Part shown: piece by piece, positions 1 to 64,000 of the stretch
Layout of the letters: every line of letters starts with the position of its first letter
Numbering within the stretch: position 1 is the first letter of the stretch
IMG/VR virus record: IMGVR_UViG_3300047325_000170
Coordinates: 32,001 to 96,000 of that record
From: a virus
Direction: 5' to 3' (one strand)
DNA: 64,000 nt
Notes under the pieces: generated by a model
What the model was told of the DNA's origin: nothing
The model's input: the letters and a program-made list of their open reading frames with translations, nothing else
The model's database searches: none
Program-made: the position numbers and the translations under genes

Positions 1-1
1 A

Positions 2-1591
2 GTACGACAGGGACTGGGCGCTCATGACAACCCACGTTTGCACCGGGGTCACATTGCTTAAGGGTGAGAAGAGCGCAACGTTGTAGACGGTCGTTCCGTA
101 GCTATCAGAGGGCAAGTTGATGCCAGTGACATTGAAGGTCAGCTGTGTCGTCGCACCCACCGGACCCTCGGTTCCGCTCGGAGTCGTATAGGTCGTCGTG
201 TTTCCATTGCTCGCGTTATAGACGGTTGCAAGGGGCGTATACCAGCTGTATGTCCCAGCCCATCCGGCGTCATAGCCGTACGTGCCGTACGGCGGAGGGC
301 TTGCCTCCGCCGAAGTGATGTTGACTGATCCAAAGATTTGAATCGTGTAGGCTCCGGGGACCGCACTTGCATTGTAGTAGGTCAAGGTCTGCGGGGTCGT
401 CACGGCCCATGTCTGGAGAACCGTTCCAGAGCCCGGTGCGAGGACATTCACAACAACTTCGCCGCTGCCGTGACTGTCTGATGTGATGCTGACACTCGTC
501 AGATCAATACTCAGTGCGGTCCCACTTGTCGTTGGGGCAACGGTATTCGCCGGCGTTGGAGACGTAAATGCCGCGCCATTATGGACCTGGAATCCCTGCG
601 CGCTGTAGGTGTAATAGACGTTTTGCCCCGCGACCTTTGTCAGGGTTCCGCTGCCCGTCGTCGACGGGGTGGTTGCGGAGATCTGCGGACTTGAGGCATT
701 CGAGATCGGTGAGCTGTGAGGAACGTTGTTGTCAGTTGTATCAACCGAAGAGACAATGGTCGCCGTTGAGTTGGAGGTGACCGAAGGCAAGGTTGAGGAG
801 ACAAGTTCGGCCCCGACAGAATTATCAAGGACGGGCGCTGCGATATAGGCAAAGGGGAGAAAGGTTGTGCTCGGCTTGATCGCCTGAAAGAAGCACGGCG
901 TGACGTTGAGCGTCTCGGAGTTCTCACCCCACTTGACGACATAGCGCTGCCGGTAGGTCCCTTGGAAGTTCGTGAAGACCTGAAGATAGAAGTCGTCACC
1001 CGTCAATCCAATCGGCTGAACCGCCCAGAGATATCCTAAGGGAAGGGGCTTGCCACTCTCGGACTGGATGGAAACCAGACTGTTGAGCTGCTGGGTGTTG
1101 GGGTTCTGGTAATACGCAATTGTTTCGCCCGTCGCGAGATTGCTTTCGCCCTCTTCAAGGAGCGCAATGAAGTCATCGGTAATCGCGTTCCGCAAATTAT
1201 CGGGGAGCCCGGAGAAGGACACTGGGAAGCGCAGATACTCACTGTAGAAGAGCGGGATGTTTGTTGTGGCGCCGGCGGAGTCCGTGAAGGGCGATGTGAT
1301 GGTCGTGAAGAGAACGTTATCCGTTGGGGCCGACCACGGTTCATTTGTCTCAGGGTCGATGACCTGACCGCCGACGAGCAAGAGCTGCCGCACATTCGCA
1401 TCGAGGTTGTTGCCCATGAACTTCTCGGAGTTCTGCAGGTCGTCATCGGCGACGACAACGTCAGGCACCGGGGGGATCTTCGTTTGCACATACGCGAGGT
1501 TGACCGCGCCCTCAGGGACGTAGTCACCATATCCCACGACGATGCCGGGGGAACTTTGACCGTAGGGGATCTCAACGTATGAACGTGCCAT
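2..1591 (-). CDS. Baseplate/tail-associated structural protein (3' end runs off the window)
   Basis: Not in the ORF track because it has no stop. ATG at 1591 (MARSYVEIPYGQSSPG...) and open to the window edge by my translation. Thr/Ser-rich beta-type sequence with an internal repeat (SDSHG...QTWAVTTPQTLTY / SDSYG...QTWVVMSAQSLSY). Confidence 0.8.
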   Translation of the reverse strand, partial: MARSYVEIPYGQSSPGIVVGYGDYVPEGAVNLAYVQTKIPPVPDVVVADDDLQNSEKFMGNNLDANVRQLLLVGGQVIDPETNEPWSAPTDNVLFTTITSPFTDSAGATTNIPLFYSEYLRFPVSFSGLPDNLRNAITDDFIALLEEGESNLATGETIAYYQNPNTQQLNSLVSIQSESGKPLPLGYLWAVQPIGLTGDDFYLQVFTNFQGTYRQRYVVKWGENSETLNVTPCFFQAIKPSTTFLPFAYIAAPVLDNSVGAELVSSTLPSVTSNSTATIVSSVDTTDNNVPHSSPISNASSPQISATTPSTTGSGTLTKVAGQNVYYTYSAQGFQVHNGAAFTSPTPANTVAPTTSGTALSIDLTSVSITSDSHGSGEVVVNVLAPGSGTVLQTWAVTTPQTLTYYNASAVPGAYTIQIFGSVNITSAEASPPPYGTYGYDAGWAGTYSWYTPLATVYNASNGNTTTYTTPSGTEGPVGATTQLTFNVTGINLPSDSYGTTVYNVALFSPLSNVTPVQTWVVMSAQSLSY

Positions 1592-1607
1592 TATTCGGAG
1601 TGCCTGC

Positions 1608-4600
1608 TCATTCGAAGGGTGTATACATTTCGATGAAGGTCTGGGCTAACAAAGTGGAGATCGGATTGCCTTGGTCATCAAAGAGCTGCATGGCCGCGGT
1701 CACCTGGGCAACTTGCGAGAACTCAGAGGCGGGGAAGTGCGTCGAGACCTGACCGTAGTAATCGGTCGTGCCATTATAGGTCTGTGTTCCCTCGCGATAG
1801 GAAACAAGGATGATCACCGGCAGCCCATTGGTCGCATTCCCCGCGGCATCCGTGACCTGGACCCGCACGCTGAAGGTCGTCACTCCATCTGCTACAACCG
1901 AGGCCGGGTCAGCAATCACCGTCATCGTCGTCGGTAAATAGAAGTCAGACGTCACATAGACGAAGCCTTGATTGCGTGGGTTGAAGTAGGGGTGGAGGGG
2001 CAGTGACGTGAGGTTGCGACCACTCCCTCCCTCGTAGAGGATGAGGACGCCGGTCGGCTGGTCTTGATCCATCACGAAGTAACTTCCGATGTCGGTCGTT
2101 GAGGGATCGATGTAGAAGCTGTTCTGCAGCTGGTAGGAGATCGTCAACTCGGTCGTGTCCGGGACAACCGTGGTGAAGGTCAAGCTGTTGTCGAGAGATC
2201 CCGTTGCGCTCGGAGTGTACGTGAGCCCATCGCTTGCGGCGAGGACGTTGATGTTCTCAAGGCCTTCGTAGGTGAGGTAGACGGTTGCCGTGCCATTGCC
2301 GCTGACGGTTTCGCTCGTCGTGAGGGTATAGTTGTTGGCATCGTCGGTGAAGTAGACGCGGCGCAGGGGTGTGAAGCCGCCGTCAAGCGCCACGATGGAG
2401 GCGTAGACCGGCGTATTGGGCATCGCGCCATTGAGTAAGAGGTTGCTTGAAACCGTCTCAGCGTAGATCGGCTGTGAGAAGAAGTAGTGCTCTTCTTGAT
2501 TGAGATAGTAGACGCCGGGTGCCACCATGGCAAACCACGCGTCACTCTCTTGGGCGAGGGGCACGAAGGGTGTGGGTTGGTAGGTCGTGCCATTGAGCTG
2601 CCGTTGCTGTGCTGCTTGATTGGCTGCGGTCGCTGTGGCTGCGGCAATATCGGTCGGGAAGGCAATGGAGAGGAAACAGTCGGTGTCTTGTCCGATGCCG
2701 GCCTGGAAAGCCATGAAGCGGTTGATCGTCGCGGTTGAGATCGCCGTCCCCGGTGTATTGAAGTCAACGTAGTAACCGGTTGTCGAGGGGGTCGCCGAGA
2801 AGGTCGACTCGCCGAAGATCGTTGAGCCGAAGATCGAGGGTGTGTAGTTTGCGCCGGGGATCGTCGTCAGCGTCCCGGAGTAGAAGATCCGCTGGGGCGA
2901 GAGCGTCTCGGCATACTGCGGATCAAAGAGATTCGGCAAGAAGCCAAAGTCACTGTAGCGCTCATTGAGCGTATGCCAGATATTGCGATCCCAGCGCACG
3001 TCGCCCCACTCGAGGGGCGCAACCGTCGTGATCTCCTGGGCGAAGGCACGGAGAAGCGGCGTCGCCGCACCCTGTGCGGTGTAGAGGAGATCTTGGATCT
3101 GCGGGTCGGTGAGGTTGTTGACCCAGACCTGATCGCCGTCAATATAGCGCAGATCATAGGTCTCCGTGAAAGGCGACATGGAGAGGTACTGTCCGTCCCA
3201 GGTGACGGTGGGCGGGAGGGTGACGAGAAGATCAAAGGGAGCGGCCGTGGCAGAACCCGAGTTCGTCACATTGACCGTCAGCGTCCAGGTCGCATTCGTT
3301 GGGATTGCGGCGGGATCTACATCCGGTGGTGTACTTGTGTAGTTGGGGAAGAGGGGCACACCTGCGGGCGTTGGGTCTACCGTGTAATGCGCCGAGATCC
3401 GCATGATCGGCGCAAGATCCGTAAGGACGTCAGGCTGCGCTTCGAGCTCGAGCGGGAAGTTCCCCAAACTGTCGTCGTAGATGTAGCCAAGCTGAAGCTG
3501 ATCGCCCGCTGTCGCTGGTGTGCTCAAGGTGAAAACACTGGTGGAAAGTTCGCTATAGTCCACGCCCTTGACGAGCGCATAGCCATTCTTCCAGACCTGT
3601 AAGCTGCCGGGGTACCAGCGATTCGTGGGTGCTCCGAAGCTCGTTGTGTCGCGGGTGGGGTTGATGAGATCGTAGATTGGCTGGGCCGAGGCCGGGACGG
3701 TGTTCGTGAAGAGGAGGGGCACCGCACCGGGCACGACGATCCCACCCGTTGCCATGAGCTGTAAAGTCGAACTTGCGGTGCCGCCGATTCCGAGTTGCGG
3801 GAAGCTGAGGACGACTTGATTCTGTGCGTTCTCTGCGGTGCCGCTGGCTGCATCAGCGAGGGTGGTAACGACGCTGTAGTACGGGAGGGGAAGGCGGTCG
3901 ATGAGGATCGTGTCCCCGTAGACATTTCCCGTACCAATCGCGATGACGGGCGAGGATGCGGTGGCCCCCGAGAGATTGGTAAGGTTGGGATGGATGCCCC
4001 AGCTCACATGGTTGACCAGGCCCAGTTCTGTTGCGAGGGCGTTGCGTAAGAGCGGGAGGGTTGGTCCCGAAGGATAGAGGACCGCATCGATGAGCCGGCG
4101 CTGGTAGGCGAGGTTATCTTCGCCTTGCAGGCGGGGCTTATTGAGATAGGTGCCGCACTCATCGAGTCCCGTCCACACCATGTGGAGAACCGGTGGAAAG
4201 ACGACCTCGCCCGGTGCAAGATTGTTGACCGCCGTTCCGCCATTCGGTGTCGGTCCGGTCGTCTGCAACCAAACCTCGAAGTACGGTTCGCGGGTGTAGA
4301 CGTAGGGCACGTCTTCTGGCAAGACATAGAAGACATCGTAGGTCGTGTAGTGGACTTCGAAAGTCGAACCCGACGCGGGAGCCGCCGAAGCCGTAAAGGT
4401 CAGGGTCTGGAGATCTCCAGCCACGGAGTAGTTATACGAAGGGATCTCAACATTGGGACCGTTGAGATAGATCCACTCAATCTGCCGCGAGCCATCTTCG
4501 TTGACCCCCACCCGATTGGGAAGCGAGTAGGCCGATGCACCTCCCGCATACGTCGCAATCTGCGAGAGCCCATAGTAGAAGTCAAAGAGGCGAAAGCATT

Positions 4601-5045
4601 GCTGTAAGATGAGCTGCGGGACACGGTTGGGATTGAGCGTCTCGGTGCCATCGGGCTGGACCGTCCCAAGATAACTTGGCTCGAGCGTAGCGGAAGCACC
4701 CGTACAGCCGGTCTGCGAGTTCTGCAGGGAGACACGGTAGACAAGGTCCAGAGAAGCAGGCGAGCGCCCCGGGTACTCCAGGAAGCGCTCGTAGAGGTTC
4801 TCATCAAGAGCCATGTCGAGCAGCTCAAGCTCGATGGCAAAGGTGTTCATCAGGCGCTGCCAGTGGCTCCCCTGAAGGCTTGCGTTATAGGCCGATGCAG
4901 CAGTAACCGCTGTAAGTGACAGCGGTCCTTGGGGCAGCCCATAGGTGCGGGCATCGGTCCAGCTAGGGAGGGTATTCGCCAACTCCTGCGTGAGGTTTGT
5001 TGGCGGATTCTCCCCCGGAAGCAGATGCCTGAAGTCAGCAGGCAT
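1608..5045 (-). CDS. Large baseplate wedge-type structural protein with C-terminal Ig-like (Big_1-like) domain
   Basis: Follows baseplate J. Motif PRLQGEDNLAYQRRL resembles the wedge R.xGExDxxxRxR motif. C-terminus ADPASVVADG..VQVTDAAGN..GTTDYYG is Ig/invasin-like. Confidence 0.65.
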   Translation of the reverse strand: MPADFRHLLPGENPPTNLTQELANTLPSWTDARTYGLPQGPLSLTAVTAASAYNASLQGSHWQRLMNTFAIELELLDMALDENLYERFLEYPGRSPASLDLVYRVSLQNSQTGCTGASATLEPSYLGTVQPDGTETLNPNRVPQLILQQCFRLFDFYYGLSQIATYAGGASAYSLPNRVGVNEDGSRQIEWIYLNGPNVEIPSYNYSVAGDLQTLTFTASAAPASGSTFEVHYTTYDVFYVLPEDVPYVYTREPYFEVWLQTTGPTPNGGTAVNNLAPGEVVFPPVLHMVWTGLDECGTYLNKPRLQGEDNLAYQRRLIDAVLYPSGPTLPLLRNALATELGLVNHVSWGIHPNLTNLSGATASSPVIAIGTGNVYGDTILIDRLPLPYYSVVTTLADAASGTAENAQNQVVLSFPQLGIGGTASSTLQLMATGGIVVPGAVPLLFTNTVPASAQPIYDLINPTRDTTSFGAPTNRWYPGSLQVWKNGYALVKGVDYSELSTSVFTLSTPATAGDQLQLGYIYDDSLGNFPLELEAQPDVLTDLAPIMRISAHYTVDPTPAGVPLFPNYTSTPPDVDPAAIPTNATWTLTVNVTNSGSATAAPFDLLVTLPPTVTWDGQYLSMSPFTETYDLRYIDGDQVWVNNLTDPQIQDLLYTAQGAATPLLRAFAQEITTVAPLEWGDVRWDRNIWHTLNERYSDFGFLPNLFDPQYAETLSPQRIFYSGTLTTIPGANYTPSIFGSTIFGESTFSATPSTTGYYVDFNTPGTAISTATINRFMAFQAGIGQDTDCFLSIAFPTDIAAATATAANQAAQQRQLNGTTYQPTPFVPLAQESDAWFAMVAPGVYYLNQEEHYFFSQPIYAETVSSNLLLNGAMPNTPVYASIVALDGGFTPLRRVYFTDDANNYTLTTSETVSGNGTATVYLTYEGLENINVLAASDGLTYTPSATGSLDNSLTFTTVVPDTTELTISYQLQNSFYIDPSTTDIGSYFVMDQDQPTGVLILYEGGSGRNLTSLPLHPYFNPRNQGFVYVTSDFYLPTTMTVIADPASVVADGVTTFSVRVQVTDAAGNATNGLPVIILVSYREGTQTYNGTTDYYGQVSTHFPASEFSQVAQVTAAMQLFDDQGNPISTLLAQTFIEMYTPFE

Positions 5046-5875
5046 TACGTAATGGAGATCGTTCCTGGAAGAAGCTGCTGATCAAACTGCGGTGTGTAGT
5101 TCCGCAGGAGCTGCTCGACCGTGTTCCCATTCGCGTCGGTCGTCGAGATCGTTAAAAGATCGAAGTCGGTGATGGTGCCGTTCGTCCCCGATGACGTCAG
5201 GACGACGGCATCAAGCTCAGCCGTAATCAAGGCTTGTCCCATCGTCAGCCCATTGATGTAGGTGTTGATCGCTGCCTGCGCTTGTGTTTGCAAATTGGCA
5301 ACGTTCGTGCCGACGCCCGTTGAGGTGGTAATGGTCGCCGTGAGATTGACGTAGAGTGGGGTCGGGGTGAGGACGATGTTATAAGCGCCAGCTGCTCCCA
5401 AGAGGGCAAGCGCACTCGCTGCCGCACTCACCGTCGCTGCATCGACAATACTTCCACTTGACACCAAGTAGAAGGCCATAGTCCCGATCCCTTGGGTGTA
5501 GGGGACCGTCACCACGTTCGTCACACTCGAGAGGTTTGAGAGCGCGCTCACAAGCGCAGAGAGATTGGTCCCCGTCGCACCGGTGATCGCCCCCGCAATA
5601 CGCGCACGCAATGCGGCATCGCTCTCGCCCATGCGGGCGGTCACGCCGACGAGGAGACCGAGCCCTTCGAGCGAGTCGGTGGCAGCCTGTGAGAGGTACT
5701 GCGTCCCGAGGTTCGAGGCCATGTCGCTGTAGAGATCAGCGATGTGGAGATCCACGGACTCAACCATGCTGCGGAGCACGGTGCCTTGGTAGTTGGCATC
5801 GGTATAGCCAAGAGAAGAAAGTCGGGCAACCGCGTCAGCGTTGAGGGTGGCGAAGTCTTTCTGGATCAAGGCCAC
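5045..5875 (-). CDS. Baseplate J-like wedge protein (compact)
   Basis: LSQAATDSLEGLG...GESDAALRARI, GT..FYL, AAINTYINGL.MGQ motifs. GTG start. Position after the gp25-like gene. Confidence 0.85.
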   Translation of the reverse strand: MALIQKDFATLNADAVARLSSLGYTDANYQGTVLRSMVESVDLHIADLYSDMASNLGTQYLSQAATDSLEGLGLLVGVTARMGESDAALRARIAGAITGATGTNLSALVSALSNLSSVTNVVTVPYTQGIGTMAFYLVSSGSIVDAATVSAAASALALLGAAGAYNIVLTPTPLYVNLTATITTSTGVGTNVANLQTQAQAAINTYINGLTMGQALITAELDAVVLTSSGTNGTITDFDLLTISTTDANGNTVEQLLRNYTPQFDQQLLPGTISIT

Positions 5876-5885
5876 GGAAAGACTC

Positions 5886-6275
5886 CTACGATTGGTTCGT
5901 CAGATCAACCACGGTTGTGTAGAGAGGGGCGGTCGACTGGACGGTTGGCTCTGTTACGCTGACGGCAAACATGATTGAGTTGAGATCCAGGGGCACGGCA
6001 TCAACGGTCACGTTCGAACTACTAAAGCGCCCGTCGTAGGTCAGGGCGCTTTGGATGTTCGATTCCCCAAGACTCCCGGTCTGCTGGTTATTGGGCATCC
6101 CGACGATATCGAGGAGGTTGGCCCCGATGGGCCACTGTGCTTGGTCTGGGTTCGAGGTAAGACACCGGTAGTTGATGTCTTGCATATCGATAGAAATGCC
6201 GCTGCCAACGACCAAGCCACCCTGGTAGTTGGGAATGAGATCTCCGGTGGGGGTAATCGCCAGATCGACCATCAT
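5886..6275 (-). CDS. Baseplate wedge/sheath initiator (gp25/W-like)
   Basis: 129 aa, DLAITPTGDL...IGANLLDIVG...ALTYDGRF pattern, directly upstream of J. Confidence 0.75.
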   Translation of the reverse strand: MMVDLAITPTGDLIPNYQGGLVVGSGISIDMQDINYRCLTSNPDQAQWPIGANLLDIVGMPNNQQTGSLGESNIQSALTYDGRFSSSNVTVDAVPLDLNSIMFAVSVTEPTVQSTAPLYTTVVDLTNQS

Positions 6276-6315
6276 GCTCCTGGGAGCGAGGATGTAGTCT
6301 AGCTACGTTCTCTCT

Positions 6316-6326
6316 ATCTTACCACA
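6316..6326 (-). promoter_or_regulatory. Candidate extended -10 promoter (TGTGGTAAGAT)
   Basis: TGn+TAAGAT about 40 nt upstream of the 6275 start, in the longest intergenic gap. Confidence 0.4.
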
Positions 6327-6525
6327 AGGAAAGAAGCTGATGCTATGGCGAAGGAGGACCCTATCCGAAGTTGCCACCTCCTACCCTCTTATGCCCCGCC
6401 CCCATCTGTAGGGCGCCAGTTCTCATAAAAGAAACGTGGCGCCAGGATGTATGGGGTATGGGTACTAGCCAGAGGCACGAGGGCTTGGCCGACGCTTGCG
6501 CGCCGTAGGGTAAAGGGTAGCTTCT

Positions 6526-7383
6526 CTAGCCCCCGCCCGAAGTTCCTGCTGAGCTCAGGGCTGGTCCGATCCCCGGCACGGCGGAGAGAAGCAAGCTCTG
6601 GAGCTGGGTTCCAAGGACGGTGCCTTCGATGGAGGCGTTGTAGGCGGGCTGGAATTGGTATTTGATGAGAGGCTGGAGGGCTAGGCCCACCGGCCCGAGG
6701 GTGACGGGGAAGCCAGCCGCCTCGAGCAGCCCCGGGATCCCCTGCATGAGCATTTGGAGGAACATGATCGCCGCGAAGTTGAGCATCGGGAGCTTCTGCG
6801 GGGTCAGGGTGCAGTAGGTCTGGAAGGGGTCGGTGTAGTTGACTGCCCCGTCAATGGCCGAGAAGTCCCCGCCGACGGAGGAGATCGTGCTCTGGATCCC
6901 CGAGATCGTGGACTGAAGGGAGGTCAGACTTGAGATCCCAGGAACTGCGGCCTCCCCATACGCGAAGGCGTTCTGGAGCTCAGAGATCCCCGGCGGCATG
7001 TTGAATGTTGGGTTGAGGGCCGGGTTGAAGGGCGTGTAGTTCCAGAGTAAGCTGCCATTGGCGGCCTTGAAGTGGATGATCGGCGCCGAGGCGATGATGA
7101 CATCAGCATAGGTCAGGGCGCAGGTGGCATTGGTTCCCGCGTCATTCCCGATGAGGAGCATGCCCGCTTGCCCGGACGCAAGGGCCGCTTCCTGCCGACT
7201 GTCGTGCCCGTCGGTGACATAGCTGCGTAGCCGCAGGACTTGATTGGTCTGCGTGTTGATGATGCCCTGATCGTCGTCTTTCCAGTAGGCGCCCCGCGCT
7301 TCCACTTGGGTTGGAGGAAGGACACGGGTAAAGAGATCGGTGATGGCGAGCTGCCAGGGCTGGCTTTGAAGACCAAAAGACAT
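6526..7383 (-). CDS. Baseplate/spike-region protein, hydrophobic C-terminus, function unknown
   Basis: 285-aa ORF coupled by TAATG to the transglycosylase gene, between hub and wedge genes. Confidence 0.55.
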   Translation of the reverse strand: MSFGLQSQPWQLAITDLFTRVLPPTQVEARGAYWKDDDQGIINTQTNQVLRLRSYVTDGHDSRQEAALASGQAGMLLIGNDAGTNATCALTYADVIIASAPIIHFKAANGSLLWNYTPFNPALNPTFNMPPGISELQNAFAYGEAAVPGISSLTSLQSTISGIQSTISSVGGDFSAIDGAVNYTDPFQTYCTLTPQKLPMLNFAAIMFLQMLMQGIPGLLEAAGFPVTLGPVGLALQPLIKYQFQPAYNASIEGTVLGTQLQSLLLSAVPGIGPALSSAGTSGGG

Positions 7384-8630
7384 TAGTCGGTCGTTCCTAC
7401 GGGGATACCGCTCTTGCTTCCAGCGTTGGTAGGATCATTATACTTCACTTCTCGCCGCTGGTTGATCTTCAGCTTCCCAAGCTCGGTTGAACGGGCCTGG
7501 TACTGCTTCCAGCTTCGTGCGACGACCACAAGGTAGTGGTCATTCTCACCATGGTCAATGGGCTTGTAGGGATCAGTTACCCCACGGCCGATGGAGGGAT
7601 TAACAATACCCGCTCCCCCATTATACGCGCGAATGATCCAGAGCGGATTCATATTTCCTGGTGAGTTGACATACTGTGTGATAAGAAGGTTGACGTAGGC
7701 AGCGCAACACCAAATACTCGTCGTTGCGTTGCGGGGATCTTTCTTCAGCGTGGGGTTCTTAGCAAAAGCGGCCGGGTAGGCATCGCCATTGAAGGTATTG
7801 GGCTCGAGCTGGCAGAGACCCATAGCTCCGGTGCGTGAAAGAGCTTGTGTGTCACCATGTGATTCATTCGTAAGGATTGCGGCAATGAAGTTCGGGTCAA
7901 TGTTGTAGGCAATCCCCGCTTGGTTGATGTCAAAACGGTAGGCATAACAACAGCAGCTGGGATCGCAGTTGAAGCCAGAGGCCCCATAGTTCATCCCGGC
8001 TGGGGTAAGGCTATTCCCGTCGAATGGGCCGCCAAACCCGCCGCCTGATGTGCCCGGCGCAGAGACGCCCGTATTGTCAAAACCCCCAACGAGGGTGGTA
8101 CTACCCGTTAAGGTTTGGGGCGTCGTCCCGGTGTTTTGGAGCTCAGCAATGACATGTTGCACGGGCGGGTGCAAGAACTGATAGGAGACCGGGGCGCACT
8201 CGGAGGGCTTCCCGCCATCGTAGAGGATCTTCACGGCGAGGGGTTGGCCCCCGTCCTTAAGATAGTGAATGAGATCGCTGCGACGACTTGCCTCGATGTT
8301 ATTGATATGCATCGGCAAGTTGTAGATCCACTTGTTCCCTTGTGGTGTACGAACTCGGACGTCGAGGAGAACGTCATCGTTCTGGAAGCCATCGACCCGT
8401 CCGAAGAACCCGGCGATGTAAGTCTCAAAGGATTGAATAGCGGAGGCGAGGGTGTACCAGAACTCTTGGGGCGTGTAGCTTGCGCCGGTGGTGAAACGGC
8501 TGTAGCTTCCTCCCGGTGGAGTCAGATAGGCCTCTCCCGTGTCGGGATAGAGCGTGACGCGGCGCGCGGGATCAACGACCTTCTCAAAGATCTCTTGTTT
8601 GAACTTGGTCCGGTTGTTGATCTGACTCAT
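7383..8630 (-). CDS. Virion-associated lytic transglycosylase (SLT domain)
   Basis: AILTNES (catalytic E), GAMGLCQL and AYNGG motifs in the C-terminal half. Confidence 0.88.
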   Translation of the reverse strand: MSQINNRTKFKQEIFEKVVDPARRVTLYPDTGEAYLTPPGGSYSRFTTGASYTPQEFWYTLASAIQSFETYIAGFFGRVDGFQNDDVLLDVRVRTPQGNKWIYNLPMHINNIEASRRSDLIHYLKDGGQPLAVKILYDGGKPSECAPVSYQFLHPPVQHVIAELQNTGTTPQTLTGSTTLVGGFDNTGVSAPGTSGGGFGGPFDGNSLTPAGMNYGASGFNCDPSCCCYAYRFDINQAGIAYNIDPNFIAAILTNESHGDTQALSRTGAMGLCQLEPNTFNGDAYPAAFAKNPTLKKDPRNATTSIWCCAAYVNLLITQYVNSPGNMNPLWIIRAYNGGAGIVNPSIGRGVTDPYKPIDHGENDHYLVVVARSWKQYQARSTELGKLKINQRREVKYNDPTNAGSKSGIPVGTTD

Positions 8631-9065
8631 TTACTCTGCTCCGAGATGAACGTGGTCTGCGCCGTTATCGGTGAAGCCCTTCTCGCCAATCGCTGCGTAG
8701 TTTGCATCGGTCTGCGCGGCCCCGCCAAGTCCGATCTGATAGCACCAGACGGACTGGGCCGCAGCCGAAAGGAAGGCCTGGAACTTCGGATCGTTCTGGT
8801 CCATGTAGTCGCCCGCCGTCTCGGAATTCAAAGGCCAGCAATCAACGCAGTAGCCGTTCGCATGGGAGTGCAGGCCGAGGTAGGCATCGTTGGAATGGTC
8901 GGTGCGCACTGCCGTAATCTCAAGGTGGAACCCCTTCCCGAGGAGCTCGAGCAAGAGCGCGATGAGCCCCGTCTGTGTGAGGGATTCGTTGAGCAGATCA
9001 GACTTCTGGGTGCTGTCCTGGTAGATCAGCTGGGCGGCGAGTGACTCACGGGCTTGTAACGACAC
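8631..9065 (-). CDS. Zn metallopeptidase, M15/LAS-like
   Basis: SHANGYCVD (H-x6-D) and DHVHL (HxH). GTG start. Confidence 0.75.
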   Translation of the reverse strand: MSLQARESLAAQLIYQDSTQKSDLLNESLTQTGLIALLLELLGKGFHLEITAVRTDHSNDAYLGLHSHANGYCVDCWPLNSETAGDYMDQNDPKFQAFLSAAAQSVWCYQIGLGGAAQTDANYAAIGEKGFTDNGADHVHLGAE

Positions 9066-9098
9066 GAGACTTCCCCTTCACGGGAAGATCGGGCCTAA

Positions 9099-12000
9099 CT
9101 AGGTGCGCGTTGCGATATGGATGTGGGCACCGGTTCCACGATCAATAAACATGATCGTGCCATCTCCAACATCGGTCCCTGCGGGGGTCGTCAGTTCAGC
9201 GAGCTGGCCCGCATCGTAGTAGCTGTTCACACCGATCTGGGCGACATTGTATCGTTCGGCGAGACGAATGAGTCGCAGTCCAGCCGGAGGGGTTGCGGCA
9301 ACATTAATCATCGGCCCACCGTTCTCGCTGACGAGACCGATATCGATGGCCTGTCCCTTGTAGTGATAGGACCCCGTCCCCGCCCCGAGATCTCCATGGG
9401 AACGTGCTGCTGCTGCAGTCATATAGACCGAGATGCCGTTCTGTGTGAGGAAGTTTAAGAAGGAGATGATGTCATTGCTGACACCTTGGCTTGGCGGGGC
9501 GGTCTGTTGTGTGAGGAGCTCGGTCATAATCAGTGAGCTTTCCCATTGGTGCTTACTGATAATGGCCATACGCGAGGACGTGCTGTAGCTGGTTCCACCG
9601 CTAAGAAAGGTGACGGGATTGGCAACTGACCCGCTCTCCGTTGGAACAGCGATGCCGGCAACCGGAGCAACAATGACCGATTGCGCGGGCGAGGCTGTCT
9701 CTAAGCCCTTTGCGAGGGTGGCATGAACCATGTCTCCCCGTGGCTGAATGGCCCCCAATTGACGGAGCTTCTCTTTGTCCGCGTCACTGATCGTGAGCGA
9801 CGTATCTCCGGGGAGGGCAGCCTGTAGGACAACGGACTCCGAGTGTCCGTTCAGGCCTGCTTGAAGTTCCGCCCCGCGATACTTGAGAAAGACCATGACA
9901 AGGGAGGTCTGGTCGTCCCAGTACCGTGAGATCGCAGTCCATGCGTACCCAAAGATAATCTGGAAGATGACGTTCGCCGCAAGGCCAATGGGATTGAAGC
10001 ATGAGATGATGCGGGCTTCCATGAGGATCGGGAAGAGCTCTGCAGCGAGTCCTGCAAGGCGCCCACCGGCGACGGCGAGATCTTCGGTGACTACAGCTTG
10101 GATGCTCTTCTCACCGACTTGCCCAAAGGCATCAGCAAGGATCTCGGTGAGATCAGCTCCCGCGCCAGCAAGGGTCTTCGAGGTGAGGGTCGTTGACTCG
10201 CGGGTGAGGAAGTTCAGGACGCCGCGCTTGGCAATGACTTCCGCCGCGGTCCGGTTGACTGCTTGATCGAATGTCCCGTTCGTGAAGTTCAGGAAGTTCT
10301 TGGCAATGGCGTCCTTGATAGCCGCATCGAGGATCTCTTCGCCATTCTCGTCGATAGCTTCGGCAAGAACTTCGTTGATGATCTGGGCGGCTGTCTCACC
10401 GGAGACTTTCTCGACGCCAGTCTTCCCAAAGATTGACCGTGTCTTACTGACGGCATTGCTGATGTTCTGGGCGAGTTGCTGGTACTCGCTTGCAGTGGTT
10501 CCAAAAGATGATTGCACGGAGGTCGAGACACTTGTGCTTCCGGAGAGAACACGATTGAGCCCATCGAGGATGAGGTTGCGGATCTGATAGGTGAGGAAGC
10601 GGGGTTTGAACGTCGAGACCGCTTTGCCTCCGATCTTTAGTTCGTAGCCAGTCGGGGGCGGTTTGCTGCCGCCCTTCAGAAACGAGAAGATCCGCTGGGT
10701 GATGTTCTGCTTGGTGACCTTTACGCCAAAGTTGAAGAGTGACTGAGAGAATTGCTTGGTCCCTTGACACAGGGCCCACTTTGCTCCCAAGAGACTGACC
10801 ACGTCCGCCGCAAGGTAGCCGCCAAACCAGGCCCACATCGAGCTCCAGTAGTTCTCACCCTTTACTTCGCAGAGCATGTCCGGCTCAATCGAAGTCACAT
10901 ACCCGACATCGAAACCGAAGTGATGAGTGACCTTGCGCACTCCGCACAGTCCTCGCACGTCCGTGTAGGTGTCGTTGAGGTACATGATGTCGTAGGGCTT
11001 GACTGTCGGATCTCCAAGGACAAGCACCTGCCCTTGGTACATGAGCTTTTGGTAGTCACGCAAGATCGCGCGCGCCATCTGGCGCATGTTCTCCTCGGTG
11101 ATCCAATGCCCCATGCCGCCGGCAATCGAGAAGTCGGTGCCGGGGATCCCGATATTCTCTGCCCAGTAGCCGACAAGGTCGAGCCCCAAGCTCCCGATAA
11201 TGGCCGCCTTGGTTGGCGCAACGTCGAGACCAAGGACGTCGGTGTTTACAATCGCTGTCTTGCGGAAGGCCGAGGAGATCTGCCGGTCAACGGTCTGATG
11301 AACAGGCTTGGGCGTCGGGCGTGAGGACTGATAGCCCTGGCCGTTGTACCACATGGCAATGACGTCCGTGTAGGTCTCTTCGTCTGAGGCACGGATCGTG
11401 TTCGTTAAGAGGTTAGACGTTGAGCCATAGTAGTGGAACTGGCAGAAGGTCTTGGTCTTGTAGCCGACCGGGTAGCCGTAGAAGCGATCAAGCCCCGGGT
11501 CCGCTTGCCCGAGATCGTAGGCGGAGACGCGCTGGTAATCATAGCGGAACTGATAGTAGGGCGCTCCAAAGAAGAGGGTCGAGCGGTACTCGAAGGGCAC
11601 GACGGCCGCGACGTAGGGCGGGAAGTATTGTGCCATCGTGGAGATGACATCCCAGCAGGTCTTGTTCTTCGTGTACATGTTGAAGGTAATGCCCGGCGGG
11701 TGTGGGCCCATGAGTTGCGTCTGTCCCACGTCAGGGAGAGGCGGCGCGTCAAACTGTCCCGAGCTGGGATTGAACCCACCCTGGGCTGCCTTCGCTTGAA
11801 CGTTATCGATAGCCGTCTTTACACTGTAGGGATTGGCAATGACACCAGCGGCTTGCTGCGCAAAGTAGTTGACGCCAACTGCTGATGAGAAGCTGCCAAC
11901 TTCTCGGAAGAACTTCGAGAAGGGGGTGTAGATCGAGTAGACGTTCTCGCAGGTCTCACCGTATCCCGATGGGATTCCTTGGTTGAGCATGTTCGCGGTA

Positions 12001-15000
12001 TTGCCGACCAGAGCAGCCGCGATGCCCGCAACCTTGTACGTTTCCGCAAGCTTCGGTTGCCCTGCCGCTCCCGCAACCCCCGCCGCCGTTGTAAGACCAG
12101 CCTCGAGTAAGCCACCCGTAAGAAAGTTGATACCGGCGAGGGAGGCTTGGTACACATAGTCGGTCAGGGTCTTCGAGGGATTGGTGAACGGCGCCACCTT
12201 CCGGTAGGCGCTGATCTGCTGGGGCTGATTGATCACGTGCGTGTCAGGGTCGAGAACGTCGATGCCCTCAGGTCCATTGTCACCAATTGCGTCCCAGAAC
12301 TGGAAGAGGTAGGGGTTGCCGAAGTGGCTGATACCAATGGGGTTCTCGGCCCATGCGCCGCCTTGGCTTGCACTATAGATGTCGTGCTTGATGAGGTTCC
12401 AGAACTTCGTCCCAAGACTGTAGTCGTAGAGCTCTTCGCCGTGGGAGTTGAGCATCTGCCCAATGATTTCACGTGGCTCGTAGGTGAGATCCATCATCTC
12501 ACCGGTCGGCGCCTGACCGTGCACGAGACGGTTCCCATCAGCAAGGAGTCCCGGAAGGAAGCCGCGGTCGGGTCGGTTGATGGAGTTTGTCTCGGATTCG
12601 GCAGAGGGGATCAGCTTCGTGAGCTCGATTCCATCACCAACTGCGATGATCTGCACCCGCTCGCCGAGACCGACCTCCGCAATACGTCCATTGAAGAGGA
12701 CCGGGAATTTGGCGCCGTTTGAACCGTAACCCATGCGGATGTGGACGCGCACGCCTGGCGCAAGCATGACCTGACCTTGCTGCTTCTTGCGCTGTTCAAT
12801 TTGCTGCTGAACGACACTGTCCGTCCCGAGCAGCAGGCGGATCGGGTTGACGAATCCCTCGACCCAGCGATTGATGTTGTTGCGGATGTCGTCGGTGGCC
12901 GCAAAGACCTCGCCCATGTTGAAGCTTACTGCGCCCTTCGCCACGCTGAGTGCGGCAGTCCCGAGATTGCTGAGAACCGGGATCGTATCTCCGTTGTAGT
13001 TGTAGAGCGCTGAGAGCATATTTGCGCTCAGCTGGAACTGCGTGTAAGACGAGAGATTGCCGTAGGTGTTCATGATCTCAATGATGGCGGTATGCATCGG
13101 ATCCCGGCGATCATTGATGATGTCTATGGATTGGATAGCCTGGAGGGCATAGAGATTCGGCATGAGGTTTTGCCAGCCGATCTTCGGGCCTTCGTCCATG
13201 AGCTGAAAGACGTAGGTGGGGTAGGCTTGAACGAGCCGCCCCGTCATGTCGTGTTCCATAAGATCCCGAAGCATGGCGATCATACGCCCATGTTCGTCGA
13301 TCTGCTGTGAACCAACATCGACGGGATGGTGACTCTGAAGCGCCTGATTCAGGTAGGCTCGCGGGTCCTTCCCATCTTTTTTCTGTCCTAGGATCTCTTG
13401 TGCGGAGTCCTGGACCGCCGCCGGAAGTCCGGGGATTTTCAGCCAGGATGCCGTCCCGTAGTTCCCGGCATTGACACCATAGCTATTTTCTCCCGGGTGG
13501 GTAATCTGGACCGACTGCCCGTCGACCTGAAGCGTCGCTTGGTAGTTGCTTTGCTGCGTGACCGTGGGGGTAAACTGATTCGTAGCCGTTTGGGTGCCGT
13601 TGTTAATGGTCGGCATCGTTAGTGAGCCAACGAGATTGGTGTGGCCGCGCTGCGGACCTGATTCCCAGGCAGTCGACGGCCGCCCTTGATTCGTATTGTC
13701 GCTACCGGGTGCTGCCTCGGGAGCCGTTGCGCCCATCGCCTGAGGATCAACCCCGTAGAGACCGCCCGCCGGATGCTCATCAAAGAGAGACTGCCGAACC
13801 GCTTCGCTAACGGAGCCAGTGATGTTGAGAGCGATAGTTCCGTTCTGGTTGAGGGTGGAGATTTGGCTCGCGACCTGAGCAAGGTACGATGAGGTAGCCG
13901 CTCCGAGGGGGTTGATCGGAATGTTCAGCTTTTCGGCGAGGAGCTCGTTTGGGTAATCGATGTAGAAGTCAGGATCGACGAAGCGACCCTGGTCAGTCCA
14001 ATACTCCCAGCGCAGTTGCTGCATGGCGAGCTGCGCCTGTGCCTCACCGAGCTGCGATGGGTCGAAGATCTCTCCGTTCTGAAGAGCTGCCTGGATACGC
14101 TCGAAGGTCGGAAGCTCGAGGTCAGGATAGAGCTCGAGGTAGGCCATCTGTTCTTTTGCTTCCTGAATAGGCGCAGCCGCAAACCACGCATTGACCGGCC
14201 GACCGGTTGTATCGAAGCCATTGTTGCCCTTGTCACCGGTTGGTTGACGGGGGTCCTTGGCAGGGTTGTAGTCGTTGATATAGCGCTGCCAGAAGACATA
14301 GCGCGGATCGGTCCCGGCGCTGATGGGTCCAACTTCGCCCGAGACCCCTGAAGGCAACTGCTCGTTGATGAGCTGGGGCAGGAGCGCTGCGCCCTTCACG
14401 GCTTCAATACGGCGTTGATGACGCTCGAAAGAGATCATCTCAATCGCGACGGTAAAGATGTTGGGATAGCCCTCGACGGGTTCCGACACAATGTTCGTGA
14501 AAACGACATTATGCACGCCCATAAGGGAAGCGATCTCATTCTCAAAGCCAACAAAGCCGGCAACGAGTTCATAGCGTGCCTCGCGGGCATTGGTACGAGC
14601 GTATTCAACCATTGCCCGCACGGAGTCGAGTGCCGCGAGGGTCAGTGCGGTGAAGGTAACGGTGAAGCGAACTTCGCCCCCTCCCATGTGTTGGTAGCCC
14701 GGCGTCTCATTCGCTGGAGAGCGCACCATCACAAATGAGTTGTTGATCTCGGCCGAGATGCCGGTCATGATCAGGTCGGGTGTATCCCATGGACGCATCC
14801 GTGCCTTGGCGTCATCGGTGAAATTGGTGATTTCAGCGAGAAGGTTCTCGAGCGCTTCGTAGATCGAAAGCTTCTCACTCTGTGGCAAGATCTTCACCGC
14901 ATCGCTGAGGGCATAGGTCTGCCAGCGGTTGTACTGATCGTGAAGATCAGAGAGCCCCTTCAGCCATGCGCTGTCGACAACCGTGAATTGAAACTGGGCT

Positions 15001-15794
15001 GACATGGCGTCGAATGGTTCGCGAGTACTGATGAGGTAGGGCTGCGAAGCAGTCAGTCCATTAAAGGTCTGTTGTTCCGAGGTGGTAAGGGGGGCCGAGC
15101 TTGGAAGATCGGGCCATTTCGCACATACGCGCCACTGCCCCGGCAGCCATTCCGCATAGGCTTGCTGCCAGTACCAGCGTTGTAAGGGGTAGATGAAAGC
15201 GGAGTCAAACTGATAGGGCGGGATCGATGAACAGAAGGTGCCGATTTCGAGAGCCTTACACCACAAGACAACAGCAAGCGCGTTCGGGATCTGTTGTCCA
15301 TCCTTGGTACCGGCCCGGAGGAAGAGCCGCTCGAGCGCGAGGACATGAACCCCATTCGAATTGAGGTACGTGTTCGTGACGGGCAAGATGGGCGTGCGCT
15401 TGAATTGAGCAATCAGACTCGCGATACTGCGATTGTCGATAGGTGGCGAGCTTAAGTAGCCCCCGCTGACGCGACGATTATCGGGATTAGGATCAACTTC
15501 TCCGGTCGAGAGTCCGAAGACATCATAGGCACTCGTGACTTCAAACTCGATCTGGACGATCTTCTCCACAAAGCCGGTGGACATGACAATACCGCCCGTT
15601 GTCCGAGGGACCGGTTCGACGTGGTTGTTGGAGACATCCGTGAGAGAGATACGGTACGGCGGGACCGTCGCGGCAAAGTCTCCGATACGAAGGTAGTCTT
15701 CGTTACCGATGAGCTCCCCGTCCAAACTGCGGTCAAAGTTGATCGCGAGGAGCTGGGGGAAGTTCTCATCAGAAGGATAGCGGAGGAGAGGCAA
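9099..15794 (-). CDS. Giant baseplate hub protein with C-terminal M15-like peptidase
   Basis: Hub-like motifs RVHIRMGYG..LFNGRIAEV and GDPTVKPYD..VRKVTHHF. C-terminal YHYKGQAID...HIHI. TTG start. Confidence 0.7.
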   Translation of the reverse strand: MPLLRYPSDENFPQLLAINFDRSLDGELIGNEDYLRIGDFAATVPPYRISLTDVSNNHVEPVPRTTGGIVMSTGFVEKIVQIEFEVTSAYDVFGLSTGEVDPNPDNRRVSGGYLSSPPIDNRSIASLIAQFKRTPILPVTNTYLNSNGVHVLALERLFLRAGTKDGQQIPNALAVVLWCKALEIGTFCSSIPPYQFDSAFIYPLQRWYWQQAYAEWLPGQWRVCAKWPDLPSSAPLTTSEQQTFNGLTASQPYLISTREPFDAMSAQFQFTVVDSAWLKGLSDLHDQYNRWQTYALSDAVKILPQSEKLSIYEALENLLAEITNFTDDAKARMRPWDTPDLIMTGISAEINNSFVMVRSPANETPGYQHMGGGEVRFTVTFTALTLAALDSVRAMVEYARTNAREARYELVAGFVGFENEIASLMGVHNVVFTNIVSEPVEGYPNIFTVAIEMISFERHQRRIEAVKGAALLPQLINEQLPSGVSGEVGPISAGTDPRYVFWQRYINDYNPAKDPRQPTGDKGNNGFDTTGRPVNAWFAAAPIQEAKEQMAYLELYPDLELPTFERIQAALQNGEIFDPSQLGEAQAQLAMQQLRWEYWTDQGRFVDPDFYIDYPNELLAEKLNIPINPLGAATSSYLAQVASQISTLNQNGTIALNITGSVSEAVRQSLFDEHPAGGLYGVDPQAMGATAPEAAPGSDNTNQGRPSTAWESGPQRGHTNLVGSLTMPTINNGTQTATNQFTPTVTQQSNYQATLQVDGQSVQITHPGENSYGVNAGNYGTASWLKIPGLPAAVQDSAQEILGQKKDGKDPRAYLNQALQSHHPVDVGSQQIDEHGRMIAMLRDLMEHDMTGRLVQAYPTYVFQLMDEGPKIGWQNLMPNLYALQAIQSIDIINDRRDPMHTAIIEIMNTYGNLSSYTQFQLSANMLSALYNYNGDTIPVLSNLGTAALSVAKGAVSFNMGEVFAATDDIRNNINRWVEGFVNPIRLLLGTDSVVQQQIEQRKKQQGQVMLAPGVRVHIRMGYGSNGAKFPVLFNGRIAEVGLGERVQIIAVGDGIELTKLIPSAESETNSINRPDRGFLPGLLADGNRLVHGQAPTGEMMDLTYEPREIIGQMLNSHGEELYDYSLGTKFWNLIKHDIYSASQGGAWAENPIGISHFGNPYLFQFWDAIGDNGPEGIDVLDPDTHVINQPQQISAYRKVAPFTNPSKTLTDYVYQASLAGINFLTGGLLEAGLTTAAGVAGAAGQPKLAETYKVAGIAAALVGNTANMLNQGIPSGYGETCENVYSIYTPFSKFFREVGSFSSAVGVNYFAQQAAGVIANPYSVKTAIDNVQAKAAQGGFNPSSGQFDAPPLPDVGQTQLMGPHPPGITFNMYTKNKTCWDVISTMAQYFPPYVAAVVPFEYRSTLFFGAPYYQFRYDYQRVSAYDLGQADPGLDRFYGYPVGYKTKTFCQFHYYGSTSNLLTNTIRASDEETYTDVIAMWYNGQGYQSSRPTPKPVHQTVDRQISSAFRKTAIVNTDVLGLDVAPTKAAIIGSLGLDLVGYWAENIGIPGTDFSIAGGMGHWITEENMRQMARAILRDYQKLMYQGQVLVLGDPTVKPYDIMYLNDTYTDVRGLCGVRKVTHHFGFDVGYVTSIEPDMLCEVKGENYWSSMWAWFGGYLAADVVSLLGAKWALCQGTKQFSQSLFNFGVKVTKQNITQRIFSFLKGGSKPPPTGYELKIGGKAVSTFKPRFLTYQIRNLILDGLNRVLSGSTSVSTSVQSSFGTTASEYQQLAQNISNAVSKTRSIFGKTGVEKVSGETAAQIINEVLAEAIDENGEEILDAAIKDAIAKNFLNFTNGTFDQAVNRTAAEVIAKRGVLNFLTRESTTLTSKTLAGAGADLTEILADAFGQVGEKSIQAVVTEDLAVAGGRLAGLAAELFPILMEARIISCFNPIGLAANVIFQIIFGYAWTAISRYWDDQTSLVMVFLKYRGAELQAGLNGHSESVVLQAALPGDTSLTISDADKEKLRQLGAIQPRGDMVHATLAKGLETASPAQSVIVAPVAGIAVPTESGSVANPVTFLSGGTSYSTSSRMAIISKHQWESSLIMTELLTQQTAPPSQGVSNDIISFLNFLTQNGISVYMTAAAARSHGDLGAGTGSYHYKGQAIDIGLVSENGGPMINVAATPPAGLRLIRLAERYNVAQIGVNSYYDAGQLAELTTPAGTDVGDGTIMFIDRGTGAHIHIATRT

Positions 15795-15818
15795 CCAGGA
15801 AGCAGATCCTTTACGGGG

Positions 15819-18800
15819 CTACGAGCGGCCTTTCAACTGATCACTCGCGTCCTTGTCACGGTCGCGGGTCGTGCGGCGTGCGTCTTGCATATCGACGTTC
15901 ACCTGGGCCCCAATGGCGTTGCTGATCCCGGCACGGAGCGCTTCGGGGCTTGACATGTCCCCGTTCCGACTTGCACGTACCTGGATGTTGTAGCTCTGGG
16001 CCGAGCCACCGGTGTCGTTACTCATGACGCGGGTGCGGCCGCCCGTTGGGGGCTTGGGCATCTCGGGGGCGTCGCGGATCTCCCCGCTCTGTCCGAAGGT
16101 CACGGCTGCGGTTGCCAGGGCGCCTGCGCCAAGGCCGGCCATGACCCAGGGGTTCCGGAGTTTCTCCATCACCCCGCTCATTGAGAGCTTCTTTGCTATT
16201 TTAGCACCATCTTCGACCATTGAGCTAGCGTTTTGGGTGACCGGGGCCGAGATCATGTTCTCGGTGAGGTCCTTGGTCTCGGGCAGCACGGACTCTGGGA
16301 TGCTTGCCCCGATCTTGGGTTCGGTCAGAGCTTGGCTTGCTGCCTGTGCCTCTTGCATGCGCTCTTCGGTTGTTCCGGCGGCGTCGATAGCCCCACGTCC
16401 AAAGATCCGTGAGAAGATGTCAACCGCGCTCCGGCCGACTTTCTTCCCTGGGTTGGTAATAGTGCGCACCCAGTCCCCGGCATTCGCTAGGTCAAGTGGC
16501 CCGGCGCCGTTCTTCATGGCGGCTTGAGATTTCCAATTGACCGGTTCGGTAAAGGATTCAAACCAGGAGATCTCTTTGCCCCACTTGTCAAATTTCGGTT
16601 CCGCAGCCTGGCCAGTTTTCACCATGTCTGTGAAAGCCTTGAGGGCTTGGTACTTCCAGATATCCTTACCGGCTTCCATGTCCTCCTTGGCGCCCGCAAG
16701 GAAGTACTTGTCCATGTAGCTATCAACGTTCATGGAGCCAGCGCTCGTTTGCAGCAAGCCGCTTTTTTTGTCATAGAGGTCCTGCGTCTTGTCGATCACC
16801 GATGCTCCCGCCACGCCCGGGACACTCACGGGCTTGCCAACCGACTGCTGTTGAAGGAGCGTGGTGAAAGCGTAGGGGTCAAACTGATTGCCGCCCTTCA
16901 CCTTGAGGAACTCTTCACGAATGATGCCCGCGCCGGTATACTGCAGCGCTGCTAGCTCTCGTTCTTCTGGACTTGCTGCGGTGTTCTTGATCGTGTTCAT
17001 GAGCCGGTCTTGGATAGGCGTCGTCACCGCTCCGATGAGACCCTGCGCACTATCAACCTCGTGCTGCTCGAGGATCCTCTCCATCGTGCTCATCTTTAAG
17101 ATTGGGAGATTGGTATGATAGTAGTTCTCAAAGTTGGCGAAGAGCTCTGCTGTTTTGGGCAGGTTCGCTTTGATCTCTTTAAGGGCGGCTTCATGCCCTT
17201 CCCACGCTGCAACCTTGGCCGTCCATGCCGATTCGAATTGCCCGTGCAATTTCTGCATGATCGCCCGATTGATTTTCGTTCCCTCAAGCATGCCGGCAAG
17301 GACAACACGGACCTTGTCACCGTCCGAGTCACCATAGAGTGCCTTACGCAGACTGTCATGAACGTAGAGGCCAAATCCCTTGATGGTATCGTCGACATAG
17401 ACCTTTGCGCCCATACGACCGTAGATCGCATTGGGGTCGCGGTGCACGGTTGCCCAGAAGAACTCTTGTCCCCGCTCGTCTTTCAGCAAGCTTTGGCCCG
17501 GGACAGCGCCGATTTGTTTAGCAAACTCCCGAGAAACCTTGGCGCTGAAGGGTTGGAAGGACGCATCGTCCGCCCAGAGGGACTGCTGAAGGGGTGCCTT
17601 TAAGAAGCCCTTCCCGCTGAAGTCGAGGCTCTTGTAGAGGTTGTTAAGGAGACCCTTCTTGCCCTTGATCTGCGTTGCAAGCGATTGCTGGTAGGACTCA
17701 ATAGATTTATTGAGATCATCCAGGTGGGCAAGATTCTCAGGATCGATCCGAGCGCTGAGCGCAATCACGCGGTCGAGGGCGCGTTGCGATTCGGAGGGAC
17801 GGTAGCCACCGCCCTTTACGTCGGTGAGATCGGGGATCTCATCGGGGGCGTAGAGCCGCCGCCCGTTTCCAATATCGATATACTGTGCGCCACGCCCATA
17901 GCGTGCGAGGTATTCGTCCTTTGAGAGGACGTTCTTCGGTGCTTGTTCGCGTAGGGCGATCTGTTCGGCGGTCATTTCTGTTGCGCCGGTCGCATTCCCG
18001 AATTTCATCGGATTTTGGTTGGCTTCATACGCAGAGAGGTATTGGTGGAGCTTGTAGGCTCTCTTCTGAGTGGTCGGGTTAGCGAGGTAAGAGGTCTTGA
18101 GATTCTCAGCCTGGAGAAGGAGACCCTCAGCCTCGTAGGCCTTAATGTCAAAGGCCTGCATACCGGCTTCGTTCCGCTTGGGATTGAGGCGTTTGTGCTT
18201 TGCGTAGAGCGCTTCTTCCGCTGTCATGTCCGTCGTGGGCGAAGGATCATTGATGACGCGAGTGGCCAGCATCGACTGTTCATACTGCACGCGGTAGCGG
18301 TTCCCGCTCCGTGAGGTGAAGTTGGTTGTTTGGAGTAATTCCATGCCGCCGCTCGGATCGATCTTCTGTCCGAGCTCGTTCATCATGCGCTTCGCTTCAA
18401 GGGCCTTCGCCACGTTGGTCTCATCAAAGCGATGTTTGCCGGAGATCGCTCGGTTGACGACGTAGCCATTCTCGATGCTGAACTTCATACCGAGACCAAG
18501 CTGATCGAAGATCTCCTGCAACCCTTGTTGAAGAGCAAGGGCCTTCTGGGGATCCTTGCCAGCCCGCGCCATCATCATATTCATCTGACCGCGGACGAGC
18601 ATGCCTGCGCCTTCGTGCTTCTGGAGGGTCTTCACGAGTGGGACGCCAGAGAAGATCTTGACGAAGTCATCGTCCCAGGTCGTTTTCCCACCGTTGATGA
18701 CGACGGTGTTCTTCGACATATCGGCCATGATCTTCATGTTGTGAAGATTGGCCCCGGCCCCGAAGGCCTCGTTGATCTCGGGCTTCGCGATGGCCTGTTG

Positions 18801-21557
18801 TTCGTAGGCCCCCATCACCTGCATCATCTCGTCGGTCCCAAGAGTACGGACAACATTCCCCGCCTCGTCGAGCTCCTCGCCGCCAACGATGAAACCCATG
18901 CCGACATTGCGCTGGTAGGTGGGGTCTGCGAACTCCTTCCCGAGGCGGGACTCTACGCGTTGGAACTGCGTCATCGCAATCTCGTCCTCTGAATTGCGCA
19001 GGGGCACGGCATTGAACTCTTGTTGTGGTCGCGCCCAGGGATTACCACCGGGGACCACGTCTTGATAGATCGCCGCTGCGACGGGAGATCCCTGACGGCC
19101 CGCCTTATTACCAATGATCGCGAGACCCTCGACCCCCTGTCCGGGAGCGGAGCCTTGAATCAGCCGCGTGCGAATCCGCTGCAGTTGCCGGTTCTTGACG
19201 GACGTATTTGAGCCGATGGTATTGAAGATGCGATTTGCAAAGCTTCCCTCGAAGCCGCCTCTTTCATCCTCTTTGTTTAAGAACTTCTCTTGAACTGTGT
19301 CTCCGCCGGCGCTTTCATAGAGGGCTTTTGCAACGGCATTACCTTCCTTGGGTTCGATACGTCCGTCCTCTGCATTTTGAAAGAACTGCCTGAAGAACTT
19401 GTCGCGGTTGATGCGACTCTTATCGGTTGTGGCAAAAGCATAGATTGGATTGATTGTCGACTCTGGCAAGAGCAAAGCATTATGAACGAGGAGTTGTTCT
19501 TGTGTCTGAACGGCCGACGCGGAGATAGCAATCCCGGGATCCTCGGCCGTGGCATCAAGGACGCCCTTCCCGAGCTCAGACGTTGCTTGGTCAAAGAGTC
19601 CCATGTCGAGTTTGCGGACTGCGCGCTGCATGCGGCGGCCGACCGATGCGAACATGACTTCGGTGGCTGAGAAAACATGGAGTCCGCCTTGGATGCGGTT
19701 CTGCGCCGCAATCTTTCGTGCCTCGGAGTAGTTATTAAATGTCTCCGGTCTGACATGAACTGTCTGATATTTCAGTCCTTGGTTGATGAGCTCGTTATCG
19801 TCGAGGAACTCGCTTCCCCGGCCCGATTGCCGTAGGACGAGGTCACTGACGCCAAGGTACTGGCCGATATATTTGCTCCCGCCGGCCGTTTGGAAGACAC
19901 CGTTGACGTCTTCAACGGGAAGGAAGAACTGAGCGGCCCCGCCGGTTCCTTTTGAGATGGCAGCGTTCTCGTGGGGAGCAATGTGAACCCAGACACCGAA
20001 TCCTTGGCCACCGCCCTTGAGAGGGTTCGACTCTTGGAAGGAATAGGAGACCTTCCACTTCGCTGCACGCGGGACCGATTTTCCGTCCTTCTGCTCAAAG
20101 CTTTGAAAGAACTTGATACGTTCCTGAAGATAGTCGAAGGCGGCTTCACGGTTTCCGCCGATGTTGCCGTTCCCGAAGGCGACGATGCCTGTTTTCTTCT
20201 CAAAGGTATCAAGGGCCCGAAGCCGCGCGCGTACATGGGCGGCTTCATCGAACTCATTGACCTTGCCGGTCCACACTTTCTTGCTACCTTCTTGCTTCAT
20301 CTCGAAGACTTCGCGTGAGGTAAGCTGCGCGATGTGGGACTCAAGACCACCGGGGATCTCTTCCGTACCCATCTTGAGGCCCATATGCTGGCCTTGTTGT
20401 TCAAGGTTTTCAAAGTGCCGGCGGAAGAAGCCAAAGGCTCCCTCTCCGGTGAAGGCTTCGCGCCGTAAGACATCCGCCCCGTGGGGCATGCCAAGGCCAT
20501 TCACTGAGGTTTGCATCGCCTCGAGAACAGGGTTCATAAAGCGCTGCCACATCTTCTTGCGCAGAGCAGCGCGCATCGCTGGATGCTGGGCCGGATCTCC
20601 CTTGATCCGGCCATTCTTTACCAGTCGTTGCCATTGGTTCTCAAAGGCGGTCTCGAAGGTGTTGTAGATTGCCCGGCTCATCGCTACATTCTGGGGAGCG
20701 ACGAAGCCCTGCATCACCCGGTTATAGAGGCCCTGTGCATCCTTCGTGTAGACGCCGCCGATCCCGCGACTGCGGATCTTCGGGACGATCCCGCCATCGT
20801 CGGTTGTGACCGATCCGCGCTCGAGCAGTGCCTTGAAGCCGTCGGGATTGAGGAATTCGTGGGGCGACTTCTCATCATTCGTCACGCCACTGAGGGCCAT
20901 CATCGTGCGCTGATGAGTCATGATGAGATCCTGGAAGCGGATCTGGCGCGCGGTCGCCTTGGTCTGTGCCATGTTAAACATGAGCTGACCGACATCTTCG
21001 GGGTTCATGGTTGCAGAGAAGCTCTTGCCAAGCTTTCCTATGGCGCCCTGGGGGACGATGTTCATCGCCACCTGTCCGCTCTCGGTGAGCGAGGAGCTAA
21101 CCTTATAGACTCCAAACTGCTTGGTCAACTCGGGGTCCATGAAGCCAGCAGCACGTAGAGAATCCGTCATGACGTAATAGCCAGAAGGAAGCTCACCTTG
21201 CGCGATCTTGGCAGCGGTCTGAGCGCCGGCTGTTTTCATCTCCTCAAGGCGTCCCGCAGCATTGGCGGCCCTCTCCGCCTTCGTCTCGGGAGTGAAACGG
21301 AAGTCACGTAAGGCAACTCCCATGTCCATGTCGCGGATCTTCCGCCGCGCCGAGGTGAACTCAGGGAGATCCTTGGTGGAGGGAACCTTTGTGATCATGG
21401 CTTGCCAGACATTTGTGCCGCCCTCTTTAACAAACTTCCAGAGGTTTGCCGTCGCCAGATAGCCGCTGCCCCGCATCTTCATATAGACCCCACTCTTGGT
21501 GGTGTCTGCGCCTTGGGCTGGAGCGTAATTCTTAACTACCTTGTCGTAGAGAGACAT
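15819..21557 (-). CDS. Single-chain two-barrel (beta/beta'-like) RNA polymerase, probably virion-packaged
   Basis: beta'-like SLATQIKGKKG...K.LDFSG, VHRDP and LYGDSDGDKV (DxDGD at 17316-17330). Weaker beta-like QQEFNAVPL, YEQQAI and MKIMADMSKNTV upstream. No cysteine found in 1912 aa. Confidence 0.82.
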   Translation of the reverse strand: MSLYDKVVKNYAPAQGADTTKSGVYMKMRGSGYLATANLWKFVKEGGTNVWQAMITKVPSTKDLPEFTSARRKIRDMDMGVALRDFRFTPETKAERAANAAGRLEEMKTAGAQTAAKIAQGELPSGYYVMTDSLRAAGFMDPELTKQFGVYKVSSSLTESGQVAMNIVPQGAIGKLGKSFSATMNPEDVGQLMFNMAQTKATARQIRFQDLIMTHQRTMMALSGVTNDEKSPHEFLNPDGFKALLERGSVTTDDGGIVPKIRSRGIGGVYTKDAQGLYNRVMQGFVAPQNVAMSRAIYNTFETAFENQWQRLVKNGRIKGDPAQHPAMRAALRKKMWQRFMNPVLEAMQTSVNGLGMPHGADVLRREAFTGEGAFGFFRRHFENLEQQGQHMGLKMGTEEIPGGLESHIAQLTSREVFEMKQEGSKKVWTGKVNEFDEAAHVRARLRALDTFEKKTGIVAFGNGNIGGNREAAFDYLQERIKFFQSFEQKDGKSVPRAAKWKVSYSFQESNPLKGGGQGFGVWVHIAPHENAAISKGTGGAAQFFLPVEDVNGVFQTAGGSKYIGQYLGVSDLVLRQSGRGSEFLDDNELINQGLKYQTVHVRPETFNNYSEARKIAAQNRIQGGLHVFSATEVMFASVGRRMQRAVRKLDMGLFDQATSELGKGVLDATAEDPGIAISASAVQTQEQLLVHNALLLPESTINPIYAFATTDKSRINRDKFFRQFFQNAEDGRIEPKEGNAVAKALYESAGGDTVQEKFLNKEDERGGFEGSFANRIFNTIGSNTSVKNRQLQRIRTRLIQGSAPGQGVEGLAIIGNKAGRQGSPVAAAIYQDVVPGGNPWARPQQEFNAVPLRNSEDEIAMTQFQRVESRLGKEFADPTYQRNVGMGFIVGGEELDEAGNVVRTLGTDEMMQVMGAYEQQAIAKPEINEAFGAGANLHNMKIMADMSKNTVVINGGKTTWDDDFVKIFSGVPLVKTLQKHEGAGMLVRGQMNMMMARAGKDPQKALALQQGLQEIFDQLGLGMKFSIENGYVVNRAISGKHRFDETNVAKALEAKRMMNELGQKIDPSGGMELLQTTNFTSRSGNRYRVQYEQSMLATRVINDPSPTTDMTAEEALYAKHKRLNPKRNEAGMQAFDIKAYEAEGLLLQAENLKTSYLANPTTQKRAYKLHQYLSAYEANQNPMKFGNATGATEMTAEQIALREQAPKNVLSKDEYLARYGRGAQYIDIGNGRRLYAPDEIPDLTDVKGGGYRPSESQRALDRVIALSARIDPENLAHLDDLNKSIESYQQSLATQIKGKKGLLNNLYKSLDFSGKGFLKAPLQQSLWADDASFQPFSAKVSREFAKQIGAVPGQSLLKDERGQEFFWATVHRDPNAIYGRMGAKVYVDDTIKGFGLYVHDSLRKALYGDSDGDKVRVVLAGMLEGTKINRAIMQKLHGQFESAWTAKVAAWEGHEAALKEIKANLPKTAELFANFENYYHTNLPILKMSTMERILEQHEVDSAQGLIGAVTTPIQDRLMNTIKNTAASPEERELAALQYTGAGIIREEFLKVKGGNQFDPYAFTTLLQQQSVGKPVSVPGVAGASVIDKTQDLYDKKSGLLQTSAGSMNVDSYMDKYFLAGAKEDMEAGKDIWKYQALKAFTDMVKTGQAAEPKFDKWGKEISWFESFTEPVNWKSQAAMKNGAGPLDLANAGDWVRTITNPGKKVGRSAVDIFSRIFGRGAIDAAGTTEERMQEAQAASQALTEPKIGASIPESVLPETKDLTENMISAPVTQNASSMVEDGAKIAKKLSMSGVMEKLRNPWVMAGLGAGALATAAVTFGQSGEIRDAPEMPKPPTGGRTRVMSNDTGGSAQSYNIQVRASRNGDMSSPEALRAGISNAIGAQVNVDMQDARRTTRDRDKDASDQLKGRS

Positions 21558-24500
21558 TAGGCCGCCTGCTGAATCTGCATGTTCACTTGATGTTGCTGAG
21601 CATTATTGGGATAGAGCTGGATATCGATATCGCGAAGCCCCATACCATCGAGGACGCGATGGAGGTTCGCTTTGATGTTGCCGGGGGTCTCGCGGAAGGG
21701 ACGGATGTCTTTGATCCCAAGCTCACTGACTCGCTCTTCATCCTGCGGCCAGAAGCCTTGGGAGGTCATATCGAGACCCTCTTGCTTCGTGACAACCAGA
21801 CGGTAGTCGTCAAGTGAGTTCTCAGCCTGCCAACCATTCCAGTCCGCGGGCGGCAGGTAATGGTGCTTGAAGTACTCGATGAGTTCTGGCTTCTCATCGA
21901 CCTTTAGGCCATAGGCGGCTTGCAAGAAACGGCGCTCGTTCTTGGGCACCATCTTGAGGATCTCTTTCCGCTCAGGCCCCGGGGCCTTGAGGAACGCCTG
22001 GAAGAACTCACGCTCCTTGGGGTCAAGTGAGAGCAAGACCTTTTGGAGATCGCTACCTGGCTTCGCACCATAGAGTGTCGTCTGCGCGACCTGACGATAC
22101 TGGATCGCAAGGATATCATCACGGGTGAGCTTCAGCTCCTTGCGATAGGACTGCAGCTCGGAGATCTCTTGGTTGATCTCGTGCAAGCGCTTCGCTTGCT
22201 TCTTCTTGTCGCCCTTAATGATGATGCGCCGCTTCTCTTGCCGTAGTTGGGAGATGCGGTGCTTGCGATCATCGCCTTCGCGTTCGTAGCGGTCGATGAT
22301 CGCGCCGATGTCTTTGTGCTCATGTTTGAGAACGTAGGCGCGCGTCTTCTCGTAGAGCCCCTCGTACTTCATGTACTTAAGAATGTCGAAGTACTCTTTG
22401 GTCTCGCGCTCTTTCTTACGATACTCCGGTATGGGATCTTGTGACACCTTATGGCTGAAGGCAAGCGCGCCGGCAATCGCCATCGAAGCACCCATCAAGA
22501 TGGCGCGCGACTTCAACTGGATCTTCCCAAGCTTGAAGCCAAATTTGGTGTTGGGGAGACGCTCAATGAGCTTCCCGCCGTAGAGGGGGCCAACCCCGAG
22601 GAAGTACCCGATAGCACCGGCAACCGCCATACCGGCGATGCCTTGTGCGGCAGCTGATTCAAACGAGGGGAAGATGTAATCCCGGAAAGGGTGCTTCCAG
22701 TCTTGCCAATCCTTACCGTAGACTTGCGTACGCTTATAGAGTTCGATAGGTGAGTCAAGGGCCATGTACTTATTGTGAAGCAGGGTGATCGGCAGGTGCC
22801 CAATGCGCTCAAGGGCTCCGGCCCAGGCGATCTCGTTGCTCGTGTACTGTGCATGCATACCAGCGGGCGAACTATCTTGGGTCTCTGAGCCGTAGTCCTG
22901 ATCGATAGCTTCGCGGTTGAGCATCCGCCCATGGCTAAAGACGACAGCGTGGATGGTGTTGAGGGTATCCTTCGAGACACGCTGCGCTTGATCGTGAGCA
23001 TAGCCGATCTTCACCGTACGCCCCGGCCCGAGATTCTGGCTGAGCCAGGTGGTCGCATCGGCATCGCTGCGGACGTGAACACCCGCAAGGCGGATCGGAT
23101 TGTCGGGGTGCTCGAGCGTCGTGAAGGTATTATTGTCGATCATCTTATCGATATGGACGGTCTCATAGTCGAGCTGTGCATACCGGAGATGATAGGGTGC
23201 CATCGTTACGCGGTGCTTGCGCTGCGTAACCTGTTCCTTGACGGTCTTGATGCGTGCTCGATCTTCGTCGGAGAGGACGCCTTCGGGGAGATGCACGAGA
23301 TAGTCGCGGTAGCGCCGGTACTGTGAGGACCAGGGCGCCACATCACCGAGGATCTCGAGCTTCGTGACATCATCGTAGAACTGGCCTTGGCTCCAAAGGC
23401 CTTCTTTCGTCTCCTTGGCGATCTGCTTGCGGACATCGTCGACCTTTGCAATCGTCTTATCGTAGAGATCCTGATCGAAGGTCAGCTGCGCGGAACGCTG
23501 CTCATTTGGATTGTCGCGGTTGACGTAGACGATGCCGCCCTGCTTTGCGCCAAGCTCGGCCATGTCCAGGTTGAGTTGTTCGCGATGGCGTGCATCAATC
23601 GTGTCATGCAGTTCGCGATAACGCTTCTGCGAGAGGGTGTGGATCTCAATTGGGTTGCCGTCCTTGGTGACAAAGTCGACGGTTCCGGAGATCCCAAGCT
23701 TCTTGTCATCGTAACTGACGTCACGCTTGCCACCCGGCGACTCGCCGAGAAGCTCATGCTTGATCTTCTCATGCAGCTCTCCACCGCGTTCAGCGATTTC
23801 CTGTGAGTAGGCATAGAAGGGCTCGTGGTCTCCCGTTAAGAGTCCATAGAGTCCGTCGCGAGAGTAGCCGATCTGCGTGCTGCGTAGCTTGAGGTCCATG
23901 GCTGGTATTCCATGGAGTTTCTCGTAGGCCGCACCTGGCAGGCGCGCTTCACCGTTCGGGATCGTGACATAGGGGTCGCCGTGGAGGAAGTCGAGGAAGT
24001 AGGCGGGGTCTTCACCGCCCTGCCCCGGCAACCAGGTGGGCATTGTATTCCGGATCGGATTGTATTCGGTGTTGGAGTGATAGCGGTGGGGCAGGAAACG
24101 ACGGAAGGCTTCTGAGAGCCCCGGTGTCGGCAGCATGCCGCCGGTGTTCCAGTTATCCCAGTACTGCCGCTCGAACGAGGTCATCCGTCCTGCTGATTGC
24201 AGGGTCGGCAAGTTGGAGTAGGGATAGTCCACGGTGCTCGCCGCGGCGAAGCCGTAGATACCGCCGATTTCCGTTAAGGAGTAGTAGCCAAGACCGGCCT
24301 GATAGCGTGGATCGTTGGGATTGATGAGTCGCTTGAGGGAGCGGGGATCATTCGGATCCTGCGACTTGAAGAGCCCCGGCGCTTGCGTGCCTTCGAGCAT
24401 ACGCCCCGGCGTGAAGCGCTGCGCTGCCTTGAGCTTCTCGTTGGACTCACGGATCTTTTGGCGTGTCTTCGCCTTGGCCGAACCGTAGGGCGCAATCGCC

Positions 24501-26743
24501 CGCGCACCCTTCCCGTAGCTGCCGCGCTGGACGCCTTCGTCATAGCCCGCATCGCTGTCGTCAGCGTCGTCTTGGGTATCGTCATTGATCGCAGCAATCG
24601 CCCGATCAGAACCGGGCAGGCCCACCGCGCCCATCGGCAGGATCTGGCCCGAGGCGGTGACAAAGCCGGTGAGTTCTTGGTTAGCAGCCTTTTCTTTGAT
24701 TTGCTCGTTGAGGGTGCGAAGATCTCCGCGGTACTTGGGATTGCGTTCGCCCTGGTGGGGGCCAGAGATCAAATACGGAAGATCCTCCGCATGCATGTAT
24801 TTCGTCGGCTTGAGGATCGGGCCGAGAATTGGGTTGAGGAGGGCGCCCCAGGGTGAAGTGGGCTCAAAGAGCGGGGCGGAGATCGGATAGGGGCGGTCCT
24901 TGTAGTGCTTCTTCTCGTAGTGATAGCGATCAAAGAGGAAGTGCTGCGCCCAACTGAAGGGATGCGTCGGTGTGGGGAGGGCGGCATTAGCGTAGTATTC
25001 ATCAACTGAACCGAAAAGGGTGTCGGTCTTGGTGATGTCGCCAGCTAAGGCTTGACGATGAGCATTGGGAGCAAAGTACTGGATGCGCTCGCCGCGGAAC
25101 GGCGTGCTCGATCCGAAGCTCCACCAGCGGCCCTTGCGGACCGGGACATAGCCACTGTCCTGTTGCTCCTTGAGTTCCTCTTGGCTGAGGCCAACCTTCG
25201 CATCGACGAAGGGGTGGGCGATGTGAGAGAGGACACCGCCGGAGAGCTCATCGACATGCTTGAGCCACGGACTGATCCCAAGCTTGTCCTTAAGTCCCGC
25301 CCACCAGAGCTCACCCTTATCCTTGGCGAGCTGTGCTTGATCGGTCGGGCGGCGCCCCATGAGCTTGCCGAGTTCATCGTTGAGATAGCCTGCGTAGAAG
25401 ATCCCCGCCGCGATAGGCAAGGCCCGCTTGAGCATGACATTCGCAAAGTAGGCGGTCGGACCCTTAAAGGCTAGCTTCCCGAGCTTGAACTCGGTGGATG
25501 ATCCCGACATCGCAAGCCATGGGAAGAGGCCATTGTAGGCCATGCCCGTGTTGATACGCTCGAGGAGATGATAGGCGGCAAAGGTGCCGGTGTTGATCTC
25601 GGTTCCGCGGGTTGCCCCGAAGAACATGTTCTTGAGACCAGTGGGCGTGAACTCCATGGCCCGTGCCACCCCGAAGGGCAGCTGATCAGCAAGGCGTCGT
25701 GCCTCGGGAAGATCCTCGACTGCAATGTTTCCGAAGCGGGACTGCCAGAACTTCTCGCGGCCCTCTTTGCTCCAGATTGCCGCGCCGCGCTCATTGAGGC
25801 CAACGTCGAAGAAGCGTTGCGCACGAGCTCGTAAGCTGGTGTTTCCGGGATCGCGAATCGCAGCGATCTTCTCGAGCTTCTCATTGAGCGTCTCAAGGTT
25901 GAAAAGCCGCACCCCTTCTTCCTGAGAGATTCCCCGCTCTTCGCGGATAACATCTCCCCGGATCCTTGAGATGAGTTTTTGATTGCGACTAATGCGAGCA
26001 TGGATATTGCCGACATCATAGCTCTCGCCGAGGAGATCGCCACGCATGCGCTCGATGGCGTTCTTCTTCTCGCCAATCCCCGCCTTACCATAGAGCCAGT
26101 ACTTGCCTTCAATGGTATGGATCTTGCTCCACAGTAGCTGTGGAGGCGCCCCTTCGCCCGGGCTATCAAGAAGGGCTTGAACGACGTGAACCTTACCACC
26201 GACGAAGTAGGCACGGGCGTGCTCTGAGATCCCGCGCTTCTGGAGTTCTTCAGGGGTGAGGAGGCCGAGCTTGCCGATTCTCCCGAGGGCTTGGAACTGA
26301 GAGGTCGACTTGCCGGCCGTCCCATACATCTCACGGAGTTCAGGACCGAAGGCGAGCTTATCGGCGATCTGGAGCGGCAGGAAGGTCTGAGACGCTTTCT
26401 GCCACGCGGTCATCAGCGGCGAGCGGCTAATGAACATCCCCAGGGCATGGATGCTATTGGCTTCAGGGGCCTTGCCCTGCAGGTGGTTGTAAAGGAGATT
26501 GGTTTCGATGGTCCGCCGCTGCATGGCACGCAGGGCAGTCGTTTGCTTCATCCAGCCAGGTGGCGTGAAGGCGAGGCCGCCCTGTTGGAAGGCGACCTGC
26601 ATCTCCGCAGCAAGGGTCTTATCAGCCCACGGCTTGAGGCCCTTGCCCAACGCAAAAAGACCGCCGACAGTAGCTGCTCCGGTGAGGAGCGAACGGCGGC
26701 GGTCGTCTTCGCTGTTGGGGGGGTTGTAGCCGTACTCAGCCAC
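21557..26743 (-). CDS. Large Cys-free virion protein in the tape-measure position with PD-(D/E)XK-like and SNase-like domains
   Basis: G.ELHE...ISGTVD...IEIHT...QLNLDM...GGIVYVNRD, and IDNNT...IRLAGV...LNREAI. Several Gly/Ala hydrophobic segments. Follows the tail chaperones. Confidence 0.65.
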   Translation of the reverse strand: MAEYGYNPPNSEDDRRRSLLTGAATVGGLFALGKGLKPWADKTLAAEMQVAFQQGGLAFTPPGWMKQTTALRAMQRRTIETNLLYNHLQGKAPEANSIHALGMFISRSPLMTAWQKASQTFLPLQIADKLAFGPELREMYGTAGKSTSQFQALGRIGKLGLLTPEELQKRGISEHARAYFVGGKVHVVQALLDSPGEGAPPQLLWSKIHTIEGKYWLYGKAGIGEKKNAIERMRGDLLGESYDVGNIHARISRNQKLISRIRGDVIREERGISQEEGVRLFNLETLNEKLEKIAAIRDPGNTSLRARAQRFFDVGLNERGAAIWSKEGREKFWQSRFGNIAVEDLPEARRLADQLPFGVARAMEFTPTGLKNMFFGATRGTEINTGTFAAYHLLERINTGMAYNGLFPWLAMSGSSTEFKLGKLAFKGPTAYFANVMLKRALPIAAGIFYAGYLNDELGKLMGRRPTDQAQLAKDKGELWWAGLKDKLGISPWLKHVDELSGGVLSHIAHPFVDAKVGLSQEELKEQQDSGYVPVRKGRWWSFGSSTPFRGERIQYFAPNAHRQALAGDITKTDTLFGSVDEYYANAALPTPTHPFSWAQHFLFDRYHYEKKHYKDRPYPISAPLFEPTSPWGALLNPILGPILKPTKYMHAEDLPYLISGPHQGERNPKYRGDLRTLNEQIKEKAANQELTGFVTASGQILPMGAVGLPGSDRAIAAINDDTQDDADDSDAGYDEGVQRGSYGKGARAIAPYGSAKAKTRQKIRESNEKLKAAQRFTPGRMLEGTQAPGLFKSQDPNDPRSLKRLINPNDPRYQAGLGYYSLTEIGGIYGFAAASTVDYPYSNLPTLQSAGRMTSFERQYWDNWNTGGMLPTPGLSEAFRRFLPHRYHSNTEYNPIRNTMPTWLPGQGGEDPAYFLDFLHGDPYVTIPNGEARLPGAAYEKLHGIPAMDLKLRSTQIGYSRDGLYGLLTGDHEPFYAYSQEIAERGGELHEKIKHELLGESPGGKRDVSYDDKKLGISGTVDFVTKDGNPIEIHTLSQKRYRELHDTIDARHREQLNLDMAELGAKQGGIVYVNRDNPNEQRSAQLTFDQDLYDKTIAKVDDVRKQIAKETKEGLWSQGQFYDDVTKLEILGDVAPWSSQYRRYRDYLVHLPEGVLSDEDRARIKTVKEQVTQRKHRVTMAPYHLRYAQLDYETVHIDKMIDNNTFTTLEHPDNPIRLAGVHVRSDADATTWLSQNLGPGRTVKIGYAHDQAQRVSKDTLNTIHAVVFSHGRMLNREAIDQDYGSETQDSSPAGMHAQYTSNEIAWAGALERIGHLPITLLHNKYMALDSPIELYKRTQVYGKDWQDWKHPFRDYIFPSFESAAAQGIAGMAVAGAIGYFLGVGPLYGGKLIERLPNTKFGFKLGKIQLKSRAILMGASMAIAGALAFSHKVSQDPIPEYRKKERETKEYFDILKYMKYEGLYEKTRAYVLKHEHKDIGAIIDRYEREGDDRKHRISQLRQEKRRIIIKGDKKKQAKRLHEINQEISELQSYRKELKLTRDDILAIQYRQVAQTTLYGAKPGSDLQKVLLSLDPKEREFFQAFLKAPGPERKEILKMVPKNERRFLQAAYGLKVDEKPELIEYFKHHYLPPADWNGWQAENSLDDYRLVVTKQEGLDMTSQGFWPQDEERVSELGIKDIRPFRETPGNIKANLHRVLDGMGLRDIDIQLYPNNAQQHQVNMQIQQAA

Positions 26744-26755
26744 GTAGGAAGTCCT

Positions 26756-27502
26756 TTACGATCTGTTCTGTTTGAGACTTGCCATCAGTTGCTGACGACG
26801 TTGTGCTTTCTCGAACTTTGGTAGGACTTCACTGAGCGGCTTGAGGGCTGCTCGATCTGCGCCGTCGATGACCCCGAGGGTTGATCCACTCTCGTCGGCG
26901 ACCTGTTGATTCTTGTTGAGGCGCTCTTGAAGTTCGGCCATGCGTTCTTTGTTATTGAGGCCACGCGGTGGCTTGATTGGTTTCTCTTCTTCTTTCTTAC
27001 TCTGCTGGATCTTCAGCCCCGGCGTCGTCGCTTCAAGGATCCAACAAGCCCGTGCATAGGCATCGAAGAGTTGATCGTGACTCCAATCACTGTAGCGGGC
27101 GAAAAGCCCCCCGCCATCAAAGGCATAGTCGATCATCGTCTCCATCTGAGCTTCAAAGTCTTCAACGATACGCCCCTGGTAGAAGCCGAGGCGTCCTTCC
27201 ATATCGATGATGCCGGAAGAATTGAGGACCTGAGCGCAGATAGCATCCGGTACACCGGCCGGTCCATCTTGGACTGCGGGGGCATCTGCCTTCCATCCCT
27301 CGGGCCAGAGGAGCGTTGTCTCGCAGACTTCTTCGGCGCGTTCGAGCTCGTCTTCGATATGAATAATAGCTCGGTACTCACGCCGCGAGAGTCGCCGGTA
27401 GATGTAGATCTGCTCGACGTGCTGGAATAAGAAAATAGCCCCGTAGTCAGCAATCCAACTACGGAAGCGTTCCTCCGGCGGCGCTTGCGGCGCTGCCTCC
27501 AC
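26756..27502 (-). CDS. Tail assembly chaperone-like protein 2
   Basis: YIYRRLSRREY...LLWP...PAGVP..I...SG, paralogous to the upstream gene. Confidence 0.6.
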   Translation of the reverse strand: MEAAPQAPPEERFRSWIADYGAIFLFQHVEQIYIYRRLSRREYRAIIHIEDELERAEEVCETTLLWPEGWKADAPAVQDGPAGVPDAICAQVLNSSGIIDMEGRLGFYQGRIVEDFEAQMETMIDYAFDGGGLFARYSDWSHDQLFDAYARACWILEATTPGLKIQQSKKEEEKPIKPPRGLNNKERMAELQERLNKNQQVADESGSTLGVIDGADRAALKPLSEVLPKFEKAQRRQQLMASLKQNRS

Positions 27503-27505
27503 TCC

Positions 27506-27982
27506 TTAGAGCTGAATGCTCTCCGCGACGGGTTGGAAAGCGGAGTAGGCATAGAACTCTTGCATCACGACTTGGACAGCACCGGCCGGCATGTTCTGCA
27601 ACACGGTGCGGTCCGAGCAATCCGGGAAGAGACAGATCTTCGTGAAGAGGGTATCTTCGCGTTGATCGGGATCTTCGATAGCGGAAATAAGCTTCTGAAC
27701 GGCCTTCCACTCAAGGCGCGTCATCGTGCGATAGACACATCCACTGCCATCGGCGAAGAGCACGCAGAGCACCTTGCTGTGAGGATACTTAAGCTTGATT
27801 TCCTCGACCTGAGAGCGCGTGGGGCCGCCTTCATAGAGAGGCTCATCCTGACCGAGCGTCTCAAGGACGCTGGCGGTCTTCGGTGGCTCTTCGGCAACGA
27901 CGGGGGCAACGACGGGGAATTCTTCAGCGAAGGGAATTGCATCGAGGGCAGCTTGCTGTTCGGCGGTTAACTCTTCAGACAA
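27506..27982 (-). CDS. Tail assembly chaperone-like protein 1
   Basis: Acidic 158 aa right after the tube genes. CVYRTMTRLEW...CLFP...PAGAV. Confidence 0.65.
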   Translation of the reverse strand: MSEELTAEQQAALDAIPFAEEFPVVAPVVAEEPPKTASVLETLGQDEPLYEGGPTRSQVEEIKLKYPHSKVLCVLFADGSGCVYRTMTRLEWKAVQKLISAIEDPDQREDTLFTKICLFPDCSDRTVLQNMPAGAVQVVMQEFYAYSAFQPVAESIQL

Positions 27983-28012
27983 AACACATCAAACCCTTGG
28001 GAGATCGTGCAC

Positions 28013-28714
28013 TTACAAGCTTACGATAGAGCGATTGGGCGCATTGATATCAGTAGCGATGAACTGGAACATCTCTTGGATGTTTTCACCAGAGAGGTCG
28101 ATGCGTTGGCCGACCGACATCAGGCTGACTCCCTCAATCGTACGGACGCGTCCGCTATTACGAGCAGTGATGTCAATACTGTCGATATCTCCGTAGACGA
28201 GCAAGATCTGAAAGTTCGTATTAGTGAAGTAAGGAACACGCGAGAGATCGGTTTGCCCTTGGTTGATGATCGTCTCGAGATTGCCCCAGTTGATGTTCTT
28301 TTGATTCTGGATCCACTGTTGATAGCCGGTCGGGTCCGTCTGGGGGTCCGGCATCGCCGTTGGGGCATAGGGATTCGGTTGAAGGGTCTGCGAGGCGAGC
28401 GGCGCCGCTTCTTGGTCATTGATGCTATTGACCAACTCATGGAGGTAATCGCCCGGCCGCAGGTTGATACAGAAAGACCCCTGGACGATACGCGTCCCTG
28501 GGATAATCCTATTAGCAGTATAGGATGCGTAGGAATAGATTGGGTATTGGTTTTCGGTCAACGCGCATTGAAACTCACAGATTTCGTCGATGTAATTGCC
28601 AGCCAAGAAGAGCGAGACGTCAACCCCGGAGAAGTATTCAACAGGATAGACTTCGTTGTAGGCCGGTGTGTAGGGGTTGACCTGCGCCCCGCGGTAGGGA
28701 GTGATGAAGGACAT
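28013..28714 (-). CDS. Tail tube paralogue 3 (tube initiator-like)
   Basis: YFSGVDV...PIYSY...GTRIVQGSF, homologous to the 29466 ORF. Confidence 0.7.
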   Translation of the reverse strand: MSFITPYRGAQVNPYTPAYNEVYPVEYFSGVDVSLFLAGNYIDEICEFQCALTENQYPIYSYASYTANRIIPGTRIVQGSFCINLRPGDYLHELVNSINDQEAAPLASQTLQPNPYAPTAMPDPQTDPTGYQQWIQNQKNINWGNLETIINQGQTDLSRVPYFTNTNFQILLVYGDIDSIDITARNSGRVRTIEGVSLMSVGQRIDLSGENIQEMFQFIATDINAPNRSIVSL

Positions 28715-29364
28715 TAGGCGATGACGGCCCCGGAACTAACCACCGTCGGATAGGCTGGTTGGAGGGGAACGTAGTCGAGAGCGATGTAGGACATCTGCTC
28801 CTCAAGGATCAGGTCATCGATACCGGCAGTTATGCCATTCGTGACAATCTCAACGCCGATGATCTTCGCGAGCGATGACTGCCCATACTCATTGACCATG
28901 GTGATTGTGATATCGAAAGGGGGAACTTCGTCCGCCTGCATGCGGGCAATGACTGCGGGAAGGTTTCCCGTTGCCGTCGAGTAGTTCGTATTGACCTGTT
29001 GGTAGTAGCTCGAAACCGCGTTCTCGACGGCGTAGAGGCTCTCTCGGTCAAACATCGTAAAGATCAGAGATCCCGCAATGGTCCGGCAGCCACGGGTGAA
29101 GCCTCGGGGGTTGATGGACTTTAAGGCGCGGACCGGCACCTTGTCACGGTGGGTCGAAATCGAGACCGTCTGGAGGGTCGCAATCGTGATCGGAGCGGTG
29201 ATCAGGGGCGAGGGGTTAAAACCCACCCCCGGCTGATACTGGTCATTGGTCAGCATCGGGACCGTAATCGAACAGACGATGTCGCAGCCGGCGTAGCTCG
29301 AGAAGAGCGACGTCATGTAGGCGTTGGGGCCAGTCGGGAGCATGGCGGGCAGGTAGCTAGACAA
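28714..29364 (-). CDS. Tail tube paralogue 2
   Basis: SYAGCDI...RGFTRGCRTIAGSLIFTMFDR...DEVPPFDITIT..NEYG. Confidence 0.75.
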   Translation of the reverse strand: MSSYLPAMLPTGPNAYMTSLFSSYAGCDIVCSITVPMLTNDQYQPGVGFNPSPLITAPITIATLQTVSISTHRDKVPVRALKSINPRGFTRGCRTIAGSLIFTMFDRESLYAVENAVSSYYQQVNTNYSTATGNLPAVIARMQADEVPPFDITITMVNEYGQSSLAKIIGVEIVTNGITAGIDDLILEEQMSYIALDYVPLQPAYPTVVSSGAVIA

Positions 29365-29400
29365 GGCTCATCCTAGAGGTGGAGCTAAACTACGCTAGCC

Positions 29401-29434
29401 AAAACAAAGAAGGGAGAGCCGAAGCTCTCCCTTC
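29401..29434 (-). terminator. Intrinsic terminator after the major tube gene
   Basis: GAAGGGAGAGC-TTCG-GCTCTCCCTTC followed by TTTGTTTT on the minus strand. Confidence 0.9.
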
Positions 29435-29465
29435 CAGAGTATCACAAAAGCGGGGTCTTTGCCAG

Positions 29466-30236
29466 TTAGGACGTTTTGCCGGTCTGGCCGTTCGGGGTAA
29501 CCGAGGACTGGCTGATGGGCGAGCTGGTGTTGGCGATACCGCTCGTGTAGAAGCCAGGGCGCAGACGCTGTGCCTTACGGGCGATGAAGGTGCAGGCACG
29601 CTCGAGGTTGATGTCGTCGATGGAGACGCCGGTTCCCTCGTTGAGGATTTCGACGTCTTGGATGATCATGTTCGCGGCGTTGCCATATTCGTTCGCGAAG
29701 GTGATCGTGATGTCGAAGGGTGGGACCTGATCTTCGTAGGTCCAGAACTCACCAGGCTGGTCGCCGTGGAGTTGGACGAAGGGCGTGCTGTTCGCGGCAA
29801 CCTGGGCGGCGTTGGCAGCATTGAACTGCACGACCGTCGAGAGGTTGTTGAGTGTCGAGTTAAGCGGGAGACCGTTGTAGACACCGGCTTGGTTGACCAG
29901 GTTCGTTGGCTGGGCGTTGACCTGGATCACACCCTGATTGCCGGCTGCCGTGTACTGTGGGATCGTGCCGAATTGAGCAGCTGCCTGCTCCATTTCGACG
30001 AGAAGCGCGTCGCGGTCAAACATGACGAAGACGAGATTCCCGGCGATGCCACGCTTACCGCGGCTGAAGGAGAGCGGGTCGGGGTCCCCGAGGACATAGA
30101 TGGGACCCTTCTCACGCTGAATGTTAATCGTGATCGCCTGGAGCTCTCCGATGACCTGCCCGTTGAAGGTGGCAATGGCGTCCGCACCCGAAAAGCTGGT
30201 GTAGGTGCCGTCAGTGCCCAGATTGAAATTTGCCAA
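29466..30236 (-). CDS. Major tail tube protein
   Basis: Directly after the sheath and before a terminator. SFSGAD...SFSRGKRGIAG...PPFDITITFANEYG. TTG start 7 nt after GAGGT. Confidence 0.82.
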   Translation of the reverse strand: MANFNLGTDGTYTSFSGADAIATFNGQVIGELQAITINIQREKGPIYVLGDPDPLSFSRGKRGIAGNLVFVMFDRDALLVEMEQAAAQFGTIPQYTAAGNQGVIQVNAQPTNLVNQAGVYNGLPLNSTLNNLSTVVQFNAANAAQVAANSTPFVQLHGDQPGEFWTYEDQVPPFDITITFANEYGNAANMIIQDVEILNEGTGVSIDDINLERACTFIARKAQRLRPGFYTSGIANTSSPISQSSVTPNGQTGKTS

Positions 30237-30289
30237 GAGTCATACCTCTAGATAGAGCTACCTGAGCTCCAGGTTCTAGCACTAACCTA

Positions 30290-31969
30290 TTAGGTTACTC
30301 CACCTTGTTGGCTGCTGCTGCCGGACTGGGTGATCGCTCCCGGTGCAGTGAGCGAGATCGTGACGTAGATCTTCCGGATCTGCAGAGCGGGAACGAGCTG
30401 CAGGTTGATCTGGAAGGTACCGGCGATCTGGTTCGCTGCCGTAGCGTTGATGTTCCAGGTGTAGTCAAGCAGGGCACCTGAGCTCTTGAGAGCCGCGAGT
30501 GCGGAGTTGACGGCGGTACCCATGGCGTTAATCGTAGCGGGGTTGGCTGCTCCGCCGATGAAGCCGGCGCAAGCCTGACGGACCGCTTCCATCGAGGCGT
30601 AGGTGATACGCAGCGTGGAGAGCTTGGCGAAGTCTCCACCAGAGACTTCGTAGGTCTGGTCAGCAACCGTGCGGACCGATCCCTGCTGGGTGTTGAAGAC
30701 CACGAAGCCCGGACCGGAACCGACGAGGGTGTTGATGACCGAGGCTCCGTAGTTGTAGGAGAGGCCGACAACCGAAGAGAGGGTCTTGTTCGTCATACCG
30801 ATTTGCGGCTGGATGGTCGTCGACTTTCCAGCGTAGGTTGCGGCGCCGTCCATGACGTAGTTGCCAAGGCGCTGGTTGTTGAGGATCGGGTCGGGACCGA
30901 CGCAGATGTTGAGCAAGTACCCGATGTTCAGAGCCGCACCCGCCGTGGTCAAGACCTCAGCGTTTGAGACCGCCGGGCTGTTCGTGTTGTAGCCCGAGAG
31001 GTAGTTGAAGTTGTACTTTGTTAACGCCAACTGATTGCCGCGACGAACCGCGTTCGTGAAGGTCGGCACCGAGAGGGGAGCAACTGAGATCACACCGTAG
31101 CAGGACTGGGTATCGACCGAGACGCGCGCACAGAACTGCGCGAGATTCTGACCGAACCAGACCGTATCGCCGCTGTTTGCATTGGCGATGGTTGGGTTGC
31201 CGGAGGCATCGAGCGCGTAGGTGGGCTGCAGGTAAGCACCCAGGGGGCAGACGACGTCCACGCCGTAGGTCTCGAGCTGCATGTAGGCCGCAACGAGCGC
31301 GTCATTGTACTGCGCATCGGTGAGGTTGGTGCCGTCGTTACCACCGCTGAAGTTGGTCGGGCCAGAGTTCACAACGTTGATCGTGGCGAGGGGGTTCCCT
31401 GACGTGCTCGCCTGCGTTGCGACAACGTTGATCGTCGAGAAGTTAACCGCGTTCATCAGGTCGCCCCAGATGCCGCCCACCGGGATCGGGAAGGCGTGCG
31501 CGACGCCATCGAGGGTCGTGATGGTCAGAGATCCAGCGCCTGTGCCGGGAGCAACAACCGTTGCCGTCAGGCCATTGTACTTCACGCCGGGGTAGTTCGC
31601 GGTGAGGGTCACGCTATTCGCGGGGGTGACCGTGTCGGTGATAACAACTGAAGAACCCGTGCCCGAAACGCGCACGAGGTTGATGTTGGTGCAGCCAGCT
31701 TGGAAGGCTTCGTAGACGCCGCGAGTGAGCGACTTCGCCAGAATCGGCGCAGCCGTAATCGACGGCGCTGCCGTGGTGATCCCGAAGATCTGCTCGGCTT
31801 GAGCAATCGAGGTGATCTGGATCGGCGTGTAAAGGGGGCCGTCCGTCGCCACACCAAGCAGCAAGACTGCGTCGGTGAGATTCTGCGGCGGTTGTGCAAC
31901 CTTGAGGCCGAAGTCCTGAATCTGGGCTACAAAGCCTGGAGTATTCGGGTAGATGTCGGAGATTGGCAA
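30290..31969 (-). CDS. Tail sheath protein
   Basis: YPNTPG, LLGVATDGP..TP, A.YPG.KYN, FSGGNDG, LSTLRI motifs. Start reassigned to TTG at 31969 behind AAGGAG. Confidence 0.9.
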   Translation of the reverse strand: MPISDIYPNTPGFVAQIQDFGLKVAQPPQNLTDAVLLLGVATDGPLYTPIQITSIAQAEQIFGITTAAPSITAAPILAKSLTRGVYEAFQAGCTNINLVRVSGTGSSVVITDTVTPANSVTLTANYPGVKYNGLTATVVAPGTGAGSLTITTLDGVAHAFPIPVGGIWGDLMNAVNFSTINVVATQASTSGNPLATINVVNSGPTNFSGGNDGTNLTDAQYNDALVAAYMQLETYGVDVVCPLGAYLQPTYALDASGNPTIANANSGDTVWFGQNLAQFCARVSVDTQSCYGVISVAPLSVPTFTNAVRRGNQLALTKYNFNYLSGYNTNSPAVSNAEVLTTAGAALNIGYLLNICVGPDPILNNQRLGNYVMDGAATYAGKSTTIQPQIGMTNKTLSSVVGLSYNYGASVINTLVGSGPGFVVFNTQQGSVRTVADQTYEVSGGDFAKLSTLRITYASMEAVRQACAGFIGGAANPATINAMGTAVNSALAALKSSGALLDYTWNINATAANQIAGTFQINLQLVPALQIRKIYVTISLTAPGAITQSGSSSQQGGVT

Positions 31970-32081
31970 GTCACTCTCTCCTTGAGAGGAGATCAACAAA
32001 CTCTAACTTACCCTGCATCTAGCGAACAGGCTCTTCAGCCCTAGCGCTCAGGTAATCTTGCGTGTACCTCTGGAGAGAGGC

Positions 32082-33008
32082 CTAGCCCGGGGTAAGGTCG
32101 GGGGCGTCACCATTACCACTTGGCACAATCGGAGAGTCGGGAACTCCCGTAATCGTTGTGACCAGTTGCTCGGTGCCGCTGACGTCACTTGTCGGGTCAA
32201 CGATGCCGGCTTGGATGAGGATCTGCTCGATCTCAGCGAAGTTAGCAACCGTTTGACGCTCGATGCGTGCGTTGTAGTAGAAGGCTTTATTTGGGAACTC
32301 TTGGGCTCGCGGTGGATCGAAGAGTGCGTCGCGGCCCTGCATCCGGAAGGTCAGTTGCTGCAATCCGGTCTGAATAAAGATCCCTGAGTAGGTGAGCATG
32401 AGATCTTCAAAGCGTTCAGCGTAGTCGTACATCGTTTGCCAGGTTGAGCCGTAGACCGTGAACATCTGAACGACATCGAAGCTCTGGCCCCAGATCCACT
32501 GTCCGCCCTGCGGTGCCGGTGAAGCGACGGTGATCAGCCCCGTATCGGTCTGGACCTGCGTCGTTACTTGATTCGTGCGATCTTCCCGGATCCGTGGCTT
32601 GATCTCTTTACGTCCGTTGAAGTCAGCGGGAGTCTTCGAGATCGTCTCGTGGGTGATGATGACACCCTTTAAGCTCTTGGGATTCTCAGGAAGGAGCGCA
32701 TAGTCTTGGGTGAAGAGGAACTCTGGGTCAGTACCGCTGGCGTTTCCCCAGGCCGCATTCATGATGCGGTGCATGACCTTCATCCAGCCTTGGATCGTGC
32801 GGCAGTCATCGTAGGTCTGCTCGCTTGCATCCGGGGCGAGGCGCGCATCGAGGGGCTTGGGATAGTTCTTGAGCCGCGCCTTGACGACCGCTGCCTTACC
32901 GTTATTGGCGATGAAGATTGAACTGCCCTGAGGGGCATTGTAGGCAAGCGATGGGATCTGCTGCTGATCGAAGGGAAGCTCGGAGGGATTCGGTGGGATG
33001 AAGCTCAT
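32082..33008 (-). CDS. Tail completion/terminator-like neck protein
   Basis: Position immediately upstream of the sheath, 308 aa. Family not recognised by motif. Confidence 0.5.
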   Translation of the reverse strand: MSFIPPNPSELPFDQQQIPSLAYNAPQGSSIFIANNGKAAVVKARLKNYPKPLDARLAPDASEQTYDDCRTIQGWMKVMHRIMNAAWGNASGTDPEFLFTQDYALLPENPKSLKGVIITHETISKTPADFNGRKEIKPRIREDRTNQVTTQVQTDTGLITVASPAPQGGQWIWGQSFDVVQMFTVYGSTWQTMYDYAERFEDLMLTYSGIFIQTGLQQLTFRMQGRDALFDPPRAQEFPNKAFYYNARIERQTVANFAEIEQILIQAGIVDPTSDVSGTEQLVTTITGVPDSPIVPSGNGDAPDLTPG

Positions 33009-34085
33009 TTAGAGCACCAAGTTGATCTGCGCAGAGACCTGAATGAAGTCGGTTTCGAAGGGCGGCAAGACCGAGACCGTGATGTAGACCGCGCTCTGGA
33101 CCGCTTGGACGGTGATGTCATAGGTGTAGGCGAGGATCGTTCCTGCGCTCTTGAGCGTATCGAGAACCCCGACGACGAGCGGCGTAAGATTCGATGGCGC
33201 GGGATCTCCGATGAAGCTGACCGTAAGATCTCGTAAGGCACGAGAGACGGCATTGGCAATCCGCATCGTCGAGAGAGTGTGGAAATCTGAAGAGTAGATC
33301 GGCGAGCTTGGATTGTTGCTTGTCGCCGTCACACCGTAGAAGGGCGAGACCCCATTGCGGATATGGTACTTGAGTACCGTATAGCCCGCGTTCGAGAGTG
33401 CTTGGGCATCGCTTGTATCGTAGGGGTTGAGCAGATTGAGCCCCGCCAGGGTTTCGTTCGTGATGCTAACTGCAGGGGTGAGCTTGGCCATCAAGCCTGC
33501 CACTGAGGGTGCCGCATCGGCCTGGTATTGCGAGGGGATGTTCGGATTGATCAGCACCTGATCGAGGGTGAGCACGAAGTTCCGACCAAGAACATCGAGC
33601 GCATTTTCAAGGGTGTTGAAGCCTGCGTTGTACCCATCTGGTGAAGCGGTGAGAGCTGCGACACCAGGACTCGGATCGGCTGGCATGACGGTAATCGTCG
33701 GGAAGCCGATCTGACTGCGCAGGTACGAGAACTGTCCGAAGAGGGCAAGGTTAGAAGGTGTTGCGATCATGCCGGCCGGGACCAGGATGTCATACGGGAT
33801 GTCTTTGAGGTAATCAAAGACAGCCGAGAGATCGCTTTCCTGGTAGATGGCAACGGCGATGATACAAGGGGCGCTTTGCCGGAAGAGTTCGCCAATCGCG
33901 CGGGTAAAGCGTCCGTAGCCGTAAAGGTTCGCCGCTGAAACCAGGTCCGTAATAATGTAGGGCGTGTTGTAGATCGAGAGATCAAGACCAGGAACGACGC
34001 CAAGCACGAGGACCGTTTGGTTGACGGGGAGGTTCGGTGTTGCGGGAGCAAGCGGTGCGAACGAGGTAGGGGAGAGATAACTCAC
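33009..34085 (-). CDS. Second, shortened tail sheath paralogue
   Basis: Shares LVLG..TP, SITN.TL, DF..LST.RI..FIG with the 30290 sheath but lacks its middle domains. Confidence 0.75.
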   Translation of the reverse strand: MSYLSPTSFAPLAPATPNLPVNQTVLVLGVVPGLDLSIYNTPYIITDLVSAANLYGYGRFTRAIGELFRQSAPCIIAVAIYQESDLSAVFDYLKDIPYDILVPAGMIATPSNLALFGQFSYLRSQIGFPTITVMPADPSPGVAALTASPDGYNAGFNTLENALDVLGRNFVLTLDQVLINPNIPSQYQADAAPSVAGLMAKLTPAVSITNETLAGLNLLNPYDTSDAQALSNAGYTVLKYHIRNGVSPFYGVTATSNNPSSPIYSSDFHTLSTMRIANAVSRALRDLTVSFIGDPAPSNLTPLVVGVLDTLKSAGTILAYTYDITVQAVQSAVYITVSVLPPFETDFIQVSAQINLVL

Positions 34086-34088
34086 AGC

Positions 34089-34772
34089 TTAGCTCCTATA
34101 ACTTGCCGCGTAGCGGATCACTCCGTCGGACGTAGCGGTGTCGATGTGGGAGACGAGGCGCCGTAATTCGTCACCGAACTGGTCTCGCAGGATGGGCCGC
34201 GCTTCACACGCACAGCGCCAGTATTCGATCCGACCACCAGAAGCACGGAAGGGGTCGGCATAATTGACACGGTAGGCGGTCAGGACTCGTTGCGGAAGGG
34301 TCATCGCCGCATCGGCCCAGGTCACTTCGTAGACGATGTCTTCAGCTTCGGGGTTAACTTGGTACTCGAAGTACCAGAAGACCATGTCTTGAAGTTCTGC
34401 GCCCACGGTGGACTGCATGAGGACCTGCTGCTTGTGTTCGTTATCGGAGCTCATGCGGCGGGAACGATGGCGTTCGTAAACCGCAAGGTAGCCACGGCCG
34501 AGGCAGAGGGGGCAATCTGTTTCGCCCTCGCCTTCGACTTCGTTCCAGCACTGGCAGTGGATCTGCAAGTTGAGGCGCTGGACGAGGACCATCTGGCTGA
34601 AGGGCTCGAGGAAGTTGTTAAAGACCGAGCGGATGTTGAGGCCCGTCTCGATCTCCCCCGCCTCCGGGGGCACGAGCTTGACCGGAGTCCGGGTCGGGGT
34701 GAGGATCTGAGGGGGACGGCCGAAGGGAACAACCGCTGGTGGTTTACGAGGGGGCTGGTTCCAGTCGGACAT
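34089..34772 (-). CDS. Head-closure/neck protein with Zn-binding motif
   Basis: CQCW...CPLCLGRGY and GGRIEYW. Lies in the neck region. Confidence 0.6.
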   Translation of the reverse strand: MSDWNQPPRKPPAVVPFGRPPQILTPTRTPVKLVPPEAGEIETGLNIRSVFNNFLEPFSQMVLVQRLNLQIHCQCWNEVEGEGETDCPLCLGRGYLAVYERHRSRRMSSDNEHKQQVLMQSTVGAELQDMVFWYFEYQVNPEAEDIVYEVTWADAAMTLPQRVLTAYRVNYADPFRASGGRIEYWRCACEARPILRDQFGDELRRLVSHIDTATSDGVIRYAASYRS

Positions 34773-34831
34773 GGGGCTCCTCAGAGGTGCATAGTACTGG
34801 CGCTACCCGGTCTTTTCTTGGCCTTCAGGCG

Positions 34832-36547
34832 TTAAAAGCGGCGTCGTGACCGAGGGTCATGGACACGGTAGGGAAAATTCCACGTATCCTCTTGGCCGAA
34901 GCTGCCCGCACCGCGGAGGGAGCTCTGGCCGCGGGCATAGCCCCGGTTGGAGTGCCCACGCAGGGCATCCTCAAAGGGCTGCATCTCGAGCTTGATCTCA
35001 GAGATCGCCTGCGCCAAGTTCTCCTTGAGGGCACTTGATTCTTGATCGTAGCTGAAGTCACCAAGCATAGCCTTGGGCTTGACGAGGAGCGAGTAGTACT
35101 TCATTCGCAGGAAGTCGAGCACGGACTTGAGGCGGACATACTCCCGCACATACCAATTTGGGTTATTGACGTTGAAGCTGATCGGCGGCTGGTAGATCTG
35201 CCACTGGGCGTCGACCTTCGTCGGCCAGTAGACCTGGATCCAGATGGCATGAAGGCTATTGCGCCGGATGGTGAACCAGATATCATCGTCCGTGAGCTCG
35301 GGGATGAAGAAGTCCGTCATCTGGCGGATTGAGCGCACAGAGTTAAAGACCGGCTTCCAAGCCGTCGTGAAGCTCCATTCCTGGGGCGCTTGAAACTCCT
35401 GAAGGTCGAGGGTCAGGGTATAAAAGTTGTTATCCTGCCAGTACGTCTGGGGGACATCCATCGTGATCGTCGTGTAGGCGCCATCAAAGCTCCCCGCCGG
35501 GGCAACCCCGGAGAGCTTGCCGGCCATGAGGATCTGCTGGTAGGAGTCAACCGGTCCGGGAATAGTCACGCCGCCTCCGCCGAACTGCGAGCCGTTCAGG
35601 GAGGGGGTGAAGATTGGCCGGAAGTCACCGGGCGTGAAGGTCCCGTCGACGGGGACTCCAACGACCCGCAGGCTGTGCTCCCCGATCTGAGCAAGGGAGA
35701 TCTCCCCTTGGATCTTGATCTCGATCCGGTTGGGGTAGTCGTCATCGGGGATATTTGAGACCCCCGGCATCGGGCAGGCGGAGACAACCACCGGGGCAAA
35801 GGCCGTCGGGGGGATGACGCCCATTGGAGCATCGTCGGGGGTGACGGTCCCATAGGTCGGGTTGCCATAATAGAAGCTCGAGGCATCTGACCAGCCGCCG
35901 GGAACCGCCGAGCCTGAGTAGACGGTCGTGGCCCGGACGCGCCACCAGTATTCCTGGTTGTAGGCGAAGGGCCGGGCGGGAGTAACCGTCGTGAGGGTCT
36001 GATTGTACGTGTCGGTCGGGAGCGGCCAGTAGATGTTCCCGAAGGTGTTATCAATCGAGACCTGGATGTCGTAGTACGTGGCCCCGGTCACGGCTGAGAA
36101 CGAGAAGGTCGGCTGGGCGGCAACGGCCGTCTGCTCCACGGGATACATGAGCGTGGGCGTGGCCGGCACGCCGATATTCGTCGTGCGGAACTGCCAGCTT
36201 GCGAGGCCGACGAAGCCATTTCCCGTGATGTCCCGGATGCCCGTGATGTTGTTGCTAAAGGCGTCGACCGTCGGGTTCGTGTCCCCAACGAGGGTGACCG
36301 AGTAGGTCGTATTGGGCAGGAGGCCGCCCGTCGGGATGATCTGGAGCTGACGGTTGGCGTAGGTGTAGGTGAAGGGAACAGGTGCGACGGTGCCCACGAC
36401 CTGGAGGGAGATCGTCGCAGGTCCAAGGGTCGTCTGGTCGATGTCCCGCAGGAAACTGACGCCGATGATCTGATTGGTTAAGATCCCCGTCGCATAGCGG
36501 TCAGGCTCGACCCGTGTAATCAGATTCGAGGTGGTAAAGTCAGCCAC
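34832..36547 (-). CDS. Head-tail adaptor-like protein with N-terminal Ig-like and FN3-like domains
   Basis: LLPNTTYSVTL..GIRD..GN..WQF.T (Big_5-like) and YDIQVS..YWWRVRA..WS (FN3-like). Helical C-terminus with LGDFS. Confidence 0.6.
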   Translation of the reverse strand: MADFTTSNLITRVEPDRYATGILTNQIIGVSFLRDIDQTTLGPATISLQVVGTVAPVPFTYTYANRQLQIIPTGGLLPNTTYSVTLVGDTNPTVDAFSNNITGIRDITGNGFVGLASWQFRTTNIGVPATPTLMYPVEQTAVAAQPTFSFSAVTGATYYDIQVSIDNTFGNIYWPLPTDTYNQTLTTVTPARPFAYNQEYWWRVRATTVYSGSAVPGGWSDASSFYYGNPTYGTVTPDDAPMGVIPPTAFAPVVVSACPMPGVSNIPDDDYPNRIEIKIQGEISLAQIGEHSLRVVGVPVDGTFTPGDFRPIFTPSLNGSQFGGGGVTIPGPVDSYQQILMAGKLSGVAPAGSFDGAYTTITMDVPQTYWQDNNFYTLTLDLQEFQAPQEWSFTTAWKPVFNSVRSIRQMTDFFIPELTDDDIWFTIRRNSLHAIWIQVYWPTKVDAQWQIYQPPISFNVNNPNWYVREYVRLKSVLDFLRMKYYSLLVKPKAMLGDFSYDQESSALKENLAQAISEIKLEMQPFEDALRGHSNRGYARGQSSLRGAGSFGQEDTWNFPYRVHDPRSRRRF

Positions 36548-36580
36548 GAGGACCCCCTACACCAAGCTGCGGTACCCTAA

Positions 36581-37249
36581 CTAGACGAGCGTTGCGAAGT
36601 TGACCGAGGCGACATTCGGTACGTGGACTGAGCGGGAGATCGAGGGACCGTGGGGCGCCAGGGGCTGGCCGTAGGGGAAGAAGGGCTGCAGGTTTGCTGT
36701 CGCTGCGTTGATCGGCAAGCTAAAGACGAAGGTGTAGAGGGTGTTCTTGGGCTCCGTGATGAGGTCATTACTGATCAGGGAGAGGTTCCAGTTCCCATTG
36801 GCGTCCGTGGTCGTCGAGACCGAGTTTGCCAGGATCAGGTTCGTCGCGATAACCGGACCTGAGGCGATGAGGTTAGCCGTGACCGTGGCATTGACCTGAG
36901 CGGAGCCATCCTGATTCTGGAGGGTCCCGAAGACCTCACAGAGCGGGGTCTGCTCGTAGGTCGAGACGTAGACCGGTCCGGAGGACGAGGTCAGGCTCGT
37001 TGTCATGTAGCTCGGCATGAGGTTGCCGACCACGAAGAGGCAGAGAGTTGCTTCGGGGAGGGCCAGCTGGGTGTGGCCGTAGATGTCGGTCACCCCAGAG
37101 GCTGCGGCCAGGTTGGTCGTCTGGAACTGGGTGACCTGGGCGGCTGAGAGCCCGAGGGGAGCATTCGTGTAGGCATAGACCGGCAGCGCCGAAGCCACCG
37201 GCGTGAGGGTCGTTAAGAGGAAGGTGACGTCGTACAGGCCTGCGGCCAT
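36581..37249 (-). CDS. Virion protein with beta-sandwich (TTTDANG) domain
   Basis: Strong SD (GAGGAG) and ATG. GTL..DG..ATV.A...TTTDANGNW.L.L motif. Confidence 0.55.
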   Translation of the reverse strand: MAAGLYDVTFLLTTLTPVASALPVYAYTNAPLGLSAAQVTQFQTTNLAAASGVTDIYGHTQLALPEATLCLFVVGNLMPSYMTTSLTSSSGPVYVSTYEQTPLCEVFGTLQNQDGSAQVNATVTANLIASGPVIATNLILANSVSTTTDANGNWNLSLISNDLITEPKNTLYTFVFSLPINAATANLQPFFPYGQPLAPHGPSISRSVHVPNVASVNFATLV

Positions 37250-37343
37250 GGAATTCTCCTCATCCGAGATCTCGTGCCTTTCTCCTTACCGTCTTACATA
37301 GTACGGGTCCGGCGGGGGCGCTACCCTACCGTTCGAACACCGC

Positions 37344-37508
37344 TCATGGCGTCGTTACGCGAACCCAATCATAAGAGAACAGACCAACGCTGCCTATGCG
37401 GTTGTCCTGTTCCTGGTCCTTCGCATCCTGGCGCAGAATGAAGGCGTCGAGCTTGCCGTCCACGCGCATCAGCAGCTGAAGGATGAGTGGCTCTTCATGC
37501 TCGCTCAT
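37344..37508 (-). CDS. 54-aa ORF, possibly a truncated holin/coiled-coil gene remnant
   Basis: ATGA overlap with the upstream stop. MSEHEEPLILQLLMRVDGKLD...QDNRIGS then an unrelated-looking short tail. Confidence 0.4.
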   Translation of the reverse strand: MSEHEEPLILQLLMRVDGKLDAFILRQDAKDQEQDNRIGSVGLFSYDWVRVTTP

Positions 37509-38242
37509 CGGCGGAATACCGCGCTCATGTTCGTGAGCTTCTGTGCCGCAGTAAGGCGCGCGTTGTAGACCGCAATGTTTTGGACAATCATTGTCCCCCA
37601 ATAGCCGCCATTGAGCCCACCGACAATGAGGCCGCCGGACAGTGTTCCGCCGGATGGCGAAGCGCCGCTGCCGACTTGAATCCCGTTGACCGAAGTGTAT
37701 TGGTCAGTCCCGTCCCATTCAGCATGAAAGAGAATCGCACTGAGGCCGCTATAGATGCCCGTAATGTGATTATTGCTGTAGTCACTGTAACCCAGGCCGT
37801 AGCCGTTCATATTGTTCCACCACGCGAGCCCTGTCGAACCCGTGTTGTTGGCGCAACAGATTCCGTAGGTGTTGCCGTTGTCATACTGATAGTTAATCAA
37901 CAGCAATTCAATGCACCAGGAACCAGACGTTGGGATAACGCCCGCCGCGCTGAGCTTGTCGGCACTGTTAGCGGAGTTGCAAAAGACAGCGGTCTGTCCG
38001 TCGTTCAAAAGACCAGGAACGCCCACGATAGCTGACCCGCTAACCGTCAAGGTAGTAGAGCCAACGCTCGCAGCGAGAGATGTCGAACCGCTCGCATCGT
38101 TGCACCGCCACTGATGAGTGAGACTGCTAATGTTTTGCTGCGCTTGGTGCAGCGTCGCATACGTTGTCCCGCTTGCAGCGAGGACCGTCGTTACGCCTCC
38201 TGGTATGCAAAGCGTTCCTGCCGCGTATGATGATTGTGCCAT
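37505..38242 (-). CDS. LamG/concanavalin-A-like fibre-associated protein
   Basis: WRCND.SG, HAEWDG...VNG and IAVYNARLT..Q motifs. Downstream of the giant fibre. Confidence 0.7.
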   Translation of the reverse strand: MAQSSYAAGTLCIPGGVTTVLAASGTTYATLHQAQQNISSLTHQWRCNDASGSTSLAASVGSTTLTVSGSAIVGVPGLLNDGQTAVFCNSANSADKLSAAGVIPTSGSWCIELLLINYQYDNGNTYGICCANNTGSTGLAWWNNMNGYGLGYSDYSNNHITGIYSGLSAILFHAEWDGTDQYTSVNGIQVGSGASPSGGTLSGGLIVGGLNGGYWGTMIVQNIAVYNARLTAAQKLTNMSAVFRR

Positions 38243-38250
38243 GATCGCTC

Positions 38251-41200
38251 CTAAGTAATGTAGGCCGAGATAACGGCCGTCGAACTAGACTGATAGGAGG
38301 AGTTGGAGCTGACGTTTCCGCCCGCGTTGCTGATACCGTTCGCCCCTTGCTTACCGACCAAAAGACACGCGCTGCGCGCTGAGTCTGCCGGATCGCAGTG
38401 GTACAAGTCTGCCCACGGTGGGTAGCCAATCTGATAACTACCGTGACTGACCAAGCCAACGAGAACAATCGGCCAGGAGCCTGCAGGCGGTGTCCATGAC
38501 GGGAGTCTCACGAGATACGTTCCCGTTGCATCGGCGGCACTATTGATGGTGATGGATCGCGTACCTTGCACTTCCCAAACGATGCACGCGCCTTCGTCCG
38601 TGTTGTTCCAATTGAAGGTAACGGCAGTGTCCGAGGCACTTGCCTTCTTGAAGATTGCAACGCCGGAATAGGGCGAGGTGGTGTGGCTCGAAACGCTCGT
38701 CCAACCGGAAGGCGTGTTGAGCGTTTGGCTGGGGCCGTCCCAATAGACGAAAGCGAAGAGCGTGTTGCCGCTCGCTGCTGCTGTTCCCGGAAGTGTTGCG
38801 GTGATGCTTGGCCCCTGCGTGCCGAACGTACCCGCCATCGCTGATTGAATGATGGTGAACGGATAGCCACCCGTGACCGTCACCGGATACGGCGTCAGCA
38901 CCGAGACGCTCGTTCCCGTGATGCCTTGCACAATGCAGCTGTAGGGTGTTGAACCATCCGTACTTGGGAGCTGCACAAGCTCTCCCACGTTGAGACTTGG
39001 CGCAGACGTAAAGCTCATTGTGCCCGTGGATCCAGCAGCCGGCGGATAGAACGTAGACGCCAGCGCAGGATAACTCACGCCACCGCCACCGCTGCCTCCC
39101 GAAGAAGCGATAGTGAACGTGTTGCCGCTTTGCGTCACACCGCTTCCGGTGAGGGTGATCGCTCCGGTGACTGTGGAGCTTGGACCGATAATGGACGTGA
39201 CACCTGATGCGCTACCGCTGCCGGATGTGCTGCTGTAGACGATGATGGAGCTGCCGGATCGCGTGACCGTCGTTCCGCCGCTGCCGACAAGTGCAAGGGT
39301 GCCGCTCGCCCCATTGAGCGTTGTGACGCCGCCACTTGTCGTGCCACCACCAAGGTTCGCGAACTGATAGTTCTTTGTGCCGCCAACGCTTGGCACATAG
39401 AAGATTGCGCCGTAGTCGTTCGTGAGTCCAGAGCCTGTTGTCGTTGCTGCTTGCGAAGCAACGGCACTTGGGTTGGAGATATGCTGCGTCACGAGGTAGG
39501 TGCCAGCGAGGTCAAGGGTCCAGCCACTCGAAGCAACCGCCGTGCCTGCGCCACCGGAGAACGTCTGTATCGCGAAGCTCAAAGAGTATGCGGGCACGGA
39601 GATTGAGGCCGTAGGATTGCTCGACGTTGCAACCGGAGTGGACGGCGTACCCCAATTGTTCACTTCATACATGACGTTTTGCGAGCTGCCGGTTAAGGCC
39701 ACGCTTTGGTCAGAGCTGCCCGCTGAGGTCTTGGTAAAGACCGCCATGTTGTAACCGCTTGTATTATAGAAGGTCATCGTCCAACCGGAAGGCACCGACG
39801 GTTCTCCCGTGTTGTAGTACATTCCGAGGATAATGAGCAGGTTACCAACGGTTGGCGCAGACACAAGTGATGCCGTCGAACTTGCGTAAGCTGATGAGTT
39901 TTTCTGCACCACCGATGGTTGCGGTTCTTCAGGGTTGTAGACGAGCGCATAGCCCAGCTGCTGCGTCGTTGTATCTACATCGGTCAGCGCCGCAAGGGTT
40001 GTGGCGCTTCCACCCGCACCCGTGCTAGAGATATTGATTGCGGAGCCTGAGACGGTCAGCGTGATATTGCTGCCCTGTTGAAGGGTGACGCCGCCCGTCA
40101 GACCATTGATCGAGGTAACGCCACCTCCACCAGAACCACTCGCGGTTGAATTGATGGTGATCGCGGTGCCGCTCTGGACAACGGTGATGTTGGTACCAGC
40201 CTTGATGGCAAGGGCACCCGTTGCGCTATTGAGGCTCGTGACGCCGCCCGGAGATCCACCGGCAACGACAAAGCTGCCCGCCGCTGTCCCTGGCGTGACG
40301 GTTGTTCCACCGCTACCGAGGAGCGTGATTGGTCCCGTGTCGCCATTGAACGAACTGACCAGGCCACCAGAGGCAACGCTGCTGATGGTCAGGGTGCCAC
40401 TTGAGGCGGTGATCGTGGTGCTGCCCGATCCCACAATATTGACGGGACCGAGGACTTCGGTGCCGTTGACGCTGATTGGCCCGCTGATGGCGACGAACTC
40501 GTAGGGCTGATTTGCGTTCGCGGGTGGAATGTAGAAGAGGCCATACGTGCCCGCGCCAGCTGTGGTGAAGGCATTGGCCGTTAAGGTCGGTGTGTAGGTT
40601 GTTGAGCCATTTGCGGTAATGGTCTCGGTATCGAAGGCCCAGGAATAGCCAGATCCTACGGGCGGTGTCGGACCTTCGTAGTCGGTCCAGCCGCTCATCG
40701 GGACCGGGAAGCTAGACGAACGATTCCCGAAGGTTGCAACGACAAGAGAATTGATGACCGGTGTGACACTGAGCGTTCCGCCCGTCGTGGAGAATCCGGT
40801 CGTCGTTTGGGCGCCGGCGGGCGTTCCCGCATTGGCAATCTCAAAGAGTTGGACGCTTGTCGCAGTGTTGCCGCTGCTTAAGAAAGTGACGCCCGTGTCC
40901 GTGCCGCTCGCGATCTTGTAAGCGGCAGCGGCAGTCTGGTAGTTGTTGGTCTGTGTGTAGATGCTCGTCCAGCCCGAAGGGAGACTGTACGGGAAGCCAT
41001 CGGCGAAGATGACAAGGAGCATCATGTTCCCTTGGATCGGCGTCGTCGGGAAGCTGAAGGTGGTTGGACCCGCGGCAGTACTCGCAAAGGAGACCGTCTG
41101 CCGGATGGTCGGGGATGGATTATAGGTTAGGTAGGTACCAAAGGCTTGCGTGCTCGTTGCGACGTCGGAGAGATTCGCGAGGGCATTGAGCTGCGGCACC

Positions 41201-44200
41201 CAGCCACCAGAAGCAGCAAGGTAGGTGAGATTGGTATTGTTGCTCGGAGATCCACCAACGTAGTCTTCGAGCATTTCGACCGTTGGATTGTAATAGAGGA
41301 CCGCAGAACCGCTGCCGATAGATGAACTTCCTGCCGTCCATCCCGTGGTCTTGAGGGTCTTAACCGTCAGTCCCGTTGCGCTTGCAACATTCGTGATCGT
41401 GAAGATCGCGCTATTGCTCGCACTTGCGATGTAAACGTTCGTGTTCGGTGCGTAGAAGGCGGTCGTCGTAACGGGCAGCGTGCCGCTCGAGGCAATCGCC
41501 GGGATTGCAAAGCTCGAAGAGGTGGTAGCTAAGCCTCCACCGCCCGCGCCACTGAAGGCGATGAGCGAGCCATTGGGAATGTTCGTTGCCCCACCTTGCA
41601 CCACGGTCTGCACCGTGAGTGTGTTGGTGAGGATGTTCATGTTCGTGATCAAGCCAATATACGGGTAGTCCGTATTGTTGGCGATCTGCACATAGACATA
41701 GCCATTGCCGAAGATACCGGCGCTGCCGACACTGACAGTCGTTGTTTGCCCAACGATGGGCGGCGAGAAGTTCTGGGTGATCGTTGTCGCACCCGCTCCG
41801 CCGCCGGGGTTCCCCTGCGCACCTGGTGGTCCGCCAAAGGTGATGACGGTTCCAATGGAAAGCACTTGGCCGACGGTTGCTGAACCAAGGCTGATGGTCT
41901 GGATCGTTAAGGTGCTGCCGGAGACACCGGTGACATAGCCTTCGTAAGCGAAGGTGCCACCGCTCGGCAACTGGACATAGACGCCGGCTGGGAAGGCATA
42001 CGCATCAGCAACGGTGACGGTCGCAGCATTGCCCACGTTCGGAACCGTGAAGGTACCGACAAGCGTTGTTGCACCGTGGCCAGCCGGTCCGCCCGATCCC
42101 GCTGGGCCCGTCGTGCCCTGCAGACCTGTTGGACCCTGGGGACCCTGGATGCCCGTAGAGATCCCGGTCCAGGTGACGAGACTTCCCGAGGCAAGGGGTG
42201 CATAGGTCGGTGAGTAGACGGTCGTGGCGCTGATGGAACCCACGGCAGTGCCCACAACCGTTCCGACGTAAGGCGAAGGACCGTTGCTTGCGCTCGGAAC
42301 AAGGATCTGATTGCCTACTCCAAAGGCGGTGGAGTCGACAACCGAGAGGACACCAAGGGCACCCGACGCAGGCGGCGTGAAGGTCGCGTTAAGAGTCGTT
42401 GAGCCATGGCCGGATGGCCCGGTTGGGCCGGTGGGACCAACACTTCCCGTTGGACCCTGCGATCCTGTTGCGCCTTGCGGTCCACTGAAGGTTGCAATCG
42501 CTCCCGGAGAGAGAGTCGATGAAGTCCCAACGATGAAGGTTTCAACGGTGAGGGTATTACCGCTCTGCGCGGTAACTTGGCCGAAGAAGGGACTCGTTGT
42601 CCCGTTCTCAACAAGGATGTAGCTTCCCGGGGGGAAGGCCGTGCCGTCGAGCACATACATCGTGCCCGTTGCATTGACGCTCGGAACGGAGTAGCTACTC
42701 GTGAGCGAGGTTGCGCCATGGCCTGGTGTGCCGCTCGAGCCCCGTGCGCCGCTCCCTGCACCCGAGCTGTTGACGACAACACTGATCGAGGGCATCGAGC
42801 CGCTCGAACTTGACCAACTCCAGCTCGGCACATACAAACTCGCAGAGTTGCCCGGAGATCCATAGACCTGGACATCGAGGGGATACGCGCCCGCACCGAT
42901 GACGCCTTCGCTCGTCCACCCACTTGCCGCCGCTGTTCCGGTCGAGGTGCCGCTCTGCGTGAAGCCTGCGAGCAAGAGGCCGCCATTATAAGTGGGGATG
43001 AGCCCCGCGCCATTGGTCGTTGTGGAGATGTAGCTATTTGGTTGAAGCGAACTCCAGCCTTGGATCTCTTGGAGGTAGTAATTTGAAGCCGCGCTGCCCG
43101 CATAGGAGAAGCTGTACGCGGTCTCACCCGCGAGCACAACGTGCGCGAAGAGATCGAGTTCGGCATTTCCGTTATTGACCGTTGAGACAAGGTCCCAGAC
43201 ACTTGTCTGCGGCAAGACGGGAGCGTCAGTCTTGTGCGATGCCCACACAAGGACGAGATCTCCAGGTACAGCAGAGCTCGAGAGGGTAAGGGTCGTCGTG
43301 CCCGCACCGGTGTTGGTTGCGCTCGTGTGCTGGTAGATGACCGGCTGTGCGGTCGACGCCGGTTGAATGAGCAAGAGACCGGTATTGCCGTAGTTCTCAT
43401 TGCTGGTAAAGCTAATGTTGTCCCAGAGGGTTGAAGCAGAGACGCTCGAGGTGTTGGGCCCTGTAATTGGCCCCAGCTGCACGCAGTGCGGCGAATAGAG
43501 CGGTTCGGGATCGGAGATGATAGACCAGCCACCGTTATAGGTTGGCAGGTTGCCCGTCCCGATGTTGAAGAGTGCGAGAGGTAAGCAGTAGAGTGCATTC
43601 GGCCCAAGGCTCGGTGTCGTCTGCGCGGCCGCAATTGCGGTGCCTGCCATGGCATGCTGAATGATGCCTGCATTGGCAACTTCAAGGACGGTAACGGCCG
43701 TGTAGTCGCTCTGCGAGAAGGTAAAGGAAAGCGTGCCCTCACTGCCTACGGCCTGCTTCGTGTAGACCGCAAGGTTGTAGGGGAAGTGGTTCGCAAAGTC
43801 GAGCAGCGAGAAGCCCGAGGGAACCGTCGGGATATTGGTTCCCATCGCCGATGAGTAGGTGAGGATCGCAATGAGCGTATTGCCCGACGTTGGCTGTGCA
43901 ACGTTGACGCTGACCGAGTTCGTGTCGGTGTTGCCGCCATTGCTGTTGACAACTTGAACGACGTAGGGTTGCTGGACCGCAACCGATCCAATGGTGCCAA
44001 TAGGTTGACCGGCGGGTCCTTCCGCACCACTGTTGCCCACTGTCGTATTCGAGGGGATGGGAGAGGTTGATCCCGTTTGAATGGTGAGGAGTGTTAAGCC
44101 CGTCGTGCCGATCTGAGCAAGGACCTGACCGATGTAGGGTTCAAGGCCGCCGGTAGAAAGCAAGACGTACGCACCGACGGTGTAGGCGGTGTTGTTGACA

Positions 44201-47200
44201 ACCGAGAGGGTGTTCTCTCCACCCACCGCTGGCACATCAAAGGCGGCGGTGGTCTGCGTGATACCGCTTCCCGTTGGACCCGTTGGGCCCGTTGGTCCCG
44301 TCGGACCGGTTGGGCCCGTTGGACCAGTTGGTCCCGGCGGTCCCGCCGGATTACCAGAGAAGGTAACGGTAGCGCTCGCGGCAATCGTCCCTGAACTTCC
44401 CGTTTGAACGGTCGTGACGTAGAGGTTCGAGGTTCCGCCGCCGCTGAGAACTTGTCCAATGTAGGGCGAGACCGTTCCGTTGGACACGAGCAGATACGCA
44501 CCGTTCGGGAAGGCGATGCCATCCGAGACCGAGAGCGTTGCGCTTGTGTTATACGCAGGCGGTGAGAACGGTGCCGTTGTGTAGGTTGCGCCGGGGCCGG
44601 TGGGGCCTTGGGGTCCCTGGACACCGGTTGGGACACCGGTGAAGGTAACGAGAGTCCCCGAACTGATGACGCTGCCCGCCGAGAGACTGCCGAGGTTGAT
44701 CGTCTCGATGCCAAGGGTCGAACCGGAGTTGCTGGAGATCTGGCCTATGTAGGGCGACGCACCGCCGGTCGGCATGAGGATGTAGGAACCAACCGGGAAG
44801 GCCGTTGCGTCTTCGACCGTGACCGTGGCTGAACTATCGACCGTCGGGACCGTGAAGTTCGCAGTCGTCAGCGTCGTGCCGTGACCTGAGGATCCCGTAG
44901 CACCCGTTGGCCCCTGGGGACCAGAGAAGGTCACCGTTGCACCGGAATGGATGACCGCGACATTGGCTTGCTGCACGGTCGTTGCGGTGATTGCACCGGT
45001 CGTCAGATTCGCAGCGGTGATCAGGCCAACATACGCGACCGTTCCCCCATCGAGGACGCTTGAGATCAGGGCATAGGCACCCACAGGGAACGCGGTTGCA
45101 TCAGCAACGTAGAAGGTTGACGAGGCACCCGCTGAGGGATTTCCAAAGTCGGCGGTTGTTGTTGTGGTGCCGTGATTGTTGGAAGTGATATTCTTCCAGG
45201 CCGGCAGCGCTGAGTTGTACGCCGTCTGGACAAAGAGCGAAGCTGTACCCGTCGAGTCGGAGTTCAGCATCCGATACGAGCCCTGGTTCTGTTGGTCGTT
45301 CGCGTCGGCGAAGGAACCACTGAGCGGCGGATCCGCCGAGCAGGTGATCGTGATCGGGAGGGTCGAGCTATCGACGGGGAAGAGGCGAATACCTAAGGTC
45401 TGGCTGTAACCACTAATCGAGGGGTTCTCAGGTCCTGGCTTGTAGCCCGTTGCATACTTGCCAACTTCGAACTGCGGGGTTGCCCAGAAGACATTCCCAC
45501 CGGAGATCCCGCAGTGGTTCGTCTGTTGGATGACGCGCACGTAGAGTACCGAGCCATCGGAAGGACACTGCCAGGTAACCGAGACGATCCCTGACTTCCC
45601 CTTCGTTTGGTACGCGTTGGCGTAGTCGGTTGTATAATTGAAGTTCTGCGCGTAGCCCGGGGTCGCAGCAGTCGTTGCATCGACAATGCCCCAGAAGGGA
45701 AGGTTGCTCGACGTCGTAACGTAGGTCGCGTCAATGTAGCCCGAGAGCGTGTAATAACTTCCCGGGATGACGGGGATCGGCACCTGGCTGACGATGTGGC
45801 CGTCTTCGCCGGAGAACGTTGGGCGTGCGAAGATCGCATTCTCAACGCCCGTCGTATCAGCAGTCGTCCCACGCTGAACGCCAAACTTGACGCCATCGAC
45901 CTGATAGCCGGCCCAGTACGGGTTCCAGATATCGGAGCTGCCAGCGAAGCCCGAGCTATTGAAGTCACTGGCATCAAAGTTCGAGTCCGTGATAAGGTTC
46001 GGGTTCGTTGAAGCAAGCCCCGGTGGATTGAAGGGCACGGCCCCCGCCGAGGTCGTGATCGGGGTGATGTACGTCTCGGTGCCACTCGTCGAGATCCCCG
46101 AGACCGCGAAGTCCCAGATGACACCATTCGAGAGATCTTCAAAGGTGTAGGTGTACGTACCAACGAGAGGCAGGTTGTTGAGGTCGGGATCGGCGAGATC
46201 TTGCGCGGGGATAATATCCCAGCCCGACCAGTACGGATCTCCGTCCTGTCGCACCCAGACGTGCAGATTCCGCAAGCTTCCATCGAGGGGCTGATTCTGC
46301 ACTTGGAAGGACACAACGTAGGCTGTCGTGATGCCGTTGATCGAAGGAATCGTTTGGACAGCAGGAATCGCAGCGGGAATACCACCACTGCCCGCCGGTA
46401 CGCCAGCGGTGACTTGGGGCACCCACGCCGTGTTGTTCGCCAACATGTCGTTCGTGAGGCCCATCTGGCCATTGAACCAGCTATCGGCAAAGACGCTGAT
46501 GGGACCGGTAACTTCGCCTGTGGAGATGTAGCTCGCCCCGAAGTCAAAGAACTTTGAGGAGAGAGGCACACGGCCATAGGAGTAGGAGATCGCCTGACCT
46601 TCAGGGGGCGACGGCAGGCCATTGATGTTGATCTTGTCGGCGAGGATCCAGGGATAGGTCTTCGGGGGATCGATGCCGCCGGGATCAAGCGATCCAATGA
46701 GGATCGTTGCGGCGTGGTAGCCCTGTTGATACCCCGTCTGACTCGAGGAGTTGATCCCAAAGGTACAACTGATGGGCGTGACTTCATCTTGCGTCAGTGA
46801 GAGCGAGTGAGCCGAAGCACCCTGGTAATAGTTTTCGTCGTAGGCACTTGAATAGCCGACGTAGCCATCGAGAGTCCAGCCCGGTGAGAGAACCGTTGGA
46901 TCAAAGCCCGGATCGTCAAGATGCAAGCCGATCCACGAGATCGCAAAGTCGGCAAAGACGCGCGGGGTTACGGTCTGGCTTGTGACCGATGCTGATCCAT
47001 TCGCATTAACGATAGAGTCGACGACATCAATCGTTGCTGTTGGGCTGACGCCACCGAGCTCATAGCAGAAGATAAGCGGGACGCCATAGATGAAGGTGTT
47101 GTAAACGTCCTGCGTCAGACCGCTTGCGGCGTCTTCTGCTGTCCAGAACTTGTAGAAGACCATGAGGCCGGTAACGACATTGGGATCGCTATCAGGATCA

Positions 47201-48171
47201 ATCCAGGCGCGGTTCCAGCCCACCGCCGGGGACGGCAAGGCATTTGCGGCCGCAGCCAGGACTAAGACGAGGTTGCCGACCTTGGGTGCATTGCCCGCAT
47301 CGAACTGCAAGCCGCCGCCGACCCAGGCGTGCGACTGCACAAAGTAGACACCACCCTGCGCGGGGATGGGCGTTAAGGGATCGGGATGCTGACGATACCA
47401 GAAGCCGGCCTGGTTGACCGAAAGATCCGTTGGGACGTTCGTAAAGTACGGATCGACCGTGAGGTCTTGGTAATAGCCAGGATAGTTGTTCCACGCCGTT
47501 ATGGATTCAAGGTTGAAGGGATACGTGGAACTCTGGAGATAGGTCGGCGCCGGTGGGACATTGTAGTCGAGGATCGCTGAGAGATCGTTCCCAAGACCGC
47601 TCCAGAGGACGAGCGTTCCCTCGGGGATGATCGTGCCAACCTGCGCGAGGTTGAGGACTTGTGACTCGATAGTCAGGTACTCGCCCGATGCGGCGACGAC
47701 CGAGGAGATGTAGGGCAGTCCCGATCCACCCGATGCGAGCGGAACCTCCATCTGGATGATTGTCTCGAGCGGGTACCCGAAGGGTGGGTAAACAGGAACG
47801 ACCACCGTCTCACCGACCGGCGGCACAGCGAAGGGAGCTTGGGTGACCCCAATGAACTCGCCGATGCCGCCACTTGCGATGTTGACGATGGTCGTGTTGT
47901 TGCCGCTCGCTGGGAGAGCGGTCGTGTACTGGCCCCAGATGTAGACCTCAACGAGGGGCGCAAGGCCACCCGCACTACCGGGGGTAAGGAGCGTGCTTAA
48001 AGAGGTTGAGGCATCCGCATCAGCCGTAGGCACAACGGCCACGGCATTGGGCAGGACACTGTAGGTTGAGCCGCCAGCTTCGAAACTGATGACATCAAGG
48101 GTCTCGTTCCGAAAGCCCCGGTTGCGAACAACGGGGCTGTATGCTTCGAAACCACCCCAGTTTGTGCTCAA
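38251..48171 (-). CDS. Giant modular fibre/adhesin (3306 aa) with collagen-like linkers
   Basis: Multiple internal repeat families, Gly-X-Y stretches, and a CBM-like segment (NLITDSNF...YTLSGY...PQFEVG..ATGY.P). TTG start. Confidence 0.85.
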   Translation of the reverse strand: MSTNWGGFEAYSPVVRNRGFRNETLDVISFEAGGSTYSVLPNAVAVVPTADADASTSLSTLLTPGSAGGLAPLVEVYIWGQYTTALPASGNNTTIVNIASGGIGEFIGVTQAPFAVPPVGETVVVPVYPPFGYPLETIIQMEVPLASGGSGLPYISSVVAASGEYLTIESQVLNLAQVGTIIPEGTLVLWSGLGNDLSAILDYNVPPAPTYLQSSTYPFNLESITAWNNYPGYYQDLTVDPYFTNVPTDLSVNQAGFWYRQHPDPLTPIPAQGGVYFVQSHAWVGGGLQFDAGNAPKVGNLVLVLAAAANALPSPAVGWNRAWIDPDSDPNVVTGLMVFYKFWTAEDAASGLTQDVYNTFIYGVPLIFCYELGGVSPTATIDVVDSIVNANGSASVTSQTVTPRVFADFAISWIGLHLDDPGFDPTVLSPGWTLDGYVGYSSAYDENYYQGASAHSLSLTQDEVTPISCTFGINSSSQTGYQQGYHAATILIGSLDPGGIDPPKTYPWILADKININGLPSPPEGQAISYSYGRVPLSSKFFDFGASYISTGEVTGPISVFADSWFNGQMGLTNDMLANNTAWVPQVTAGVPAGSGGIPAAIPAVQTIPSINGITTAYVVSFQVQNQPLDGSLRNLHVWVRQDGDPYWSGWDIIPAQDLADPDLNNLPLVGTYTYTFEDLSNGVIWDFAVSGISTSGTETYITPITTSAGAVPFNPPGLASTNPNLITDSNFDASDFNSSGFAGSSDIWNPYWAGYQVDGVKFGVQRGTTADTTGVENAIFARPTFSGEDGHIVSQVPIPVIPGSYYTLSGYIDATYVTTSSNLPFWGIVDATTAATPGYAQNFNYTTDYANAYQTKGKSGIVSVTWQCPSDGSVLYVRVIQQTNHCGISGGNVFWATPQFEVGKYATGYKPGPENPSISGYSQTLGIRLFPVDSSTLPITITCSADPPLSGSFADANDQQNQGSYRMLNSDSTGTASLFVQTAYNSALPAWKNITSNNHGTTTTTADFGNPSAGASSTFYVADATAFPVGAYALISSVLDGGTVAYVGLITAANLTTGAITATTVQQANVAVIHSGATVTFSGPQGPTGATGSSGHGTTLTTANFTVPTVDSSATVTVEDATAFPVGSYILMPTGGASPYIGQISSNSGSTLGIETINLGSLSAGSVISSGTLVTFTGVPTGVQGPQGPTGPGATYTTAPFSPPAYNTSATLSVSDGIAFPNGAYLLVSNGTVSPYIGQVLSGGGTSNLYVTTVQTGSSGTIAASATVTFSGNPAGPPGPTGPTGPTGPTGPTGPTGPTGSGITQTTAAFDVPAVGGENTLSVVNNTAYTVGAYVLLSTGGLEPYIGQVLAQIGTTGLTLLTIQTGSTSPIPSNTTVGNSGAEGPAGQPIGTIGSVAVQQPYVVQVVNSNGGNTDTNSVSVNVAQPTSGNTLIAILTYSSAMGTNIPTVPSGFSLLDFANHFPYNLAVYTKQAVGSEGTLSFTFSQSDYTAVTVLEVANAGIIQHAMAGTAIAAAQTTPSLGPNALYCLPLALFNIGTGNLPTYNGGWSIISDPEPLYSPHCVQLGPITGPNTSSVSASTLWDNISFTSNENYGNTGLLLIQPASTAQPVIYQHTSATNTGAGTTTLTLSSSAVPGDLVLVWASHKTDAPVLPQTSVWDLVSTVNNGNAELDLFAHVVLAGETAYSFSYAGSAASNYYLQEIQGWSSLQPNSYISTTTNGAGLIPTYNGGLLLAGFTQSGTSTGTAAASGWTSEGVIGAGAYPLDVQVYGSPGNSASLYVPSWSWSSSSGSMPSISVVVNSSGAGSGARGSSGTPGHGATSLTSSYSVPSVNATGTMYVLDGTAFPPGSYILVENGTTSPFFGQVTAQSGNTLTVETFIVGTSSTLSPGAIATFSGPQGATGSQGPTGSVGPTGPTGPSGHGSTTLNATFTPPASGALGVLSVVDSTAFGVGNQILVPSASNGPSPYVGTVVGTAVGSISATTVYSPTYAPLASGSLVTWTGISTGIQGPQGPTGLQGTTGPAGSGGPAGHGATTLVGTFTVPNVGNAATVTVADAYAFPAGVYVQLPSGGTFAYEGYVTGVSGSTLTIQTISLGSATVGQVLSIGTVITFGGPPGAQGNPGGGAGATTITQNFSPPIVGQTTTVSVGSAGIFGNGYVYVQIANNTDYPYIGLITNMNILTNTLTVQTVVQGGATNIPNGSLIAFSGAGGGGLATTSSSFAIPAIASSGTLPVTTTAFYAPNTNVYIASASNSAIFTITNVASATGLTVKTLKTTGWTAGSSSIGSGSAVLYYNPTVEMLEDYVGGSPSNNTNLTYLAASGGWVPQLNALANLSDVATSTQAFGTYLTYNPSPTIRQTVSFASTAAGPTTFSFPTTPIQGNMMLLVIFADGFPYSLPSGWTSIYTQTNNYQTAAAAYKIASGTDTGVTFLSSGNTATSVQLFEIANAGTPAGAQTTTGFSTTGGTLSVTPVINSLVVATFGNRSSSFPVPMSGWTDYEGPTPPVGSGYSWAFDTETITANGSTTYTPTLTANAFTTAGAGTYGLFYIPPANANQPYEFVAISGPISVNGTEVLGPVNIVGSGSTTITASSGTLTISSVASGGLVSSFNGDTGPITLLGSGGTTVTPGTAAGSFVVAGGSPGGVTSLNSATGALAIKAGTNITVVQSGTAITINSTASGSGGGGVTSINGLTGGVTLQQGSNITLTVSGSAINISSTGAGGSATTLAALTDVDTTTQQLGYALVYNPEEPQPSVVQKNSSAYASSTASLVSAPTVGNLLIILGMYYNTGEPSVPSGWTMTFYNTSGYNMAVFTKTSAGSSDQSVALTGSSQNVMYEVNNWGTPSTPVATSSNPTASISVPAYSLSFAIQTFSGGAGTAVASSGWTLDLAGTYLVTQHISNPSAVASQAATTTGSGLTNDYGAIFYVPSVGGTKNYQFANLGGGTTSGGVTTLNGASGTLALVGSGGTTVTRSGSSIIVYSSTSGSGSASGVTSIIGPSSTVTGAITLTGSGVTQSGNTFTIASSGGSGGGGVSYPALASTFYPPAAGSTGTMSFTSAPSLNVGELVQLPSTDGSTPYSCIVQGITGTSVSVLTPYPVTVTGGYPFTIIQSAMAGTFGTQGPSITATLPGTAAASGNTLFAFVYWDGPSQTLNTPSGWTSVSSHTTSPYSGVAIFKKASASDTAVTFNWNNTDEGACIVWEVQGTRSITINSAADATGTYLVRLPSWTPPAGSWPIVLVGLVSHGSYQIGYPPWADLYHCDPADSARSACLLVGKQGANGISNAGGNVSSNSSYQSSSTAVISAYIT
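44272..44343 (-). repeat. 9-bp degenerate tandem repeat encoding GPP-(GPT)7 collagen-like linker
   Basis: Eight 9-nt units such as cgttggacc/cgttgggcc/cgttggtcc. Confidence 0.9.
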
Positions 48172-48210
48172 GCAAAAACCCCTCTAGCGGGAGTACGAGC
48201 CCTTACACAC

Positions 48211-48244
48211 AACAAGGCAGTCAGGAGAACCCTGCTGCCTTGTC
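48211..48244 (-). terminator. Hairpin, probable terminator upstream of the fibre gene
   Basis: GACAAGGCAG-CAGG..CCTG-A-CTGCCTTGTT, weak U-tract. Confidence 0.55.
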
Positions 48245-48268
48245 GATGACCTACTGGTGAGCGAGAAC

Positions 48269-48688
48269 TTAGGAGTTGTCCTCGTACTTCGAGTCGGCAG
48301 CGACGCCCGAGATCCCCGAGCCGAAGGGCTGGATGAGTTCGTAGGCCGAGCCACCCTTGCTGAGGGTCGTCGTCGTGATGCTGTCGTATTCGTAGACCAC
48401 GCTCTGACCGATGTCGCCAGCCGTCGCGTAGAGGCTGTAGGTCGAGAAGGCCGCGGTGTGAACGCCGAGAGCTGATGCCGCTCCACTGGAAACCGAGAGG
48501 GTTCCCATGTAGACCGCATTGCAGATGTTCACGAGCTGCGCCTGCGAGAAGCCAGAGAGATCAGCGGAGGTCGGGTTGCCCTTGTTGAGATTGACTCCCG
48601 TGAGCGGGTCATAGAACCCGTAATTCTGGTTAATCGTCCCGAGGATTTTACTCGAGATCCGCTGGTTGAGAGTTACCGTTAAGGCCAT
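48269..48688 (-). CDS. Small head-region protein, paralogue 3
   Basis: V.LN...FYDPLTGVNL...NP.S.DLS...A...G.L.V..G. Confidence 0.7.
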   Translation of the reverse strand: MALTVTLNQRISSKILGTINQNYGFYDPLTGVNLNKGNPTSADLSGFSQAQLVNICNAVYMGTLSVSSGAASALGVHTAAFSTYSLYATAGDIGQSVVYEYDSITTTTLSKGGSAYELIQPFGSGISGVAADSKYEDNS

Positions 48689-48726
48689 TCAATACTCCTG
48701 GGTGTAAGGGTTATCCCAACTAGCGG

Positions 48727-49251
48727 TTAGTAAGAGGCCGCAATCGAAGCCGTCAGAGTCGTGCTGCCACCGGGGACAATCTGAACGAAGGGTGCGGGGG
48801 CGATGGGAACTTCGGCACCGCCATTGACGATGGGCGCAAGGGCTGATCCCCCGCCTGGTGCCTCGGCTGGGACCCAGGTGACACCGTCTTCACTGACGTT
48901 GATCGTGAGAGTCGTGGAACCGGAGGTGTGGAGTAAGACGGTAAGCGAGGCGGCCGGCCCAACAGGTGCCCAGAGCGAGCTTGAGGACGTTACCGAAGCC
49001 GCCGCAGCAAGGACGATAGAGAGACCGCCAGAGTCAGCGCGATAGGCGCTCACCATACTGCCAGAAGCGACGATGAGGATACCTTCGCTGATCGCAGTCA
49101 GGACGTTGAAGAGCGATTGAGCTCCATTACTCGTGATGTCGCCTGAGTACGGGTTCGTCTGCGTGAGCCGCATGCCGGAGACTGGTTCATAGTACTCGTC
49201 GATGCCGGAACGCTCGTCGGCGTTCGAGTTGAGCTTGACGACTAAGGACAA
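48727..49251 (-). CDS. Small head-region protein, paralogue 2, with extra beta-rich C-terminal domain
   Basis: V.LN...YYEPVSGMRL...NP.S.DI...TAI..GILIVA.G. Confidence 0.7.
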   Translation of the reverse strand: MSLVVKLNSNADERSGIDEYYEPVSGMRLTQTNPYSGDITSNGAQSLFNVLTAISEGILIVASGSMVSAYRADSGGLSIVLAAAASVTSSSSLWAPVGPAASLTVLLHTSGSTTLTINVSEDGVTWVPAEAPGGGSALAPIVNGGAEVPIAPAPFVQIVPGGSTTLTASIAASY

Positions 49252-49271
49252 GTCAGTCTCCTCAGTGAGGG

Positions 49272-49655
49272 CTAGGCCTTGCTCTTCAGCAGCTCATCAA
49301 AGTGTTTGAGAGCTGCGACTTGCTCCTTCTCGAGATCTGGCGTCCAGCGCGAGCGCCCCGACCCATAGGTCGTAATCTGTTCGGGCTTCACACCCTCGGG
49401 GAAGTCTCCCTCGGCAACGATGAGGATGCCATAGTGGATGGCAGTAACAACATCGGCGAGCTCTTCATTTGAGAGCTTCGAGAGATCGCGAGAGATTGGG
49501 CCGGTGTCCGGGATGGGCTTGCTCTTCGCATCAATCTGCGGGCCGAGGAAGAGATTGACCCCTGCCTTTGAGTTGAACCAGCTTGTTGCTTCAGGATTCC
49601 GTGGATTGAGGGCAACGCGGAAGGCGGAGGTGCGTTCAGTCTTCGGTGCAGGCAT
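49272..49655 (-). CDS. Small head-region protein, paralogue 1
   Basis: VALN...WFNSKAGVNL...P.S.DLS...TAI..GILIVAEG. Confidence 0.7.
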   Translation of the reverse strand: MPAPKTERTSAFRVALNPRNPEATSWFNSKAGVNLFLGPQIDAKSKPIPDTGPISRDLSKLSNEELADVVTAIHYGILIVAEGDFPEGVKPEQITTYGSGRSRWTPDLEKEQVAALKHFDELLKSKA

Positions 49656-49705
49656 AGATCACAATCCGTTCATATATCAAGACTTACATCTCAAGCAGAC
49701 TTCAT

Positions 49706-49987
49706 CTAGCTCTCGGGAGTCGGAGGCGCCATCACAACTTGCTTATGGGCCCGCTTCATCATCGTTTGGTAGCGATGAAGGTCTAAAGGGGTGACAACAG
49801 GTCCGTGGCGGTAATAAGGATCGTTCGTTGTGGTGTAGGCATAGGCCCCAGAGGCTCCCATAATGGGATACATCTGCGCCCGCTTCTGCATTTGCCTATT
49901 ATACCACTTGCGGCCAGCTGGCGTCGTGTAATCATCCTGGTTGCCGATCATGTGGGGACTGTCGGCCGTTCGATTAAAGAGCCCCAC
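49706..49987 (-). CDS. Hypothetical small basic protein
   Basis: AAGGAGG SD plus GTG, fills the gap after the capsid hairpin. Confidence 0.65.
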   Translation of the reverse strand: MGLFNRTADSPHMIGNQDDYTTPAGRKWYNRQMQKRAQMYPIMGASGAYAYTTTNDPYYRHGPVVTPLDLHRYQTMMKRAHKQVVMAPPTPES

Positions 49988-50023
49988 GACGTCCTCCTTG
50001 AGCTGGTATCTACTAGAAGTGGA

Positions 50024-50054
50024 ACCGGCTGGCGGCGAGATGCCGCCAGCCGGT
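50024..50054 (-). terminator. Perfect 13-bp hairpin after the major capsid gene
   Basis: accggctggcggc-gagat-gccgccagccggt, with an imperfect U-tract. Confidence 0.7.
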
Positions 50055-50079
50055 GAAGATCTCCAGGCTACGAGCCAGA

Positions 50080-51183
50080 CTACATCGTCTTGACGAGCAG
50101 CGGACGGTTGTACGACGGGGTCAGCGAGATGGAGCGGATCTGAACGATACCGCGGCCTTCGTTGTAGATACCCGGGCTGTAGCGTTCCTTGACGCGGAAG
50201 GAGGTGATGTCGTGGATGGGATCCTTGAACTCATCGGTCGACATGTCTTCACGCACGAGGATCGCACCGACATTATCACGGTCCAGAAGGAACATGTCGA
50301 AGGTGCGGTTGACGCGGTCGATTGGCGCGAAGGGGGTCAGGATCACTTCGAAGCTGAAGGGCAGGCGCGATTGAATCGACTGCGGTCCAAGCTCGATGTC
50401 CTTGACCGGATACGCGACGTTCTGACCCGGGAAGACAACGTTCTGAGCGAGCGATCCGAGGATGTCGTTCTTCGCGAAGACGGCCCAGACCAGGGGGTGG
50501 ATCAGCAAGGTCGTGGGGACGTATCCATTATACATCAGCCCGGCAAAGAGGTCGATGAAGTCGAAGACCGAGAGGGTGTTGTTCGGATTGCCGTCAGGAC
50601 CAAGGCCCGTCGTGTGCTGGGTCGGGTCGGTCGAGGTGTTGTCCATGAAGACGTGGGAGTGCTTGTAGAGCTCTTTGAACAGCCACTCTTCCTTGAAGCG
50701 AGCCATCGCGCGGCCGGCGTAGCGGAGGTGCATGCCGATGACGTCCCACTCGGAGTCCTGAATCATTTCGTCGGTAAGACGAACCAGAAGACCGACCTTA
50801 CGGACCTTCACCTCGAACGTGGAACGGTGACGCTGGAAGTCCAGGGTCTCAGCCTTGTAGGGCTGCGCTTCGTCGACAAAGTGGGCACGGAGCAGGCCAA
50901 CTGAGGGGAACTCAATTGAGGTACCCTGCGTCACGCGAATGGTCGTGAAGAACTGGCTTGCGACGTACACGGGCTCTGCTGCTTCACGCATCACGCCAGT
51001 GATGATCTTGGGGACCAACATGGCTGAGTCATCAGAATTCAGAGCTTCAGCAATTCGGAAGTTGCGAACGGCTTCACCGTCCGCGTTAACGAGGTCATCC
51101 CATCCGCCATTCACCCGCTTGTAGGACTCGCTGAAATGACGGGCAACGATCTCCTCGAAGTTATCCTTGAGGGTTTTAGCCAC
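50080..51183 (-). CDS. Major capsid protein (HK97-fold)
   Basis: LVPKII..MREAAEP, KVGL..LTDEMI.DS, LLIHP..W, KERY motifs. Start reassigned to GTG at 51183 behind GGAGG. Confidence 0.9.
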   Translation of the reverse strand: MAKTLKDNFEEIVARHFSESYKRVNGGWDDLVNADGEAVRNFRIAEALNSDDSAMLVPKIITGVMREAAEPVYVASQFFTTIRVTQGTSIEFPSVGLLRAHFVDEAQPYKAETLDFQRHRSTFEVKVRKVGLLVRLTDEMIQDSEWDVIGMHLRYAGRAMARFKEEWLFKELYKHSHVFMDNTSTDPTQHTTGLGPDGNPNNTLSVFDFIDLFAGLMYNGYVPTTLLIHPLVWAVFAKNDILGSLAQNVVFPGQNVAYPVKDIELGPQSIQSRLPFSFEVILTPFAPIDRVNRTFDMFLLDRDNVGAILVREDMSTDEFKDPIHDITSFRVKERYSPGIYNEGRGIVQIRSISLTPSYNRPLLVKTM

Positions 51184-51279
51184 TCTAGTATGTTCCTCCA
51201 CTTGGGAGTGTATTTGTCTTACTTTAGTGGCTGTCAGTCCCTCGGTTGGCGCCGAAGTCCCGAGCCGTCTAGCTTGGGC

Positions 51280-51311
51280 CGGGACAGTTGAGCCGTAGCC
51301 CAACTGTCCCG
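51280..51311 (-). promoter_or_regulatory. Strong hairpin with cUACGg tetraloop in the capsid leader
   Basis: CGGGACAGTTGGGC-TACG-GCTCAACTGTCCCG with no U-tract. Confidence 0.6.
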
Positions 51312-51331
51312 CACCCCGAGTTCCCTAGTTC

Positions 51332-52657
51332 TTAGAGGACGTCGATTGCGATACGAGCCGCCCCAACCGAACCCTTGAAGTCGATGTTGCTGGGAACGCC
51401 GACGACCTGGTTCTCAAGGCTGGTGTAGGTGATCGTGTAGGTCTCAGTGCCAGTCTGGTTCGCAGTCTGGATGTACACGATACCGCGGTAGCGGTCAACG
51501 TAGTAGTCGACGAGCTCAACGAGCGGGGTGGTTGCTGCGGCGTTGTTGTACACGAGCATCTTGGTCGGGAAGGGGTGGTCGGGCGTTGGGTTGGTCGCAC
51601 CCTGACCGTCCTTCGCAACACGCTTATGCGAGAGGGTGATCGTGTTGATGCCGTTCGCGTACGAGTTCTGCGTGCCGTTACCGAGAGACTCGGAGTAGTC
51701 GACCGCAGCCATGCGCGCGCCGTCGGTGAGGCCGGGGATACCCATGGCATCCCAGAGCTGTTCGGGGAAGCGCGTCACAAGGTCGTTGAAGCTGTAGAAC
51801 GCCGGGTACTGGTTCTGCTGGGCGTTGAGGTCGGGGCGCTGGGCGGTCGTGGTGCCCGAGGTGCCGCCGGTCGTGTCGCCCGCAGATCCATCAGGAGTCT
51901 GAAGCGGCGCGTTGACGTCATACGGGTTGAACATTTCCCACTGTCCCATACCTTGCGCGTCCATGCTCATCCACTCCCACATCACCCACTGCAGCCAGCC
52001 CTGGACGGGGATGGAGCGGTCGATCATGATGACCTGACCGATCTTCTGGGTGGTCTCGGTGTCGAGGCTCTGGTCCCACTTGGTGACCTTGCCGTTGGGA
52101 TCGCTCATCACGTGGTCGCCCATGTTGAGGACCGAATTGCCACCGAGTGCCGCATTGTCATACACGCAGCCCCACTTCATCGACTGTGCGAGGGACGCAT
52201 TGGACGAGAAGTACGGAAGCGAGATGTACGACTTGCGGGTGATCGTTGGGTAGTTACCCTTGAAGCGGTCGTTCAGACGACGGTAGCAGTTCTTGAACGC
52301 GATACCGATGGGAACGTTCGCCGTGCGGGTGTAGGAGCCGTAGGGGCCAGTCACGGTCGTGGTCGTACCGCCATTGGCGATAGTGAGGCACGGAGCCATG
52401 AAGTCGACGTCGTAGTCCTTAGCGTATGGTGCGCCGTAGCGGTGAGCAACGACGGTACCCTTGGGGATCTGGACTTCGGCCGGACGGAAGTAGGTGCCCG
52501 AGAACGGATAGGTGAATTGGACCGGAAGGTACGGGTCCGTAATGAAGACTTCCGCGATCTGCTTGAGATCATCGGAGATGATCAGCTGATTCTGGGTGCG
52601 GAAGACGTTATTGGGACCGTCTTCGAGGATCCACGAACCACCATTAGGTAGAAGCAT
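51332..52657 (-). CDS. Capsid decoration/cement-like structural protein
   Basis: Between scaffold and MCP. IPKG.VV, PIGIA, GD.V.SD.NG...IGQV pattern. Strong GGAGG SD. Confidence 0.65.
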   Translation of the reverse strand: MLLPNGGSWILEDGPNNVFRTQNQLIISDDLKQIAEVFITDPYLPVQFTYPFSGTYFRPAEVQIPKGTVVAHRYGAPYAKDYDVDFMAPCLTIANGGTTTTVTGPYGSYTRTANVPIGIAFKNCYRRLNDRFKGNYPTITRKSYISLPYFSSNASLAQSMKWGCVYDNAALGGNSVLNMGDHVMSDPNGKVTKWDQSLDTETTQKIGQVIMIDRSIPVQGWLQWVMWEWMSMDAQGMGQWEMFNPYDVNAPLQTPDGSAGDTTGGTSGTTTAQRPDLNAQQNQYPAFYSFNDLVTRFPEQLWDAMGIPGLTDGARMAAVDYSESLGNGTQNSYANGINTITLSHKRVAKDGQGATNPTPDHPFPTKMLVYNNAAATTPLVELVDYYVDRYRGIVYIQTANQTGTETYTITYTSLENQVVGVPSNIDFKGSVGAARIAIDVL

Positions 52658-52760
52658 TAGCTGTTATCCTCCAGACTGTTGGGGCGAAGTCTTCCACCGC
52701 TACAACAGTGCAGGTTTGACTAGCAACTTGCATGCCTACTACCGGGGTAGGCTCGGGTTC

Positions 52761-54668
52761 CTAGGCTTGCTTCCGGGTCATCTCATTGACCTGCTTCACA
52801 ACCTTGCGGCGGGCACGGGTGCTGCCGAAGTAAGCTGCAAGCAAGGTCTCTGAGTCTGGAGCCGAAACCGTTTTGTCGACCGTTTTGTCGTTTTCGCCAC
52901 CATGCGAGAGGCCCTTGGTGGGAACCGTCGCGCTGACGAAGAGCTGTTGGCCGGCTTCTTCCTTGAGGCTGGTAAGCACGCCTTCGAGGAAGCTGTCGTC
53001 CTTAGAAGAGAGCTCGGTCGTCTTCGCTTCAACCTCATCCTCAGCGATATTCTGAAGGAGAAGGATCATCTCGATGACCTGGCTCTTCGCGGCGGACTGG
53101 AGTTCAGTAACTTGTTCGATGAGCTCGTCAGCCTCAGCTTCGCGCTCGAGGAGGATCCGCTCCACTTCGGCAAGGGCGTCCTTGGTTTCCTCGAGCTCAG
53201 CCGTAACTTGTTCAGTATCAGCTGAGGTCAGGGCTTCCAGCTCTTCGGCGGTTAGGACGCTGAGGCCGTGCGCGGCGAGGACTTCCTTCGCGTCGGCGAC
53301 ATCTTCGGCGGTTTGCTTGGCCTTATTGGTATCGGAGGCAAGTCCCGCCTTCACCGCAGCGGCCTTGAGCTTCGCGAGGGCCTTAGCCTTATCAGCGGTC
53401 TCAAAGCCAGCAACCTGCTCCCAGCGGGAGAGGGCCGTGCGGAGGAGTTCCTTATCCAGGGAGCCGTCAGCCTTCTTATAGGGAAGGGCCCGCAGCTTCT
53501 TTTCTCCCACAACCTTCACAAGCGCAAAGGCAGAATCTGAGAGATCTGCCTGGTTCCTGCTGGATAGTACACTCTGCTGCAAGGCAATTAGCTCAGCTTC
53601 AAGATGTTCGTTGTTGTCGAACACGTACGAAGTAAGCTTCTCAAGCTCAGCCTGGCCGAGCGGCGCGTCCCCAGACATGACCTGCTCTTCGAGGGAAAGC
53701 TCCCCACCCGTGAGGAGAACCTCAAGGGCCGTGGCCGTCTCAAAGTAGAAAGTCAGGGGATCGTTCTCGTAGAGATCCCGGTCCGCTTCGTCGAGGCCCT
53801 CGATGAGGCTCGCAACGGAGCGCTCCGTTACGACCTCTTCACCTGTCGGAGTCTCGTCCTCGTTGTTCGGGGCGATGACATCGAGCTCTTTTGAGGCCGC
53901 CTGGGCGGTCTCAGTGAACGCTGGGTCAAGCAGGTTGAGGGGGGCTGAGCCCTCTTCGCCCGTCAGTGACATCTCCTTGACTGCGTAGGACTTCACCTTG
54001 GAACGCATGTCGGAGGGGACGGCCACGACGGAATATTCACGGGCCCAAACATTACCAATGTTGATGTGCATGCGGCGGGCACCCTTGGCGTGGGCTTCAG
54101 CATCGACCCACTGGCCCTCGGTCTCAGAGCCCTTGGGGCCCTTCTGGTACCACTTGCCGCGCTCGTGTTCGCAGCGGGCAGCCCAGCCCTTCATGAAGTC
54201 CATCCCACAGATCGAGCACTCGGCCTTATCGACATCCATGCCGATAGAGCCCGTGGAGTACTCGCCGCGCATGAACTTCTCGATAGCCATGGGGTCCGTG
54301 ATGCGAGCCGTGATCTCAACGTGGCCGGGGGTGCGGCCTTCCTTCTCGACCCACTCCGCCTTGATAACGCGGCCAATCGTGTTGTCGACCTCGGCGGAAT
54401 CATGGTTCTTGAGGATGGGGGCACCGTAGGGATCAATCCAGCTCTCGAGGCCGCCAACCTGACCCTGGTCGTTCTTTTCCTTATGGGTCAGGCCTTCTTT
54501 AGAGTAGAAGGTGTTATTGCGAGTCAGGCCCTCGTGGATTGCGGCAATCTTCACTTCCAGGGCATGGCTACCGCCGTCCGGGAGGAGTGCTTCGGTTACC
54601 CGCTGTGTGGCAGACTCATCAAGCTTGGGAAGAATGAGTCCGAAGGTTTCGTTGATACGGAGCATCAA
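52761..54668 (-). CDS. Prohead protease fused to acidic coiled-coil scaffold
   Basis: TRNNTFY, PIL.NHD..IGRV, TGSIG, CSICG..CEH, EYS.V.VPSD, then a long acidic helical C-terminus. Confidence 0.85.
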   Translation of the reverse strand: MMLRINETFGLILPKLDESATQRVTEALLPDGGSHALEVKIAAIHEGLTRNNTFYSKEGLTHKEKNDQGQVGGLESWIDPYGAPILKNHDSAEVDNTIGRVIKAEWVEKEGRTPGHVEITARITDPMAIEKFMRGEYSTGSIGMDVDKAECSICGMDFMKGWAARCEHERGKWYQKGPKGSETEGQWVDAEAHAKGARRMHINIGNVWAREYSVVAVPSDMRSKVKSYAVKEMSLTGEEGSAPLNLLDPAFTETAQAASKELDVIAPNNEDETPTGEEVVTERSVASLIEGLDEADRDLYENDPLTFYFETATALEVLLTGGELSLEEQVMSGDAPLGQAELEKLTSYVFDNNEHLEAELIALQQSVLSSRNQADLSDSAFALVKVVGEKKLRALPYKKADGSLDKELLRTALSRWEQVAGFETADKAKALAKLKAAAVKAGLASDTNKAKQTAEDVADAKEVLAAHGLSVLTAEELEALTSADTEQVTAELEETKDALAEVERILLEREAEADELIEQVTELQSAAKSQVIEMILLLQNIAEDEVEAKTTELSSKDDSFLEGVLTSLKEEAGQQLFVSATVPTKGLSHGGENDKTVDKTVSAPDSETLLAAYFGSTRARRKVVKQVNEMTRKQA

Positions 54669-54676
54669 TAGGTCCT

Positions 54677-55108
54677 TTATCGGGGATTGCTCAGCACTTG
54701 CCGGATGACGTGCTCACACTGGTCGATGTCGCCGTTGATCTGGGAGCCAGAGAAACGCAGGACGGTCCAACCTAGACTCTCAAGCTCCACCTGCCGGCGC
54801 TTGTCACGCGCCTTCTGGGCGGGGGTTGAGTGGTAGGCGGCACCGTCACATTCGATAGCCACCAGAGATCCCGGGATTGCGAAATCGAGGTAGTAGTACC
54901 CGCGTATCCGGCGCTTGACCGGGTATTGGGGCGTCGCTGAGATGCCCCAGCGTTTGAGGGCGGACCCCATCCGGATCTCGATCCAGGTTGGTTGTGGTCG
55001 CCGCCTTCTGTTTTTAACAGTACTAGAGCTATGCTTGCGTTTCGGTCGAGTTCGAGGACGGGCAGCTTTCTTCTTCGCCTTCTTGAGGGTCTTTTTCTTA
55101 ACTGCCAA
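54677..55108 (-). CDS. DUF559/Vsr-like endonuclease with basic N-terminal tail
   Basis: QYPV..Y.LDFA....AIECDG..YH....RD..R...L...GW.VLRF. Confidence 0.88.
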   Translation of the reverse strand: MAVKKKTLKKAKKKAARPRTRPKRKHSSSTVKNRRRRPQPTWIEIRMGSALKRWGISATPQYPVKRRIRGYYYLDFAIPGSLVAIECDGAAYHSTPAQKARDKRRQVELESLGWTVLRFSGSQINGDIDQCEHVIRQVLSNPR

Positions 55109-57593
55109 GGCGAATTACTAAGGAACATTCACATCTGGGATGCAGCGTCGGGGCAGCACTGAGCCTGCGGCGAGCGGAGCTTTGGTTCTCCCAGAGGTCG
55201 GGTGCAGCCAGGCACTCATCGCAGCACTCGGCCTCCCGCGCAAGCTGCAGGGGGACGCCCGTGAGGTGGGCAGCGGAGGCGTAGCCGAACCAGTAGCTCT
55301 GCGGAAGCTCGGTGTTGGCGATGATCTCCAGGCGGTAGCGGACACCATCGAAGATCGCATTGACCTTCGCGGGGAGGTCTTTTGGATCAGCCGTGTTCTT
55401 GATAGCCCGGATCGTCGGGCGCGCGAGATCTCCCACGAGGCGATTGACGGTTCGCTCATTGAACTCCGTCAGTGCCGCCCGTTCACTTGTGAAGGGATCG
55501 GCGAGCGCGGGAAGCTCGCTCTCATCCCAGAAGCGGGCGACCCCCGCATGGAAGGCCGGCTGGAGGTAGCGCTGCGAGAGGGTTAGAATGCGCCCCTTCA
55601 CGAGCTCAAAGAGGAGCTTTGAGAACTGCGGCTCCTCCTCCGGGGTCATGTTGATATGCAACTGGCCCTGCTCGATACTGGCGCCCCGGAGATCTTCAAA
55701 GAGCTCACCGATCTCCGTATAGAAGCCAGCCAGGCTCGTCGTCATGTCGACGGAGTGCGCGGAGACGTCTTCAGAGAGGAAGAGACCCTCGCCCTTGCGC
55801 TTGGGACCGAGACGCTTGCCATGCTGATTGGCGGGGCGGTTCTTATTATCGGTTCCCTTGGACGTCGTCTTCGGATCAGCGCTCGGTCCTGGAGGGAGGG
55901 CGAAGTGCCCCTTCGGTGCAGCAACAGGCTTCTTGACCTGGGTCGTCTTCGCAACGGTCCGCTTGCCGCCGCCTGTTGTGACCGCGTGCTTTGTGGTCGT
56001 AATAGCGTGGGCGCCCTGCGCAGCACCCTGCTCGGGCGGAGCATCAAGCTCCTTTTGCTTGAGCTTGAGATCCATATCGGAGTGATCGCTGAGATCAGCG
56101 GCGGCGTTCATGTCAGCCTTGTGCTTCTGAAGCATGATCTTGCCGTGGTCTTCAAGGTCCGTCGTGCCTGTGAGCTTGACGATATCCTGCGGGATCAGGA
56201 AGCGGGTCAGGTAGGTATCATCCCACTGTGCTTCGGTGAAGGGCTGAAGACCAATGCGCTTACGGAACTCCGAGAAGGTGAGGGCATTGGCTTGGAGGAG
56301 CGCAAGGTTGTGGGCTTCACGCTTGATCTGTGACTCGACTTCGATCTCTTCAAAGATGAGTTCGGCCCAGTTCTTCTCGATGTCCTCATAGAGTTCAAAG
56401 CCGCCCTCTTGGAGGATCTCGCGGAAGATCTCCTGAGAGATCGAACGTGAGAGGACGTTCTGGAAGTGCTTGATCTGATCGTGCATCTCGACGGACATCG
56501 CATCAGCCGTTGAACGGTTGGCCGTATCACCCTGGCCCATCGCGACACCCGAGACTCCGAGCCCGGAGAAGGACCGGTTCTGGAAGTGCTCGAGGTAGGG
56601 TTCGAGGTTGATTGCCTCACCTTCGGCACCGACCACGTTGAACTCAACAGACTCCGACGTAACGAGGGTGGCATCCGGCGGCGCATTGGCAACGAGCTTC
56701 TTGTAATAGTCGAGTTGTTCTTCGGTTGCTTGGAAGCCCGGCGTTGGCTCACCCACCCGTACTTGGGTGAAGGGAAAGGCAAAGCGAAAGGCCAGGCGCG
56801 AGGTGTGGTCCTCGATAGTCCGCAGCATACGAACATCATCAAGGACGGGCCCAAGGAAGGGCGCCCCATACGCAAAGCCATCCTCGCGATCCGTCGTAAT
56901 GTGAATGATCTCATCAGGCGTAAACTCAACGCGCTGCTTGGGATCTTGGGGACGGGCCTTTGCTCCCCAGGGCCATTGCTCGTAGCGAATGACATTATTG
57001 TTGGGATCACGCACCGCGCGCATCGTCGCGGGGTGGAGGAGTTCATACGCAGCGATAGGATCTTGCGGGACAAGGATCGGCTTTTGATCTTCCTTGCCCT
57101 TTTGCTTAATCGCCGGAACGCCCTTGACGTTCACTCCCTTGGGGAGGGTGGGCTGCTTGCGACGATTCTTATAGAGGTAGACATTCGCATAGGTGACGAG
57201 ATCCCGCGCAATGTCCTGGAATAAGGCGTCGATATGATCGTGCTTCGGGTCGGCATCGATGATGAGACGCAGGCGAACCTTGAGATATTTGTCGATAGCC
57301 GGTTTGAGCGTGAGGATCTTATAGCCACGTAGGAAGATACCGTTCGTGAACTTCGTGACCGTCTGCTTGATGTAGCCGTCGGTCTGTACGCCCTGGTGAA
57401 TAGCGTAGAGGTTGGAGAGCGGCTCCTCGAAGATCTCCTGAGGACGACGGCGCGTGTAGCCATCCCAGGGACCACGTGTCGGAGAGATCTGGCGTGACTG
57501 ATAGGGCTTCGTCCGAGGCGAGACAAACTCAACGGCTGCGGGTGCAGACGTCTTCGTCGGTACGACAAGCTCTTGGTTCAGAAAGTCCGCCAA
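55098..57593 (-). CDS. Portal protein with C-terminal MuF/SPP1 gp7-like domain
   Basis: DLVTYANVY, LHP.TM, F.PDEIIH...YG.P, GD.ANRSTA, LT..E.R..IG..P. C-terminus IANTE..CCDEC..P.LHPRCEC. Confidence 0.88.
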   Translation of the reverse strand: MADFLNQELVVPTKTSAPAAVEFVSPRTKPYQSRQISPTRGPWDGYTRRRPQEIFEEPLSNLYAIHQGVQTDGYIKQTVTKFTNGIFLRGYKILTLKPAIDKYLKVRLRLIIDADPKHDHIDALFQDIARDLVTYANVYLYKNRRKQPTLPKGVNVKGVPAIKQKGKEDQKPILVPQDPIAAYELLHPATMRAVRDPNNNVIRYEQWPWGAKARPQDPKQRVEFTPDEIIHITTDREDGFAYGAPFLGPVLDDVRMLRTIEDHTSRLAFRFAFPFTQVRVGEPTPGFQATEEQLDYYKKLVANAPPDATLVTSESVEFNVVGAEGEAINLEPYLEHFQNRSFSGLGVSGVAMGQGDTANRSTADAMSVEMHDQIKHFQNVLSRSISQEIFREILQEGGFELYEDIEKNWAELIFEEIEVESQIKREAHNLALLQANALTFSEFRKRIGLQPFTEAQWDDTYLTRFLIPQDIVKLTGTTDLEDHGKIMLQKHKADMNAAADLSDHSDMDLKLKQKELDAPPEQGAAQGAHAITTTKHAVTTGGGKRTVAKTTQVKKPVAAPKGHFALPPGPSADPKTTSKGTDNKNRPANQHGKRLGPKRKGEGLFLSEDVSAHSVDMTTSLAGFYTEIGELFEDLRGASIEQGQLHINMTPEEEPQFSKLLFELVKGRILTLSQRYLQPAFHAGVARFWDESELPALADPFTSERAALTEFNERTVNRLVGDLARPTIRAIKNTADPKDLPAKVNAIFDGVRYRLEIIANTELPQSYWFGYASAAHLTGVPLQLAREAECCDECLAAPDLWENQSSARRRLSAAPTLHPRCECSLVIRLGS

Positions 57594-57603
57594 GCGGGGC
57601 CCC

Positions 57604-58620
57604 TTAACCTACGTGATAGAACTCCTCAGCCGCTAAGACTGGGTAGTCGCCTAGCCGTACAAGGGTGAAGGCATCGTGCTCGTCGAGATCAACACGGATC
57701 AAGCTATCTTCCTTGATGTCCTGGCTAATGAGTCGCTTTGCGATGGGAGATTCGAGATGGCGGATAAGAGTTCGTTTGATCTCACGCGCCCCGTACTCCC
57801 GGCTGAAGCCTTCGCGGAAGAGCTTCGTTTGGAGCTTCTCGCCGAGTTCAATGCGCACGAGATGACGGGTCAGGCGACTATTGAGATCGGCGATGAGGCG
57901 CTCGAAGATCTTCTCTTGTTGCTCGAGGGTCAAGGGATCGAAGTGGACTTGGCCGGTAAGCCGGTTGATGAACTCTGGGCGGAAGGTCTTCTTCACTTCG
58001 GTCTGAACTTGCGCCCGGATCGAACTTTCCGAAGGGCGCTCGGGACGAAAGCCAAGGTCCTTACGATCACTGTAGTTCGAGGCGCCAACGTTACTCGTCA
58101 GGAAGATCAAAGCCTTACTGAAGTCGAGACGCCGGCCCTTACTGTCCGTCATGATCCCTGAGTCCATGACCGAGAGCCACGCATCGAAGAAGCGACTATG
58201 AGCCTTCTCGATCTCATCGAGCAAGAGGATGAAGCCGCCCTCGGGGTGAGAGATGTTCTCGATCTGCTTGACGAACATCGATGACTGGTCGCTGCCGACG
58301 TATCCCGGCGGGCTCCCAAAGAGCTTGGCAACTTCGTGATCGAGAGAGAACTCCGAGCAGTCGATGCGAATGAAGGCATCGGGCGGCTGCGTGAACTCCG
58401 CTAACTTCTCAACAAGCCAGGTCTTCCCGACTCCCGTTGGGCCAAGGAAGAGGAAGCTGCCAATAGGACGTTTCCCATCGTGTAGCCCCGCTTGATAGCG
58501 CTCGAGCGCTCCAAGGATCGCTTCGATAGCTGCTTCCTGCCCAATGACCGTTTCGTTGAGAAGATACTTGAGCTCAAAGAGCTGGGTCTGAAGATCTGCC
58601 CGGTCGTTAAGCTTTGCCAT
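57604..58620 (-). CDS. Stand-alone ClpA/ClpB-type AAA+ ATPase (D2 module only)
   Basis: GQ..A, RPIGSFLFLGPTGVGKT, GSPPGYVG, LLDEIEKAH, TSNVG, FRPEFINRL, YGAR. Confidence 0.93.
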   Translation of the reverse strand: MAKLNDRADLQTQLFELKYLLNETVIGQEAAIEAILGALERYQAGLHDGKRPIGSFLFLGPTGVGKTWLVEKLAEFTQPPDAFIRIDCSEFSLDHEVAKLFGSPPGYVGSDQSSMFVKQIENISHPEGGFILLLDEIEKAHSRFFDAWLSVMDSGIMTDSKGRRLDFSKALIFLTSNVGASNYSDRKDLGFRPERPSESSIRAQVQTEVKKTFRPEFINRLTGQVHFDPLTLEQQEKIFERLIADLNSRLTRHLVRIELGEKLQTKLFREGFSREYGAREIKRTLIRHLESPIAKRLISQDIKEDSLIRVDLDEHDAFTLVRLGDYPVLAAEEFYHVG

Positions 58621-59929
58621 CAGGCAGCACCGCAGTGTAATGCTGGCCGGTGAGGATCACCGGGATCATGTCGGGCTTGAGTGCTCCTGTTTCTGCGTTG
58701 AAGCTGATGCGCACAGTTCCCATCGGTCCAGGTGTATACCCCGCATCTCGGGCATAGCCAAGATAGGAGTGGAAGGTGGAGGTATAGACTCCATAGGACG
58801 TCTTGACATACCGACGCAAGTCTCCCGGCCGCACGCGCTCGGTGTGATTGGCGACGATGCCGGAGATGTGGTTATGGCCACAGGTGATGATGTCGGCATC
58901 GGGGCGGCCCGCAAGTTGCGCCTGCATCTTGTTGTATTGGGGCCCTGGCTTGTTTCCGGCGGGGAAACCGTGGATGTTGTAGGAGAGGTAGCTTTGATCT
59001 CCCACGTGGATCTTCGTCCACCCCTCAGTTTGGAGGTAGTGAACATCGAGCGTTCTGGCCATCGTTTGAGCAGCATCGACAATGTTCTTGGTCGCCTTAT
59101 CGAGGCGGTCTTCGTGATTCCCGCGTAAGATAAAGAGGATCTTGCGTGCCCGCGCAAGCTCGAGAAGATCATCGGTTGCGAGGGTGAATTGCTCCTGAAC
59201 GGTCATCGACTGTTCGGCCATGACGCCAACAGAGACACCCGTGAGGAAGTCCACCATGTCGCCCTGGAAGGCGATGTACTCATCGTCGTGGTCCAGGACG
59301 TAGCTAAGGATGGACTTGAAAGCGCGGTAAGCGCAGGCATCCGTTCCAATGTGGACATCGCCCACGTGCCAGATCCCAAGGGTCGCCGTCTTCTTCGGAT
59401 AGGGAAGGTAGATCGGCGTGATGCACTCGTTCTGCGCGAGGTCCGTACGAGACATGAACTCTTCGCGGATGCGAGCAGCAGTCTTGACGCGCGGCGAGTC
59501 GGTGAACGACGTGCCGCGGGGAAGGGTGATGTCTTCGGGAGCGGGCGCCTTCGGGAGGGTATTCACCGAGATCGTCTGCTCGAAGTAGGCCGGCGAGAGA
59601 TCGTACTGATTGGTCAGGCCCATAGCCATCCCGACACAGTCACGTCCGCGCTCGCGGTGGCTTTCAACACGACAGAAGAGACGACCGGGGCGATCACTGT
59701 AGAGATCGCATTCGGTTTCTGGCTTTTGTAGCAGAGGCTTATTGTGGTAGTCAGCCCCCGTATGAGGCAGCGAAGTCTTATAGGCAGACAAGTCGACCGG
59801 AGCTATATACTCCGGGTCGTGGATATCGCAATAGACTGGTTTGGGCTTCTGGTGCTTCGGGTATTGGAATGAAGATCCGCAATGGGTGCAGTACCCCAGG
59901 GAATACCCGGTACCTTTGAGCTTATTCAG
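58607..59929 (-). CDS. Calcineurin-like metallophosphoesterase with N-terminal Cys/His clusters
   Basis: GDVHIG, GD..D, GNHE, HG, GHNH. The frame stays open upstream of the track start (59791) through YCTHC...YCDIH. CTG start at 59929 is inferred. Confidence 0.8.
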   Translation of the reverse strand: MNKLKGTGYSLGYCTHCGSSFQYPKHQKPKPVYCDIHDPEYIAPVDLSAYKTSLPHTGADYHNKPLLQKPETECDLYSDRPGRLFCRVESHRERGRDCVGMAMGLTNQYDLSPAYFEQTISVNTLPKAPAPEDITLPRGTSFTDSPRVKTAARIREEFMSRTDLAQNECITPIYLPYPKKTATLGIWHVGDVHIGTDACAYRAFKSILSYVLDHDDEYIAFQGDMVDFLTGVSVGVMAEQSMTVQEQFTLATDDLLELARARKILFILRGNHEDRLDKATKNIVDAAQTMARTLDVHYLQTEGWTKIHVGDQSYLSYNIHGFPAGNKPGPQYNKMQAQLAGRPDADIITCGHNHISGIVANHTERVRPGDLRRYVKTSYGVYTSTFHSYLGYARDAGYTPGPMGTVRISFNAETGALKPDMIPVILTGQHYTAVLPDGKA

Positions 59930-59956
59930 TGGCCGAAGTTCCTGACTTGAGACAGC

Positions 59957-61498
59957 CTAGACGAGGCCTGTCACATCGTTAAGGAGCGAACTTGCCGCAG
60001 CTGCCGGGTTACCACCCGTTGCCACATTGCCCCAGCTCTGGCCGCTTACGGGACCAGATACTACTGTTAGTATATCAGAATTTATGGGCGGACGCGAAAT
60101 AGCTAGACTAGGGACGCTTGGTAAGAGGCTACTTACGATCTGCCCCTGCAGATTTCCTTGAAGGCTAGCTGCTATACCTAGCCAGTTCCCAGAAGCAATG
60201 CTCTCAGCCTTCTGAAGGACCGAGATCAGCTCGTTAAGGACCTTGATAAGGTTGCGCAAGCGGTTGTTCACATCCGCGCTCCCCGTCTGGGTATTGGTGG
60301 CTTGGGTCTGCTGCTGAGCCATGCGGAAGAAGTCGAGGGCGTACTTGTTGAACTTGCCGACCACGCCGTCGAGCAGCCCCGTAACCGCCGCGAACATTCC
60401 GTTGACCGCCGCGCCCCCGATTCCGCCGCCGAGGCCCGAGCCATACCGCACGAGACCGAGGATGGGGCTAAGCAGTTCGCTCTGGATGTGGGCGAAGGCC
60501 GCCATCGCCTGGCCTTCAAAGAGCATGAGGATCTCATCTCCAAGGGCGAGGAGCTGGGCCTCGATGCCCGCAACCGAGAGCCACGAACTTGCAGCGAAGA
60601 CTTGGAAGACGGTCTCAAGGGTCTGCAAGATGCTGATGACCTCGCCAATTCCGCCGCCAGTTGGACCACCCCCGAAGAAGACGGGCTGGAGTCCGACCGC
60701 AAGGTTGAAGCCATCGGTCGGGATGGTCTGATTCACATTGACGGCGTTGACGATATTTTGAATGGAGTAGGCTGCTTCGCTCGTCGAACCACTCAGAGCA
60801 TCCTGGGCCTTAACGTAGCCATCGACCTGCTCAGCATTCACATAGGAAGCGTTGTAGGTAACGGCTGCGGTAATGTTCGTGACGTTCGAGAGTACGTCGC
60901 CCGACGTATTTCCAAGGTTGTAGCTCTGCAGGGCGGCAACGCGCTGGGAGAGATCCACAACGTTTGAAATGTAGGGCTGATACTGGACAAGCGCGGGATA
61001 GACGAAGGCGTCGATCCGGCCATTGATCCCCCAATTGTAGTTGAGCCAGGAGGTCACAATCGCCGTGCTGCCAGGGGCACTCGGGCTTGTAAGGGCGGTC
61101 TGCAAGTCCGAGAAGGTAATCGTCGTCTTGCCAATCGCGGTGAGATACGCGTAGTCGGCCGGCGAGAGGACATCGGGGTTAGCAACCGCGCTGACCGTCT
61201 GGAGATCTGCCTGGAGGGTGGCAAGGACGGAGGTCAGATGCTTCTGGACAACGAGGCTGTCGCGAACCGTTGCGATGACATTGAGCAAGTGGTCCGTGAT
61301 TGCGGACTGCTCAACGCCTGCCTGGACGGGGGTGGGTACCGTCCCCGCCGGGGCCGCCGGATTGGGTGGGACAGAGAAGTCTGGTTGGTAATCGAGGACG
61401 CCCTTGGCAACCAGGTTCTCGGCACTGACCTGGGCGGGGGTAAGATTCGGGACCGGTTCAGACTCCGGTCCCTCGACCTCTTCGGGCTCTTCGGCCAC
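59957..61498 (-). CDS. Hypothetical helical/hydrophobic virion protein
   Basis: 513 aa, GTG abutting the terminase stop. Gly-rich hydrophobic helices in the C-terminal half. Confidence 0.7.
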   Translation of the reverse strand: MAEEPEEVEGPESEPVPNLTPAQVSAENLVAKGVLDYQPDFSVPPNPAAPAGTVPTPVQAGVEQSAITDHLLNVIATVRDSLVVQKHLTSVLATLQADLQTVSAVANPDVLSPADYAYLTAIGKTTITFSDLQTALTSPSAPGSTAIVTSWLNYNWGINGRIDAFVYPALVQYQPYISNVVDLSQRVAALQSYNLGNTSGDVLSNVTNITAAVTYNASYVNAEQVDGYVKAQDALSGSTSEAAYSIQNIVNAVNVNQTIPTDGFNLAVGLQPVFFGGGPTGGGIGEVISILQTLETVFQVFAASSWLSVAGIEAQLLALGDEILMLFEGQAMAAFAHIQSELLSPILGLVRYGSGLGGGIGGAAVNGMFAAVTGLLDGVVGKFNKYALDFFRMAQQQTQATNTQTGSADVNNRLRNLIKVLNELISVLQKAESIASGNWLGIAASLQGNLQGQIVSSLLPSVPSLAISRPPINSDILTVVSGPVSGQSWGNVATGGNPAAAASSLLNDVTGLV

Positions 61499-63394
61499 TT
61501 AGAACCCCGTACGTCGACCCTTATAGCCGCGGCCACCGCGCTGAAAGTAGTCTTGTTGATCGAGCCTAGCCCTACTGCTCTCACCGGGGACGCCGGGGGC
61601 AGTCTTGATTTCCTCTGCTCGTATCATACCAGAACTAGCCAAACGCAAGTCTTCTTCGAGGTTCTCTTGCTCGAGCGCGGGATCTTCGGTCTTCTTGAGG
61701 TAGTTGGGGCGGCGCTTCTCTTTCTCGCCATCCGCTTGCTTCTTACGCTCCATGTAGCGTGAGCCGAGGGGTGGCTCGATGAAGGCTTTCAGCAAGCTGC
61801 CGTGGGTCTTGACCCCGTACTCACAGTAGAGGCCCCAGTTCGCCAGCATCAGGGCATCGACGGCGTGCTCGTTCTCTGAGGTGTACTTGGGTTCACCGGA
61901 GACGGTGATACGCACGACGACATAGTTGATGAGCTGGTTCTTGAGTTCGTCATCGAAGGGAGACATCACCATCTCCCCCGCATCGAACTTGTTTACCAGG
62001 CGATTGACCATCTCGGGCTTGATGCGCCTTTTCTCAAGACGCTTGGAGGCAGGGTCGAGGACCTCAACGCCTTCCGAGAAGTTGACCCGAACGATCTTCT
62101 TGTGCAGGTTCCAGGCGGGGTCAGTTGGGTCTTTACACTCCATACCGAGGCGAATCATCGCTTCGATCTGATGCTCTCCGTAGCCCGCATCCATGTAGTA
62201 GAAGTTCGGTGAGAAGAGCTTATTGATCTGCACCAGCTCCCTGACCGCATTGTCGAGGGTGAACTGTGACTTCGGGATCTCCTTGCGGTGGACGACCTTG
62301 ATGTAGTCGAAGGGCTGCTCGAGAGCCTTGGAGTACGCATCCGATCCCACATCAGCTTTGCGTGCCTCGATGATGAGGATCTGGGTGCCCGCCCCGTACT
62401 TATCCCAGTCGACACCAACAATGCGATAGACCGAGTCATTACGGTCAAGGCGGTTAGCGTAGCCAAAGACTGGGTACTTCGGCGACATACCTGGGTAGGG
62501 GAAGTCATCAGCACCGCGGATCACCGCAGCGTCAATCGTGTCCTTGTTAAAGACACCCGTCGCTTCTTCGCCGAACTCAGCGAGGAATTCACGGGCAAAG
62601 GCGTCGACGGAGTACTGCTTACGGTACTCAAGCTCGAGATCTTCATTCCAGTTTGGAATGGCTTCGTAGCAGGTCTTGTGGAAGGCTTTCCACCCACGCG
62701 GAGGGTCGGTGCATAGACGGTAGAAGCGCTGCCGCTTACCGGTGGGCGTGGAAGTGAGGATGACTTCCATGGTGGGATCCTGCGCGGGGATGGCGAGGAT
62801 CGAATCGAGGTCAGCGTCGGTGAGGTAGTCGGCCTCGTCGATGTAGATCAGACCGACGCCGTGGCCTTGACCACGGACCGCATCGCCCTTGCCACCAGAC
62901 TTGGTGCCGGCGGTGATGAAGTTGATGAAGCCGCCATTCTTGAAGCGGATAACGAAGGGATTCTTGACGTCCTGATCGATGCTCTCGTTGAAGATCTCAG
63001 GCTTGGTGTCGATGAACTGCTGATGCATCGTATGGTAGAGCTCAGCGACCTGGCGCTCAAGGGGGGCCACAATAAGAACGCCCCGACCTTGCACGAAGCT
63101 CATGTGGAGTGACTTCACGATGCACATTGCCGACTTTCCGGCTCGTCGTGAGACTCGAACGACCTTCTTAAGACCGGGGGTTTCGATGATCTCTTGTTGC
63201 CAGGGACGAGTTAACCATCCCTCAGTGACCTGCTTGAACTCGCGCTCGATGCCATCGACATCGACGTAGCTCCGCAACTGAACCTTCGGTGGGAAGACCG
63301 TCTCCGCCCAGATAAGCGGGTACTTCAGAACTGCTTGGATAGCAGCCTGGTCACCCGACGTTAGATTGGTGAGGAGGTCCTTGGCGATAGCCAG
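61499..63394 (-). CDS. terL: Terminase large subunit
   Basis: Walker A SRRAGKS, Walker B IYIDEAD, TSTP, nuclease VGVDW and HAVDAL. Frame is open 39 codons upstream of the track start to a CTG 6 nt after GAGG. Confidence 0.95.
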   Translation of the reverse strand: MAIAKDLLTNLTSGDQAAIQAVLKYPLIWAETVFPPKVQLRSYVDVDGIEREFKQVTEGWLTRPWQQEIIETPGLKKVVRVSRRAGKSAMCIVKSLHMSFVQGRGVLIVAPLERQVAELYHTMHQQFIDTKPEIFNESIDQDVKNPFVIRFKNGGFINFITAGTKSGGKGDAVRGQGHGVGLIYIDEADYLTDADLDSILAIPAQDPTMEVILTSTPTGKRQRFYRLCTDPPRGWKAFHKTCYEAIPNWNEDLELEYRKQYSVDAFAREFLAEFGEEATGVFNKDTIDAAVIRGADDFPYPGMSPKYPVFGYANRLDRNDSVYRIVGVDWDKYGAGTQILIIEARKADVGSDAYSKALEQPFDYIKVVHRKEIPKSQFTLDNAVRELVQINKLFSPNFYYMDAGYGEHQIEAMIRLGMECKDPTDPAWNLHKKIVRVNFSEGVEVLDPASKRLEKRRIKPEMVNRLVNKFDAGEMVMSPFDDELKNQLINYVVVRITVSGEPKYTSENEHAVDALMLANWGLYCEYGVKTHGSLLKAFIEPPLGSRYMERKKQADGEKEKRRPNYLKKTEDPALEQENLEEDLRLASSGMIRAEEIKTAPGVPGESSRARLDQQDYFQRGGRGYKGRRTGF

Positions 63395-63397
63395 ATG

Positions 63398-63823
63398 CTA
63401 CCTCGGCTGCTTCGGTCCTACAAACCCGCGACGATACGGATTATAGGGGCCCTGCATGAGGTTCTGGGGACCAAATCGAGCACCCATGCGGCGCACTCCT
63501 TCGCTACCCTGGCGACGGCTAGCATAGACACTCATCGCTCCGCGGCCAGCAAGGCCCATACCCATGCCCGTCATAGCACCGCGCATTGCTCCGCCACCAC
63601 GATCATCAGAATCCGTAAGGCCGCCATACGCACCGCCAGCAGCGGCGTTGATACCCATAGACTTCGCGACGCTACCGGGGCGCCAGAGAGCTTTGGCTCC
63701 ATAGCCGCTATGTGCTGTACCGAAGCCACCCATTCTCGCCATCTGCGTTGCGACCGCGTCACCCGACGGCACGCGCATCTTCGCTTTTGCTAAGAGACCA
63801 CTAACTCCACTATACCAACCCAT
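63398..63823 (-). CDS. Small Gly/Met-rich basic protein with glycine-zipper-like segments
   Basis: 141 aa, AAAGGAYGG and GAMTGMGMGLAG. Co-oriented and tightly spaced. Confidence 0.7.
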   Translation of the reverse strand: MGWYSGVSGLLAKAKMRVPSGDAVATQMARMGGFGTAHSGYGAKALWRPGSVAKSMGINAAAGGAYGGLTDSDDRGGGAMRGAMTGMGMGLAGRGAMSVYASRRQGSEGVRRMGARFGPQNLMQGPYNPYRRGFVGPKQPR

Positions 63824-63826
63824 CAG

Positions 63827-64000
63827 CTATTTCCACCCTCTGCGATTCGCGAAGCCTCTCATACCAGAACGCATATCCCCAAACAGTCCCATAGTCTGGC
63901 TCCCGACATCCTTACCAAATCGGCCACCCTTCATGCGCAAGAGGCGCATACCGCCGAGATAGCCAGCTCCCGCAGCCGCACCAACAGATGCTCCCATAAG
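63827..64000 (-). CDS. 3' end of another Gly/Met-rich basic protein (partial)
   Basis: Translates as LMGASVGAAAGAGYLGGMRLLRMKGGRF...RRGWK*. Confidence 0.6.
   Translation of the reverse strand, partial: LMGASVGAAAGAGYLGGMRLLRMKGGRFGKDVGSQTMGLFGDMRSGMRGFANRRGWK

What the first reader, a model, noticed from the sequence alone, without database searches (positions are those of the whole stretch)
15819..21557. Cysteine-free single-chain beta/beta'-like RNA polymerase hidden in the tail module
Seen: in order along one polypeptide are RPQQEFNAVPL, RNVGMGFI..GAYEQQAI, MKIMADMSKNTV, then SLATQIKGKKGLLNNLYKSLDFSG, VHRDP and LYGDSDGDKVRV. I found no Cys in 1912 aa, and there is a hydrophobic segment near the C-terminus. 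Known: these parallel bacterial beta motifs (MQRQAVP, GYNFEDS, GDK..HGNKG) and beta' motifs ([37 protein letters not shown]). Single-chain two-barrel RNAPs exist (YonO, crAss-like virion RNAP), and the injected N4 virion RNAP is Cys-free. Inference: this is a minimal, apparently flap-less, virion-delivered RNAP for early transcription, encoded between the tail chaperones and baseplate hub where it would likely be annotated as hypothetical or tape measure. The beta' matches are strong; the beta matches are weaker.
Basis: partly seen in the sequence, partly recalled or inferred. Interest (0 to 1): 0.95.

Follow-up and report, generated by a model that had tools for sequence, protein, structure and literature searches.

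The report
RNA polymerase core inside tail tape-measure-slot protein
A 1912-residue, cysteine-free protein in the tape-measure slot of an uncultured large contractile-tailed phage very probably contains a single-chain version of the cellular RNA polymerase catalytic core, so the phage likely delivers its own transcription enzyme through its tail, a strategy shown experimentally only for one unrelated long-tailed Thermus phage.

Summary
ORF 15819-21557 (minus strand) encodes 1912 aa with no Cys, and every quoted motif is present in the stated order.

Sequence searches (Pfam, PHROGs, PDB, GenBank phages) find nothing, and only five relatives exist among 1.8 billion cluster representatives.

Two template-free AlphaFold models give specific fold matches in the right order:
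- aa 875-1107 matches the second-largest RNAP subunit (beta/Rpb2; Z up to 9.6; every row of Foldseek's top 50 an RNAP chain, mostly beta/Rpb2).
- aa 1181-1449 matches the largest subunit (beta'/Rpb1; Foldseek probability about 1; Z 8.1-8.5), and aa 1316-1449 is a double-psi barrel.

The model confidence is low to moderate (mean pLDDT 48 and 60).

D1410, D1412, D1414, R1373, P1375, K942 and K949 are invariant in all relatives that cover them, and invariant residues are densest in the two barrels.

Gene order matches Bacillus jumbo myophage 0305phi8-36. The gene sits in the slot of gp146, the presumed tape measure and a virion protein by mass spectrometry, and shares only its C-terminal about 70 aa.

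Virion delivery and activity are inferred, not shown.

The published precedent is Thermus phage P23-45 gp96. Cultured phages KLEB27-3 (NRYP...ADYDGD) and ME3 carry similar unannotated slot proteins.

Earlier unchecked notes of this scan report tape-measure-slot RNAPs in many other genomes, none sequence-related to this one.

Verdict: a new variant of a known kind.

The parts
15819..21557 (-). Whole gene: 1912-aa, Cys-free protein (P0001) in the tape-measure slot
   Evidence: synteny
19068..21557 (-). N-terminal region, aa 1-830. It is conserved within the family at lower density and has no assignable fold or family.
19020..19031 (-). RPQQ (aa 843-846). R843, P844 and Q846 are invariant in the family.
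18237..18935 (-). Beta/Rpb2-like region containing the second barrel (DPBB-B), aa 875-1107
   Evidence: VIA-align Z 9.6 to ASFV RPB2, 9.4 to vaccinia Rpo132, 9.3 to plastid RNAP chain A, and 8.5-8.8 to the Pol I and Pol IV second-largest subunits and chain C of the phiKZ and AR9 nvRNAPs. Every row of the Foldseek top 50 is an RNAP chain, mostly beta/Rpb2.
18711..18734 (-). KIMADMSK (aa 942-949). The two invariant lysines K942 and K949 are candidates for the two basic residues of DPBB-B. Relative P0004 reads GQKVSYHGTKGTVV here.
   Evidence: Equivalence to beta K1065/K1073 is inferred, not superposed.
17613..18017 (-). Beta'/Rpb1 N-terminal (clamp-core-like) region, aa 1181-1315. It includes PDEIPDL..GGGYRPSESQRALDRVI (from 1238) and SLATQIKGKKGLLNNLYKSLDFSG (1292-1315).
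   Evidence: hhalign to E. coli beta' 244-354, E 0.0012, probability 20%. VIA-align to Rpb1/A190/C160 residues about 20-525. pLDDT 60-90 in model 2.
17211..17612 (-). Catalytic double-psi beta-barrel (DPBB-A), aa 1316-1449
   Evidence: VIA-align Z about 8 to designed DPBB proteins (81-85 residues aligned, 2.4-2.6 A) and to p97/CDC48 N domains. Foldseek to beta' with probability 0.97-1.0 for most rows.
17433..17444 (-). HRDP (aa 1372-1375). R1373 and P1375 are invariant. Counterpart of beta' NRAP.
17316..17330 (-). DSDGD (aa 1410-1414), the putative Mg-binding aspartate triad. D1410, D1412, G1413 and D1414 are invariant.
   Evidence: Aligns in register with DFDGD of P23-45 gp96 and DTDGD of 0305phi8-36 gp99.
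16893..17267 (-). Three long predicted helices after the barrel (aa 1431-1555) with conserved AQGxIGxxxxPxQ and IREExLKVK. Candidate bridge-helix and trigger region.
   Evidence: Low pLDDT, so the assignment is inferred.
16092..16148 (-). Hydrophobic, Gly/Ala-rich segment, aa 1804-1822, present in all full-length relatives
15825..16061 (-). Conserved C-terminal domain (aa 1833-1911, ending ..QLKGR). It is weakly similar to the extreme C-termini of the slot proteins of 0305phi8-36 (gp146) and KLEB27-3 (gp034).
   Evidence: hhalign E 0.031 and 0.025; blastp E 0.05. Hardies et al. 2007 saw the same 'last 60 residues only' pattern.
21557..26743 (-). Upstream neighbour g1728. Cys-free homologue of 0305phi8-36 virion protein gp145, with a nuclease-like domain and two hydrophobic segments.
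   Evidence: blastp E 0, 30% identity over 1473 columns; phrog_1706 E 1.7e-10
9099..15794 (-). Downstream neighbour g2231. Baseplate hub with cell-wall hydrolase domains, homologue of 0305phi8-36 gp147.
   Evidence: phrog_20474 E 1.2e-142; tblastn; blastp
26756..27982 (-). Two tail-chaperone genes (26756-27502 and 27506-27982), homologues of 0305phi8-36 gp143/gp144
   Evidence: blastp E 2e-11, 7e-10 and 2e-8

Best explanation
P0001 is the tape-measure-slot protein of a 0305phi8-36-like, large contractile-tailed phage. Its middle part (about aa 840-1560) holds a single-chain, zinc-free, flap-less two-barrel RNA polymerase core.

A beta-like barrel carrying two invariant lysines (K942, K949) precedes a beta'-like clamp-core segment. 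That is followed by the catalytic barrel, which carries the R-x-P motif and the DSDGD metal triad.

Inferred mechanism:
1. The protein is assembled into the tail together with the upstream Cys-free giant protein. Its conserved C-terminal domain and hydrophobic segment act at the hub and membrane end.
2. On sheath contraction it is expelled through the tube into the cell.
3. It folds there and transcribes the first-entering phage genes independently of host RNAP.

Shown here: the predicted fold, the conservation of the catalytic residues, and the gene position and synteny.

Inferred: catalytic activity, DNA template, packaging into virions, ejection, and early-gene specificity.
For: - Every row of Foldseek's PDB top 50 is a multisubunit RNAP chain, mostly beta/Rpb2 with a few beta'.
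- 9 of the 10 best VIA-align chains out of 48,161 are second-largest RNAP subunits. Z is 7.6-9.6 with 159-185 residues aligned at model 96-328, which is aa 875-1107.

Fold of the second model (aa 1160-1570):
- All of Foldseek's PDB top 50 are beta'/Rpb1-type chains, E 1.2e-3 to 5e-3, probability 0.97-1.0 for most.
- VIA-align aligns 215-238 residues to Rpb1/A190/C160 residues about 20-525 at Z 8.1-8.5, and aligns aa 1316-1449 to bona fide DPBB domains.
- BFVD hits include an uncharacterized protein of phage ME3 (probably gp036), giant-virus Rpb1 homologues and baculovirus/nudivirus LEF-9.

Conservation:
- R843, P844, Q846, K942, K949, R1373, P1375, D1410, D1412, G1413 and D1414 are invariant among the five relatives covering each.
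- Invariant columns are densest at aa 851-1000 and 1301-1450.

Sequence profile:
- Family aa 1236-1318 aligns to E. coli beta' 244-354. This joins [23 protein letters not shown] with PDEIPDL..GGGYRPSESQRALDRVI, and [18 protein letters not shown] with KGKKGLL..YKSLDFSGKGF, at E 0.0012.
- Four beta' motifs are collinear with similar spacing.

Tail and virion context:
- Gene order matches 0305phi8-36 gp140-gp151. This gene sits in the gp146 slot, and gp145 and gp146 are listed as virion proteins by mass spectrometry in that record.
- It shares the C-terminal domain with gp146 and with KLEB27-3 gp034.
- The two giant proteins upstream of the hub have 0 Cys in this phage, 0305phi8-36, ME3, KLEB27-3 and MTATph1, whereas the hubs counted have 8-10 Cys.
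- The experimentally proven tail-fused RNAP, P23-45 gp96, has 0 Cys in 5002 aa.

Precedent: P23-45 gp96.

A phage-specific motif, CCACGCTnnnAGTGG, lies ahead of start codons and ribosome-binding sites in the adjacent + strand gene block. 17 of the 18 + strand hits fall within 10 kb, against about 4 expected genome-wide on both strands.
Against: - Model confidence is low to moderate (mean pLDDT 47.6 and 60.1). The catalytic barrel itself is at pLDDT 46-76, from alignments of only 6 sequences.
- Foldseek E-values against the PDB are weak (1e-3 to 1e-1), and VIA-align Z of 8-9.6 is only slightly above the tool's stated background of 7-8.
- No sequence method reaches significance. Pfam, PHROGs, PDB phmmer/hmmsearch and the PF00623, PF00562 and PF05183 searches all give nothing. 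hhalign probability is at most 20%.
- Known validated phage two-barrel RNAPs (gp66, gp96, gp64) also give no Pfam hit, so this silence is not strong evidence against.
- AlphaFold may be drawn toward the abundant RNAP fold by the short motifs.
- The middle residue of the triad loop is Ser. 0305phi8-36 gp99 has Thr there.
- 0305phi8-36 gp146 itself has no DxDxD, so occupying the slot does not imply a polymerase.
- There are no proteomic, expression or activity data.
- The genomic context of the five relatives could not be retrieved.
- The record is about 70% complete, so a second RNAP or sigma factor cannot be excluded.
Confidence: 0.6

Rival explanations
1. It is a structural tape-measure or tail-lumen protein whose polymerase-like core is an inactive evolutionary relic. 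It serves only as a spacer or as part of the ejected channel-forming protein.
For: - The position and C-terminal domain are those of the lineage's presumed tape measure.
- 0305phi8-36 gp146 fills the same slot without any DxDxD.
- The classic beta' arginines of [11 protein letters not shown] are not kept in the family (blocks).
Against: - The aspartate triad, R-x-P and both lysines are invariant at 23-37% identity.
- Both barrels are the most conserved parts of the protein, while the rest diverges. This is the pattern of an enzyme under selection, not of a spacer.
Confidence: 0.13
2. It is a genuine two-barrel polymerase that is not packaged. It would be a late-expressed or non-virion enzyme that merely lies among tail genes, or one stored in the head and not the tail.
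For: - No proteomics exist for this phage.
- crAss-like phage phi14:2 shows that a virion RNAP gene can sit among giant virion-protein genes without being a tape measure.
- 0305phi8-36 has a separate RNAP, gp99, outside the tail module.
Against: - The gene overlaps the stop of g1728 by one base and lies 24 nt upstream of the hub gene, on the same strand.
- It has the shared C-terminal domain, the hydrophobic segment and zero Cys, like the mass-spectrometry-verified virion proteins gp145 and gp146.
Confidence: 0.12
3. It is a two-barrel enzyme with another main activity. Candidates are RNA-dependent RNA synthesis, priming of DNA replication, or a membrane-anchored motor that pulls the long genome into the cell by transcribing it, with gene expression secondary.
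For: - The nearest Pfam-bearing cluster by language-model features is a viral PF05183 RdRP cluster, score 0.84, a lead only.
- QDE-1-type enzymes have dual template use (PMC9508822, abstract).
- A C-terminal hydrophobic segment would keep the enzyme at the membrane.
- Chaban et al. propose transcription concomitant with DNA translocation for gp96.
Against: - The listed best fold matches are DNA-dependent multisubunit RNAPs. No PolD or QDE-1 appears among the 50 rows shown in any PDB search.
- Hardies et al. argued that polymerase-driven entry would be too slow to be used alone on a genome of this size.
Confidence: 0.1
4. It is not a polymerase at all. The motifs are chance and the fold matches are artefacts of low-confidence models.
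For: Mean pLDDT of 48 and 60, weak E-values, and no significant sequence-level hit.
Against: - Two separate models hit two different RNAP subunits in the correct N-to-C order.
- The lists are homogeneous: every row of the first Foldseek top 50 is an RNAP chain, all 50 of the second are beta'/Rpb1-type, and 9 of 10 in the Foldseek-independent search are second-largest RNAP subunits.
- Four beta' motifs are collinear.
- The exact catalytic residues are invariant.
- Syntenic KLEB27-3 gp034 has NRYP...ADYDGD with a sub-threshold PF00623 hit at exactly that place, E 0.015.
Confidence: 0.05

Closest known systems
Thermus phage P23-45 gp96 (also P74-26, G20c, TSP4): tape-measure-fused virion two-barrel RNAP (Chaban et al. 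2024, PMC10770324)
   Same: - A single-chain two-barrel RNAP core with DxDGD sits inside the giant tail-lumen (tape-measure) protein.
- Cys-free (0 of 5002 aa).
- A hydrophobic segment lies elsewhere in the protein.
- No Pfam hit.
- Proposed role in transcribing the first-entering genes.
- The catalytic loop aligns in register.
   Different: - No detectable sequence homology beyond the loop (HMM search empty; hhalign E 0.02).
- The host phage here has a contractile tail and belongs to the 0305phi8-36-like lineage, not a siphovirus.
- The core lies in the middle of a 1912-aa protein (about aa 840-1560), not at the N-terminus of a 5002-aa ruler.
- A beta'-type clamp-core segment (PPDLRP..RRVI-like) is retained, whereas gp96 is described as clamp-less.
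- The listed best fold matches are multisubunit RNAPs, not gp96, QDE-1 or gp66.
Bacterial and phage multisubunit RNAP beta and beta' (E. coli RpoB/RpoC; AR9 and phiKZ non-virion RNAPs)
   Same: - Best structural matches for both halves.
- Beta-then-beta' order.
- Collinear beta' motifs: PPDLRP..RRVI, KGKxG..[13 protein letters not shown].
- The two-lysine hairpin motif.
   Different: - One chain.
- No Cys, hence no zinc-binding elements.
- No room for the flap (SBHM) insertion.
- Very much shorter: about 230 aa for the beta-like part against about 600 in the matched region.
- Fails the Pfam thresholds for PF00562 and PF00623.
- No alpha, omega or sigma partners seen.
YonO / 0305phi8-36 gp99 / QDE-1 family (Pfam PF05183) and crAss-like phi14:2 gp66
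   Same: - Single-chain two-barrel phage RNAPs.
- gp99 has a small residue in the loop (ADTDGDKV against GDSDGDKV).
- gp66 is a virion protein encoded beside other giant virion proteins.
   Different: - No PF05183 match in this genome, whereas gp99 scores E 1e-18 to 1e-20.
- No profile match to gp66.
- gp99 lies outside the tail module and has 10 Cys.
- gp66 belongs to a podovirus-like crAss phage with no tape measure.
0305phi8-36 gp146, presumed tape measure protein (Hardies et al. 2007, PMC2147016)
   Same: - Same slot between the gp145 homologue and the hub.
- Cys-free.
- Weakly similar extreme C-terminal domain.
   Different: - gp146 has no DxDxD and no detectable similarity over the remaining about 1800 aa.
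- That phage carries its RNAP as a separate gene (gp99).

Membership tests
Two-barrel (double-psi beta-barrel) RNA polymerase superfamily | Catalytic DPBB carrying a DxDxD metal-binding triad | tested here: met
   DSDGD at 1410-1414 is invariant in all 5 relatives covering it. aa 1316-1449 aligns to DPBB domains at Z about 8 with 81-85 residues aligned at 2.4-2.6 A. Foldseek matches beta' with probability 0.97-1.0 for most rows. Caveat: pLDDT is 46-76 in this barrel.
Two-barrel (double-psi beta-barrel) RNA polymerase superfamily | Second DPBB of beta/Rpb2 type | tested here: met
   aa 875-1107 matches the second-largest subunits of ASFV, vaccinia, plastid, Pol I/III/IV, phiKZ, AR9 and Xanthomonas RNAPs at Z 7.6-9.6. 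Every row of the Foldseek top 50 is an RNAP chain, mostly beta/Rpb2.
Two-barrel (double-psi beta-barrel) RNA polymerase superfamily | Two conserved basic residues in the second barrel facing the triad | tested here: inconclusive
   K942 and K949 are invariant and lie inside the matched barrel. No residue-level superposition or inter-barrel geometry could be obtained.
Two-barrel (double-psi beta-barrel) RNA polymerase superfamily | Bridge helix and trigger loop after the catalytic barrel | tested here: inconclusive
   Long helices are predicted at aa 1431-1555 with conserved motifs, but at pLDDT below 50. Their fold matches are generic helical hairpins.
Two-barrel (double-psi beta-barrel) RNA polymerase superfamily | Template-dependent RNA synthesis | not testable with these tools
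   Needs a biochemical assay.
Cellular-type multisubunit RNAP beta/beta' (Pfam PF00562, PF00623 and related) | Scores above the Pfam gathering thresholds | tested here: not met
   No Pfam family at E <= 0.1. PF00623 and PF00562 found nothing in the whole record while ringing in all 14 control genomes.
Cellular-type multisubunit RNAP beta/beta' (Pfam PF00562, PF00623 and related) | Zinc-binding cysteine clusters in beta' and the flap (SBHM) insertion in the beta barrel | tested here: not met
   Zero Cys. Only about 20 aa lie between G916-Q921 and K942, where beta carries the flap insertion of over 200 aa. The motif equivalence is inferred.
P23-45 gp96-type tape-measure-fused virion RNAP | Polymerase core is part of the protein encoded at the tape-measure locus | tested here: met
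   Synteny with 0305phi8-36 gp140-gp151 places the gene in the gp146 (presumed TMP) slot. It shares the C-terminal domain. The tape-measure role itself is unproven in this lineage.
P23-45 gp96-type tape-measure-fused virion RNAP | Sequence homology to gp96 | tested here: not met
   The family HMM finds nothing in the P23-45 genome. hhalign covers only the catalytic loop, E 0.02, probability 2%.
P23-45 gp96-type tape-measure-fused virion RNAP | Present in virions and active early in infection | not testable with these tools
   Uncultured phage. Only indirect support from mass-spectrometry notes on 0305phi8-36 gp145 and gp146.
YonO/QDE-1-like RNAP (PF05183) | Match to PF05183 | tested here: not met
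   No match at E <= 10 in this record, whereas 0305phi8-36 gp99 scores 1.1e-20 in the same search. The language-model neighbour at 0.84 is only a lead.
Tail tape measure protein | Gene downstream of the tail chaperones and upstream of the hub, with hydrophobic segments and length proportional to the tail | tested here: inconclusive
   Position and hydrophobic segment are met. One gene (g1728) intervenes, as in 0305phi8-36. Tail length is unknown, and the helical content of aa 1-830 was not modelled.

The most novel reading that the evidence does not exclude
Tail-lumen RNA polymerases may be a widespread, unannotated feature of the ancient 0305phi8-36-like lineage of large contractile-tailed phages. 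Cultured members that may carry one are Bacillus phage KLEB27-3 (gp034) and Acinetobacter phage ME3 (gp036).

In this reading the enzyme is shot through the contracted tail and stays anchored at the membrane by its C-terminal hydrophobic segment. It then starts transcription at the small CCACG-N5-6-(A)GTGG elements of the early block, while helping to draw the genome of roughly 160 kb (estimated from the record's about 70% completeness) into the cell.

The beta'-type clamp-core motifs would mean that this family descends from a multisubunit-type RNAP independently of P23-45 gp96.
Probability: 0.3. Interest if true: 0.8.

Novelty: new variant of a known kind. Interest (0 to 1): 0.68.

Why it matters
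Only one tail-fused virion RNA polymerase has been demonstrated, in Thermus siphovirus P23-45 (2024).

This case would extend the strategy to contractile-tailed large phages of a very old lineage. Its enzyme family has no sequence similarity to any described RNAP. It is also unusually small, lacks zinc sites, and appears to lack the flap.

It raises a mechanical question: how does a two-barrel polymerase travel through a myovirus tail tube?

It suggests that many 'hypothetical' or 'tape measure' genes hide host-independent transcription machinery.

Similar proteins appear in cultured phages (KLEB27-3 on Bacillus, ME3 on Acinetobacter), so the idea is directly testable at the bench.

It also gives minimal RNAP cores for studies of polymerase evolution.

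Tried and rejected
Sequence searches of P0001 that found nothing informative:
- Pfam and PHROGs.
- phmmer and a family HMM against PDB sequences gave only chance hits.
- tblastn against 50,697 GenBank phages.

Searches for more relatives:
- Word-based homologue searches gave only P0002 and self.
- The exhaustive phmmer search of 1.84 billion representatives gave just 5 relatives.
- Three IMG/VR scans, one GTDB genome scan and two metagenome scans confirmed no relative. One alignment was too variable to scan with.

Profile comparisons:
- The family HMM found nothing in the 0305phi8-36, P23-45 and phi14:2 genomes.
- hhalign of family sub-alignments against the single sequences of RpoB, gp64, gp66, gp99 and ME3 gp036 did not separate them from the negative controls gp145 and gp146. 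I therefore do not claim sequence homology to ME3 gp036.

Other:
- PF00940 (T7-type RNAP) search is uninformative because its control rang nowhere.
- A language-model search of aa 1-830 gave no usable hit.
- No gp96, gp66 or QDE-1 chain appeared among the listed fold matches. This is not evidence of absence.
- I considered Cys-freeness as a polymerase-specific trait and rejected it. It is shared by the non-polymerase tail-lumen proteins gp145 and gp146.
- Complex prediction, sequencing-run tools and RNA tools were not used because no claim here depends on them.


Full report
WHAT IS THERE

The window is bases 32001-96000 of a 111,160-bp IMG/VR virus record, estimated to be about 70% complete. 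All large genes in the window lie on the minus strand and form a head-tail module. It includes a portal (55098-57593), a major capsid protein (50080-51303), a sheath (30290-31999), two tube paralogues, two chaperone genes, three giant ORFs of 1728, 1912 and 2231 aa, and baseplate genes.

The finding's ORF, 15819-21557 on the minus strand, gives 1912 aa (P0001). Every quoted string is present at the stated order, and the protein has no cysteine. Most other large ORFs of the phage have 0.2-0.5% Cys, so about 7 would be expected. The upstream 1728-aa ORF is also Cys-free. A hydrophobic Gly/Ala-rich segment lies at aa 1804-1822.

SEQUENCE SEARCHES ARE SILENT AND THE FAMILY IS TINY

Pfam, PHROGs, PDB sequences and all GenBank phages give nothing for P0001. 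An exhaustive phmmer search of 1.84 billion representatives with aa 560-1750 finds only five relatives:
- P0002 (1854 aa)
- P0003 (1944 aa, on a 211,787-bp contig)
- P0005 (2208 aa)
- two fragments, P0004 and P0006

In the family alignment, invariant residues among the five sequences covering each region include:
- R843, P844, Q846
- K942, K949
- K976, K980, H981
- R1373, P1375, G1380, R1381
- D1410, D1412, G1413, D1414

Among the four full-length members, invariant columns are densest at aa 851-1000 and 1301-1450. These are the two proposed barrels. The record holds only this one D.DGD in any ORF of 150 aa or more.

As a control, the experimentally validated phage two-barrel RNAPs gp66, gp96 and gp64 also have no Pfam hit. 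Silence of Pfam therefore says little.

FOLD EVIDENCE

Model 1 covers aa 780-1720, was built from 6 sequences without templates, and has mean pLDDT 47.6.
- It is confident only for about aa 880-1100 and 1160-1300.
- Every row of Foldseek's 50 best PDB matches is a multisubunit RNAP chain, mostly beta/Rpb2 with a few beta' (E 0.01-0.17).
- In a Foldseek-independent VIA-align search of 48,161 chains, 9 of the top 10 are second-largest RNAP subunits. They are ASFV (Z 9.6), vaccinia (9.4), plastid (9.3), Pol IV and Pol I (8.8 each), phiKZ nvRNAP (8.6), AR9 nvRNAP (8.5), Xanthomonas beta (7.7) and Pol III (7.6).
- All align to model 96-328, which is aa 875-1107, with 159-185 residues aligned.

Model 2 covers aa 1160-1570 and has mean pLDDT 60.1.
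- All of Foldseek's top 50 are beta'/Rpb1-type chains, with E 1.2e-3 to 5e-3 and probability 0.97-1.0 for most.
- VIA-align matches aa 1181-1451 to residues about 20-525 of Rpb1, A190, C160 and archaeal Rpo1, with 215-238 residues aligned at Z 8.1-8.5.
- It separately matches aa 1316-1449 to genuine double-psi barrels: p97/CDC48 N domains and designed DPBB proteins, with 81-85 residues aligned at 2.4-2.6 A.
- Against predicted viral structures the best hits are an unnamed 428-residue protein (E 5.4e-5), an uncharacterized protein of Acinetobacter phage ME3 (6.4e-5, 456 columns), a 'minor tail protein' of an uncultured siphovirus, then giant-virus Rpb1 homologues and LEF-9.

The two halves thus hit the two different catalytic subunits in the order beta then beta'.

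The weak points are the shallow alignments, the pLDDT of 46-76 in the catalytic barrel, and Z values only modestly above the tool's stated background of 7-8.

SEQUENCE-PROFILE SUPPORT

hhalign of the family core against E. coli RpoC aligns aa 1236-1318 with beta' 244-354 (E 0.0012, probability 20%).
- PDEIPDL..GGGYRPSESQRALDRVI aligns with [28 protein letters not shown].
- SLATQIKGKKGLL..YKSLDFSGKGF aligns with [29 protein letters not shown].

Together with HRDP against NRAP and YGDSDGD against NADFDGD, four beta' motifs are collinear with comparable spacing.

The catalytic loop also aligns in register with DFDGD of P23-45 gp96 and with ADTDGDKV of 0305phi8-36 gp99. None of these is significant on its own.

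On the beta side, only R-P-x-Q, G-x-x-E/D-Q and K-x6-K-G/N-T are family-conserved. Relative P0004 reads GQKVSYHGTKGTVV, close to beta GDKMAGRHGNKG.

Only about 20 residues separate G916-Q921 from K942. The matched region is about 233 aa against 290-590 in the target subunits. This fits the absence of a flap insertion.

GENOMIC CONTEXT

The hub neighbour g2231 matches the hubs of Bacillus jumbo myophage 0305phi8-36 and its kin. A blastp comparison shows conserved order:
- tube gp140 (E 1e-46)
- tube paralogue gp141
- gp142
- chaperones gp143 and gp144
- gp145, matched by g1728 (E 0, 30% identity over 1473 columns)
- gp146, in whose place P0001 lies
- hub gp147
- gp150 and gp151

P0001 resembles gp146 only in its last about 70-110 residues (blastp E 0.05; hhalign E 0.031). 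gp146 is the 'hypothetical tape measure', and its record says it was identified as a virion protein by mass spectrometry.

Hardies et al. (PMC2147016) assigned orf146 as tape measure from tail length. They noted that its homologues align only over the last 60 residues, which is the same pattern.

gp145 and gp146 have 0 Cys and no DxDxD. That phage carries a separate PF05183-type RNAP, gp99. So Cys-freeness marks the tail-lumen proteins of this lineage, not polymerases. The polymerase core is a lineage-variable content of the slot protein.

RELATED CULTURED PHAGES (LEADS, PARTLY FOLLOWED)

- Bacillus phage KLEB27-3 gp034 is 2434 aa, is annotated 'structural protein', has 0 Cys, and lies directly upstream of the hub. 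It contains NRYP...(41 aa)...ADYDGD at 1933. It has a sub-threshold PF00623 hit exactly there (E 0.015). Its extreme C-terminus aligns with that of P0001 (E 0.025).
- Acinetobacter phage ME3 gp036 is 1603 aa, has 0 Cys, and occupies the same slot. It has SREP...GGDHDQDQ. It is most probably the BFVD entry that matched model 2, judged from its length split into two halves. Profile comparison with the family is not significant.
- In Moorella phage MTATph1 the slot gene appears interrupted by a transposase.

No paper in the searched library describes these proteins as polymerases.

EARLY-REGION MOTIF

I confirmed 18 hits on the + strand, 17 of them within genome positions 100,216-110,270, just beyond the window's right end. 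About 4 are expected on both strands of the shuffled genome.

The consensus is CCACGCTnnnAGTGG. Its ends CCAC and GTGG are complementary. It often follows a terminator-like hairpin and lies 8-12 nt before GGAGG and a start codon. This fits a phage-specific promoter or a 5' RNA element. Its link to this polymerase is untested.

INTERPRETATION

Most likely (0.6): this is a tape-measure-slot virion protein with an embedded, active, minimal two-barrel RNAP that is ejected through the contracted tail to transcribe early genes.

Shown here: the gene, motifs, conservation, predicted folds and synteny.

Inferred: activity, DNA template, packaging, ejection and promoter.

Rivals:
- an inactive relic in a structural protein (0.13)
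- a real polymerase that is not tail-delivered (0.12)
- another main activity, such as RNA-templated synthesis, priming or genome pulling (0.10)
- an artefact (0.05)

COMPARISON AND NOVELTY

The closest known system by function is P23-45 gp96. There is no sequence homology to it, the phage morphotype and lineage differ, and the core is placed differently in the protein. Here a beta'-type clamp-core segment is retained.

By fold, the nearest listed matches are multisubunit beta and beta'. The protein nevertheless fails their Pfam thresholds and lacks zinc sites and the flap.

I class it as a new variant of a known kind.

Earlier unchecked notes of this scan report tape-measure-slot two-barrel RNAPs in many other genomes: 69 notes held all the search words, in at least 56 genomes. 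A sequence look-up found no relative of this protein among them. The theme therefore recurs, but this family is distinct.

Noticed in passing
window 21557-26743 (-): The 1728-aa upstream neighbour is also Cys-free and has two hydrophobic segments (aa 1364-1387 and 1415-1433). It carries a Cas4/PD-(D/E)XK-like nuclease match (phrog_1706, E 1.7e-10, aa 976-1111). It is a clear homologue of 0305phi8-36 virion protein gp145 (30% identity over 1473 columns), so it is a candidate co-ejected nuclease.
   Followed up: partly
G000:C1:100216-110270 (about 4-14 kb beyond the window's right end), + strand: 17 copies of CCACG-N5-6-AG(T/A/G)GG, consensus CCACGCTnnnAGTGG, lie in a 10-kb block. They often follow terminator-like hairpins and sit 8-12 nt before GGAGG and a start codon. 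About 4 hits are expected genome-wide on both strands. Candidate phage-specific promoter or 5' RNA hairpin.
   Followed up: partly
L011:7454-14758 (+), Bacillus phage vB_BauM_KLEB27-3 gp034: A 2434-aa Cys-free 'structural protein' lies directly upstream of the hub. It contains NRYP...ADYDGD at aa 1933 with a sub-threshold PF00623 hit (E 0.015), and a C-terminus like that of P0001. Likely another unannotated tape-measure-slot RNAP in a cultured phage.
   Followed up: partly
L009:9456-14267 (+), Acinetobacter phage vB_AbaM_ME3 gp036: A 1603-aa Cys-free hypothetical protein in the same slot carries SREP...GGDHDQDQ (DxDxD at aa 1217). A BFVD entry from ME3, probably this protein's second half, matched model 2 over 456 columns (E 6.4e-5). 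Profile comparison was not significant.
   Followed up: partly
L010:7721-15077, Moorella phage MTATph1: The slot between the gp145-like gene and the hub holds a 1309-aa ORF, then a transposase and small ORFs, then a 313-aa ORF. The C-terminus of the 313-aa ORF resembles the conserved slot-protein C-terminal domain. This looks like a slot gene split by a mobile element.
   Followed up: no
window 38251-48171 (-): A 3306-aa ORF lies between the head and tail modules. It has 11 Cys and was not included in any family search here. It was not analysed further.
   Followed up: no
window 28714-29364 and 29466-30236 (-): These two ORFs hit a PHROG labelled 'major head protein' (phrog_9206). They are homologues of 0305phi8-36 gp140 and gp141, whose record notes say tail tube and tube paralogue. 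The PHROG label is misleading.
   Followed up: yes
L004:3288-18296 (+), Thermus phage P23-45 gp96: The experimentally proven tail-fused RNAP has 0 Cys in 5002 aa. In all five 0305phi8-36-like phages examined, the two giant proteins upstream of the hub are Cys-free, whereas the hubs counted carry 8-10 Cys. Absence of Cys may be a general mark of proteins that travel through the tail.
   Followed up: partly

Follow-up and report, generated by a model that had tools for sequence, protein, structure and literature searches.

What sets the length of a long tail when the protein in the tape-measure position is an enzyme? This question is raised by a locus in the IMG/VR record IMGVR_UViG_3300047325_000170, of which we analysed positions 32,001 to 96,000 (64,000 nt, hereafter the window). 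The locus lies at positions 15819-27982 of the window on the minus strand. The available sequence covers 111 kb, ~70% of the genome, and includes the whole structural module. A preliminary description had reported tube genes, two chaperones, 3640 consecutive Cys-free residues and then the hub, and its coordinates and order were correct. On the minus strand, a tail sheath gene is followed by two tube paralogues, a 233-aa gene, a chaperone pair, the two giant proteins P0001 and P0002, and a hub-lysin protein:

30290-31999, minus strand: tail sheath, 569 aa, 6 Cys (phrog_16991, E 6e-67)
29466-30236, minus strand: tail tube, 256 aa (phrog_9206, E 1e-45; counterparts gp140/141 in Bacillus phage 0305phi8-36)
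28714-29364, minus strand: tail tube paralogue, 216 aa (phrog_9206, E 1e-34)
27506-27982, minus strand: tail chaperone 1, 158 aa, 4 Cys (phrog_29362, E 3e-7; position of gp143 of 0305phi8-36)
26756-27502, minus strand: tail chaperone 2, 248 aa, 3 Cys (phrog_29362; position of gp144 of 0305phi8-36)
21557-26743, minus strand: P0001, 1728 aa, 0 Cys (gp145 homologue)
15819-21557, minus strand: P0002, 1912 aa, 0 Cys, ORF in the tape-measure slot (position of gp146 of 0305phi8-36)
9099-15794, minus strand: baseplate hub with lysin domains, 2231 aa, 10 Cys (phrog_20474, E 1e-142; gp147 counterpart)

We consider it fairly likely that the genes of this locus make up the tail-lumen and ejection module of an uncultured giant phage with a contractile tail, from the 0305phi8-36 lineage, and that P0002 is mostly a single-chain polymerase. 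The phage belongs to this lineage of giant contractile-tailed phages. It shares with 0305phi8-36 the gene order, the two-gene chaperone, a gp145-like protein (P0001) and a gp147-like hub, and the order of chaperones, gp145-like protein, second giant protein and hub is common to 0305phi8-36, Moorella MTATph1, Acinetobacter ME3 and Bacillus WH1. P0001 is 30% identical to gp145 over 1473 aa (599 bits) and occupies the same gene position; it has 85 homologues, many on contigs of ~200 kb. The 0305phi8-36 record names gp140/141 as the tail tube and its paralogue, and lists gp145 and gp146 among the virion proteins identified by mass spectrometry. In addition, gp146 was assigned as the tape measure from tail length, and gp147 as a homologue of T4 gp27 and P2 gpD (Hardies et al. 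2007, PMC2147016). Neither the two giant proteins nor the hub or chaperones gave a Pfam match.

Residues 83-134 of chaperone 1 are paralogous to residues 34-83 of chaperone 2, and the two are predicted to be a G/GT-like pair with a shared domain, encoded by two genes without a frameshift, a form described for gp143/144 of 0305phi8-36 (Hardies 2007, PMC2147016). The start codon of P0002 overlaps the stop codon of P0001 (TAATG), and the two giant genes are predicted to be translationally coupled.

Both giant proteins are encoded between the chaperones and the hub, P0002 exactly in the gp146 position, and P0002 carries a C-terminal hydrophobic, hub-proximal segment (aa 1804-1896), as do gp146 and WH1 gp095. 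The absence of regular helical repeats, claimed previously, held up: neither protein has internal repeats or an 11-residue aromatic periodicity, and their helix propensity (1.02-1.04) is below that of lambda H, P2 T and gp96 (1.065-1.08). AF2 models of P0001 (aa 529-1728) and of P0002 beyond its first 800 residues consist of mixed alpha/beta domains rather than extended helices. There is thus no classical helical tape measure at the locus. The other giant ORF in the window (3306 aa, without a phage homologue) is not a ruler candidate, since it is beta- and Gly/Pro-rich with 11 Cys. A search for a tape measure elsewhere, which the preliminary description had proposed, gave no ruler candidate in the contig, which covers the whole structural module and ~70% of the genome. 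In the literature, we found no tail lengths for ME3, WH1 or MTATph1.

The earlier proposal that both proteins bear enzymes agrees with the predicted folds. In P0001, three regions were recognized:

23396-23899, minus strand: aa 949-1116, lambda-exonuclease/Cas4-like PD-(D/E)xK fold (VIA-align, Foldseek; phrog_1706, E 2e-10)
22832-23173, minus strand: aa 1191-1304, staphylococcal-nuclease/Tudor-SN-like OB fold (Z 10.8 to 1sta_A; Tudor-SN chains; Foldseek SNase)
22439-22651, minus strand: aa ~1365-1435, Gly/Ala-rich hydrophobic segments, followed by a helical C-terminal region (hydropathy, model)

The first region gave VIA-align Z scores of 15.2 (3syy_A), 14.6 (Cas4, 4ic1_A) and 13.9 over 147-170 residues at ~3.1 Å. 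Its motif reads D ... E-I-H instead of ExK, so that this domain has probably lost its activity; it also lacks the Tyr of QxxxY and has no Fe-S cysteines. Where P0001 reads E-I-H, gp145 of 0305phi8-36 keeps D-I-K. According to the consensus of a 33-sequence alignment, the PD-(D/E)xK domain is an insertion absent from most homologues. For the second region, some homologues carry Pfam PF00565, and in the P0001 segment IRLAGVHVRS, His and Ser stand, by eye, at the positions of the SNase Ca-ligand Asp and catalytic Glu. Both nuclease-derived folds are probably nucleic-acid-binding and non-catalytic. The hydropathy peak of the third region (residues 1369-1387), whose segments are of membrane type, falls in a stretch of low pLDDT between long helices.

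The P0001 model (pLDDT 73.6, pTM 0.68) is compact and multidomain, and thus does not suggest a rod in the tail lumen. Such a globular prediction would suit a capsid-stored cargo, in which P0001 and P0002 are ejected like the T7 core proteins or the N4 polymerase while tail length is set by something else, such as the tube or sheath or a gene outside the available sequence. N4 gp50 and T7 gp15/16 are likewise Cys-free, capsid-stored and ejected, and P0001 and P0002 have neither ruler-like repeats nor ruler-like composition. However, the two genes take the conserved tape-measure position between the chaperone pair and the hub in every relative examined, the C-terminal module of P0002 is common to gp146, the assigned tape measure of 0305phi8-36, and the complete structural module offers no other ruler. 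We therefore regard storage in the capsid as unlikely. A folded polymerase of ~200 kDa cannot fit in the tube lumen, so P0002 would have to be stored unfolded or elsewhere.

The core of P0002 is a predicted two-barrel RNA polymerase in which beta-like and beta-prime-like parts are fused in a single chain. The model, which covers the residues beyond the first 800, is of moderate confidence (pLDDT 60.6) and was built from a 7-sequence alignment. Three regions were assigned in P0002:

18018-19049, minus strand: aa ~837-1180, beta/Rpb2-like double-psi barrel region (VIA structure comparison)
17154-18017, minus strand: aa ~1181-1468, beta-prime/Rpb1-like barrel with GK.GL, HR.P and DSDGD (Foldseek, VIA, motifs)
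15870-16148, minus strand: aa 1804-1896, C-terminal hydrophobic segment and tail module (BLASTP, HMM, hhalign)

With the beta-type barrel (model residues 37-380), the best 50 VIA matches were second-largest RNAP subunits (Z 12.3-12.9), and the match to Rpb2/beta chains has an rmsd of ~3.7 Å over ~195 residues. The Lys pair of this barrel, K942 and K949 (nt 18711-18734), is kept in 6/6 aligned sequences. For the second barrel, the top Foldseek matches were all beta-prime/Rpb1 chains, the best being AR9 7s01_d (E 2e-4, prob 1.0), and VIA matched Rpb1/RpoA' with Z 8.0-8.7 over 156-233 residues. DSDGD lies at aa 1410-1414 (nt 17316-17330), preceded by GK.GL and HR.P. Only six homologues of P0002, at 24-37% identity, were found among 1.84 billion representatives, and wherever they cover the region GK.GL and HR.P are conserved and the loop is kept as NADFDGD, ADFDGD or DSDGD; one of them, P0006 (678 aa, 1 Cys), is a fragment that stops short of the loop. 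Judged from these conserved residues, the polymerase active site is intact. The retention of the catalytic residues despite such low identity is the pattern predicted by selection on catalysis.

The polymerase identity of P0002 was revealed by fold comparison alone, not by sequence search. A tblastn search against 50,697 phage records gave no match, the P0002 family HMM found no polymerase among PDB sequences, and the ESM Atlas gave nothing informative. No loci related to the homologues P0003-P0008 were found in the viral or metagenome contigs searched. The longest contig is given as 211,787 bp for P0004 as well as P0011, and as 28,851 bp for P0005 as well as P0009. A phiKZ-type virion polymerase, suggested by hub size and DxDGD, was rejected, given that the structural genes match those of the 0305phi8-36 lineage and that a single chain contains both barrels.

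Outside the core, the C-terminal module of P0002 matches aa 2408-2515 of gp146 (BLASTP; family HMM E 8e-6 to 1.6e-5) and WH1 gp095 (family HMM, domain E 2e-6). The homology with gp146 (2537 aa) is confined to these ~100 C-terminal residues; gp146 lacks a DxDxD loop, and no resemblance to the P0002 core was detected in it. We considered gp146 as a degenerate polymerase and rejected this, as the family profile missed it across the 0305phi8-36 record, and hhalign/HMM reached the C-terminal module alone. The Moorella slot protein was rejected likewise, with no hhalign/HMM match and no relaxed motif. Since gp146 and the Moorella protein lack the DxDxD loop, a polymerase is not universal in this slot.

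Two cultured relatives resemble P0002 in slot, lack of Cys and an Arg-x-Pro ... DxDxD loop. WH1 (vB_BceM_WH1) gp095 has 2515 aa and 0 Cys, reads NRYP...ADHDGD and is reached by the P0002 family HMM; ME3 (vB_AbaM_ME3) gp036 has 1603 aa and 0 Cys, with the loop as GDHDQD, and is not reached, its assignment depending on fold and motif. When the P0002 core model was compared with BFVD by Foldseek, matches were found at E 1.5e-7 and 5.5e-5 to chains of 1258 and 802 aa, the top one annotated as a minor tail protein. These chains correspond to the second halves of WH1 gp095 and ME3 gp036, as assigned by their lengths and, for ME3, also by the organism name. Both proteins are annotated only as virion structural or hypothetical. 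The gp145-like proteins of WH1 (gp096), ME3 (gp035) and MTATph1 have 2025, 1263 and 1949 aa, and the MTATph1 slot protein has 1309 aa. Tractable phages of Bacillus and Acinetobacter therefore belong to this group of giant contractile-tailed phages. In the accessible part of a published survey of two-barrel polymerases, neither a DSDGD-type entry nor a tail-slot protein from WH1, ME3 or 0305phi8-36 is listed.

The two giant proteins have 0 Cys in 3640 residues, whereas the 28 remaining large ORFs of the window have 96 in 16,124 (0.60%). At this background rate, zero Cys would arise by chance with a probability of 3.6e-10. As stated previously, the neighbouring proteins do contain Cys (chaperones 3 and 4, hub 10, sheath 6). 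The homologues show the same absence. In 0305phi8-36, gp145 and gp146 are Cys-free like P0001 and P0002 (0/4467), versus a genome average of 0.78%, and the slot pairs of Moorella, ME3 and WH1 have 0 Cys. Among the P0001 homologues, 72/85 have none, and all nine with at least 7 Cys carry inteins; for P0002, the full-length or core-bearing homologues have none (5/5). Established ejected or lumen proteins, a small and hand-picked sample in which the signature held for every one checked, are also Cys-free: lambda H (0/853), P23-45 gp96 (0/5002), N4 vRNAP (0/3500), T7 gp15 (0/747) and T7 gp16 (0/1318). T7 gp14 has 1 Cys in 196 residues. The structural and replication proteins neighbouring these controls are not Cys-free.

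The controls support the earlier reading of the pair as ejected cargo. The cause then put forward, Cys loss through passage across an oxidising cell envelope, is not supported, because relatives of Gram-positive and anaerobic hosts (Bacillus, Paenibacillus, Moorella) share the trait. Instead, since the Cys-free pair also occurs in relatives from Bacillus, Paenibacillus and the anaerobe Moorella, and the absence extends to a Thermus phage, it looks like a general constraint on proteins that are kept in the tail channel or sent through it. Zero Cys in very long virion proteins may serve as a cheap sequence signature for predicting ejected proteins. What this part of the preliminary description missed is that the 1912-aa protein is a predicted polymerase; the ejected-cargo reading, the enzyme folds and the lack of a classical tape measure that it put forward are supported. 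As a single-chain RNA polymerase, P0002 would give the cassette its function.

The Cys content also bears on whether P0002 is an ordinary non-virion RNA polymerase encoded in a tail operon, produced late, unpackaged and acting in the producing cell. Its apparently intact active site would fit such a role, and single-subunit two-barrel phage polymerases of the YonO type are usually non-virion (PMC7824862). 0305phi8-36 has a separate YonO-like polymerase, which searches of WH1, ME3, MTATph1 and this contig did not recover; no second, non-virion polymerase and no promoter was identified in this contig (~70% of the genome). Yet every core-bearing member of the P0002 family has zero Cys, compared to 10 in the free-standing YonO-like polymerase, and P0002 carries the C-terminal module of the virion protein gp146 and appears translationally coupled to a gp145-type virion protein. 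Furthermore, expression from a late operon fits packaging rather than early transcription. A non-virion role is thus quite improbable. We consider it highly improbable that P0002 or P0001 serves only as a structural ruler or channel former, with its polymerase or nuclease folds reused as inactive bulk: the P0001 nuclease folds do look inactive (E-I-H; SNase catalytic positions not conserved, by eye), and gp146 and the Moorella protein occupy the slot without a DxDxD loop, but the Lys pair, the Arg-x-Pro loop and the three Asp are kept in every covering P0002 homologue at 24-37% identity, and the catalytic pattern is seen again in WH1 gp095.

We therefore return to the proposed tail-lumen and ejection module. 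The sequences show the order of the genes, their homology, the predicted folds, conserved catalytic residues and a lack of Cys throughout both families; from these we infer a virion location, ejection and polymerase activity, and the pair may also have a ruler role. Both proteins probably pass through the tail into the host in order to initiate infection. We propose that the chaperones would hold P0001 and/or P0002 extended, and that the C-terminus of P0002 would dock in the hub while the tube grows around the two proteins. Upon contraction, both would exit through the tube unfolded, and their hydrophobic segments would enter the membrane. P0002 could then refold at the cytoplasmic face and transcribe the first phage genes on the entering DNA, with P0001 meanwhile holding or shielding the DNA end. 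Cys may be excluded because disulfide or metal cross-links in dense, partly unfolded protein would block exit and refolding. More tentatively, the 0305phi8-36 lineage may possess a lumen without a helical ruler, in which tail length is set jointly by two unfolded proteins, a polymerase and a DNA-end binder of nuclease fold; once ejected, these would form a membrane machine coupling transcription to DNA entry. Strict Cys exclusion would then predict every protein that travels the tail channel.

Among known systems, N4 gp50 and T7 gp14-16 resemble P0001 and P0002 in being large, ejected through the tail and Cys-free or nearly so, but they belong to short-tailed phages and are packed inside the capsid. 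N4 gp50, which transcribes early genes, is one of the T7-like single-subunit polymerases, whose fold has no relationship to the two-barrel one. The nearest parallel comes from the Thermus phage P23-45, whose gp96 is an active virion RNAP fused to the tape measure and is proposed to transcribe the first genes as DNA enters (Chaban et al. 2024, PMC10770324). Like P0002, gp96 is giant and Cys-free, occupies the tape-measure position and combines a DxDGD two-barrel polymerase with membrane segments. The P0002 family HMM gave no significant match to gp96, and gp96 chains were not among the fold-search matches listed for P0002, which does not exclude kinship. The two proteins differ in layout. In gp96, the polymerase forms the N-terminal 1200 residues (DFDGD at 779 of 5002) and is followed by ~3800 residues of ruler with a metallopeptidase, whereas in P0002 the polymerase loop lies at 1410 of 1912 (74% of the chain), with ~500 residues after it, near the hub-proximal module, and there is neither a long helical ruler nor a peptidase (Pfam). 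Unlike in P23-45, a second giant Cys-free partner, P0001, precedes the polymerase. The tail of P23-45 is non-contractile, whereas that of the 0305phi8-36 lineage is contractile; our reading would thus extend the single documented case of a tape-measure-linked virion RNAP to giant contractile-tailed phages.

The window belongs to a 111-kb viral contig that is about 70% complete, and the coordinates and gene order in the preliminary description proved correct on re-check. On the minus strand, the genes follow one another in this order:

Terminase, portal, protease and major capsid protein
38251-48171 (-), 3306-aa ORF, then the neck genes
33009-34085 and 30290-31999 (-), sheath paralogue and sheath
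28714-30236 (-), two tube paralogues, then a 233-aa gene
Two small chaperone-like genes
21557-26743 (-), P0001, a Cys-free protein of 1728 aa
15819-21557 (-), P0002, a Cys-free protein of 1912 aa
2231-aa hub-lysin, then baseplate and fibre genes
7383-8630 (-), a further, separate protein of 415 aa directly downstream of the hub, carrying an SLT lytic transglycosylase domain and a Cys run at 222 and 226-228

Moorella phage MTATph1, Acinetobacter phage ME3 and Bacillus phage WH1 share this layout, and so does Bacillus phage 0305phi8-36, in which the sheath is followed by tube, tube paralogue, gp142, chaperonins gp143/144, gp145, gp146 and hub gp147. Sheath and tube are likewise each present as two paralogues in 0305phi8-36 and MTATph1. 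P0001 shares 30% identity with gp145 over 1473 residues. The two window chaperones have a paralogous domain in common, in the C-terminal to N-terminal arrangement of gp143/144, and the latter represent a two-gene version of lambda G/GT (Hardies et al., PMC2147016). In the tape-measure slot between chaperones and hub, gp146 is annotated as a "hypothetical tape measure protein"; the ruler role was given to it mainly on tail length, and it diverges so fast that only the last ~60 residues can be aligned between relatives (Hardies et al., PMC2147016). Mass spectrometry in the 0305phi8-36 record places both gp145 and gp146 among the virion proteins. The 3306-aa ORF between the capsid and neck genes, which is beta- and Gly/Pro-rich with 11 Cys, has no Pfam domain; its PHROG matches were marginal only, and tblastn against 50,697 phage records yielded no match. 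Possibly it encodes a giant protein of the surface or of a fibre.

The P0002 family is tiny, with six homologues in a scan of 1.84 billion representatives. A DxDGD loop (DSDGD, ADFDGD or NADFDGD) is present in every homologue spanning that region, the 678-aa fragment P0006 stopping short of it; HR.P and GK.GL motifs lie upstream, as does a K...K pair kept in 6/6 aligned sequences. An AF2 model of P0002 residues 801-1600, of moderate confidence (pLDDT 60.6), gave clear and mutually consistent fold matches in Foldseek and VIA-align. The best Foldseek matches were all beta-prime/Rpb1 chains, the first being the non-virion polymerase of phage AR9. In VIA-align, model residues 37-380 were placed onto the second-largest RNA polymerase subunit of cellular, plastid, poxvirus, ASFV, phiKZ and AR9 polymerases, which took all top 50 places (Z 12.3-12.9, ~3.7 A, ~195 residues), and residues 381-668 onto the largest subunit (Z 8.0-8.7). 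Together, these motifs and two-subunit matches indicate that P0002 is a predicted single-chain RNA polymerase of roughly 200 kDa, a beta-then-beta-prime fusion with a predicted intact active site.

Its C-terminal hydrophobic segment and the next ~90 residues can be aligned with the C-termini of both gp146 and WH1 gp095, a Cys-free protein of 2515 aa annotated solely as a virion structural protein. The P0002-family HMM matches gp095 at the barrel and the C-terminal module, and gp095 carries NRYP...ADHDGD at residue 1996. Among predicted viral structures (Foldseek), the P0002 core best matched an uncultured siphovirus protein annotated as "minor tail protein", followed by two chains, one as long as the second half of WH1 gp095 and the other as long as that of ME3 gp036; ME3 gp036 has REP...GDHDQD at the aligned place. 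No DxDxD-type loop was found in gp146 or in the slot protein of MTATph1, which is short (1309 aa). In the MTATph1 locus, slot protein and hub are also separated by an inserted transposase gene plus three small ORFs (L003:19767-23097).

The polymerase of 0305phi8-36 is separate and YonO-like (PMC7824862). It is a single-subunit protein with GGADTDGDKV and 10 Cys, encoded at 208026-211766 (-) of the record (L015:8026-11766), and no such polymerase was found in WH1, ME3, MTATph1 or the window's contig; 0305phi8-36, the only carrier among these, has a loop-less slot protein. In this small sample, the YonO-like polymerase and the slot loop may have a complementary distribution. A polymerase-like fold also occurs in another ME3 protein (A0A172Q0S6, 798 aa, BFVD match, E 3e-3), and the uncultured siphovirus ctnpt50, whose "minor tail protein" matches the P0002 core (BFVD, E 1.5e-8), also encodes a separate "RNA-dependent RNA polymerase". 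Each set resembles the pairing of a virion with a non-virion polymerase seen in P23-45.

P0001 precedes P0002 directly, its stop codon overlapping the P0002 start codon (TAATG). The AF2 model of its residues 529-1728 (33-sequence alignment, pLDDT 73.6, pTM 0.68) shows a compact protein of several domains rather than a rod. Residues 949-1116 adopt a lambda-exonuclease/Cas4 fold (Z up to 15.2) and residues 1191-1304 a staphylococcal-nuclease/Tudor-SN fold (Z 10.8), followed by hydrophobic segments and long helices. E-I-H stands in place of the ExK motif and, on visual inspection, the catalytic positions of SNase are not conserved, suggesting at the sequence level that these folds are more likely to bind than to cleave.

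The preliminary description had noted a Cys-free stretch among Cys-bearing neighbours, and the counts agree: P0001 and P0002 have 0 Cys in 3640 residues. Their chaperone neighbours contain 3 and 4 and the hub 10, and 96 were counted in the 16,124 residues of the window's remaining 28 large ORFs. At this background rate, the probability of zero Cys in the pair is 3.6e-10. Counts elsewhere were as follows:

Cys in related and control proteins (Cys / residues)
0305phi8-36 gp145 + gp146: 0 / 4467 (genome average 0.78%)
MTATph1 pair: 0 / 3258
ME3 pair: 0 / 2866
WH1 pair: 0 / 4540
P0002 homologues: 0 Cys in 5/6
lambda H: 0 / 853
P2 T: 1 / 815
P23-45 gp96: 0 / 5002
N4 virion polymerase: 0 / 3500
T7 gp15: 0 / 747
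T7 gp16: 0 / 1318

Fibres, portals, terminases and DNA polymerase of the control phages bear Cys. Absence of Cys extends to the homologues in both families, for P0001 to 72 of 85. Nine P0001 homologues have at least 7 Cys, all with intein or Hint domains, and most of their Cys lie inside insertions or at insertion edges, except in two, where most fall in regions BLAST-aligned to Cys-free homologues. The gp145-type gene has been repeatedly invaded by inteins with Hint and LAGLIDADG domains (P0027, P0036, P0039, P0044, P0049, P0064, P0083, P0092 and P0093), to which nearly all Cys of the family are attributable. Across both families and the control proteins, Cys absence therefore marks proteins stored in or passing through the tail channel, which supports the proposal that the pair is ejected cargo. 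An oxidising periplasm does not account for it specifically, since Cys are also absent with Gram-positive, anaerobic and thermophilic hosts; we infer that cross-links are avoided in densely stored, partly unfolded protein.

As for a ruler, the reported lack of regular tape-measure repeats holds: neither internal repeats nor tape-measure aromatic periodicity was detected in P0001 or P0002, and their helix propensity is below that of lambda H, P2 T and P23-45 gp96. For a 0305phi8-36 tail of ~486 nm, gp146 alone would give 0.19 nm per residue and gp145 plus gp146 0.11 nm; neither value would equal the ~0.16 nm of gp96 (5002 residues, 800-nm tail).

In P23-45, pre-early genes are transcribed by an active virion polymerase made up of the N-terminal 1200 of the 5002 tape-measure residues (Chaban et al., PMC10770324). 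No sequence kinship of P0002 to gp96 was detected, and the available text of that paper's supplement has no entry for a tail protein of the 0305phi8-36 lineage. Different from P23-45, the tail at the P0002 locus is contractile, and P0002 carries its polymerase close to the hub-proximal C-terminus rather than N-terminally as in gp96. Moreover, the P0002 locus has neither a long helical ruler nor a peptidase, and P0002 is preceded by a conserved nuclease-fold partner, P0001.

Follow-up and report, generated by a model that had tools for sequence, protein, structure and literature searches.

The question raised by this locus is why a giant protein encoded in a viral tail module, at a place normal for a tape measure, should contain two folds of nuclease type, and what these folds do there. 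The protein (P0001) lies in a window of 64,000 nucleotides, the whole stretch of viral DNA that was analysed. Its ORF (21557..26743, minus strand), found where the earlier note had put it, encodes 1728 amino acids from a GTG start codon with the sequence AGGA 8 nt before it, and alignments to the homologues P0004 and P0005 begin at residue 1-3. The stop codon overlaps with the start codon of the next gene, P0002, in the sequence TAATG (21555..21559, minus strand), as the note had also read it, and the two genes are translationally coupled via this overlap.

The gene, its family and its neighbours

P0001 is a homologue of gp145 of the Bacillus jumbo phage 0305phi8-36 (ABS83703.1, virion structural protein), with 31.5 % identity over residues 382-1724. 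According to the GenBank record of that phage, mass spectrometry detected gp145 in the virion, which shows virion presence only. No domain annotation of gp145 was found in the literature searched. At least 218 loci in IMG/VR encode members of this family and, of the eighty that were kept, nearly all are located on contigs of 100-265 kb.

For gene context, the annotated records of phages and the loci in IMG/VR were used. P0001 is preceded by two tail-chaperone-like genes (248 and 158 amino acids; 26756..27982, minus strand), both matching phrog_29362, as is expected of a split G/GT-type pair such as gp143/gp144 of 0305phi8-36. The gene order of sheath, tube, tube paralogue, two chaperone-like genes, P0001, P0002 and hub is the same in the annotated records of 0305phi8-36, Moorella phage MTATph1 and Acinetobacter phage ME3. 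The hub in the window is, by homology, a gp147-like baseplate protein with cell-wall-degrading domains (2231 amino acids, ten cysteines; 9099..15794, minus strand). P0001 is located directly downstream of the chaperone pair, as is a trait of tape-measure genes (Hardies et al. 2007), but not directly upstream of the hub and distal tail genes, their other positional trait, as P0002 lies in between. The earlier assignment to a tape-measure slot thus stands with respect to the chaperones and falls with respect to the baseplate hub, from which a second giant gene separates P0001.

By position, P0002 (15819..21557, minus strand; 1912 amino acids, no cysteine) occupies the slot of gp146 of 0305phi8-36, a hypothetical tape measure given that role in the literature from its length alone. 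It possesses an HRDP...YGDSDGDKV motif (residues 1372-1415) and one hydrophobic segment (residues 1804-1822). A tblastn search of the phage collection gave no match, and BLASTP gave only insignificant matches to the proteins encoded in the same position (slot 2) in 0305phi8-36, Moorella and ME3. Searches for an RNA polymerase in the PDB gave none with the single sequence or with profiles of two or eight sequences, nor did Pfam. P0002 may nevertheless be RNA polymerase-like, as suggested by its motif, by an hhalign match to the slot-2 family (96.8 %, E 2.4e-10, with both alignments pre-cut around the motif) and by sub-threshold PF00623 matches of three slot-2 proteins from related contigs. A beta'-like DxDGD motif is present in 25 of the 36 complete slot-2 proteins of related contigs. 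It is absent from the slot-2 neighbours in 0305phi8-36, MTATph1 and ME3, so the conserved role of the P0001 family cannot depend on an RNA polymerase neighbour, although the note had suggested that P0001 may be a partner or promoter-recognition factor of the polymerase.

The absence of cysteine from all 1728 residues of P0001, noticed before, was confirmed. The thirty large ORFs of the window contain 0.49 % cysteine on average (96/19764), from which approximately 8.4 would be expected in P0001 (Poisson P(0) ~2e-4). About fifty homologues of 1300-2300 amino acids have none, nearly all of those with more than two bear inteins, and 51 of 64 distinct copies of the gp145 family in IMG/VR are cysteine-free. 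Slot-2 proteins likewise lack cysteine, and hubs have eight to ten. The proven tape measures lambda H (853 amino acids), T5 pb2 (1219 amino acids) and P23-45 gp96 (5002 amino acids) are also without cysteine, which is present in other tail proteins of those phages; as a tape-measure trait, this absence is empirical, drawn from these three proteins, and is no formal definition of the class.

P0001 could itself be the length-determining tape measure, with P0002 being mainly cargo: an RNA polymerase-like protein with a short C-terminal anchor. The position of its gene after the chaperones, the lack of cysteine in common with the three proven tape measures, and its standing as the conserved member of the pair (approximately 30 % identity to gp145, P0002 having no significant matches in the tblastn and BLASTP searches) speak for this possibility. 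It is nonetheless considered unlikely, as the gene is not adjacent to that of the hub and the protein has many globular domains. Within the pair, the slot-2 protein is longer and varies more in length (1245-2944 amino acids), a better fit to a ruler, and gp146-type proteins have a conserved C-terminal 60 residues (Hardies et al. 2007), as expected of the hub-binding end of a tape measure.

Two embedded nuclease folds

Residues 944-1116 (23396..23914, minus strand) are predicted from profiles and an AlphaFold model to form a Cas4/lambda-exo-type PD-(D/E)XK domain. Such a unit had been proposed at approximately 23430-23890 (residues 952-1104), and the fold was borne out with every motif quoted. 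PHROG 1706 (Cas4-like) matches residues 976-1111 (E 1.7e-10; 3.7e-12 using the isolated segment), two more nuclease PHROGs match this segment, and a 38-sequence family profile matches Cas4 SSO0001 (PDB accession no. 4ic1; E 6.8e-7). In the model of residues 935-1345 (pLDDT 88), the nuclease domain is well packed (pLDDT >90); model residues 10-182 resemble LHK-Exo (3syy), Cas4 (4ic1) and lambda exonuclease (3slp) with VIA Z scores of 14.9, 14.3 and 13.5, respectively, and Foldseek E values for the domain are ~1e-5 to 1e-6 (one 3e-6). Pfam gave no match with the whole protein or isolated segments, and the single sequence gave chance matches only against PDB sequences. On the model, the domain has the restriction-endonuclease-like alpha/beta fold of the Cas4/RecB/lambda-exonuclease clade.

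The motifs of P0001 follow the order of that clade (GxxH, GxxD, (D/E)xK, QxxxY), being GELHE (H991), SGTVD (D1023), EIH (E1033, H1035) and QLNLD (Q1056, D1060). The D...(D/E)-x-K triad is incomplete: D1023 and E1033 are kept, aligned to D99 and E113 of SSO0001, while P0001 differs from the Cas4/lambda-exo nucleases in having His1035 for the lysine. QxxxY is incomplete as well, with Q1056 kept and Asp1060 in place of tyrosine. Among thirty cassette-bearing homologues, the lysine is kept in 27 and the tyrosine in 26. In contrast to Cas4, the domain has no four-cysteine Fe-S cluster (there is no cysteine in P0001 or its intein-free homologues) and is buried inside a 1728-amino-acid structural protein.

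Residues 1190-1301 (22841..23176, minus strand) are predicted, again from profiles and the model, to adopt an SNase-type OB fold (PF00565 type). This agrees with the SNase-like unit reported earlier at approximately 22890-23165 (residues 1194-1284). Staphylococcal nuclease was matched over approximately 100 residues by two family profiles whose homologue sets differ in part (E 1.1e-5 and 1.2e-5), and Pfam SNase (PF00565) was reached by three of 22 homologues (E up to 0.002). The model matches SNase and the SN-like domains of Tudor-SN with Z 10-11.5 and rmsd 2.2-2.8 Å (VIA Z 10.0 to 1sta and 11.5 to an SN-like extended Tudor domain), with a Foldseek TM of ~0.63-0.70 on target. IDNNT and IRLAGV of P0001 align to IDGDT and FRLLLV of SNase. 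In the latter enzyme, D21 and D40 are Ca ligands and R35, E43 and R87 are catalytic. In P0001, these are replaced by N1205 (D21), H1223 (D40), S1226 (E43) and T1263 (R87), with only R35 kept (R1218). The fold is present in all homologues and the catalytic residues are missing in nearly all: among 56 homologues, D21 is kept in two, D40 in eight, E43 in six and R87 in none, while the residue at the R35 position is R or K in 54. The SN-like domains of Tudor-SN and extended Tudor proteins are likewise OB folds whose catalytic residues are gone; by analogy with the extended Tudor domains, the fold in the P0001 family probably serves as a scaffold. It differs from staphylococcal nuclease and Tudor-SN in having no Tudor insert and in its setting within a phage tail protein.

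Outside these folds, alignment defines a conserved N-core (residues 330-946; 23906..25756, minus strand) with invariant residues R536, W541, R617, P618, H651, E878, R881, R882, N899, D923 and E932. Its model matched no solved fold (Foldseek E >5, VIA Z <=4.2); at 617 residues and a pLDDT of 68.6, this lack of a match is no proof of a new fold. Its matches in BFVD are relatives only, the best one being labelled as containing a large-polyvalent-protein-associated domain (LPD), and the ESM Atlas gave no useful result for either the N-core or P0002. A helical linker (residues 1117-1189; 23177..23395, minus strand) joins the nuclease folds and carries a family-wide DRFxILADVAPYS-type motif; model residues 190-246 within it matched only generic helical hairpins. 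Two Gly/Ala-rich hydrophobic segments, noted previously, were found at residues 1364-1388 and 1412-1433 (22445..22654, minus strand). Their hydrophobicity is only moderate, and a simple hydropathy threshold is passed for two segments in few relatives; GxxxGxxxG motifs occur in this region of relatives. The conserved C-terminal region (residues 1434-1728; 21560..22444, minus strand) is charged and probably helical, followed by a conserved W/P-rich part, and no known domain was found in it. A C-terminal domain common to the gp145 and slot-2 families was ruled out (hhalign probability 0.2 %). The modelled parts of P0001 are mixed alpha/beta and helical. Its well-folded alpha/beta domains are unlike classic all-helical tape measures, a point against placing it in the tape-measure class.

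Distribution and probable decay of the PD-(D/E)XK cassette

The histories of the two folds differ. In the SNase-like fold the catalytic residues are lost family-wide, whereas the PD-(D/E)XK unit is an optional cassette of ~175 amino acids with motifs intact in 26 of thirty carriers. The earlier view that both are catalytically degenerate is correct for P0001, in which both are without canonical catalytic residues, and for the SNase-like fold of its homologues; it does not extend to the PD-(D/E)XK fold of the family, which is degenerate in only a few lineages.

The spacing between anchors flanking the cassette site is bimodal (26-36 or 199-214 amino acids). The cassette is absent from approximately half of the family, and the tree requires at least 4-6 gains or losses. 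The clade of P0001 comprises two degenerate proteins, P0001 and P0003, which have in common the replacement of K by H and of Y by D or E, and their nearest relatives P0004 and P0005, from which the cassette is deleted. Across the family, cassette identity follows core identity (slope ~1, rho 0.63), which argues for vertical descent with losses. Within the P0001 lineage, cassette identity is 35 % versus 55 % for the remainder of the protein, a value that lies 3.3 SD under the trend seen among intact pairs (z = -3.3). This faster divergence, together with deletion in the sister proteins, points to decay rather than selected repurposing, and by its sequence the cassette of this lineage looks like one in decay. 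An altered metal site under selection is possible, given H1035 and the acidic residue 1060 common to P0001 and P0003, and the well-packed nuclease domain of the model also speaks against decay.

It had also been proposed that the folds were repurposed for gripping DNA. As working DNA-binding modules, they would grip the leading end of the genome or bring the adjacent RNA polymerase-like protein to that end, a role with which the conserved and translationally coupled gene pair, the frequent DxDGD motif of slot-2 proteins, the retention of R35 as R or K and the replacements common to P0001 and P0003 would agree. This is judged quite unlikely and the gripping proposal found no support: the cassette is dispensable and evolves faster than the core in this lineage, the family also occurs beside slot-2 proteins without the motif, and both domains are net acidic (-6 each), which is weak evidence against generic DNA gripping. 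Very unlikely is a selfish insertion (a homing-type nuclease) that spread as inteins did and is now decaying; despite the patchy distribution and the inteins that these proteins bear near the cassette region (P0001-equivalent positions ~907, ~927 and 1126-1156), it is disfavoured by co-divergence with the core, by a single site with the same flanks throughout, by the absence of splicing motifs and by a fold of Cas4/lambda-exo exonuclease type, which is not that of any known homing endonuclease.

Proposed role and comparison with known systems

The best explanation, held with somewhat better than even confidence, is that P0001 is a tape-measure-class, ejected protein of the tail lumen in a jumbo myophage like 0305phi8-36. 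One of its two nuclease folds would be a structural pseudo-SNase and the other a vestige. Counting against this explanation are the assignment of the tape-measure role to gp146 in the literature and the modest hydrophobicity of the two segments. That it is an ejected, membrane-inserting tail protein, as the earlier note held, remains the best reading in light of its place after the chaperones, its virion homologue, its lack of cysteine and its hydrophobic Gly-rich segments. P0001 would be made together with P0002 as a string of folded modules and loaded into the lumen of the tail tube, helped by the two chaperone-like proteins. At infection it would be expelled through the tube, and its Gly-rich segments may insert in the host membrane and so form part of the route by which the DNA enters. 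Throughout the gp145 family, the SNase-like OB fold would be a structural or binding module without catalysis. The Cas4/lambda-exo-like module would be optional and, where all catalytic motifs are present, as in most relatives, probably an exonuclease that enters along with the DNA; in the P0001 lineage, having lost lysine and tyrosine and drifting fast, it would be a vestige heading for deletion.

More tentatively, the intact module of the family may be an active exonuclease in the tail lumen, entering together with the genome or slightly before it, beside a tape-measure-slot protein with a two-barrel-RNAP-like active site. If so, it would represent a new class of tail-delivered nuclease, whose task might be to resect DNA ends for the polymerase that is injected or to attack the DNA of the host or of competitors, and P0001 would be a naturally inactivated version, a built-in control. 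Tape-measure-class proteins are known to bear cell-wall hydrolases, and that of one phage bears an RNA polymerase; the literature searched contained no report of such proteins with nuclease folds. The gp145 family, for which a first domain map is now provided, marks out a large group of jumbo phages about which little is known. Context is also added for the RNA polymerase-like neighbour P0002. The natural series of intact, degenerate and deleted cassettes makes their role directly testable, and the no-cysteine rule, common to three proven tape measures, may help to recognize tail-lumen proteins.

Among known systems, gp145 of 0305phi8-36 is likewise cysteine-free, and its gene also follows a split chaperone pair and precedes both a second giant gene and that of a lysin-bearing hub. 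It differs in its N-terminal third and in a neighbour, gp146, without the DxDGD motif; the blast alignment covers 68 % of P0001 in two pieces and is not continuous through the PD-(D/E)XK region. Polyvalent proteins (Iyer et al. 2017, PMC5512222) are, like P0001, giant and multidomain with optional enzymatic modules, and are thought to be delivered with DNA; tape measures and SNase are not mentioned in that description. P0001 differs from them in being encoded within a tail-assembly module beside chaperones, and Pfam identified no LPD or metallopeptidase domain in it, the only lead being the labelled relative in BFVD. In gp96 of Thermus phage P23-45, the tape measure is joined to a two-barrel RNA polymerase of the virion (Chaban et al. 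2024, PMC10770324), whose folded domains are proposed to be arranged caterpillar-like in the tail channel. Gp96 is a giant cysteine-free tail-lumen protein with folded enzyme domains, hydrophobic membrane segments and tail delivery, to which P0001, known here from its sequence, may be likened. The two show no sequence similarity, the folds embedded in P0001 are those of nucleases rather than of a polymerase, and the DxDGD-type motif of the comparison is on P0002; the function would thus be split over two adjacent genes, in a jumbo phage with a contractile tail.

Genomic context and the gp145 family

The window is a 64-kb part (32001-96000) of a contig of 111,160 bp with 58 % G+C. Nearly all genes of the window are on the minus strand and make up a structural module of a phage. 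The large terminase is encoded at 61499-63277, and the sheath, the tube and their paralogues at 28714-34085. Upstream of the tail genes is an ORF of 3306 aa (38251-48171, minus strand) with eleven cysteines, for which a Pfam search gave no match.

P0001 is the 1728-aa product of the ORF at 21557-26743 (minus strand). Its GTG start codon is located 8 nt after an AGGA sequence, and its closest relatives align from the very first residues. The N-terminus (residues 1-45; 26671-26743, minus strand) reads DDRRRSLLTGAATVGGLFALGKG: a group of arginines comes first and then a hydrophobic Gly/Ala stretch, a possible membrane segment or docking site for a chaperone. In about half of the homologues, a hydrophobic segment lies within the first 80 residues.

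Searching phage records with tblastn showed that gp145 of phage 0305phi8-36 matches residues 382-1724 of P0001 (31.5 % identity), with further homologues in Moorella phage MTATph1, several Bacillus jumbo phages and Acinetobacter phage ME3. Sixty-five relatives were identified among 5.8 billion proteins, and a pattern scan of IMG/VR yielded at least 218 loci. The gp145 family is a hallmark of this jumbo myophage group, as nearly all of the 80 loci kept are on contigs of 100-265 kb.

In the 0305phi8-36 record, gp145 is annotated as a virion protein identified by mass spectrometry. Two tail-chaperonin genes precede the gp145 gene, and those of gp146, a hypothetical tape measure, and gp147, a hub with wall-degrading domains, follow it. 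Hardies et al. (2007) gave the tape-measure role to gp146, mainly on length, and described the chaperones as "one gene removed" from it. Moorella phage MTATph1 and ME3 share the gene order of the window: chaperones, gp145-like gene, second giant gene, hub. In phage T5, a gene annotated as an endonuclease (T5.141; L087:15778-16530) sits between the tail chaperones and tape measure pb2; this is probably an unrelated homing-type gene.

Two nuclease folds and their residue state

An earlier note had proposed two embedded nuclease folds in P0001. The first, a Cas4-like PD-(D/E)XK unit, was recovered by PHROG 1706 (residues 976-1111; E 1.7e-10), by two other nuclease PHROGs when the segment was searched in isolation, and by a 38-sequence family profile (Cas4 SSO0001; E 6.8e-7). 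The same profile matched staphylococcal nuclease (SNase; E 1.1e-5), as did a second one built from a partly different sequence set (E 1.2e-5). The structure prediction that the note had suggested, an AlphaFold model of residues 935-1345 (mean pLDDT 88), shows both folds, with Foldseek matching Cas4, lambda exonuclease, LHK-Exo, MGME1 and SNase. In a full-library structural search, the first domain (residues 944-1116) reached Z scores of 14.9, 14.3 and 13.5, and the second (residues 1190-1301) reached 10-11.5; among the matches of the latter are the inactive SN-like halves of extended Tudor domains. On these profile, PHROG and structural matches, both the Cas4/lambda-exonuclease-type PD-(D/E)XK fold and the SNase-type fold are therefore real. 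No earlier description of these domains was found in the literature searched, which is not proof of absence.

The two domains differ in history. The SNase-like domain occurs in every gp145-family homologue, and of its catalytic set only R35 is retained (54 of 56 homologues have R or K there); D40 is kept in eight, E43 in six, D21 in two and R87 in none. The domain is a pseudo-enzyme throughout the family. The PD-(D/E)XK unit forms a cassette of its own: its flanking motifs, GExRLPGxxYE and ILADVAPYS, lie either 26-36 or 199-214 aa apart, and a tree built from the C-terminal core needs at least 4-6 changes to account for its presence or absence. The note had considered both folds catalytically degenerate; this holds for P0001 but not for most PD-(D/E)XK cassettes of the gp145 family: 26 of 30 retain all of H, D, D/E, K, Q and Y. 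The degenerate ones are those of P0001 (HDEHQD), its relative P0003 (QDDHQE), P0022 and P0031.

P0001 belongs to a well-supported clade of four, comprising the two degenerate proteins P0001 and P0003 and two others (P0004 and P0005) from which the cassette is cleanly missing. Among intact pairs, cassettes diverge at the rate of the core (slope 0.97). P0001 and P0003 share 35 % identity in the cassette versus 55 % in the core, and because this is 3.3 SD below expectation, in a clade with losses, we read the P0001 cassette as being under relaxed constraint, that is, as a vestige. Each nuclease-fold domain of P0001 carries a net charge of -6, which argues weakly against a generic DNA clamp, the "DNA-gripping modules" once suggested.

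The preceding, conserved N-core (residues 330-946) has charged residues that do not vary, and in relatives it is a site of intein insertion. Its model matched no solved structure, and in BFVD only relatives were matched, one labelled with a polyvalent-protein-associated domain. Inteins (Hint, Intein_splicing and LAGLIDADG_3 domains) are carried by P0012, P0014, P0024, P0025, P0027, P0029, P0030, P0037 and P0063, at sites corresponding to P0001 residues ~546, 870-907, ~927 and 1126-1156, within the most conserved motifs.

Cysteine content and the neighbouring giant protein

P0001 lacks cysteine, as had been noted, where about eight would be expected (the mean cysteine content of the window's large ORFs is 0.49 %). 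Around 50 homologues of 1300-2300 aa are likewise free of it, as are 51 of 64 distinct IMG/VR copies; nearly all homologues with more than two cysteines are intein carriers, the inteins being spliced out. Cysteine is also absent from the proteins of slot 2, the gene between the gp145-like gene and the hub, in 0305phi8-36 (2537 aa), Moorella phage (1309 aa), ME3 (1603 aa) and the window (P0002, with its relatives), versus 8-10 in the hubs. Three proven tape measures of 853-5002 aa (lambda H, T5 pb2 and P23-45 gp96, the last of 5002 aa) served as a control and have none, unlike tail fibre and hub proteins encoded nearby (lambda J; T5 pb1 and pb3). Lack of cysteine may offer an easy way to recognise tail-lumen proteins; no paper stating this was found.

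P0002 (1912 aa; 15819-21557, minus strand) bears HRDP...YGDSDGDKV, conserved in its few relatives, and its family aligns with the slot-2 proteins of related loci in hhalign (probability 96.8 %). Of the 36 complete slot-2 ORFs of related IMG/VR loci (L005-L084), 25 have a beta'-like DxDGD motif, mostly ~400-500 aa before the C-terminus; that of L009 reads NADFDGD. Pfam RNA_pol_Rpb1_2 matched at the motif site below threshold (E 7.6e-4 to 0.09) in three of four slot-2 proteins tested, and sequence and profile searches of PDB sequences with P0002 gave no match. An RNAP identity for P0002 is plausible. The DxDGD motif is missing from 0305phi8-36 gp146, Moorella CDS27 and ME3_36, and in the related IMG/VR loci it is found both where the gp145-like protein has the nuclease cassette and where it does not; the role conserved in that family thus does not depend on the motif.

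A tail-lumen reading of P0001

P0001 is best read as a tape-measure-class, ejected protein of the tail lumen: its gene follows those of the chaperones, its homologue gp145 was detected in virions, it has two Gly/Ala hydrophobic segments and it is translationally coupled to P0002. Both the segments and the TAATG overlap of its stop codon with the ATG of the next ORF were found as the earlier note had described, and Gly-zipper motifs occur in relatives. The observation made in that note is thus confirmed and its interpretation partly right. In phage P23-45, folded enzyme domains can ride on a tape measure (PMC10770324); a tape-measure-fused RNAP like P23-45 gp96 may be widespread in slot 2, and P0001 is a new domain variant among tape-measure-class tail proteins with embedded enzyme folds.
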